In this document: positions 1-40,208 of the stretch, in pieces | Position numbering within the stretch: position 1 is the first letter of the stretch | How the letters are laid out: the number at the start of each line of letters is the position of its first letter | NCBI GenBank assembly: GCA_003990765.1 | Contig: RBNJ01000125.1 | Coordinates: 1 to 40,208, forward strand | DNA length: 40,208 nt | From: Jimgerdemannia flammicorona | Lineage: Eukaryota | Direction: 5' to 3' | Program-made: the position numbers and the translations under genes | The notes under the pieces: model-generated | What the model was told of the DNA's origin: nothing | The model's database searches: none | The model's input: the letters and a program-made list of their open reading frames with translations, nothing else

Positions 1-745
1 CCCCCCACCGCTTCTTAATGAAAGACCACTTTGTCAAACACCATCTCCACCTGCCCACCACTCTGTTTACAGATCCCTTCTACCAGATGGTGACATCATC
101 TATCCTGGAGACCCCAATCAACCCACCATCCAGTCAGCAGATCTCCCAACAACCCCTCCCATCTTAATAACTTCTCCTATATACTCATCTATCACCCTTC
201 CTCAAAAACAAAGAGCCAATGTCCAGCCAACCCTGTCTACACTACTAAAACCCACCCTACAGTGAGCCAATCATTGCCAACACCTCCTACTAATCGAGAT
301 TTCAAATCCTCTCAGTAATCTCTCTCTCTATCCAGCCTCCTTTCCACACCCAGCTAGTCTCCTACTGTTATCCAAAAGTCCTCCAGAACCTCACACTCTC
401 CCAGCCAATGTTCTGGCATTTACACATATTCTCCAACTTACTCTATATTATAATACTCCTCACAATCCAATTGGCCACTATCTACCAGATACCTAGTATA
501 GAAATTCAACATGACATTCCTCTGTATTATCTGCCATCATACTACTCAGAACTTGGGAGAAAGCCATCTCTGTACCTCAGTACTCTATGACCAGACTCCT
601 GCCCAGTCCCACTCCTCACCAATCCTCACTGTTTGTCAACTACTTGGCCAAAGGTCCTGGCCAAGTCCCCACTGACACTCAACTCTATTACTAATATCAA
701 ACTCAACAAGTGGAACACCCCCCAGAAGCAGTCTGTCCCATTGCC
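1..745 (-). mobile_element. 5'-truncated L1/Tx1-like LINE, 3' end of ORF2 (runs off the window start)
   Basis: Reverse complement aligns by eye to 39355-40100 (e.g. ...catctggtagaagggatctgtaaacagagtggtggg..., tggcaatgggacagactgcttctggg) and includes the C-terminal Cys/His knuckle region. Junction with a B-family LTR at about 745/746. Confidence 0.9.
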
Positions 746-2005
746 AGAAAACTACAATTGTCAGTATAGATTCCAGTATTGGTACAGATAGTTGTATAAG
801 TTCAGAGTACTGGTAGAATTTCAGTAGTACAGAAAAAGAATGCTGGAAGAATTCAGAGTCATATAGGATTAGAATGCCAGTGGAAGGATTAACTGTTATA
901 TAGAAAAAGGATGCTGGCAGAATTCAGTATCACCAAGAACTCAGAGCAGAAAGTTCAGACCATGGGGGCTTCATCCTCATTGCTGTCCTCAAAGAAGATG
1001 AGGTCTACAAATATTTCATCCATTTTGCATGCTTTGTCATATGTTTCACATATATCATACAGGATGATGTCATCACCAATGATGTCATCACATTTGGCAG
1101 TAGGGAGAGCAAGGAGATCAGGAGCTCTCTAGTCTATGAGGTCCTCTTCCACAAAATAAGAGACAAATGTGGGGTCTTGGAGAGGTCTAATCTGGATGCT
1201 TGGACCTTGGAATACTGAGATCAATCCTTATAGGAATTGATCTGGATTGTTCTAGAGGATGGAATACCTAAACTCTTCTATCTTGTCACTATTGAGGGTA
1301 ATAGTGGACTGGGCTTCTATAGCCACCATGACTTCTAGTATATTGATACAGTAGGCTGACAGATCTCTGAAGTCTGAGACTCTGGTATACTCCAAGTTGG
1401 AAATTGACCATGGTGCATATCTAAAGATCTGATAAATCTTCTTGGCTATTCTTATTTTATATATCTATGAGAGTGGTATCTTGTAGCTCTTGAGAGTTAG
1501 CTTGAGGGAATTTCTAGTAGAGGAGGTTTTCTATTTCATATTCTTATCACATCTAGAGGTATTCAGTAGCAATGGTGATTCTTATTTCCATCTTACAGTA
1601 GTAGAGAATATAATGATAAGGATCACCAGTACCCAGATTGAAACTAGAAGTCCTTGTGGTGTGGGTCTTTATGACTCTTCAGATGTCTTGAAACATCCTT
1701 TCCTAGACTGAGGGGCCTTGGTGATTTCTTGACCTTAAGGTTTGGTAAGCAGCAGGCATTTTGTTTGTGATAAGTCTTTGAGCTATTTCAGGATTAGTGG
1801 ATCTTGTTGAGTTGCTGCTACTGTGGTTCCTTGATCTTTCTTTTATATTCCTTGAGATGTCTGTCTTGTGGTCCTAATGGCTCATAGTTAGTCATCATTG
1901 CTCATCTTATAGCATGCTGTAAGATCTTTTTGTACTCCAATCTGATGGCTTATAAGGAAAGACTGTCTCTTATACTGATGTCATCATTCTAAGATCACTA
2001 TTACA
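746..2005 (-). repeat. Third copy of the element-B family LTR (solo or 5' LTR), interrupted by the LINE at 745
   Basis: Reverse complement starts TGTAATAGTGATCTTAGAA like 13234 and aligns to 13234-14290 and 21860-23010. No PPT precedes it. Contains the same embedded reading frame. Confidence 0.85.
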
Positions 2006-2800
2006 ATAAGTAGATTTAATATAATATAGTAAATTTGACAGATTTTGCTAAAAGATTCAGATTATTAAATATAGATTTTGTATAAATATGAGAAGTTTAG
2101 CAGATTTTCTTTCTTTAGATATTATCTGATAAGTAGATCAAAATTGGCAGACTTTTTTGATAAAGTTAAGTCAGTTAACTACTTTATTTATATAAATGAG
2201 TTCACTATAAAAGTATATCTTGCTGACTAGCTTTAGTCAATATAGAGTAGACTTCTTTTTAGATTTAATCTGATAAGTATATAAAAAATATAGTAGATTT
2301 CTTAAGTTCTTCTAACTTAGTCTACATTTCTATTCTGGCTTAGTCTGATAAGTATAACAAAATCAGATCTTCTTTATATTAGTAAGTAGACTAGAGTAAA
2401 AATAAAAGCTCACAACTTCTTAATAATTGCTTATTAGTAGGTGTTCTTCTTCTAAGTATATTAGACAATTGGCTTTTACTTTTTAAACTTTTAGACTGAG
2501 ATTTATTTATTGAATCTCTGAAGTATTTTATATAGATATTATTGCTATCTAGTTAATATCTGGATAATTATAATATATACAGTAATACTAATTTAAAAAG
2601 ATATTCCTATTAAGTATAAGTATATCTATTGAGTATAAATATATCAGAGTGGTATATATATTCTTAGTAAAAATGGTATATATTCTAATTTGATATATTA
2701 GGTTATTTATATAATAAGTAATATATAAAGATAACTATAAAGATAAACATACTAAATATTTTGTAAATTATTTGACTATACTAAAATATTTATTTATTAT
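2006..2800 (-). repeat. Heavily eroded C/D-family LTR remnant
   Basis: Blocks ggcttagtctgataagtata (~2338) and agactgagatttattta...gaagtattttatata (~2492) match 30607/30829 and 11279/11727. The right boundary is approximate. Confidence 0.55.
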
Positions 2801-3015
2801 AATAAGTATAAGAGTTTTTCTGATAATTCTATTTTTAAAGTAAGATCATAATTATATTTAGCTAATTGGACAATTTTTCTAATAATTAAATAATAGTTAT
2901 ATATATGCTAACTTATATCTTTATAATAGAAATATAATAAAAAATATCAGTATAATCTCTATAATTATTGAAAGAGTTTATAAAAGTTAATTATTCTCTC
3001 TAGTAATATATATAT

Positions 3016-3125
3016 TGTAATATTCTGACTATTAAGGCAAATTATAAGATTAGAGCTACTATATAGATTAACTTAAGCCCCCAGTTAATTTGTCAAAAGT
3101 AATAAAATATTCAGTTATCTCTTTC
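3016..3125 (-). repeat. U5 end of a C/D-family LTR (probably the far end of element D's 3' LTR)
   Basis: tgtaatattctgact...aagcccccagttaatttgtcaaaag matches 23802-23905 tgtaatatgcctggct...gagcctccagttactttgtcaaaaag; reads ...TATTACA on the minus strand. Confidence 0.55.
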
Positions 3126-4031
3126 TCTACTAAGTTATAAAGTTTTGGTAGACAATCTTCTAAGTCTCTTTTTCACAACTTTTACTCCCTCTATCTTAGA
3201 TTAGTTTGCTATACTTATTATAGAATTAGAAGAGAGACAATAGTGATAAATTGCTTCTTTATTAGTATTAGATTAATATGTTCTCTACCTTTTTATATTT
3301 CTAGTATCTCTAGCTATATCTGGAGTATACTCATTTTGATACAGCACTTTCTTCCTTTTGTTATTATCAATAAGATATTATTTTAATATATAATAGACTA
3401 TATAGAGAGTTAATTAACCTTGACCATCATGTATCAGTAAAGGTTCTGATAGATCCTCAGTATCTATAGTAAGCTCTCTGAGCTTTGGTAAGCTTTCTAA
3501 TGAGCATAGCTCTGATATAGATATGTAACTGCTTTTTAGATAGTATTGGGATAGAAGAAGAGATAGCCATTATACATAGATAGATAGAAGGGTGATTACC
3601 CTAAACCAGTTAGGTATCAAACTAGTTATAGTTGTCAGGGCTGATACAAGTACTATATTAGTCAGGCCTTCTAATTGGTATAGGATAGTTAGATAGTAGA
3701 TATCACTCTTAGTAGATCTCAGTAATATATGAGGTTAGGCTTTAGTTATTTGGAGTTTTTAAAGGATCTGATACTATTTAGATCAGGTATTTAGACTATA
3801 TTTAACTAGAACTGAGAGCTGATATAGTAATATAATTGAGACCTACAGACCTAAGTAATGAGGCATTGAGAGTCTCCTCTCACTCTATATATATATCCTT
3901 TACTTATCTCATCAGAGAGAACCAGGTCTTACCCATCATTCTATATTCTTTTAAAAAGTTTTTTCTTTATCTATTATTCCATTTAAAGTGACAGGAGCTT
4001 TGCTATCTAGCTTTAGTATTATCTTATATAT

Positions 4032-4512
4032 TATTATAGTTGATCTAAATTAGTAATTTGAATCAGAGAAACTAGATATTTAATCATAGTATCTGAACTC
4101 AATACCTGATATAGTATAGCCTTACAAATAATAGTTATTTTATAAACATTAAAGTTTTTACAAATGTTAAACTCTTCACAAATATCAAGAATTCACAGAT
4201 GTTAAAGTTTTGATAATTATTAAAGATTTAACAGATATCAAGGATTAATACTTGTAAAAAGTGACTCATAATATAGTTATAACTTAATAGCTAGCAAACT
4301 TGTATAAATAACCCAGTATCTTAGAGTGAATAAACCTCAGATCAAAATAGTTCAAAGTAAAGAGAAAGCAAAGAAACTAGTAAGTCTGTAGGCAGATATA
4401 CTTCAAACTCACTCCTCTGTACCCTGAAGACTCTGTAAGAATCAGAATAAGTCAAGTTTTCTAGATACAGAAATCTACCATACTTCTATGGTTAGGTGTT
4501 TAATATATTATA
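4032..4512 (+). repeat. Element A 5' LTR
   Basis: Direct repeat of 10331-10818; termini TATTATAG...TATTATA are an eroded TGTGATAG...TGTTACA. Confidence 0.9.
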
Positions 4513-4515
4513 ACT

Positions 4516-4533
4516 TGGTGCCTATTGACTAGT
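4516..4533 (+). promoter_or_regulatory. Primer-binding site of element A
   Basis: TGGTGCCTATTGAC 3 nt after the LTR end; TGG start is complementary to tRNA CCA. The tRNA cannot be identified because of erosion. Confidence 0.75.
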
Positions 4534-4626
4534 AATTCAAGATGAATCTCTCACTTTCAAGCTGAATAATGAATAATCACTATCACCTAAACAACTATAT
4601 AAATCAAACCAAGATATCTAGATAAG

Positions 4627-5556
4627 ATGGATATAAGACTACTAGTATTCTATAGATATATCTCAGATGAATCAATCATTACCTTCATTGATGATTTTAA
4701 GCAGTATGCTGCTATAAGAATTCTGACAGCAATATAGTAAGTAGCCCTCCTACTCTTCAGTCTCTAAGAATCAGTAAGAGTAGCATTCATAGCTATAACT
4801 CATATAGGAAATAATGATAATGCAGTACTAGCAGCACAGAAGGCCTGGCTCTAAGCCATCTACTATATAGATGAGACTAAGTAAATCAGCTCAATACAAC
4901 TTACTAAGGAATAAGTAAGGATCCAAATACATTCTACACCAGAATCCAATATTAGATAATCCTTATAGATTATACTGCCATAATCTGAGACTAAGTAGCC
5001 AAGACAATCTTTATAAAAGGAGTTTACTCAGAGATAGCCCTAGCTATCTGCTTATTACCAATAGTTCTAGATCTATTATAAAAAGTCACCTATATATACT
5101 CAGTGATACTAGATAGCTAGATACTCACAAGGCTATATAATAGAAAGAGTCACTGGAGTTAAAATCAAAGTACTCAAGGCAATCAGTGTAATCCCTACTA
5201 TAGTGATTCCTATCACAGTGATCAATTGAAACACACCTCAGCCAAGAGCCACTGAACAGTAGAGTAATAGTGACCCTATGGAGGAACTTACTAAGAAGTT
5301 CACCAAAATAATAGCCCACTTAGGAGATGTAGTAAAGAAAATTAGAGAAAGAGATCACTACCTAGTTCAGAAGTTTGCTGCTATCTCAGATAAGAAAAAA
5401 GATACCTACTACATATGTAGAGAAGAAGACCACTACTTATATGAATGTATGAGTGAAACTAAGCATAAGGCCCAGCCAAGCAATGCTACTCAAAATAAGA
5501 AACAGACCAACATTATTACCTTCAAGGAGATTGGAGAATTAGATGATAAGGAATGA
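4627..5556 (+). pseudogene. Element A gag with CCHC zinc knuckle
   Basis: MDIRLLVFYRYISDESIITFIDDFKQYAAIR is homologous to the B and C gag starts; knuckle (C>Y)YICREEDHYLYEC at ~5407-5448; many in-frame stops. Confidence 0.8.
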
Positions 5557-5989
5557 GAAGCCTACTCTGCTGAGACTATCAAGAAAGATGTCTACAAACA
5601 ATCCTATAAGAGACCATCAGAGAGACCTAAGAAGAACCCTATAGAAAAGTAGATAGAGACTACTATAGAAAGTTAAGGTGAAGAAATAGACTAAGATATA
5701 GAGCTAGAACAGACTGTTCAAGATATCATTTGAGAAACCACTCCAGCTAGTGAAGGAGAAAAGAAGAAGAAGCTTTACAAAACCAAGACCTTTAAGTATA
5801 ATATCTTCAAGGATCTCAGTCAATAAAAGATCAATACAACCTTTGGCTAGCTAGCAAAAATATCCACATTCAGACAGCAAATGAGATATGGACTTACTGA
5901 GACAACCAAGGAGCAAGGTTGGAAGATAACCAAGACCAATAATATTCAAGAAGACTCAGAAGAAGAGAGCGAAGACAATTGCAAGACCT

Positions 5990-6360
5990 CTGCCTATGTA
6001 ATCTGTCAGATTAAAGATAGAATCTTCAAAGCCATCATTGACACAGGAGTAGGAGGATATCTCCTTAGTAAGAAAGCAGCAGACCACCTAGGTTGGGAAG
6101 TTGAAGAAGTAATCAAATTAGTATTTGTCACAGCAGACAGTACAAGAGCCACACCTCTAAGAAAGATCTGAGATATTCCTATCAAGTTTTGGAGAGAACT
6201 ATTTCAGTAGATATAATTGTGATTAATGCCACCAATTATGACATTCTCATCAGCAACCAGTGGCTTCATAAAGCCAAGGCAATAATTGATCTAAATACTC
6301 AGAGGATGCAGATCATCTACTGAGGCCAGAAGATGTGAATTCCCATTAATATCAACAAAT
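5990..6360 (+). pseudogene. Element A aspartic protease
   Basis: KAIIDTGVGG catalytic motif (~6030) and downstream YDILI.NQWL.KAKA.ID. Confidence 0.85.
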
Positions 6361-6699
6361 GAGTACTGCCTGAGATAGAAAAAGAAGAAAGTGAGCAAGA
6401 AGAAGCCTATGTAGTGACTACTCAGAAAAAGAAGAAGAAAGTCAGATGGATCAGTGAAGAAGACTGGTATAAGAAGATTGCAGAAGGTTATGTACTACAA
6501 GAAGTCTGTCTCTATAGAATTAAGATGTATTATAGTGAGTACATCAATGACTACTACCAATGTAGTATTGGTATCAGAAAGATCTATCAGAAAAAAAAGA
6601 CAGAAGGCTCTTGAAAAGTAGACAAGAGAAGAGAAAGAGGAGAAAGAGGATAATGAACCACCAATCCTTTAGGAGGACAGTAATGATGAAGAAGAAATC

Positions 6700-7115
6700 A
6701 AGGTCAAGATTCAAAAGATCTACTCTAATGCAGTTCTACCAAAATATAAGTCAGAGAATATAGCTGGAATGGATATTACTACAGTAGAAGAAATCATATT
6801 AGAGCCCCAGACAACTACTCTAATTGCAACTGGTCTGGAGATAACCATTCCAAAGGACCATGTCAGAATCCTCAAGATGAGAAGTAGTCTGGCTATGAGT
6901 GAAATTACAATTGAAGGAGGAGTCATCAATTCAGATTACATTAGAGACATACTACTTATTGCTTGGAATCATAATTCTATGATTCCATTTCCAATTAAGA
7001 AGAAGGACTGACTAGTATAGATATTGATCTTTCCAGCTCTTCAGTCAAGAATTATAGAAGTCAAGAAGTTGGAGAAAACAGAAAGAGAAAGAAAAGGATT
7101 CAGATCCACAGAAAG
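6700..7115 (+). pseudogene. Element A dUTPase
   Basis: AGMDI (motif 1), RSSLA (motif 2), EGGVINSDY (motif 3), RERKGFRST (motif 5, eroded). Confidence 0.9.
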
Positions 7116-7299
7116 AGGAGTATTTGCCAGTATCAAGATTACTGAACTGGACTATAAGAAGAAGGAAACTATGAACAAGTATAGTGATATTATTGGAAAC
7201 AAATTCTCACTCAAGAAGGAACTCAAGAAAATACTCTATAAATTCAAGGATGTCCTAGTCATAGATTTTAAGAATATTAAAGGAAAGACCCCATACTAC

Positions 7300-8590
7300 T
7301 ATTATGACATAGACACAGGAGACACCAAACCAATCTACCAAAAAGTAAGGCCAATATCACCAGCCTACTGTGAATGGCTCAGAGAAGAAATCAAGCAGAT
7401 GGAAGAAGCTAGTATCATTAAAGAAGCCAGTAGCCCCTGGGCTTTACCAGTTGTATTAGTCCTGAAAAAAGAAAGCAAGCCAGGAGAATTTACTTCAAGA
7501 CTCTGCACTGATTATAGAAAGCTCAACTTGGTTACCAAGAAAGATCACTCCTCATTAATAACATTCTTGTAACCTTGAGAGATGAAGTACAGTACTACAG
7601 TATCTTAGACTTATACTCAGAATTCTACCAGATCAGTCTCACTGAAGCAGCAAGTGAAAAGTCAGCCTTCATCACCCCAGATGAAACCTATGTCTACCTA
7701 TGAATACTATTTAGAATGTGTAATATCCCTGTGAGCTTCTAGTGAATGATGAACAAAATCTTCTACTATGATATGGGAAGATATATAATGGTTTATATGG
7801 ATAATATTATCATCTACAGCAAGATAGCCAAAGAATATCTGCAGTACATCCAGCTGATAATAGAGAAACTAAGATAGTATTGTCTTTACATCAAGCCTAA
7901 TAAGTATAAGTTTGTGGAAATTAAGATCATCTATCTTGACCATATCATCAATTGAGATGGAATATATACAGACCCTCTCAAGATTCAAGCAGTAGTAGCA
8001 TATTTAAAGCCCACTACAGTTACTGAAGCCTAAGTCTTCATGGGACTTGCCTCTTACTACTGAAGATTTATTAGAGAATTCTCCAACATCACAGACCCAA
8101 TCTATGAACTCAACAAGAAGGATATCAAGTTCTAATGGACTGGCAGACAACAAAAAGTATTTGACAAACTTAAGGTCAGACTGATCCAGGCATCCATTCT
8201 CAGAAGATCTGATTGGACTCAAGAATTCATCTTGCAGACAGATTTAAGTGCCCAAGGACTAGAAGCAGTCTTGGTCTAGAAGAAAGACAAGATAGAATAT
8301 GTCATTATATATCTCAGCTGAGGAATCTGAGAAGCTGAAAAAGAGTATGAATTCTATAAGTTGGAATATCTTGCAGTCATCTGGACTGTAGGAAAGTTCC
8401 ACTACTATCTCACCAGAAGATACTTCACTATCCAGACAGATTATTCAGCCCTCACATAACTACTGACCACTGGATAACCCAAAGGAATCTATGTCAGATA
8501 GATCATAAAGTTGCAAGCCTATAATGTAACTATCATATACCACCTAGGAAAAACCAATGCCAATATAGATGTCCTCTCATAGATATCCCA
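7300..8590 (+). pseudogene. Element A reverse transcriptase and RNase H
   Basis: SPWALPVVLV, RLCTDYRKLN, LDLYSEFYQI, VYMDNIII (eroded YxDD), FILQTDLS, TDYSAL, GKTNANID. Confidence 0.9.
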
Positions 8591-8759
8591 AAGGACTCCT
8601 AATCAGTAAATCAATCATAAATAAGGAGCTCTACTACAGAATCATCATCTATCTAAGATAGTGAAAGATTCCCCAACATTTAAAAGAATGGTCACAAATG
8701 ATTATCAATAGAACATGGAAACAATTAGAAACTGATAGAGAAATACTAAAGAAAGGAAA

Positions 8760-9778
8760 ATTACTAGTTATATCTGAATATAAGAAGGAGTAAGCAATGA
8801 AATCAGTATATGAACTTAGTTATCTAAGAGGAATAAATATATATAATAAAGCAAGAAGAATAATGTAGTGACCAAAAATAGAGAAAGATATCAGACAATT
8901 TATCAAGACTTATAACAAATGCCTAAAACAGAAACAAGATCAATGAAATCAGACCCTGGGATCAGTATACATAGAACCAGTACTCTTTGTACACATTGCA
9001 ATAAATATAATCAGTTCTCTACCTTTGACATTGACTAGTAACTGATACATTATTATTATTGTGGATCTCTTCACAAAATGGATAGAGACAGGACTCCTCA
9101 AAGAAGCCAATGTACAGTTAATTGCTGATTCAAGACCCCAATGCAAATAACTACAGATAGAGTAACAGAATTTGTAAACCAGTTCTTTGAGGTTCTCTAT
9201 AAAAAGTACAAGATCCAGTACATTCAGACCACAGCCTATCACCTATAAGAGAATGGACAAGCAGAAATGACCAACAAGACTCTCAAGAACATTATTACTA
9301 AAATCTGTGATAACTATGAAAACTGAGATCACTATCTACCAATAGCATTATTCACTCTTCAAGATATCTGATCACAAAGTACTAATTTCACTCTTTGAGA
9401 GATACTGTTTGGAGAAGAAAGTTCTCAAGGAATCCTATCATCCAATGGAGATACTATATGGAAATACATAGACACTAAGATATAAAGACTATATCAAATC
9501 AGGAAGAAGGCTGAGAATTATATAATTAAGGTGCAGATACTACAACAGAATAATACAGAAAAGATTCACAAGTTTCTGGAGATTATCAAGATAGTAGATA
9601 AAGTTCTAGTATATTAGAACATAGTGGAAGCTTCATAATTATGAAAACTGAAGTCTAAGTGAGAAGAATCTTATCTTGTATAAGATATAAAAGAACCACC
9701 TTTTGGCTACAGAAACTCTCAGGCACAATCATCTCTACTACTATTTACCAAAACTGACTCAAGAAGTATCATGGCTAG
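8760..9778 (+). pseudogene. Element A integrase
   Basis: Eroded HHCC, VDLFTKWIE, TAYHL.ENGQAE.TNKTLK and an eroded GPY/F module (KLKSK.EESYLV). Confidence 0.85.
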
Positions 9779-9788
9779 TCAATAAAGT

Positions 9789-10430
9789 ATGGCCACAGCT
9801 CTCAAGATTACTAGTACTATACAATGAGCTATAGAAATACAATAGTATACTACCAAGCCACCCACAATAGAGGAATCCTTTAACAGTATCCAAAGTATAG
9901 TATAGATATATTTATTATAAATTTCACACTTCAAGACCTATCAGAATCAGAAAGAGCTTCAAGAATACTTTAAGTTAGAATAGGCAATCTAAAGAGATAA
10001 GATAATTTAAAGATAAGAAGTTTGAGAACTATAAGACCTTGGGAAGGTACTCCAATAAGAACCAGAGATGGAAAAAGAAGACTGGATCAGAGAGTGCTAG
10101 CTCTCTTATACTTAGATCACAATTACCAAATGAGTTAATAAGTTGTTCAAAGATGATGAGCCAGCCCTAGTCCATTTCTAAGAAGTAGTTCCAGGAGACT
10201 TTAGATATATTAAGAGATACTATTGAGAATATAATGATATAAATTACACAGTACAAAGAGATATAAATTATAGAAGCTTGGGAGTTTGAGTAAAATGTTT
10301 CAGAGACAAATTACCTATTCAGGAGAAAGTTGTGATAGTTGATCCAAATTAGTAATATAAATTAGAGGAATTAGACATTTGATTACAGTATCTAAATCTA
10401 ATTCCTAATATAGCATAGCCTTATAAATAG
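9789..10430 (+). pseudogene. Element A accessory ORF3 (unknown protein), overlapping the PPT and the start of U3
   Basis: Single frame from ATG 9789 (MATALKIT...DLGKVL...ITK.VNKLFKDDEPALVHF...); every internal stop is one transition away from a CAA/CAG/CGA/TGG codon. The true end is uncertain (10352 or ~10430). Confidence 0.65.
10320..10330 (+). promoter_or_regulatory. Polypurine tract of element A
   Basis: CAGGAGAAAGT immediately before the TGTG of the 3' LTR; B has AGGAGGAAGA at the same position. Confidence 0.75.
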
Positions 10431-10818
10431 CAGTTATTTCACAAATATTAAAGTTTTCATAAATGTTAAACTCTTCACAAATGTCAAGATTCATAGATGT
10501 TAAAGTTTTGATAATTGTCAAAGATTTAACAGATATCAAAGACTAATACTTGTAAAAAGTAACTCATAATATAATTATAACTTAGCCACCTTATAGCTAG
10601 CAAACTTATATAAATAACTCAGTATCTTAGAGTAAATAAATCTCAGATTGAAATAGTTCAAAGTAAAGAGAAAGCAAAGGAACTAGTAATCTTGTAGACA
10701 GATATACTTCAAACTCACTCTCCTATACTCTGAGAACTCTGTGAGAGTCAGAACAAGTCAAGTTTTCAAGATACAGAAATCTGCCATACTTCTAAGGTTA
10801 GGTATCTGTTATGTTACA
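10331..10818 (+). repeat. Element A 3' LTR with six ~18-bp tandem units at 10439-10545
   Basis: TGTGATAG...ATGTTACA, direct repeat of 4032-4512. Confidence 0.9.
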
Positions 10819-11086
10819 ATATATTTTCAGATATATATTTTTGATCATTAGTGTATAATTATTTTCTCTTTAGTAGTAAAGAGAGTATAATATATAGAAT
10901 GATATATATTTTTTCACTCTTTTGTATCTAGTATAGTAGAGTTGCTAAAAATAACAAGCCTAGATTAATAGAGATATAGTATTCAGAGAGGGGTGGAGAA
11001 TGGTTTTAGCCTATATAGTCTAGGTTCTCTTTTAATAAAAATCTATAGGACATAGAGTCTATTTAAAAAAAAATAAAAATAAAAAA

Positions 11087-11118
<32 letters not shown>

Positions 11119-11269
11119 TTAGTAGTTTTTTTTTTCAAAAATAGATATAAGTTCTGTTCATATAATATAGATAATTTTGGCAAGTTTTTTAATTAGATAA
11201 AATTGATATAATATGGCAAATTTAGCAAATTTCTTATATTCTTTTAAAATAGCAAACTTCTTAAATAGT

Positions 11270-11973
11270 AGATCTTCAGGCTTAGTTTAGTAAGTATATT
11301 AAATTAAATCTTCTCTTCTTTATATCAGAAAGTAGACCAGAGTGTGAATTTGGAATAAAGTTCACAATCTCTTAAAAGTGACTTTTGAGAAGGTATTTTT
11401 CCTATATCTCTTTGACTGTAGATAAGATCATCTTTTAAAATCATTAGCAGATAAATTAAAGTTTGAAAAAAAATGATTTTTTGAAACATTGTTTTTCTGT
11501 TAAAAATATATCTCAATTTGTTTAAGAAAAAAAAAGGTAAATTTTTTTTTTAAAAGCTATTATAATTTTAAAAGTTATAAACTTTTCAAATTTTACCTCT
11601 AAATATAGGTGCAAAACAGTTAAAGAGATAAGTATTATAATTATTTCTAATTACATAAGTAGCTTTTAGTAGATGTATCTCTTAAAGTATAGTAGACAGA
11701 CTTGTCTTTTGCTTTTAAACTTTTTAAACTGAGGTTTATTTACTCATATTACTAGAGTATTTTATATAGTTATAATTACTATATAGCTAACTATAGATTG
11801 CTGTTTTTAGTAATATTTAGCTATTTTATTAAGAATATAGATCTTAAATTCTAGTATAGTATACTAGCTAGAAATACTTTATACTCTTATTTAGTTATCT
11901 GAAATGAAATATAGCTAAATTATAGTGACTAATTTAGATAGTAACTTGGTAGTTTTTCTACTGACTTATCTTA
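11270..11973 (-). repeat. Element D 3' LTR, U3 portion (eroded)
   Basis: Minus strand ctttagtaggagctga|taagataag matches C's PPT/LTR junction ctttagtgggggctaa|tgtgataag; further blocks match 30600, 30750 and 30830. Confidence 0.65.
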
Positions 11974-12012
11974 TCAGCTCCTACTAAAGAATAATCTATC
12001 TTAGACTATACT

Positions 12013-12519
12013 TTAGTTATTATTCTAATATGAGTAGATATCTTCAACATCTACTTCTGTTCTATTATCTTCTTTAGTTTCAGAGCTATATACTCTATTC
12101 TAAAGACTCCTCTTCTTCTTCAGAATATAATATCTCAATATGATAAATGATATACTGGTAAGTAGTAAGGGTCATTCTTTGGATATCTCTAAGATAAAAT
12201 TAGGCCTGAGTTAGTATTCCTGTATTTTGCTTATAGATAGTTCTGCTATAATGACATTTCTTTAGATGAGGCCTGTGATATATCTGTTATAGTTATACTT
12301 GGAGGTTGAGAGATCTTATAGTTGGTCTTTAATAATATAGAATATCTATAGTTAGTAGATTTCTATAAGTCACTGAACTATAGTAAAGTTCTCTTAATAA
12401 ATCTGAATTAATTGAAAGTGATTGTTAATAGTTTATCTAAACTGAGATAGAAAAATTAGTAGAGCTTGAAGAGAACTGAGAATAAGAGTTTAGAGATACT
12501 GGTCAATTCTTTAGGTCAT
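12013..12519 (-). pseudogene. Element D accessory ORF3
   Basis: MT.RIDQYL.TLILSSLQAL...LIEIY.L.IFYII aligns with element C ORF3 IDQYLQTLVLSSFQAL...LLQIHQLQAYYTI. Confidence 0.7.
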
Positions 12520-12559
12520 TATATAGTAGATAGATATATTTTAAGATAATTGATATATA

Positions 12560-13233
12560 CTGAAGTTCTCAGAGTATATTTTTAAATTAGATACTTGTTC
12601 CTTTAATATTGTATATAAGATAAAGTTCTTCTCAGTTGGATTTCAGTTTAATAGTAAAGTTTATTTTGATCATATTTTTTCAAACTAGTACTTGATCTCT
12701 AATCTTGAGCTTCTGTTCTTTCTGCTTCTAGTTATAGAACTTTTTTTTATCTTTTCTAGTTCTTGATTATCTGAGCTCAGACTTGATTATATAATTGTTC
12801 TGTCTTTTGAAGAGGTCTCTAAGATGCTCATGATCAGTAGTTCTGGTTTTTTTTTTTTTAACAAATATTATCTTAAATAGCTTTGTTTGACAGAAGTAGT
12901 AGGGGTATACTGAATTTTCCATAAGATCTCAGGTAAGCAGAGGTCTCTATTGATAGAATTAACTTAGTTAAGTCTCATCTTAATAGTTTGGTCCATTTGT
13001 TCTATCATATTATTAGTTTGCAGATAATATAATATGATTTATTTCAGGTAGATTTTGTGAATTCAAGCATAACTTATTAATGAATTCTATATCTTGATCA
13101 GAGATAAATTCTTCAAAAGATCTATATTTGAGTGTGAGATCATAGAGAAGGTCAATAATGATCAAGGCACTAGCAATTTCCATTAGAAAAGCTTCTGGTC
13201 ATTTGGTTAGATATTTAACAAATACTAAGATAT
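12560..13233 (-). pseudogene. Element D integrase core and C-terminus (split by insertion of element B)
   Basis: ILVFVKYLTK.PEAF, ISDQDIEF, YYLQTNNMIE, KLKSN.EELYLI. Confidence 0.8.
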
Positions 13234-16178
13234 TGTAATAGTAATTTCAGAATAGTAATATCACAACAGAAGACAGTCTTTCCTTATAAGCCATCAGATT
13301 GGAGTATAAGAAGATTATATAGCATAACTCATCCAGGCTATAAGATGAGCAATAATGACTAACCATAAGTCATTATGACTATAAGACAGATATCTCAAGG
13401 AATATAAAAGAAAGATTAAGAAACCACAGTAGCAGTAACTCAAACAAAGCTCACAGAAATAGTTCAAAAGACTTACCACAAACAAAATACCTACTGTTTG
13501 CCAAACCTCAAGGTCCAGGAACCACCAAGGCCCCTCAGTCTAGGAAAGAATGTTTCAAGATATCAAAAGAGCCATAAGGACCTACAAGAAGGACTCCTAG
13601 CCTCAACCTGAGTACTGGTGACCCTTATCATTATATCCTCTACTGCTATAAGATAGAAACAAAGATCACTATCACTACTGAATATCTCTGGATGTAGCAG
13701 AAATACAAAATAGGAAATCTTCTCTACTGGGAATTCTCTCAGGCCAGTTTCCAAGAGATACAAAATACTACTCTCATGGATATACATGAAATAAGGATAG
13801 TTAAGAAGATTCATCAGATCTTCAGATATGTACTATAGTCAATTCTCAAATTGGAATATGCTAGAATCTCAAACTTTAAGAAATTGTCAGCCTGCTATAC
13901 CAATGTACTGGAGGCCATAGTGGCCACAGAAGTCCAGTCTATCATCACTCTCAATAGTGATGAAGTAGAAGAGTTCTGAAATCCCATCATCCAGGACAAT
14001 CTAGATCAATTCTTACAAGGATTGATCTCAGTATTTCAAGGCCCCAGCATCTAGGTTAGACCTTCTCAAGACTCTACATTTGTCCCTTATTTTGTAGAAG
14101 AGAACCTCATAGATTGGAGAGCCCTAGATCTCCTTGCTCTCCCTACCACTGAATGTGATGATGTCATCAGCAATGACATTATCCCACTAATTGATAATAT
14201 ATACAAAATAGATGAAATGTTCACTGATCTCATCTCCTTCAAAGATATCTTATCTCTAATCTCTAGTTTTGATGATAGTGACAAAGATAACTATCTTTCT
14301 ATATATGGGTCAGTTCTATCATAACCTTAGTGAGAGTAGTAAGTGGTCATCTGGGAGAAGGTCCTGCAAGATTGGAGAGATTGACATCTATCTTTGGTGG
14401 GATATATTATAATTTTGAATGTCTACAGGTTACTGAAGTTGTAGTATTTGGTATATTATCTTGACTTTCTAGTCTGGGTAGTGAAGAGACTATTGAAGCT
14501 AGCCAAAGATTGAATCTGGGCTGGGTGGAGGAGCCAGATTAGCTGAGATATCTTATCACTACTAGTGGCTAGAGGTGGCCTTAGGCTGGTTGACTTCTCT
14601 AAGAGATTGCATTATCTGAGAGCATGGTGGCTGAAGAGAGCAGTAGAGCTAAGGGGTGATAGCTGGGTTCCTCTGTTGATAAAGATTTGGGAGATAAAGT
14701 GCTTGTCAAGAGAGTCTACTGGAGATTTACTATCCTTGGTTGGGCTTCCAAATACCAAGTGAATGAGATTTAAGAGATTCTGGTGAGGTATAGTGAATGG
14801 GGCTCACCAAATCAGCATTTGCTAACAAGGGAATGAAGGAGAGGTACCTGGGGACCCAGCAATATAGAGATGGGATCAAGTGTTGCTGAAGGGTACCCTC
14901 CTTATAGACTTTGATATTAGTGATGGGGTCAAGTATTAGAGAGAGTTGGGACAGGATGTATGGCCTAGCAGTTGGCAGCTAGCAGATATTGAAAAGGAGT
15001 AGGACTGGAATGGAATCTGGAATTGGAGTGCTGAGATTCAGCAATAGTTGCCACCTAAGTACTGGGTGGTCTGATGGTACATACTATAGAGAAATATCAT
15101 GCTGAACTTCTGCTCAGACCACCTAGTAGAGGGGGGGAACTTTGACTGTAAGGAGTGCTACAATGTAGGACAGGAAGAGAGATTTGTACAGACATCAGAA
15201 CATTGGCTAGGAGAGTGTGAGATACTTGGGGACTTTTGATTAGCAGTTGGGAATCAATTGGGGGTAGTGAGAAGGGGGGATGATGTGTGGGGTCAATGGG
15301 AGGATCTGAGAGATAGATTGGTAGAGGGGATTGAGAAGGAGTGACTCATCCTGGGTTGGGTGTTAGTAGTATGGGTAGGGCTGACAGGTCACTGGTTGTA
15401 CGTTTTTGAGAAAGGAAAGTATTTGAGTTTAGAAGAGCAGTTGATAAGATGGGAAGATTTGATGGGGATATTTTGATGAGCTGGTGAATGGGGTGAGGGC
15501 TGTAGAGTAGTTAGTGGTACTATTTAGTAGAGAAAATTTGTGAACAGAGTAAAGAGAGAGTTGGAGTAATGGGTGAAAAGGTGGTATTCAAGTATGAGAG
15601 TATAAGGGGAGGGGCAGGGGGGGGGCCTAGGGGGATTGGGTAGTGGGTAGGAAGTGTGTAATTATATTTGATAGATTGGTAATAAATAGTGAAGTCCAAG
15701 TAACTATAAAAAAAAAAATAAAAAAAAATAGTAATGAAGATAAAGCCCTGATGGTCCTAAACATTCTGCTCTAAGTTCTTAGTACTACTAAAATCTACTG
15801 GCATCCTGAACTTGTACAACTATTTATACAGGTACTTGAATTTGTACTTATAACTAAAGTTTTCTATATTCCAGTATTTTATTTGATTATTGGAATTTAT
15901 ATTTAGTTTTATATCTTAGCAACTATTGAATTATATTTTGTATAAATATCTCTCTTATTTCCTTTGAAATAAAGTCAGTCAAGTTCACTTACACTCAATT
16001 CTATACAAGCAACCTAAGAGATAATAAGACAGTTTAAAGATAAGAAGTTTGAGGACTATAAGATCTTGAGAAGATACTCCAATAAGAACTTGCTTATAAC
16101 AAACTTGTAGTTAGTCTAAGAGATATATCTTGAAAAGAATCTGATATATTTGAAGGACTCAGCACTTAGTATGTAACA
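13234..16178 (+). repeat. Element B 5' LTR (interrupted by LINE 14291-15727)
   Basis: TGTAATAG...ATGTAACA; aligns to 21860-23320 once the LINE and its TSD are removed. Confidence 0.88.
14291..15727 (+). mobile_element. 5'-truncated LINE with poly(A) and 16-bp TSD
   Basis: Aligns to ~28606-30044; A-tail at 15707-15728; TSD atagtgacaaagataa (14275-14290) / atagtaatgaagataa (15728-15743). Confidence 0.92.
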
Positions 16179-16181
16179 ACT

Positions 16182-16199
16182 TAGTATCTATTAGCTGGT
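16182..16199 (+). promoter_or_regulatory. Primer-binding site of element B (eroded)
   Basis: act-TAGTATCTATTAGCTGG aligns to A's act-TGGTGCCTATTGACTAG; the downstream leader is also shared. Confidence 0.7.
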
Positions 16200-16295
16200 G
16201 ATTCAAGATGAATCTCTCACTTTCAAGCTAAAAAATGAACAACTACCATAATAACTACCCTGATTACAAGAGTCACCTCTGCAAGAATTCAAGAT

Positions 16296-17200
16296 ATGAT
16301 GGAAATACATCTCTCCACATTCTATGAATATACTACTAAAGAGTCAATCCTGACCTTCATTGAAGACTTTGAACAATTTACCACTATATAAGCCCTCACT
16401 GTGGATGCACAATTGGCCCTTCTATCAGTCAGCCTCAGAGGACCTGCCAGAGACAAGTTTAATATAGCCACTATTGCTAATACTGATGCAGTCAAACTTG
16501 CCAACATAAAGACCTTCCTCAGAACTACATACTATACTGAAGAGATCAAGTAAGCTCTCAAAGATCAACTCAATACTATCTGTCAAGGACTTAATGAAGA
16601 CCCCAACTCATTCTATACCTAAATCTGCCACCAGATTGTCTTGACTGGCTATGATGATGTCCTCAAGGAACAAATAGCTGATTCAACCTTCCTTAAAGGA
16701 GTCTACTCTGAAATTGTCCTAGCAATCTAGTCTACCCCAGCTGCTCTAACTCTTGACCAGAAAGTAGTCTTTGTACAGAGATATTGGACTATCAGACACC
16801 CCATCAAACACTCAATGGAGAAAATAACTGACATCAAGATGGAGCTGTAAAAGCCAACCAGTATTACATCCACCACAGTCATCAACAGACAACTATCCCC
16901 ACTTACTCTCAAGGTAGTCAAAGCTGACCTAGTGGAGGAACTTGCCAAGCAGTTTGTCAAGATGACTGCACACCTTGGTAATGTTGTTAGAGAAGTCTGA
17001 AGTATCAATAGGAGACCAGTATAGAGATTTGCAGTTGCTATAGAAGAATACAATATTATATACTTCAGATGTAGAGAAGAAGGCCACTATACAAAGAGTT
17101 GCATAACTGAAATAAGTGCAAAGCCCAACCAAGCAATACTACCAGAACCAGAGAATAAATCAATACAGTAGTCATCAAGGAGATTTGTAACACTGATGAT
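16296..17200 (+). pseudogene. Element B gag with CCHC zinc knuckle
   Basis: MMEIHLSTFYEYTTKESILTFIEDFEQF; knuckle (C>Y)FRCREEGHYTKSC at ~17061-17102. Confidence 0.8.
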
Positions 17201-17674
17201 GAAGAATACTATGAGAAATCTGAATTCTACCCTGTTACTGAAGATACCAGAACCCAGTCTAAGCCTTATGACAAAAAGAGCAACAGCAAGTCAGTTGGAA
17301 GTCCAAAGAAGACCTCAGCTATCACTATTCAAAGTAAGACCCAACTTGAGGAGATTGATCAAGACATAGAGTTAGATGAAGCTGTTTACCAAATTATTGA
17401 ATGTACTACTCTAGTCTTAGAAGAAAGTGAGAGCAAGAAAGAACAGAAGCTATATAAGATAAAGATCCACCAATATGATATCTACAAGGATCTTAAAGAA
17501 TAGAAGGTCAATGCTACTTTTGGACAACTAGCTGAAGTCTCTGCCTTCAGACAGTAGTTAAGAGTAGGACTTATAACTACTATCAAGAACAAAGAGTACA
17601 AGATCATAAAAGCTCACAATATACAAGAAGAATCTGAGAACTCAGATGAAGAATCTGAAGATCAGTACAAAACA

Positions 17675-18045
17675 TCAGCCTATATCCTATGTCAGATTGA
17701 AGATTGTATCTTTGATGTCATCATTGATACTGGTACTGAAGAATGTCTTATGAGTAAGAAGACAATTGATTATCTAGACTGAGATATTGAATAGTCTACC
17801 AAAATGGTCTATATTATAGCAGATAGTATATGAGCTACCTTTCTAGGTAAGATCTGAGAAGTCTCCATCAAGATAGGAGAAGCTACTATTCTAGTAGATG
17901 TGATTGTTACAAGTATCACTAACTATGATATTCTCATTGACAACTAATGGCTTCATAAGGCCAAGACTGTCATTGACCTCAATGTCCAGAAGATGCAGAT
18001 CAACTATATAGGAAGAAAGATACAAGTCTCTATCAATATCCACAA
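17675..18045 (+). pseudogene. Element B aspartic protease
   Basis: VIIDTGTEE (~17717) and YDILIDN.WLHKAK. Confidence 0.85.
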
Positions 18046-18384
18046 AGAAGTACTACTAGATATGGAAGAAAGAGATGAAGAGGACACAGAAGTCTTCATA
18101 TACTCAGTGTAAAAGAATAAGAACAAGACACCCAAGCTCACAGATGAGCAGTGGTACAATAAGATTATTGATGGCTATACTCCTTAAGAAAGATGCCCCC
18201 ATGGTACTAGGATGTACTGCTCTGAACACCTGAATGACTACTGGTTCTATATCAGTGAAGTCAGGAAAATCTATCAACAAAAGTATGAGCAAGAAGCTGC
18301 TGAAGCAAAAAGGAAAGCCAAAGAAGATGATCAGTCTCCAGAGCTTCAAGCTGATAGTGATGATGAGGAGGAATAAGAACCAGA

Positions 18385-18810
18385 CATCACTCTCAAGGTC
18401 AAGAAGTTTCATCCTGAAGCCAAGATCTCAGAATACAAGACTGAAGGAGCCATAGAAATGGACCTTACCAGTATTCAAGATGCTATTCTCAAACTACAGA
18501 CCACTACTCTACTTGGTACTGGAATTGGAGTCAAGTTGCCAGAGAACCATGTCAAAATTATCTAAACCAGGAGCAGTCTGGCCAAAAGCAAAATCTCAGT
18601 TGAAGGAGGAGTAATTGACCCTGATTATACTGGTGAGATCTTCCTCATAGTCAGGAATTACAACAACACTACCCCATTCAAAGTCAAGAAATATAATAGG
18701 ATTGACCAGATGCTGATTCATGAAGTCAAGAAGCCTAAGATCACTAAAGCCATCAAACTTATTAAGATTAAGAGAGAAGAACAAGACTTTGGATCTACTG
18801 AAAGAAGAGT
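18385..18810 (+). pseudogene. Element B dUTPase
   Basis: KVKKFHPEAK, EMDL, RSSLA, EGGVIDPDYTGEI, DRIDQM, REEQDFGST. Confidence 0.92.
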
Positions 18811-18989
18811 CTATGCTGCCACCAAGATTATCAAACTTGAGCACAAAAAAGACAAGAATCAGAACAAATACATATATACCATTGGAGAAAACTTTTCCCT
18901 AGAAGAAAAACTTCTCAAGATCCTACACCAGAATAAAGAAGTACTTGCTATAGACTTCAGGGACATCTATAATCAAGAACCCAAGTACT

Positions 18990-20270
18990 ACTATAAAGTT
19001 GATACTAGCAATACCAAGTCCATCTACCAGAAAGCCAGACCTATATCATCTGTCTACAGAGAATGGCTGCAAGCAGAACTCAAGGAGATGGAAGAAGCTA
19101 GTATCATCAAGTAAGCTATTAGTCCCTGGACTTTACTCATTGTCCTTACTCCAAGGAAAGGAAATAAGCCTGAAGAGTTTGCTCTAAGACTCTGTATTGA
19201 TTACAGAAAGCTCAATACAATCACCAAGAAGGATAGACAGCTCTTGCCAAATATTCAAGAAATCCTTACCACCTTTGAAAGTGAAATTACCTTGGATCTG
19301 TTCTCAAGCTTCCATCAGATTGGTCTCACTCAAGATGCCAGTGAGAAATCAGCCTTCATCATATCTGATGCCACCTATGTCTACCTGCAAATGCCATTTG
19401 GAATATATAATAATCCAGCAAGTTTTTGGTAAATAATGAATAGAGTCTTCAGCAATAAGATTGAAAAATGGCTCTTTGTCTATGTTGATGATGTAATCAT
19501 CTTCAGCAACACTATATAGAAATATGTCAACTATATATAGCTGACTCTCAAGAAGCTCAAGAAGTATGGCCTCTATATTAAGCCTAAGAAGTATAAGTTT
19601 ACAGCTCAGGAAATTTCCTACCTAGGACATATCATCAACCAGACTGGAATTTACATAGATTCTATAAATATTGAGGCTGTTGCAATCTACTCAAGACTCA
19701 GAACAACTATAGAAGTCTATGTCTTCCTTGGACTGGCCTCCTACTATAGAAGATTCATCAAAGAATACTCTAATATTGCAGCACCTATCAACAAGCTACT
19801 GAAGAAGGAGACTAAATTTAAATAGACCAAGGAATATCCAGAAATCTTCAATAAACTTAAGACCAGATTGACCCAAGCACCCATCTTCAGAAGACCAGAT
19901 TGGAATCTAGAGTTTATCCTATAGACAGATATAAGTGTTATAGAACTTAGAGCAGTCCTAGCTTAGAATAAAGATAGATATAAATATGTTATCTCATATA
20001 TAAGCTGAGATATCTACAGAGCAGAACAGAACTACAAGTCATATAAGCTGGAATACTTAGCAGTAGTTTAAGCAGTAAACAAGTTCCACTACTATTTAGC
20101 TGGGAAATACTTTACTATTCAAACAGACAATTCTGCTCTTGTCTGGTTATTCTACACTCTGAACCCCAAAGAAATATATGTCAGATAGATCTATAGGCTG
20201 TAAGAGTATGACTGTACTATCAAGCACTGCTCAGAAAGAACTAATGCCAATACTGATATACTCTCAAAGA
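18990..20270 (+). pseudogene. Element B reverse transcriptase and RNase H
   Basis: RLCIDYRKLN, LDLFSSFHQI, MPFGIYNNPA, VYVDDVII (19478), YLGHII, FLGLASYYRRFI, TDNSAL. Confidence 0.92.
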
Positions 20271-20419
20271 CACTCCAAAACACCTCTATCAAGACTATTT
20301 AATATGAATAAAGAGCTATACTATGGATTAACTTTGGACAGCAGAAGATGTCCAACCACCTTGAACCCTGGACTATTACCATCATTAACTGGACTTGGAA
20401 ACAATTTAAACTAGACAAT

Positions 20420-21501
20420 ACTATACTCAGAAAAGGAGAAAAACTCATAATATCTAAATACAAGAAGTATCAAGTAATGAAGAAAGTATATGAATAAGGA
20501 TACCTAGGAGGAATCAACATATATGACAAGGCAAGAAGAACTATGTGGTGGCCTAAGATAAAAGAAGACCTGTGCCAATTTGTCAAAGGGTGTGATAAGT
20601 GCCAAAGCAGAAACAAGATCAGCAAGACCAGATACCTAGATCATCAAGAATTGAGCCTATCTCCTTCCACCACATCATAATGGATATTATTGGACTGCTA
20701 CCAGTAACACTATCAGGAAACTGCTATATTATAGTTATTATAGACCTCTTTACCAAATGGATAGAAGCAGAAGTATTACAAGAAGTTAATGCTCTCTCTA
20801 TAGCTAACTTTCTGTACTGAGAAATCATCTGCTACTACAAGACACCAAGACAAATCACCACAGACTCTAGCACAGAATTTGTCAATGGATTCTATGAGAT
20901 AAGATATCAGAAATACAAGATTTAGCATATCAAGACTACTGTATACTACTCTCAAGAAAATAGACAGATAGAAATAACCAATAAGACCCTTAAGAATATT
21001 CTAGCAAAGATCTCAGACATATATGATAATTGGGATAACTATCTCCCAACTGTCCTCTCTGTTCTATAAGACATATGATCAGAGAGTACACACTTTATCC
21101 CAAGAGAACTGCTCTTTAAAGAAGAAGATTCTGATGGAACCTCAGTCACAAATCTAGATCTAACTTGGAGATAGATTGACTCAGAAATCTGGAGACTACA
21201 CCAGATCAGGAAGAAGGCTAAATATTATATCATTAAGTCATAAGCACTGATAAGGAAAAATGCAGAAAAGAATCACAAGACCCTAAAACCCATCCAAATT
21301 GGAGAAAAGGTCCTATGGTATTGAAATATAATAGAAGCCTCATAGTTGTAAAAACTGGAGCTCAAATGGGAAGAACCCTTCTATATACAAGATATCAAGG
21401 GAATTATCTTTTGGCTTAGAAAACTCTCAGGGACTATACTGTCTACTATAGTATATAGTAACAGACTCAAGAAGTACAATAAACCTATATAAGAGAAGTA
21501 A
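20420..21501 (+). pseudogene. Element B integrase
   Basis: WWP...CDKCQ, MDIIGLLP, IDLFTKWIEA, TDSSTEF, KLELKWEEPF. Confidence 0.9.
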
Positions 21502-21859
21502 AATGTGATGACAACCCATGAGGTTCTAGTCTGTGAATTATAACAGTATGTCTTGTGACCAGCAGGAAATCTGTCTGGACCATTATCTAAGAGATACAGT
21601 ACTAGTAACTACTCATCTATAAAACTTTTGAAGCCAGAGGAGTTTGAACCATCAACTGATTGGTCAAGATTAGAATTAGGCCCTTGCTCTATATAAAGGG
21701 AGCAACTCTTCACCATCAGGCCAAAATACATAAGAAAGATACCAGTCTATAAATACTTCTTTTTGACTCCCTGCTAGAGGTTATAGAATCAGCAAAAATT
21801 TTCAGACTAGATCAATGAATAAGGATATTCAAAAAGAAGATTCTTATTCAGGAGGAAGA

Positions 21860-23320
21860 TAATAGTAATCTTAGAATAGTGATATCATAACAGAAGACAG
21901 CCTTTTCTTACAAGCTACCAGATCAGAGTATAAGAAGATCATATGGTATAACTCACCCAGGCTACAAGATGAGCAATAATGACCAACTATGAGTCATCGT
22001 GACTAAAGACAGATATCTTGAGGAATATAAAAGAAGGATTAAGAAACCACAGTAGCAGCAACTCAAACAAGGCTCACAGAAATAGTTCAAAAGACTTACC
22101 ATAAACAAAATACCTGCTGCTCACCAAACCTCAAGGTCCAGGAACCACCAAGGCCCCTTAATCTAGAAAAGAATATTCCAAGACATTAGAAGAGCCATGA
22201 GGACTCATACAAGAAGGACTCCTAGCCTCAACCTAGGTACTGGTGACCCTTATCATTATATCCTCTATCACTATAAAATAGAAACAAGGATCACTATCAC
22301 TACTAAATGTCTCTAGATATAGCAGAAATATGAAATAGGAAATCCCCTTTACTGAGAATTCCCTTAGGCCAGTCCCCAAGAGATATAAGATGCTACTCCC
22401 ATAGATATATGTGAAATAAGAACAGCTAAGAAGATTCATGAGGTCTTCAGATATATACCATAGTTAATCCCCAACTTAGAGTATACTAGAATCTCAGACT
22501 TTAAGAAATTATCAGCCCACTATACCAATGCACTAGAGGCCATAGTAGCTACAGAAGTTCAGTCCACCATTACTCTCAATAGTGATAAAGTAGAAGAGTT
22601 CTGGAATCTCATCCTCCAGGACAATTCAGATCAATTTCTACAAGGATTGATCTTAGTATTCCAAGGACTCAGCATCTAGGTTAGACCTCCCTAAGACCCT
22701 ACATTTATTTCTTATTTTGTGGAAGAGAATCTTATAGATTGGAGAGCTCTGAATTTCTTTGCTCTCTCTATTGCCAAATATGATGATGTTATCAGTAATG
22801 ATGTTATTCTGCTAATTGGAAATATATGCAAAATAGATGAAATATTTACTGATCTCAATTTCTTTGATAATAGTGACAAAGATGAAGCCCCTATAGTCCT
22901 AAACATTCTGCTCTAGGTTCTTGATATTACCAAAATCTACTGGCATTCTAAACCTGTGTAACCATTTATACAGACACTCAAATTTGTACTTACAACTGAA
23001 GTTTTCTATATTCCAGTATTTTATTTGATTATTGGAATTTATATTTAGCCTTATATCTGAGTAACTAGTGAATTATATTTTATATAAATACCCATCTTAT
23101 TTCTTTTGAAATAAAGTCAGTCAAGTTCACTTATACTCAATTCCATACAAGCAATCTAAGAGATAACAAGACAGTTTAAAAATAAGAAGTTTGAGGACTA
23201 TAAGATCTTGGGAAGGCACTCTAATAAGAACTTGCTTATAGCAAACTTGTAGTTAGTCTAAGAGATATACCTTGAAGAGAATCTGATGTATTTGAAGAAC
23301 TTAGTATCCAGTAGATAATA
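21860..23320 (+). repeat. Element B 3' LTR (PPT at 21850-21859)
   Basis: Direct repeat of the 5' LTR, preceded by AGGAGGAAGA; terminal dinucleotides are eroded. Confidence 0.88.
22170..22916 (+). pseudogene. ORF embedded in the element B LTR (ORF3 family, about 250 aa or more; start uncertain)
   Basis: One frame ...GTGDPYHYILY...QKYEIGNPLY.EFP...TAKKIHEVFRY...ISDFKKLS...DEIFTDLNFFDNSDKDEAP; most stops are sense codons in another LTR copy; indels of 15 and 30 nt between copies preserve the frame. Confidence 0.72.
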
Positions 23321-23801
23321 TATTTATTTCTTCTTAATATATATAATAAATAAGAGTCTATAATATCTACTCTCTATCTTTGAAAGATGTAGATTAGTAG
23401 TATAATTAGTTATAGTAGTTCTTGATAGTTCTTCTTTTCTTAATACTTCTGGCAGATGTTATATGTATTTCTTGAGTATATTTCTAACTTGTATTCTGAA
23501 ATTTGAGTCAGTATTAGTATATTGTTTATAGCTTTTCTTCTATATTTGTCTGTCCTTAATGGGCTTTCTGATTTTCTTATCAGATGAGATTCTCTTGTGA
23601 TTTAATAGTTATAGAAATTTTCTTTAGAGTGCAGTTCCTTAATATTGATTTATTAGAGTTAGTGAGAATATATATAAACAATTTATAGACTTTCTCTACT
23701 TTATAAATAATAGTGATTTTGTAATCCTATAAGATCAGAATCCAGTAGATTAGGTTTTCAGTAGATTTATTTTACATAGTTGAATAACTATATGAGAGTA
23801 A
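23321..23801 (-). pseudogene. Element D RNase H end and integrase N-terminus
   Basis: LI.LFNY...LIYWILIL.DYKITIIYKVEKV (RNase H end); NICQK; FQR.RVDIIDS...RRNKY, continuing at 13233. Confidence 0.75.
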
Positions 23802-24231
23802 TGTAATATGCCTGGCTCAATAGAGACAAATTACAAGGTTGGGGGTTAATGTAGTTTGGCTTGAGCCTCCAGTTACTTTGTCAAAAAGCAACAAAATGTT
23901 CTAAGATTCCTGAGATCCTTGGTGTTTAGTAGTATAATAGTCAAAACTGGATATCTGTGAGCGATTTCCTTATTGGGATGGTTCTCTGGATATAGTAGTG
24001 ATTTGTATGTGAATGGATTTCCTTCTTGAGTCAACTGGGAATTGGCAGAATTCATATATAGCATAATGAGTTCCTTATGTATGACAATCTGGTAATTTAG
24101 TAGTTTCCTTCTTAGGTGATAGTGATCTCTGTATAACAATCTCTGTATACATCTTTCTCCGGTAACATTCAGGTTACACAATCTTTTGGCAACACTTTCA
24201 ATACAGTTTCTGGAGAAAAGCTACTAGTATC

Positions 24232-26262
24232 ATGGCAATCAACGAGCATCCAGAGGTGCATACTGGGCAGGGTGGCCCTGGAGCATTTGAATGGCAGCAA
24301 GTGGAGAGAGGCCCTGGCTTGGGGGGAAGTATGAGGGGCCTGCTCATAGGAGACCACAGTGGAGGAGGGGGAGGAGCTGGAGGTCAAGGGTCTGACAGAG
24401 TGAGCTTTGCGGAGAAGATGAAGGGAGATCGGCAGGGAGCTGAACTGGAGAGCTGGCTGAGAGGGGGGAAGGTACCGATGAAGGCTACCAGGCAGCAACC
24501 TCTTGGAGGTTCCTCTCTGGAGGGCTATAGGAGTGGAGCTGGGGGAGTAGCAGCTGAGGTGGGGACTGCTGATGGGGGTATGATGGGCGATCTGAAAAAA
24601 AATCTAGATGGGACTGCTGATGGTAAGCCAAGTGGTGGGAAGGGCATGAGGCCTGGGGACCTGGCAGATGGTATAATGGGACTAGTGGTGGCTCCGTTAC
24701 TCAAGAAGTCGATCTCGGCATTTGCAGTCACACTGTGCTTCCAGGGCTTAGTGGTGATGGTGAAAATGGTGTTGGGGCTTATCGCTAAGCAGGTAGCAGG
24801 AGCGGCTTCAGTGAAATTTCTGAAGGGGCTGGAGGGGGTGGAGGTGGGTTTTGAGGAGGTTGAACCGCTGGAGGAGGCACTGAAGGTTGGGTTAGTGGTT
24901 GGGGAGGTGTGTATTCCAATGGCGAGATGTTTGAAATAGGATCCGAGGGTGGTCCAACTGCTAGTGAAAGGAGTACCCATGGTGACGGTGATGGAGACAA
25001 GGAAGAGAGTGGAGGATGTTATGGCAGAGTACAGAGAGGTGGTGGATATTGGATTCAGGGTCTGGGAAGGGACCTCGCTCAGGACTAGAGATGTGGATGT
25101 GAGGATTCGGCTGGCTGGGAAAGAGGCTACTGGGAAGATGAGGGACTGGCCTTCGGTGATGGTTTGGAGAGCATTCCTGTACAAGGTGACATGGGTGAAA
25201 GGAAGTGAAGAAGAGAAGGAAGATTTATTGGAAATGCTGGAGGAGCTGGATGGGGCTGTGGAATGGCGAGCTAAGGCTTGGAAGACTTTCGAGGAGTTGA
25301 CGCACCTGGAGGTAGTGGATGGAAAGAGGATTCAAGTGGACAAGGTGCAGTGGGAAAGGGCTCAGGGGCAGAAGAGGCAGAAGGATCTGCTGGCTAAACT
25401 GGGGGGTGGACCACAGAAGGATGCGAGCATGATGATGGGTACAGGAGGGGCCAGAGCGAGTATCTGGGCTGGTGAGAGAAGTGGGAACAATAGGGCAAAG
25501 ACAGGGAAGGCAAAAGAGGTGAAGATTAGTGACCCATATGCTGATGGCACCTTGGAGGTCTGGGATGAAGTCTGGGAGAACTCCCCCACCCCTTCCCCTC
25601 TTATCAGGCATGGCCCGGCTTCCAGGCACAAGTCTGGGGAGGATGTGATGATGCTGGGGACCCAGTAGGTGAAATTCAGCATTCCGGAGGTAATGGATGG
25701 AGACCAAGTAGTGGCAGCTGGGGAGGAGGAACTGGTGGATGTCCCGGAGGTGTGGGATGAGGATGCGAGTACTGGAGCTGACACCACGATGCTGGATGGA
25801 GGGAGGCTGGTGACCCCAGGTGGGAAGGAGGTGGGGAATCTACTTTGGATGTGCCGGATGATGAATAACCTGGCGGTGGAAGAGCTGGGAGAGGTGGATT
25901 TGCGGGGGATGAGTGATGAGCACTGGACAAGAATTTTGCAGGGGGAAGGAGTGGTGATGGTGCTGAAGGCAGAAATTCTTGTGGTGTATCTGGAGGAGAA
26001 AGGGTATGAGGTGGACAAGGAGAGGGAGACAGAGTTGGCAGTTATCGCTGGGGAGAAGGCTGAGTACTGTTGGAACAGGTGTCATGGGTTGCAGCTTTGG
26101 CAGGAGGCTTGCATTGAGTATAGAGAGGAGTTTGAGGAAAAGGCTGATGAGGAGATGAATGAGCTATTGGCTGGACTGGAGGCTCAGAGGGCTGAAGAGG
26201 AGGAGGTGATGGCGGAACATAATCTGGACATGGCATAGGAGGAGATGGGCATGGAGCAGTAG
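24232..26262 (+). pseudogene. LINE ORF1 (~676 codons, three premature TAG stops)
   Basis: ORFs at 24232, 24949 and 25669 are in the same frame, separated by TAGs; the TAG at 26236 is CAG in the second copy (~36428). Confidence 0.8.
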
Positions 26263-26292
26263 AGATGGATTGCGAACAAACTGTATTTCATT

Positions 26293-29200
26293 ATGAACAG
26301 TACAACCAACATTTTTTCTTTGAACGTGAATGGGCTGAGGGGCACAGTTAGATGCAGGAACATTTTTATCTGGTTGAAGGGATTGGAGGCCGATCTCTTC
26401 CTCTTGCAGGATGTCAGGTGCGAGGATGATTCTGATAGAATGGAATGGTCTAAGGAATGGGGTGGTATGGCGATTTGGAACAGCAAGGTCAGGATTCTGG
26501 TTCAGAAAGGCAGAGGGGAGATAAGGGATGTGAGGAGCTGGGGGGAGAGACTGGTCTGGGGTGAGTGGATTTGTGCAGATTGGGAGCCAGTCACAGTTGG
26601 CTCTTGTTACTGCCCTGCTGTGCAGGGGGAGCATGTGGATTGGGTGAAAGGGCTCCTGAAGAGTGGGATCCTTGCTAAAGCTGGGTTGGATATGCTTGGA
26701 GGAGATTTCAATATGGTTCAGGATGTACAGCTGGATCAAACTGATGGAGGACGGGGTGCTGAGAGCAGGAGTGGGGGGCTGGTAATGTGGGAGGAGGTCG
26801 AGAGGCTAGGAGCACTGGTGGATGCTGGTAGGGAGTACTGGGGGAACAGGAGGGTCTATACACATTGGGCTGGTGGTCTGGGAACAAGGATTGACTGGAT
26901 GCTGACAGCCGACTGTTGGGGCCGCAATGTTTGGAAGGTGCTAGAGGTAGAATGGTGTCCATGGTCAGATCACTGGGGCCTTTTGGGACAGGGGTGTTTT
27001 GGGGGAAGTGGTGATGGGCCTGGACATTGGTACCTAAATTCCTCCTTGTTGGAGGATGAGTCCTGGTGGGAGGAGTGGGCGAAAGACATTCAGCTGAAAG
27101 TGGCAAATTGGCAGCAGGAAGGGGCCGAAATTGGGGTTCAGTGGATAAGGATGAAAGAGATGGCCAGGATGTATTGGAGTGAGACTGGCAGAGAGGCTGG
27201 GAAGCAGCGAAGGTAGAGAGTGCATTGGGCTTCTACTAGATTGGCTAGGCTCCTGGAGGAGTGGGCGAGACTGGTAGTCATAGAGGGAGTAGAGAATTGG
27301 AGAATAACGAGGGTGAAGATAGAGGTTGGGGAACTACAACAGGTGCTGCGGGAAGAGGAAGAGTCAAGAATACAAGGCCTGGTGGCACAGCTTCATTGGC
27401 AGGGGCTGGAAGAAGAGGAGAGGCCTTCCAAGTTTCTCACAAGGACACTTTGAGTGAGAAGGGTACAGCAGTGGTGGGAAGGGGTACTTGACTCAGATGG
27501 TATGCTAGTGCATGGTGTACAGGATATCCTTGGAATGCTGAAGGCGTGATGGAGTAGATTGTGGAGTAAGGAGGAGGGTGGGGCAGATGCTATAGCTATT
27601 GACCAAACATTAGAAGATTGGCACCCACTACAAACTGAGGGATTAGGTGACCTGGTGATGTTTGTAAAGGAGGAAGAGATCCACTAGATTCTTGCCGTGA
27701 CAGCCTCGGGTATGGCGCCTGGGGAGGATGGCCTCCCCTGGGACTTCTGGAAGTAAATGGTTGGAGTCTTGGGCATGTTGGGGGAGTTGACAGCACTGTG
27801 CGACTCTATATTGCAGTCAGGGAAATGGGTGGGGGAGCAGGATCTTGGGCTGGTGATGCTGCTTTATAAGAACAAAGGAAGGTGAGAGGATTGGAAGAAC
27901 TGGTGGCTGATAATGTTGCTAGATATGGACAGAAAGTTAGTGACTAAGGTGGTGGTCGCAAGGCTACAGAAGGTGGCCCAGCAAATTGTGGGTGTTGAGC
28001 AGAGGGGCTTCATAGGGGGTCAGCTTATTAGAGATGGCACAGCCTGGGTACATAGAGTTATTGAAGGTACTTGAGCCTGTGGACTGGATGGGCATCTTGT
28101 CTTCTTGAACCAGGAGAAGGCTTATGACCGGATGTGGTGAGTCTGGCTGGCGAAAGTATTAGATAGAATTGGGGTTCTGGTCCCATTTCAGTTAGCGATG
28201 GTCAGCCTACTGGAAAGGAGTAGGGCTGTACTTGTGTGTAATGGGCATAGAGGGGTAGCATTCCCTCTAGGTAGGGGAGTGCCCCAGGGGGACCCATTGT
28301 CCCCCATTTTGTATGCTCTTTCCCTGGAACCTCTCATGGACAGGATTTGGCAGAGGATAGTGGGGCTCTCTATCTATGGCATTGGCTGGAAAGTTGGAGC
28401 CTTTGCAGATGACATGGTGGTTGGGTTGAGAGTGACGGCAGATGTTGAAGAGCTCAAGAAGACAGTGGAGTGGTATGAGGAGAACTCTGGGGCAAAGCTG
28501 AATTGGCATAAGTGCAAAACAATGGTACTGGGCAATGACCTGGTGGGCGGAGAAGTTATTAGAACAATTGTCCCCACCGGAGAGGCAGTGTGGTACTTGG
28601 GCATTTATTTGTCGGTCTATGGGTCTGTTCTGCCCAGGCTGTGGTGGGAGCAGAGGATTGGAATTTGGGAGGAGGACCTGCAGGGTTGGGGGGGAAGACA
28701 CTTCTCTCTGGTAGGAAGGATCTCAATTTTGAATGTATACTGGCTGCCGAAGCTGTGGTACTTGGCTTATCATCTGGACTTCCCAGCCTGGGTGGTGAAG
28801 AGATTGGTGAGGGTGGCCAAGGGATGGATTTGGGCTGGCTGACAGAGTCAGATTGGTTGGGAGACTTTGTCCCTACCAGTGGCAAGAGGTGGTCTTGGGC
28901 TGGTAGACTTCCCCAAAAGACTACACTGCTTGAGAGCATGGTGGCTTTGGAGGGCAGTGGAGTTGCATGGAGGGGACTGGGTTCCCCTACTGCAGAAGGT
29001 TTGGGAGAGGCAGACATCTCCAAGAGGCTTGACTGGTGATCTTCTTTCATTAGTTGGGCTTCAGAATACTGTACAACTGAGATATAAAGGCTTCTGGTGG
29101 GGGATAGCTGAGGGAGCATACCGCATTGGTATTTGCTGGCAAGGGGATGAGGGGGAGAGGGCTTGGGGCCTGGCGATGTAGAGATGGAATAGCATTCTTC

Positions 29201-29949
29201 TGGGAGGCATGCCTTTACTTGAGTTCGATATTGGTGATGGAATCGAATGCCAAAGGGGACCAGGCCAGGATCTGTGGCCTAGTGGTTGGCAAGGAGTAGG
29301 AATTGGTGAGGAGTGGGACTGGCATGGGGTCTGGACCTGGAGTGCCGCAGTGAAAAATTGGATGCCGCCGAAGTACTGGGTGGTTTGGTGGCATGTGCTG
29401 AGGAGGAATGTGATGCTTAACTTCCGCTCAGGACACCTTGTAGTAGGGAGCTGCTTTGACTGTGAGGAGTGCCATAATGTAGGGTAGGAAGGGAGATTTT
29501 TACAGATGCCGAAACATTGGCTAGGGGAGTGTAAGGTATTGGGGGACTTTTGGCAGGCTATTGGGGACCGCTTGGGGGTACAGCATAGGGGTGATAATAT
29601 ATGGGGGAAGTGGGAGGACCTGAGGGATCAATTGATAGGAGGGGTAGGGGAGGAGTGGATTACTCTAGGCTGGGCATTGGCTATTTGGGTTGGGCTGGCC
29701 AGCCACTGGCTATTTGTATTTGAGGAGGAGAGGAGACAGAGCTTGGGGAGCAGGTTATCATGGTGGCAGTGCCTTATGGAGGATACCTTGACAGGCTGGT
29801 GGCTTGATTGGGGGCCGCAGGGGAGTCGGAGGCACTGCTTGGTGGTGAAAATCTGTGGTCAGAGTGGTGGAAGAGTTGGAGTTGTTGGTGAGAGGGTGGT
29901 CTTTATATATGAAGAGGTGGGGAGGGGCCCCTCGATGGGGATCAGATAG
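26293..29949 (+). pseudogene. LINE ORF2: APE endonuclease, reverse transcriptase, C-terminal Cys/His knuckle
   Basis: SLNVNGL, LLQD, GGDFN, RIDW, SDH (APE); NQEKAYD, GVPQGDPLSP, FADD, YLG, GGLG (RT); CEEC...HWLGEC. In-frame stops present. Confidence 0.95.
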
Positions 29950-30007
29950 TGGGTGGTGCTATTGTATACTTATTCATAGACTGGTAATAAAGACGGAGTC
30001 CAAGGGA

Positions 30008-30044
<37 letters not shown>

Positions 30045-30045
<1 letters not shown>

Positions 30046-31134
30046 AATCTCTATATAGTATGATGATTTCCAAAAGTATGTGATTTCTGGCATGATGATC
30101 TTGTGTAGCATGATGATCTTCCTTACTGAGAATTGTACTAGTGGCAGATTCTTCACTGAGAACAGATAAATAACTTGGATATCATGGATTCTTTCTGAAT
30201 CAGCAGCTTTAACTGGGAATGTGGCAGATAACTTAGAAATGGTGAATGATATAGCTTCAGCTTCAACTAGAAATACTACTTGAATGGTGTGAGTTCTTCT
30301 GAATCAGGCTCTTCTGGGAATATGATGGTGCAGATTCTTCTGAATCAGTGGGCTTCTGGAAAATAACTCAGATGGCACGGATTCTTCCTGAATCAGCAGC
30401 TTCAACTGGGAAATGTGCTGGCAGTTTCTTAGAAAGAGTCTCTTAGCAAAGTTGCATCAAAGACTGGCTTCATTTATACAAATGGATTACTGCAAAGTTG
30501 CATCAGAAACTGGCTTGAGCAAGGCAGCTTTCTGAAAATGTGGTAAATAACTTGGAAATAGCAGTGAAGTTCTCCTTGAACTTGGTAGTAAACTTGGATT
30601 CTTCAGGCTTAGTCTGGCAAGTATACCAATAGCATGGCTTATTTCTTAAGTGACAGGTTCTTCAGACTTAGTCTGGCAAGTGTATCAATAATTCCAAAGA
30701 CAGCAAAGTTCTTTACTCAAACTTGGTAGCAAAATCTTCAAGCTTTGTATCAGAAAGTGGACCAGAGTGGGAATAAGAGGACCAATGCTCAATCTTTAGA
30801 GGCTTCTTTGGTTTGTACTTCAATTCAGACTGAGGTTTATTCACTCTTGTCTCTAGAGTAATTTATACAAATTGGTTGCTATCTGGTTACTATGTGGCTA
30901 ACTATAGATTTGCTACTTATGACAAGTATATAGAGTCTGTATGGTGTACAGGACCTGTACAGTGTACAGAGTCTGTACAGTATATAGAGTCTGTACAGGT
31001 AAACAGACCCTATCTGGTATGTCTGGCTAATTATACAAATTGGTACAGTAAAGCAGTCTTAGTTACCTAGTATACCTGTTATGATATATATGACTATTTT
31101 GTAATCTGGTAGTTCAATTCTGCCACTTATCACA
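30045..31134 (-). repeat. Element C 3' LTR, U3/R portion with internal repeats
   Basis: Starts TGTGATAAG after the PPT; 4 x 18-bp units at 30925-30996; repeated gattcttctgaatcag(cagcttcaactggg) blocks at 30185-30415. Confidence 0.78.
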
Positions 31135-31174
31135 TTAGCCCCCACTAAAGAATGATCTGTCCTCAGATTGTTCT

Positions 31175-31678
31175 TTAGTCATCATCCCAATATGTATATG
31201 TATCTTTGGTATCAATATCTATTCTATCATATTCATTGTCTATACTAGGGTCACTCTATTCTATGGGCTCTTCTTCTTCTTCAGGGAATAGAATTTTGAT
31301 AGAATTGATGAGGCTCAAATAGGTAATAGGGTTCATTCCTTGAATGTCATTCAGGAAGAACTGTGTCTGTGTCAGAGCTGTGACATTTCATTTGTAAATG
31401 GTGTATAGTCTATTTGTAGCAGTAGTGTCTCTTCTGGTCAGACCTGTGGTGTTCCTGATGTAGATCTGCTCCAGGGTTGGGAGGTTTTGCAATTGTTCAC
31501 TGATTGTATAATAGGCCTGCAGTTGGTGGATTTGTAGTAGGCATCTGGCTAGGGTGAGATTTTCTTAGTGAACTTGGATCTTCTGAAAGGGGTTTCCATT
31601 AGCTTGGCTGAATTGGGGTAGAGGAACTGGTAGGGCCTGAAAGGAGCTGAGAACCAATGTCTGAAGGTACTGATCAAT
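31175..31678 (-). pseudogene. Element C accessory ORF3 (start codon lost at the deletion junction)
   Basis: IDQYLQTLVLSSFQAL...QLQAYYTISEQLQNLPTLEQIYIRNTTGLTRRDTTATNRLYTIYK...EEEEEPIE.SDPSIDNEYDRIDIDTKDTYTYWDDD* in one frame. Confidence 0.75.
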
Positions 31679-32075
31679 CCTTTGGCTTGCCTTGTTCCTT
31701 CAGTCAGTTCAGATACTTCCTGTAATTGTGGGGTCCTGACCTTCATGAAGACTGCTTGTACAATCTTCTGTCCTCTAATGATTCGGTGCCATTCTGCACT
31801 ACTATTGTATAGGATAACCTTGATCTCACCTGTATATCCTGGGTCAATGGTTTCTCCTTCTATAGTTATTCCTTGTCTGGCAAGTCTAGACCTTGAGGTC
31901 AATTGGATGTAAACTCCTTGGGGTGGCTGTATGGCCAATCTGGTTCTGATCATGAAGGTTTTTCCAGACTTAATAGATTCATCCTCCAGACTGTGTAGAT
32001 TATACTCTATATCCTCTGGGTGGGCTTTGGTCAGAGGTTTGGCCTTGGGATGTAGCAGGGCATACTGAGTAATGT
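31679..32075 (-). pseudogene. Element C dUTPase (motif 5 truncated)
   Basis: LLHPKAKP, EYNL, SRSRLA, EGETIDPGYTGEI, KIVQAV, RQAKG. Confidence 0.9.
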
Positions 32076-33359
32076 CCTTGCTGAGTTTGGGCTATCCTAG
32101 GGCTGAAGCTCTACTAGCAAAGAGCCTCCAGGCTCTGAGGTTGAGGTGTGGCCATCTGGCTCCAGTAGAGGGGTCTCAGAGATAGTTTATTCCTCTTCTT
32201 CCTGTAGGGTCTAGGGCTTCTATGAAGTTGGTGGCATCTTCTGTCCATTCTTGGCAAATTGTATATCTGATGAAAGCTAGGATGTCTTCTCCTAAATCAT
32301 AGATCTTAAGGGTCCTCTTTCCTAGCTTTTTGGTCTAGCTTTTTCATATCTGGCTTCAGTTATCTCCTCTTTTCAAAGTGTGAACTGCAACATCATGACT
32401 GAGATGGATCTTCTGATGCCTGCAGTCTCGGCAGTCTAGATGTCTCCTATGGTTGCAATATCCCATTGCTCAAAAATAATGTTCCCATTTGTTGATCTCT
32501 TATTGTTTTGGGAATTGGTACCCATCTTGATCATAAGTGGGTAGAAGAGTAGACAAGAGATATACTTCTGTCTGGGTGAAGAGGTCTTGTCCCCTAAATC
32601 AGCTTTGCAACTTGGTGGTAACTTCTTGAAAGGTGGTTGACTGTACAAGTGTAGTTGGGGGTTCTGGTCTCTGGGGTCACTGTTTTTCTTGTTGGTCCAA
32701 CAGATGACACTGATAACAGTAGTCTTGGGGAGAGTGGAAGACCATTTGGTGTGGATATCTTCCTAGCCAAAAAGCTTTTTCTTGATGAGTTTCTTTCTTG
32801 GGAATAATAGTGATTGTACTGGGTTCTTCTTCTATATTCTAAGGGTCATTATCTTTGGGTGGTATCCAGCAAGAGTCATTCCAGGGAATGAGTTCAGAGA
32901 CTTCTTCCTCTTCAGATACTTCTTGTTCAGGAACTTCTTAGTCAGGAACTTCTTCTTTCTCAGATGATTCTTGTCCCCAAATTGCTTGCACTTCTGTAGC
33001 TTTAGTTGCAGGTGTTTCTGGAACATGTCTACATTTCTTCTTCTTTCTTCTGCACTCTGGGCAGGCTGTACCAGGCGATTTTCTTATTCCCATGATCTTG
33101 GAGGAATACTCAGAATACTTGTGTCTCTTGAGGCAGGTAGGGCATTCTTTGATTTCTCCTGCAATGGCTCCAATGGCAATAGGGATAGTATTCTTGGCCC
33201 ATATATTGTCTTCTGGTCTGTCATCCACCAGGTTAATTTGGGAATTGAGTTGGAGATCATTTCCATCTTCAGATTCTTCCTCTTCTTCTGTGGTAGATTC
33301 TTCACTACTGGCATATTCCTCCTGAATAGTGACCTTCTTTTTCTTCTTTGATTGCTCAT

Positions 33360-33735
33360 AGCTGGTTATCTTAACTCTATACTTCTTGCCTTGATAGTCA
33401 AACTTGAGTACTTGTTGATTAATATCAACAACTGCATTTATTTCCTTCATTCAGTTGGTGCCAAGAATCATATCATAGGTGATAGCTTTGGTAACAACAG
33501 CTTTTGGGATGGAGAACTGAATGTGTCTAAGAGAGATGGTGATATTTCATACTTCTCCAAGGGGTTGAGTTCGGGCTCCATCTGCTACTATAATGCTGAG
33601 GTTGGATGGTCCATCAATGGGTCATTGGAGGGTGTCCAGGAATCATTTAACAATGATACAGATAGCTACTTCTGTATCTATGAGGATTTTCACTTTTTGT
33701 CCTCCAATATCTCCTTATAAATAGGTACTGATATG
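33360..33735 (-). pseudogene. Element C aspartic protease
   Basis: ILIDTEVAICII (eroded DTGA), ADGARTQPLG, YDMILGTN. Confidence 0.8.
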
Positions 33736-34299
33736 TCTTTCTGCAGCCTGAATAGGAATGGATACTAGTTCTTGCTGTGGGATAGGAACTTGGCCAGTGC
33801 TAGACCTGATGGTTCTCAATAATTTATTTCGGACTCCAGCTAGTGTCAGTTGCAGGAACTGCAGGAGAGAGACTTCCATCTTGGCTTCTTGAATCTTCTG
33901 CCAGGCTTCATTGTAGATATCTCTAGGTATGGTTTTTGGGGTGTACTTCTTCTTGAACTTTGAAGCAGCAGGTTTCTATTCTTCTTGTTCCATTTCTTCA
34001 TTCTCTGGTGGTTGCTCATTTGTCTCAGAGATAAAAGGTGAAGGAGTTCAGAGAGATGTTTCTACTTATTCCTCTTCATGTTCTTCATCTTCCTCTTGGA
34101 TGATTCTTCTGCTAATATTCCTAGATGGTCTTCCTACAGATCTCTTTCTTTTCTCTACTGGATAGACTGTTTTCTGAGTTGTAATCTTGGTGGAATATAA
34201 GTCCAGATCACTGTAGTCTTCACTGTTACTTGCCTCTTCGAAATCTTCAATAGAGTGAGCTTCAGTATTTTTGTACTGGATGTCATTCCTTTGGTTTGA

Positions 34300-35440
34300 T
34301 GATTCTGAGTCCCTTCAGTCACTTCTTTTGTTGTCACATTCAGTGGCATAGTATCCAAATTGTCCACAGTGGAAGCATTGGACTTGGGCTCTGTCTTGAA
34401 CAAGATGTCTTCTTTCTTCTTGCTGGTAGTTCTTGTTATCTCTTAGTAGGTAACCTTGGCTCCTCTGTGGTGGGTATCCTCTGTTGTCTTGGTAGCTCTG
34501 ATTTTTATATGTGGTGAGTTTTTTAATCTGTCCAACCAATCAGTCCAATTTGGAGCTGAGGTCTTGGATTTTGCTTCTGCCCTTTTTTCCTTCCTTGGCT
34601 GGCCTTCTTTCTTCAGATCTTTCTTGTTCTTGAAGGAGTCCTTGTAGGGCTTTGACCAGGATATCTTTTTTATCTTCTTTCTTGTCATGATTACTCTATG
34701 TAGTTCCTTGTCTGACATCAAAGAATCCTTGGACTGCATCTACTTGCTCTTCAGACCTTCTGATATCTAGGGTGCAGACATGCTGGGCAATGTTCAGGGG
34801 AATTCCATTCATGAAGGTCATTGGACCTATAATGTCCTGATTAGTGGCATTGAACCTGGCAGCATACATTCTCTTCTGAATTCTTATAAAGAAGGCTCTG
34901 GGTAATTCTCCAAGATTCATCTTCATCCTTATGATAAATTCTTGAGCCTTGTAGTGGGTTTCATTTCCTACATACTTTTCAATGATCCAGTGGACCATGG
35001 TCTCATATTATAGCTTATAAGACATTGCTGCTTGTATCTGTCTCACTAGTTCTGAATCTGGATTATTTGTTATTCAGTGAAAAATTCCTCTAGCTGGTTC
35101 TCTGAGCTAAGCCTTATAGATGGTGATTTTTCTTTCATCTGAGAGATTCCTCATAGCTGCAATTCCTTCAATTCCATCAAGAAATTCTCTGGGATCTTCC
35201 TCTGGATATCCTGCAAAGGTTGGCAATGAGGTGGTCATTTCATTATCACTTTCTTCTGATTCTGGTTCTGGTTTAGATTCTGATTCCGATTCACTTTCTG
35301 AGCTATTACTGGAGATGGGGGTGCTTGGATATCTTGAGGATGATGTTCTGGACCTTAGATGAAGTGGAATAAGCCTAGGTATTCTTGTAGAAGCTACTTC
35401 CAATTCTGTAAGAAGTTGTGGTAGAGGTTCTATTGGTGAG
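34300..35440 (-). pseudogene. Element C gag with zinc knuckle
   Basis: MTTSLPTFAGYPEEDPREFL (ATG ~35238; may extend upstream), TFMNGIP, CFHCGQFGYYATEC. Confidence 0.85.
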
Positions 35441-35444
35441 ATTG

Positions 35445-38400
35445 ATGTGGAGAGGAGGGCAAAAGCCTGGAAGCTGTATGAAGAGTCGATACATCTGGAG
35501 GTCATGGATGGGAAATGTATCCATACTGACAGGAGGCAGTGGGAGTGGGCCCAGGGACATAAGAAGCAGAGAGAGCTTCTGACAAGTATGAAAGGAGGGG
35601 TGAAAGAGAAGTTGGTTTAGGCTGAGGAGTCTGGAGGCATTGAAGCCAGCATCTGGGCTAGCAAAGGAGGAAAGGAGGTGGAGGTGAATGAGGTAGGGGC
35701 TGGGAAGGCACTGGACAAGAATCTCTATGCTGATGGTACATTCAAAGTTTGGGAGCAGGATTTGGATGGCACCCCCCCCCCCCCCCCCACTTATCAGGAG
35801 AGGCCTGATTGGGAAGAGAGGGGCAGTAGAGGATATGCTGATGTAGGGGGCCCAGCAAGTTCACTTTGGGGTCCCAGATGTAGTGAAAAGGGGCCAGGTG
35901 GTGGCAGTTGGTGAGGACAAGCTGGTGGATGTCTCAGAAGAGAAGTGGGATAAGGCTGCCAGTGTGGGAGCAGATACTACAATGCTGGATGTAGGGCAGC
36001 CAGGGACTCCTAGAGGGAGGGAGGTGGGGAATCTGCTGTAGATGAGTAAGGTGATGGATAACCTTGCAGCTGAGCAGTTGGGAGAAGTTAACCTGCATGT
36101 GATGCTGGAGGAGTATTGGGCATGAATTCTGTGTGGAAATGGGGTAGTGGAGGCATTGAAAGCAGAGATACTTGCGATTTTCAAGGAGGAGGAGAGATAT
36201 GTGGTAGATGTGGTAAGGGAGGCTGAGTTGGTGATTGTTACTGGTGAGCAGGCTGTCTATTGTTGGGCAGAGCATCATGGGTTACAACTCTGGCAGGAGG
36301 TATGCCTAGAATACTGAGAGGACTTCGAGGAAAAGAAGGATGGGGCAATGGTGGAACTTCTGACTAGGTTGGAGGTACAGGCAACTGAAGAGAAGGTACT
36401 GGCTGCAGAACATGACTTGGACTTGGCACAGGAGGAGCTAAATGCAGATTTGTAGAGGGCACAATTGATAAACAATATTATTCCTTATGAACAGTACAAC
36501 TAGTATTTTTTCTCTGAATGTGAATGGGCTATGGAGATTGGGGTGGTATAGGAACATTTTTACTTGACTTAAGAGATTAGAGGCTGATCTCTTCTTACTG
36601 CAGGATGTATGGTATGAGAATGAGGAAGATTAAGTAGAGTGGACTAGAGGGGCTACTGCTTGGAATGGCAAAGTGGTAATTCTGATGAGGAAGGGTAGAG
36701 GGGACTTGGGCAGAATTCAGAGCTGAGGGAACCATTTGGTCTGGGGAGAATGGCACTGACCTGGGTGGGAATTGGTGAGAGTTGGCTTCTGCTACTGCCC
36801 TGTGATTAGGGGTGAGCAGATTGAGTGGATTAGGGATCTGTTGGAGGAGGGTGTTTTCTTAGAGGAAGGTGTTGATGTTCTAAGAGGTGACTTTAATATG
36901 GTGTGGGATCCACAGCTGGATAGAACTGATGGAGGAAGGAGTGCAGGTGGGAGGAGTGGTGGACTGGATAAGTGAGAGGAGGTGGAGAACCTTAGCTCCT
37001 TAGGAGATATGGGCAGAACACAGTGGGGTGACAGGAGGGTCTATATATACTGGGTAAATAGACTGGATACAAGGATTAACTGAATTCTGATGGCTAAATG
37101 TTGGGGTGCTGATGTTTGGAGGACTCTGGAGGTGGAGTGGTGCCCTTGGTCCAATCACTGGGGGCTATTGGGGCAGGGACAGTTTGGGAGGAGTGGAGAT
37201 AGACCCAGATATTGGTGTCTTAACTCCTCTCTGCTGGCTGAGAAGAGGTTGTGGGACCCATGGATAGAGGATGTCCAAGTGAAGATCACTACCTAGATAT
37301 ATGAGGGATCATCTGTAGATGTCTGGTGGAGGAGGTTAAAGGAGGCCACAAGGGTTTATTGGGGAGGAGCTGGTAGGGAGGCTGAGAGATAGAGAAGGAA
37401 GTGAGTACAGTGTACTTCTAATAGGCTGAGTAGATTGCAGATAGAGTGGGCCAAGTTGCTTCATTCTGAAGGAGTAGAGGATTAGAGGTTAGAGCAGGCA
37501 AAATTGAAGGTAATGGAGCTGTAACAAATATTGCGAGCAGAGGAGGAGATTCATATAAAGAAATGGCTGCCAGACTATGATGGCAGGGGCTTGAGGAGGG
37601 AGAGCAGCCCACTAGGTACCTGTTGAGGCTTCTCCAAGCTAGAAGGGTGCACCACTGATGAAATGGGGTCTTGGATGCCGAGAGAGATATGGTGTATGGT
37701 ATGCAGCAGATCTTGGGAGTACTGAAGGGAAAATGGAGGGGTCTGTGAAGTGAGGAGAAAGGGGGAGCTGATGAAGAGGCAATTGAAGACACACTGGAGG
37801 AGTGGGTGCCACTGCAAGTAAAAGAACTAGAGGATTTGATCTTACCAGTCCAAGAGGAGGAGATCCAGAGAGTCCTTGTGGCAACTAAGCTGGAGATGGT
37901 GCCAGGAGAGGATGGGTTACCTTGAGACTTCTGGAAGAAGATGGCAAAGGTTCCTGGAGTGTTAGGAGAGATGGCTGCCCTCTGTGATCATGTTCTTCTT
38001 AATGGAAAGTGGGTTGGCAAGCAGGACTTGGGGCTGGTAGCCTTATTGTATAAAGATAAGAGGACTGGAAGAACTGGAGGCCAATCATGCTTCTGGATAT
38101 AGACAGGAAGATGGTGACTAAGGTGATTATTGTGAGGCTACAGAAGATTGCCCAACAGGTTCCAGGTGAGGAGTAGCGAGACTTTGTAGAAGGCAGACTT
38201 ATCAGGGATGGGACTGCCTGGGTACATGGCATCATTGAGAGGGTCTGGGCTTGCAGACTGGATGGTAGACTGGTCTTTTTGGACCAGGAGAAGGCTTATG
38301 ACCATGTTAGGTGGGTATGGCTAGGCAAGATGCTAGATAGAATTAGTGTTCCCCCAAGGTTTTGGGCTTCTATGCTGAATTTGTTAGAGGGCAGTAGGGC

Positions 38401-40208
38401 TGCACTGTTGTGTAATAGTTACTGGAGTTTGGCATTTCCCTTGGGAAGAGGAGTTCCTCAGGGAGACCCACTGTCTCCCATCCTTTATACCCTTTCATTG
38501 GAACCTTTGATGGATAGAATACATCAGAGAGTGGTAGGGCTCTCTATATATAGTGTGGCGTAGAAGGTGGGGGCTTTTGCAGATGACATGGTAGTTGGAC
38601 TTGGATCAGTAGCAGACATTGAGGCACTCAAGGAGACAGTGGAATAGTATGAGGTGCACTCTGGGGCAAAACTCAACTGGCATAAGTGTGAGACAATAGT
38701 GCTAGAAAATAGGCTGATGGGAGAGGACATCATTGGAACAATTGTTCCTACAAGAGAGGTGGTGTGGTATTTGGGCATCTTCCTGTCTGTGTATGAATCT
38801 GTCTTGTCATGAGTGTAGTGGGAGAGGAGAGTGGCCATTTGGAGAGAGACTCTTAGAGGTTGGGGGGGTCACCATATCTCCCTGGCAGGGTAAGTGTCGA
38901 TTCTGAATGTCTACTGGTTTCCCAAGCTATGGTATGTGGTCTATCACTTAGACTTCCCAGCTTGGGTGGTGAAGAGATTGATGAAACTGGCTAGAGATTG
39001 GATTTGGGCAAGGAGGAGGTCCCAGATCAGTTGGGATATCCTTGCAATACTAGTGGTTAGGGGAGGACTAGGCCTTGTAGATTTCCCTAAGCAGCTGTAC
39101 TGTCTGCAAGCTTGGTGGTTGAAAAGGGCTGTTGAACTATAGGGAGAAGGTTGGGTGCCACTGCTGCAGAAGGTGTGGGAGATGAGGTTCTCCCCTCAGG
39201 GATCCTCAGGAGATTTGCTCTCTCTGGTAGGCCTGACTGGAAGCCAGTAGCTATAGTATAAGGGCTTCTGGTAGAGGGTGATGGATGGAGCACACCAGAT
39301 AGGACTGTGCTAGCAAGGTAATGAGGGGGAGGTGCTGTGGGGTCCAGCTATATAGTGATGGGACAGACTCCTTCTGGGGGGTGTCCTGCTTGCTGAGTTT
39401 GATATTAGTGATAGAGTGGAGTATCAGTGGGGTCTTGGCCAGAATCTTTGGCCAAGTAGTTGGCAGACTATGGGGATTGACAAAGAGTGGGACTGGGCAG
39501 GAGTCTGGTCATGGAGTGCTAAGGTATAGTGGTGGCTTCCTCCTAAGTTCTGGGTGGTATGGTGGTGGATGCTGAGGAGGAATGTCATGTTAAATTTCCA
39601 TGCTGGGTATCTTATGGAGGGTGGCCAGTTAGATTGTGAGGAATGTTATAATGTAGGGCAAGTTGGGGGATTTGTACAGACACCTAAACATTGGCTGGAA
39701 GAGTGTGAGATTCTGGGGGACTTTTGGATAGTAGTAGGGAATCAGCTGGGTGTGGAGAGGAGACCAGATGGAGAGAGAGGTCGCTGGGAGGATTTGAAAT
39801 CTTGGCTAGTGGGTGGTGTGGGCAATGGTTGACTTACTGTAGAGTGGGATTTAGCAGTGTGGGTAGGGCTGACTGGACATTGGCTCTTTTTTTTTGAGGA
39901 GAAACAGCAGATGGGTTTACAGGAGAAGTTGTTAAGGTGGGAGGGGTTGATGGGGGATCTGCTGACTGGGTGGTGGGTAGGTTGGGGTCCCCAGGGTGGT
40001 AAACATCATCATCTGGTGGAAGGAATCTGCAAACAGAGTAGTGGGTAGGTGGAGATAGTATTAGACAAAGTGGTCTTTCATCAAATAGAGATAGGAGAGG
40101 GGAGCCCCCTTAGGGGGATTGGATAGGGTTGGGTATTGTGTATTATTTAGATGATAGATGGTGTTTTAATAAAGGAAGAAGTCTGAGTGACTATAAAAAA
40201 ATAAAAAA
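35445..40208 (+). mobile_element. Second LINE copy, 5'-truncated within ORF1 and more eroded; ORF2 at ~36487-40126; poly(A) at the window end
   Basis: Colinear with ~25270-30044; GDFN, DQEKAYD, GVPQGDPLSP, FADD; AATAAA at 40168 and A-tail from 40195. Confidence 0.93.

Follow-up and report, generated by a model that had tools for sequence, protein, structure and literature searches.

A conserved post-pol reading frame in a dUTPase-bearing Ty3/gypsy lineage, probably an accessory gene, appears as a pseudogene in an internally deleted element

Introduction

Accessory genes mark the divide between simple retrotransposons and complex retroviruses, and few with a known role are found outside the viruses of vertebrates. 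Among the retroviruses, foamy viruses encode Tas/Bel1 in an accessory gene 3' of pol, a protein of about 300 aa in which a nucleic-acid-binding body is followed by a C-terminal acidic activation region, and which works with an internal promoter and positive feedback on the LTR. Basic bodies followed by acidic tails free of K/R and with terminal aromatics are also found in HMGB1, bacterial SSB and T7 gp2.5; these proteins are built on an HMG box or an OB fold, and their tails recruit partners and compete with nucleic acid.

A recent example from outside the vertebrate viruses is CERV of the C. elegans element Cer1, which the available text describes as required for gRNA export (PMC10309623). 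In plants, sense-strand ORFs between pol and the 3' LTR (aORF-3S) are, in the available part of the survey, mostly env-like and carry transmembrane segments (Vicient & Casacuberta 2020, PMC7264820). For fungal Gypsy elements, the legend to Figure 3 of another survey lists an additional ORF (‘add. ORF’) of unknown function, and excerpts of the same source place a dUTPase between protease (PR) and reverse transcriptase (RT) in PosPlaTy3-5 and mention dUTPase also in elements of Phanerochaete and Tuber (Novikova et al. 2010, PMC2864245). Victoriviruses of filamentous fungi use an AUGA stop/restart, and in the accessible sections of that work the coupled termination-reinitiation of victoriviruses and hypoviruses, at AUGA or UAAUG, requires structure immediately upstream (PMC6631646).

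Here we analyze a window of 40,208 nucleotides, meaning the whole stretch of DNA under study, with its four Ty3 elements A, B, C and D. A sequence-only reading had proposed a conserved non-env accessory ORF downstream of integrase; such an ORF, in sense orientation, is present in the C/D lineage in the interval separating pol from the 3' LTR, and a second conserved ORF occupies the position in the B lineage.

Results

The flagged stretch of element C is, by homology to database proteins, a pseudogene of a real, conserved ORF of ~170 aa, which we call C-type ORF3 (Table 1). An HMM built from database proteins only matches it at 3.7e-75 and matches copy D at 1.1e-20, with no other match at E < 3 in six frames of the window. 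When the X-read translation of the element C copy was searched with phmmer against 1.84 billion proteins, five matches were returned, all at E <= 1e-10 and with 52-68% identity. A profile search places 15 proteins in this unnamed family at E <= 0.001 among 986 candidates (P0004-P0008 and P0023-P0032), including four full-length, uninterrupted homologues of 169-183 aa with 49-70% identity to P0005. The peptide ..TIS-x26-ATNRLYTIYK.., EEEEE, ..YTYWDDD is obtained as the sequence-only reading had written it from a single minus-strand frame (31699 to 31178), and the S-to-G reversion that it had assumed in ‘TI(G)’ fits YAIG, the consensus of the family. The terminal TAA of element C stands at the C-terminus of the seven database homologues that reach the end (7/7), and in all of these, as in C, ..W-[DN]-D-[DN] is followed at once by the stop.

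Neither copy in the window retains an uninterrupted frame. In element C the first 2-4 codons are gone, the ATG included, and translation meets three in-frame stops, all of the transition type; given the residues opposite them in the homologues, the likely changes are CAA to TAA (opposite Q/L), CGA or TGG to TGA (opposite R/W/Q) and TGG to TAG (opposite W). Copy D retains the ATG (12517-12519) and is heavily degraded: its 169 codons include 14 stops, and 10 nt are deleted from the ATNRLYTIY region; its DNA is 64% identical to that of C over 611 nt. Compared with L001, a database locus in which the gene is intact, element C differs over 164 codons by 29/18/41 transversions and 37/20/46 transitions at codon positions 1/2/3, and this order of 3>1>2 is the pattern of a constrained reading frame.

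Table 1. Coordinates of the features discussed, as positions in the window
Feature	Position	Strand	Basis or remark
C-type ORF3 pseudogene, element C	31178..31687	-	HMM, phmmer, translation
Terminal stop TAA of ORF3, right behind ..YTYWDDD	31175..31177	-	Translation
In-frame TAA	31565..31567	-	Homologues: Q (11 sequences) or L (2)
In-frame TGA	31388..31390	-	Homologues: R, W or Q
In-frame TAG	31256..31258	-	Homologues: W in 8/8 clearly aligned
dUTPase domain, element C	31660..32091	-	Pfam PF00692, 1.2e-18; open frame 31552-32091
Deletion junction, 10 nt CCAAAGGATT	31676..31685	-	DNA of C, D and L001 side by side
Purine-rich tract AGTGGGGGCTAA, just ahead of LTR	31135..31146	-	Sequence; aligned with D
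3' LTR, element C, from 31134 to at least 30805	30805..31134	-	Starts TGTGATAAG at 31134
gag zinc knuckle CFHCGQFGYYATEC, element C	34318..34539	-	Translation
C-type ORF3, copy D	12019..12519	-	HMM 1.1e-20 and 1.2e-15 in two frames
Integrase C-terminal region, element D, immediately before its ORF3	12596..12796	-	Matches A 9516-9698; translation
B-type post-pol ORF (different family)	22197..22916	+	Database-only HMM 3.2e-108
Second B-type ORF copy	13584..14291	+	HMM 5.6e-106; 85% DNA identity to B 21860-22864
Third B-type ORF copy, frameshifted	949..1669	-	HMM 7.5e-74 and 4.5e-25 in two frames
Element A, post-pol region, C-type ORF3-sized	9789..10330	+	No demonstrable coding relic; weak collinear DNA similarity

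The intact arrangement is seen at L001, where RT/RNase H and integrase (IN) are followed by ORF3 directly after pol, and the pol stop TGA (1791-1793) overlaps the ORF3 start ATG (1790-1792) as ATGA. This direct post-integrase position with the overlap is present in L001 and in degraded D, the two sources from which the overlap is known in DNA, and is absent from C, where the ATG and RT-RNase H-IN are deleted. Among the 12 database sequences that cover the start, 11 read Met followed by T, N or I; since the codons of all three residues begin with A, ATGA is kept. In the intact context, ORF3 ends about 25-40 nt ahead of the polypurine tract. The gene belongs to a Ty3/gypsy lineage whose pol has a dUTPase lodged between protease and RT. 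The order PR - dUTPase - RT - (RH) - IN is represented in element A by PR (5851-6320), dUTPase (6673-7008) and RT (from 7518), in element B by dUTPase (from 18566), RT (from 19115) and IN (from 20498), and in P0018 by PR (518-607) and dUTPase (1084-1206), while element C has only PR-side sequence and dUTPase of this set.

Element C itself is, as its DNA reads beside D and L001, an internal-deletion derivative. Its ORF3 had been described as lying downstream of integrase and instead adjoins the dUTPase domain, which has 60% identity to P0003; all that lies between the end of this domain and the LTR is 526 nt, filled by ORF3. The missing segment runs from the end of dUTPase motif 5 to ORF3 codon 3 and comprises the whole of RT, RNase H and integrase, domains for which a Pfam scan of 24 ORF pieces between 30834 and 35616 gave no match. 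P0003 runs on into pol past ..TKGFGSS, and at this point C changes to ..QRIDQYLQTL, in the +1 frame relative to dUTPase and out of frame with gag-PR-dUTPase. The junction CCAAAGGATT can be read in two ways, one of which closes dUTPase motif 5 (..A K G ..) and the other of which gives ORF3 codons 3-5 (Q R I), and homology between C and D begins at ~31683. Motif 5 reads KGFxST and DFGST in A and B, and if the parent of C had KGF as its relatives do, it would have carried microhomology at the junction. The deletion fused the end of dUTPase to ORF3 codon 3-5 and left a copy lacking the ATG together with RT, RNase H and IN. For annotation this is a warning: the copy in the window passes for an ‘ORF after integrase’ until the internal deletion is recognized.

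The purine-rich tract of element C, just ahead of the LTR, is a candidate polypurine tract; the LTR start matches TGTGATAG of A at ~10331, and the part from 30805 to 30929 matches the A LTRs (10546-10669 and 4248-4363) and the D LTR. The piece with the gag zinc knuckle gave no Pfam match, and zf-CCHC is present by Pfam in the related protein P0020.

The C-type protein is predicted to consist of a basic helical body of ~130 residues and an acidic tail of 40 residues. In the four full-length proteins (4/4), the body has a pI of 9.1-10.3, and the last 40 residues contain 16-18 D/E, no K/R and 7-10 W/F/Y/L/I, with conserved aromatics in ..LEWSD.. and ..AYxYW[DN]DD-COOH. The acidic/aromatic tails first pointed out in B and C are real and are conserved in the intact homologues, and the richness of the C-type tail in bulky hydrophobics is, in composition only, that of acidic activation domains. 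The earlier statement that no TM helix is present also stands: the maximum Kyte-Doolittle mean over 19 residues is at most 1.36 in 7/7 intact proteins (0.94-1.36 in four C-type and 0.48-0.74 in three B-type proteins), and the threshold for a TM segment is 1.6.

Pfam returned no family for P0002 at E <= 1 or for P0024, P0025, P0033 and P0034 at E <= 0.01, and no match of the ORF3 proteins to any retroviral accessory family. AlphaFold2 monomer models reached a pLDDT of 49.5 for the C-type family (16 rows), with all-helical secondary structure, and 35.3 for B-type (10 rows), both too poor for fold assignment. With the poor C-type model, Foldseek found no PDB match at E <= 0.001 (best 1.2); the best hit of a sequence profile search of the PDB was a coiled-coil protein at E 0.032, and the best ESM Atlas values, 0.87 (P0024) and 0.83 (P0033), are at chance level. 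The resemblance to HTH, DUF3102 or DUF1016 domains that had been suggested accordingly found no counterpart, neither in Pfam (P0002, P0024, P0025) nor, with that poor model, as a Foldseek fold match, and no DNA- or RNA-binding motif was identified in the C-type protein. An env reading was dropped for want of a TM segment and a Pfam match, and chromodomain and captured-host-gene readings for want of a Pfam match. The body is predicted to pair as an antiparallel dimer through a long central helix: a homodimer model of P0024 residues 1-135 scored 0.55 against 0.05 for the best of three controls, a value that is model confidence alone, obtained without an alignment and on a protein that is partly disordered. 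The interface covers residues 30-84 in antiparallel arrangement. Between runs, 94% or more of the contacts are shared, and the partner has a pLDDT of 85 or higher. The mark used for this score was reached by 21/30 proteins solved as same-chain pairs and by 0/23 solved as single chains; among eukaryotic proteins the figure was 17/29, but only 1/7 for those without an older solved relative.

Element B carries a different family. The profile of this B-type family (P0033-P0039) matches only 22197-22913, 13584-14291 and 949-1669 in the window and gives no match in the flagged region of element C. The ORF of element B, with 8 stops in 232 codons read, had been placed inside the LTR, where only its ~15 last codons lie, the LTR starting at ~22866-22869. 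B-type proteins are longer than C-type proteins (215-271 aa vs about 170), and their bodies have a pI of 4.4-5.0 vs 9-10.

In element A, the ORF proposed at 9789-10430 has 21 stops in 214 codons and extends over the polypurine tract into the LTR, which starts at ~10331. The region matches neither the C-type nor the B-type ORF3 profile at E <= 10, and nhmmer gave no match in element A with a DNA profile of C, D and L001 or with L001 alone. The ‘DLG’ motif previously read in A sits in 9907-10062, a segment homologous in DNA to the LTR of B (71-74% identity, E 3.5e-18 and 9.3e-21) and not to its ORF. A transition-tolerant local DNA alignment of the post-pol region gives z 5.5 with L001 and z 3.2 with C (mononucleotide shuffles) and ranks the region 3/310 among real control windows against each of them. 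Frameshift-tolerant alignment to the protein profile ranks it 43/356 in plain form and 81/356 in a transition-aware form whose score simply tracks AT content. With these ranks, we do not claim A as a member of the C-type family.

Discussion

The best overall explanation, to which we give a probability of roughly 0.55, joins a dead accessory-gene copy, a deletion derivative and a protein acting as an adaptor. That the flagged stretch descends from a real accessory gene, pseudogenized here within a deletion derivative, is highly probable. The alternative that there is no gene, and that a chance open stretch of the element's 3' untranslated region was mistaken for one, could appeal to the broken state of every copy in the window and to the database proteins being automatic predictions off short contigs. 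It is extremely unlikely and close to refuted: against it stand the four uninterrupted frames of 169-183 codons, whose identities exclude that the intact homologues are near-identical recent copies of one sequence, the conserved start and stop positions, the codon-position pattern of differences and the fall of all element C stops at Q, R or W codons. The sequence-only reading went further and saw one core in all four elements, belonging to a single HTH-like nucleic-acid-binding protein that would serve as transactivator or anti-silencing factor. Profile-profile alignment (hhalign) of C-type with B-type does pick the region it had chosen, YAIG..AAxRIYTLYK with YEIG..VKKIHQIFR, at P 0.013, and reversed profiles score lower (16.8 and 17.3 vs 23.3); the post-pol DNA of A is collinear with C and L001 in the transition-tolerant alignment ranked above, where ITK*VNKLFKDDE of A lies over ATKRIHALYRQNE of L001, and both families have acidic, hydrophobic tails. 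However, the hhalign probability is 3.3%, and 5/200 column shuffles equal the real score; A matches neither profile nor nhmmer query, ranks poorly in frameshift-tolerant alignment and has its ‘DLG’ segment in LTR-homologous DNA, and HTH/DUF matches in Pfam and a confident model for the fold are both absent, so that one such protein shared by all four elements is a very doubtful proposition. Common descent of the B-type and C-type ORFs, with the relic in A, from one ancestral post-pol gene of whatever fold is less strained and still, on balance, unlikely; if true, it would mean one old accessory gene in the lineage and not two independent acquisitions. The two ORFs share position and strand in elements with related pol and LTR ends, their marginal profile similarity falls within a collinear region, and acidic, hydrophobic tails end both. 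A frame beginning MTTHE.. right after the pol stop of B also contains ..SSIKLLKPEEFEPSTDWS, which aligns with C-type ..veilfpeeeeeelews, although the match of this spacer (21505-22110) to the C-type profile, at E 0.04 for one sequence and over only 20 acidic residues, is not significant. No similarity between the families reaches significance, the lengths and body charges differ as described, and the ORF3 region of C and the ORF region of B have no DNA similarity (z 0.0 and 0.7).

For the function of the C-type protein, we propose a trans-acting adaptor, in which nucleic acid, either LTR DNA or RNA of the element, would be bound by the basic dimer while the acidic tail would bring in a partner from the host or the element. 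A dimeric nucleic-acid-binding adaptor is a tentative assignment at somewhat less than even odds. A Tas-like activator of element expression is the leading specific guess and is compatible with tail composition, as would be the anti-silencing role first suggested, yet transcriptional activation in particular is unlikely. ORF3 may be translated off the full-length RNA by termination-reinitiation at AUGA, a route that we regard as possible and fall short of calling likely. A hairpin 20-60 nt upstream of the AUGA in L001 has z -1.89, with 7/200 shuffles folding equally well, a weak signal from one intact sequence; reinitiation past an ORF of pol length would be unusual, and a spliced subgenomic mRNA is an equally possible route of expression. 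ORF3 might instead be no separate protein but a stretch that extends Pol/integrase at its C-terminus, read after a -1 shift close to the pol stop; it would then act as a targeting module tethered to integrase, in the manner of the chromodomain of chromoviruses. ORF3 of L001 is indeed in the -1 frame to pol, and ahead of the ATG this frame stays open over 20 codons; P0004, P0027 and P0028 read 19-41 more residues upstream in the ORF3 frame, and L001 pol stops right after the integrase C-terminal region, without a chromodomain. Such an extension is nonetheless very improbable given that the start Met is conserved in 11/12 sequences, that upstream extensions vary in length, as an overlapping frame gives by chance, and that a slippery site, which follows the heptamer rule X XXY YYZ, was not seen by eye in the 60 nt before the L001 pol stop. 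An oligomeric adaptor like Rev or CERV, binding unspliced element RNA for nuclear export or packaging and not activating transcription, would suit the basic helical body and the modeled dimer, and the conserved leucine-rich, proline-containing N-terminal segment (..LQTLILSSFQSLPIPLP..) fits NES-type patterns in 12 of 13 family sequences, the 12 that match the anchor pattern. This pattern is non-specific, a class-1a NES match arising in 870/2000 shuffles of P0024; an arginine-rich motif is missing, an element that made no spliced RNA would have no evident need of an export factor, and the acidic tail has, to our knowledge, no counterpart in Rev. Even with the precedent in Ty3/gypsy Cer1, whose post-pol ORF contributes to CERV according to the available text (PMC10309623), we consider an export or packaging role improbable. 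Returning to the trans-acting adaptor, its broadest form would make this Ty3 lineage, probably fungal, ‘complex’ in the manner of retroviruses, with an AUGA-made, basic, dimeric, helical regulator bearing an acidic W-containing tail and with B-type as a sister version that diverged or was replaced and extends into U3; as a whole, this combination is quite unlikely.

C-type ORF3 is a defined and conserved protein family, apparently unannotated, and includes intact natural sequences suitable for expression; a second family holds this place in a related element. The ATGA overlap of pol stop and ORF3 start is, in addition, a concrete and testable candidate signal for expression. Proof that ORF3 works as an activator, as an export factor or as a cofactor of RT/IN would reveal how such elements handle host silencing or replication in non-dividing cells. 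Elements with ORF3 also bear a dUTPase.

With respect to known systems, ORF3 resembles Tas/Bel1 in its place 3' of pol and its acidic C-terminus, the binding body being putative in ORF3, and resembles HMGB1, SSB and T7 gp2.5 in composition only, the folds being different. As far as the available text of the plant survey describes them, aORF-3S are alike in position from pol to 3' LTR, orientation, conservation within families, lack of similarity outside transposons and unknown function; the likeness is one of description only, and the C-type protein is far smaller and has no TM segment (PMC7264820). The ‘add. ORF’ of fungal Gypsy elements was compared with the C-type and B-type families by figure legend only and may bear on their novelty, and the word ‘fungal’ for the C-type lineage itself rests on the PR-dUTPase-RT domain order in the available part of this literature (PMC2864245). 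The AUGA of victoriviruses is alike in that an upstream stop and a downstream start overlap, in fungal hosts, with a modest hairpin upstream in L001; as far as the source's available sections go, victoriviruses and hypoviruses differ in being RNA viruses with a capsid ORF upstream, whereas L001 is known from one intact DNA sequence (PMC6631646). CERV is likewise a non-env product that uses a Ty3/gypsy post-pol ORF, and in the available text it acts in trans on the RNA of its own element and has homologues only within its host group (PMC10309623). It differs in being a 517-aa protein whose mRNA is spliced from 5 exons and begins in gag, according to the same text (PMC10309623), whereas ORF3 has 170 aa and its own ATG overlapping the pol stop, and no sequence relation between the two is expected.

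A conserved ORF downstream of pol

Judged by its homologues, the flagged ORF (ORF3) of the Ty3/gypsy element C is a real gene elsewhere. A phmmer search of its translation, with stops read as X, against 1.84 billion representatives returned five proteins (all E <= 1e-10, identity 52-68%), and a profile search returned 15 at E <= 0.001 (986 candidates). Uninterrupted full-length homologues of this C-type family have 171, 172, 169 and 183 aa. All 15 database proteins come from short environmental contigs, and the two that carry a name are merely called "hypothetical protein". A profile of database proteins only recovered C (3.7e-75) and element D (1.1e-20) from the six-frame window, the remainder of which gave no match better than E 3.9. 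Between C and D, 173 transitions and 83 transversions were counted, and C has C/G where D has T/A at 124 transition sites. Against L001, a contig with ORF3 in intact context and the single DNA relative used in this comparison, 164 codons of C show 29/18/41 transversions and 37/20/46 transitions at codon positions 1/2/3; because these differences fall 3>1>2, their pattern is that of a constrained frame.

On the minus strand, the ORF3 frame of C translates from 31699 to 31178 as ..SQRIDQYLQTLVLSSFQALPVPLPQF...HQLQAYYTISEQLQ...TTATNRLYTIYK...ILFPEEEEEPIE.SDPSIDNEYDRIDIDTKDTYTYWDDD, so the motifs and spacing that the sequence-only reading proposed for C are genuinely there. At its internal stops the homologues have Q/L, R/W/Q and W; stops in place of these are the expected outcome of C-to-T and G-to-A changes on CAA, CGA/TGG and TGG. 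Every ORF3-type copy in the window is broken, and none can thus perform any role proposed below.

Element map

Element boundaries were taken from repeat and BLAST maps, and Pfam was run on 99 of 183 stop-to-stop ORF pieces of at least 60 aa (those in 1-24220 and 30834-35616). Among the scanned pieces, a dUTPase domain appears in three elements alongside protease, RT and integrase pieces, in the order PR - dUTPase - RT - (RNase H) - IN.

Features of the retroelements in the window
Feature	Position	Strand	Basis or remark
Element A, LTRs	4031-4513 and 10330-10819	+	repeat/BLAST maps
Element A, dUTPase piece	6673-7008	+	Pfam E 6.6e-15
Element B, LTRs	15727-16189 and 22869-23331	+	repeat/BLAST maps
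Element B, dUTPase piece	18566-19111	+	Pfam E 6.4e-13
B-type ORF	22197-22916	+	different from C-type; intact database homologues
Element D (3' fragment), integrase C-terminus	12796-12596	-	
Element D, ORF3 region	12512-11921	-	then LTR
Element C, gag zinc knuckle	34318-34539	-	
Element C, dUTPase piece	31552-32091	-	Pfam E 1.2e-18
Element C, dUTPase domain	32091-31660	-	flagged ORF next
C ORF3, in-frame stop TAA	31565-31567	-	translation
C ORF3, in-frame stop TGA	31388-31390	-	translation
C ORF3, in-frame stop TAG	31256-31258	-	translation
C ORF3, terminal stop TAA	31175-31177	-	end of ORF3
Element C, purine tract	31146-31135	-	3' of flagged ORF
Element C, LTR	begins at 31134	-	begins TGTGATAAG, after purine tract
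LINE (non-LTR retrotransposon), copy 1	24166-30040	+	Exo_endo_phos endonuclease 26263-27213, RT 28141-28839
LINE, copy 2	about 35800-40208	+	RT 38177-38560

Element C lies between the two LINE copies, which are about 72% identical and spaced 10174-10194 nt apart. Their plus strand shows an unusual excess of G (GC skew +0.3 to +0.5, GC content about 52%); copy 1 has an A-run at its end, near 30000-30040, and the frame 24166-27213 is open except for three stops. No 5' LTR of C was found. The C LTR carries short tandem-like repeats (gtacag.gtctgtacag) at 30930-31000 (+) and an inverted self-match of 239 nt at 30857-31095. Protease and dUTPase are separated by about 1.3 kb in the C lineage (32100-33450, minus strand; about 470 aa in the database protein P0018) versus about 350 nt in A, and this linker matches no Pfam family. 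A very AT-rich stretch at about 2650-3650 (-), just upstream on that strand of an LTR-like piece (2632-2469), takes rank 2 of 310 in a transition-tolerant DNA comparison when set against the C ORF3 region, and rank 4 of 310 when set against L001; this could be a fifth post-pol region in a very degraded state.

Element C as an internal-deletion derivative

The ORF had been placed downstream of integrase, which holds for D; in C, ORF3 abuts the dUTPase and RT-RNase H-IN are deleted. The stretch of DNA over which C and D are homologous (611 nt, 64% identity) sets in at about 31683, within the last dUTPase motif. There the database protein P0003, 60% identical to the C dUTPase, runs on ..TRQTKGFGSSDKKEV.. 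into pol; in C, ..TRQAKG gives way to QRIDQYLQTL.. in the +1 frame, where ORF3 is entered at its third codon. Ten nucleotides, CCAAAGGATT (31685-31676), can be read as either dUTPase or ORF3. If the parent motif was KGF, as in A, B and P0003, C probably arose by deletion at this microhomology. The 526 nt from the end of the dUTPase domain to the LTR are all taken up by ORF3. C thus has no RT, RNase H or IN; the start codon of ORF3 is missing too, and the ORF lies out of frame with gag-PR-dUTPase.

Expression of intact ORF3

In L001, RT/RNase H and integrase are followed by ORF3 at 1790-2224. The pol frame ends ..LKKYFPTPP-TGA, and this TGA (1791-1793) overlaps the ORF3 ATG (1790-1792). Met stands at the start in 11 of the 12 database sequences that cover it, followed by T, N or I; because all three have A-initial codons, ATGA appears to be retained in these homologues as deduced from protein, with TGA as the pol stop seen in the L001 DNA. 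Victoriviruses of filamentous fungi (PMC6631646) use stop/restart translation at exactly AUGA plus an upstream structure, and L001 shares the AUGA. The hairpin upstream in L001 is modest (-15.6 kcal/mol, z -1.89, equalled by 7 of 200 shuffles). We infer stop/restart as the preferred route, with expression of ORF3 from a spliced mRNA as a possible alternative. If the A pol is read to end ..LKKYHG-TAG (9775-9783, +), an ATG lies 7 nt ahead of that stop (ATGGCTAG), a second kind of overlapping stop/start whose ATG opens the frame used by the sequence-only reading.

Elements B and A

Between pol and LTR, B has 1.39 kb, a stretch repeated at 13236-14239 and 2003-879. The B-type family comprises seven intact database proteins among 1724 candidates (215-271 aa), with C-termini ..DLISFEDI..DEDEAPxxLNFLL; the B ORF had been assigned to the LTR interior, which in fact holds just its last ~15 codons. 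A core common to B and C had also been proposed. Across that region the two profiles align with a probability of 3.3% (P 0.013) and a score of 23.3, against 16.8 and 17.3 for reversed profiles, and 5 of 200 column shuffles equal it: a suggestive similarity, not a significant one. Directly after the B pol stop (TAA, about 21490), a frame starting MTTHE.. (21505-21700, +) contains ..SSIKLLKPEEFEPSTDWS, which can be matched to the acidic ..LFPEEEEEPLEWS in the C-type profile (one sequence, E 0.04, not significant); it might be a shortened C-type relic ahead of B's own ORF.

The ORF claimed for A contains 21 stops over its 214 codons, passes the purine tract AGGAGAAAG and enters the LTR, and its "DLG" piece lies within 9907-10062, which is homologous to the B LTR. 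Neither profile nor nhmmer matched the A post-pol region. Its DNA is collinear with C and L001 in transition-tolerant alignment (rank 3 of 310 control windows) but ranks only 43 of 356 in frameshift-tolerant profile alignment; A may hold an ORF3 relic, though not a demonstrable one. The 156 nt at 9907-10062 (+) are 71-74% identical to an internal part of both B LTRs (15932-16089, 23074-23231) and absent from A's own LTR, which suggests that the lineages recombined in the past or that the B U3 captured post-pol sequence.

Protein features and proposed role

All four full-length C-type proteins combine a basic N-terminal part of ~130 residues (pI 9.1-10.3) with a tail, the last 40 residues, that contains 16-18 D/E, no K/R and 7-10 bulky hydrophobics. 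Two tail tryptophans are conserved, in ..LEWSD.. and in ..YW[DN]DD at the extreme C-terminus. No segment in the four reaches membrane-spanning hydrophobicity, in agreement with the earlier view that a TM helix is absent. The AF2 model, of low confidence (pLDDT 49.5), is all helices, one of them about 35 residues long. No match was found in Pfam, PDB sequences, PDB folds or Atlas clusters, which leaves the proposed HTH unsupported. A two-copy model of residues 1-135 of P0024, an intact homologue, scored 0.55 versus 0.05 for the best of three controls, passing a benchmark mark that was attained by 21 of the 30 proteins known as same-chain pairs from solved structures and by none of the 23 known as single chains (in eukaryotes by 17 of 29, but by just 1 of the 7 without an older solved relative). 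Runs agreed in at least 94% of contacts with partner pLDDT of at least 85, and the predicted interface is antiparallel over residues 30-84 (52-52, 45-56, 63-38). This supports, rather than shows, that the body pairs as a homodimer.

Nucleic-acid binders commonly have a basic, dimeric, helical body, and acidic tails that lack K/R and carry aromatics recruit partners; acidic activation domains share such composition. From this combination of body and tail, C-type ORF3 may be a trans-acting adaptor of its element, the body binding nucleic acid and the tail recruiting partners. By analogy, a Tas-like activator of the element's own expression is a tentative candidate, and a Rev/CERV-like RNA adaptor, for which there is a precedent in Cer1 (PMC10309623), is a fainter one; the remainder of the odds goes to a cofactor of reverse transcription or integration.

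Comparison with known elements

Full-text literature searches yielded no description of C-type or B-type proteins. According to a figure legend in PMC2864245, some fungal Gypsy elements have an "add. ORF" of unknown function, beside dUTPase-bearing elements; known here from the legend alone, these may overlap with the C-type or B-type. Additional ORFs in the interval from pol to the 3' LTR form an already known kind (PMC7264820), and we rate C-type ORF3 as a further instance of this class.
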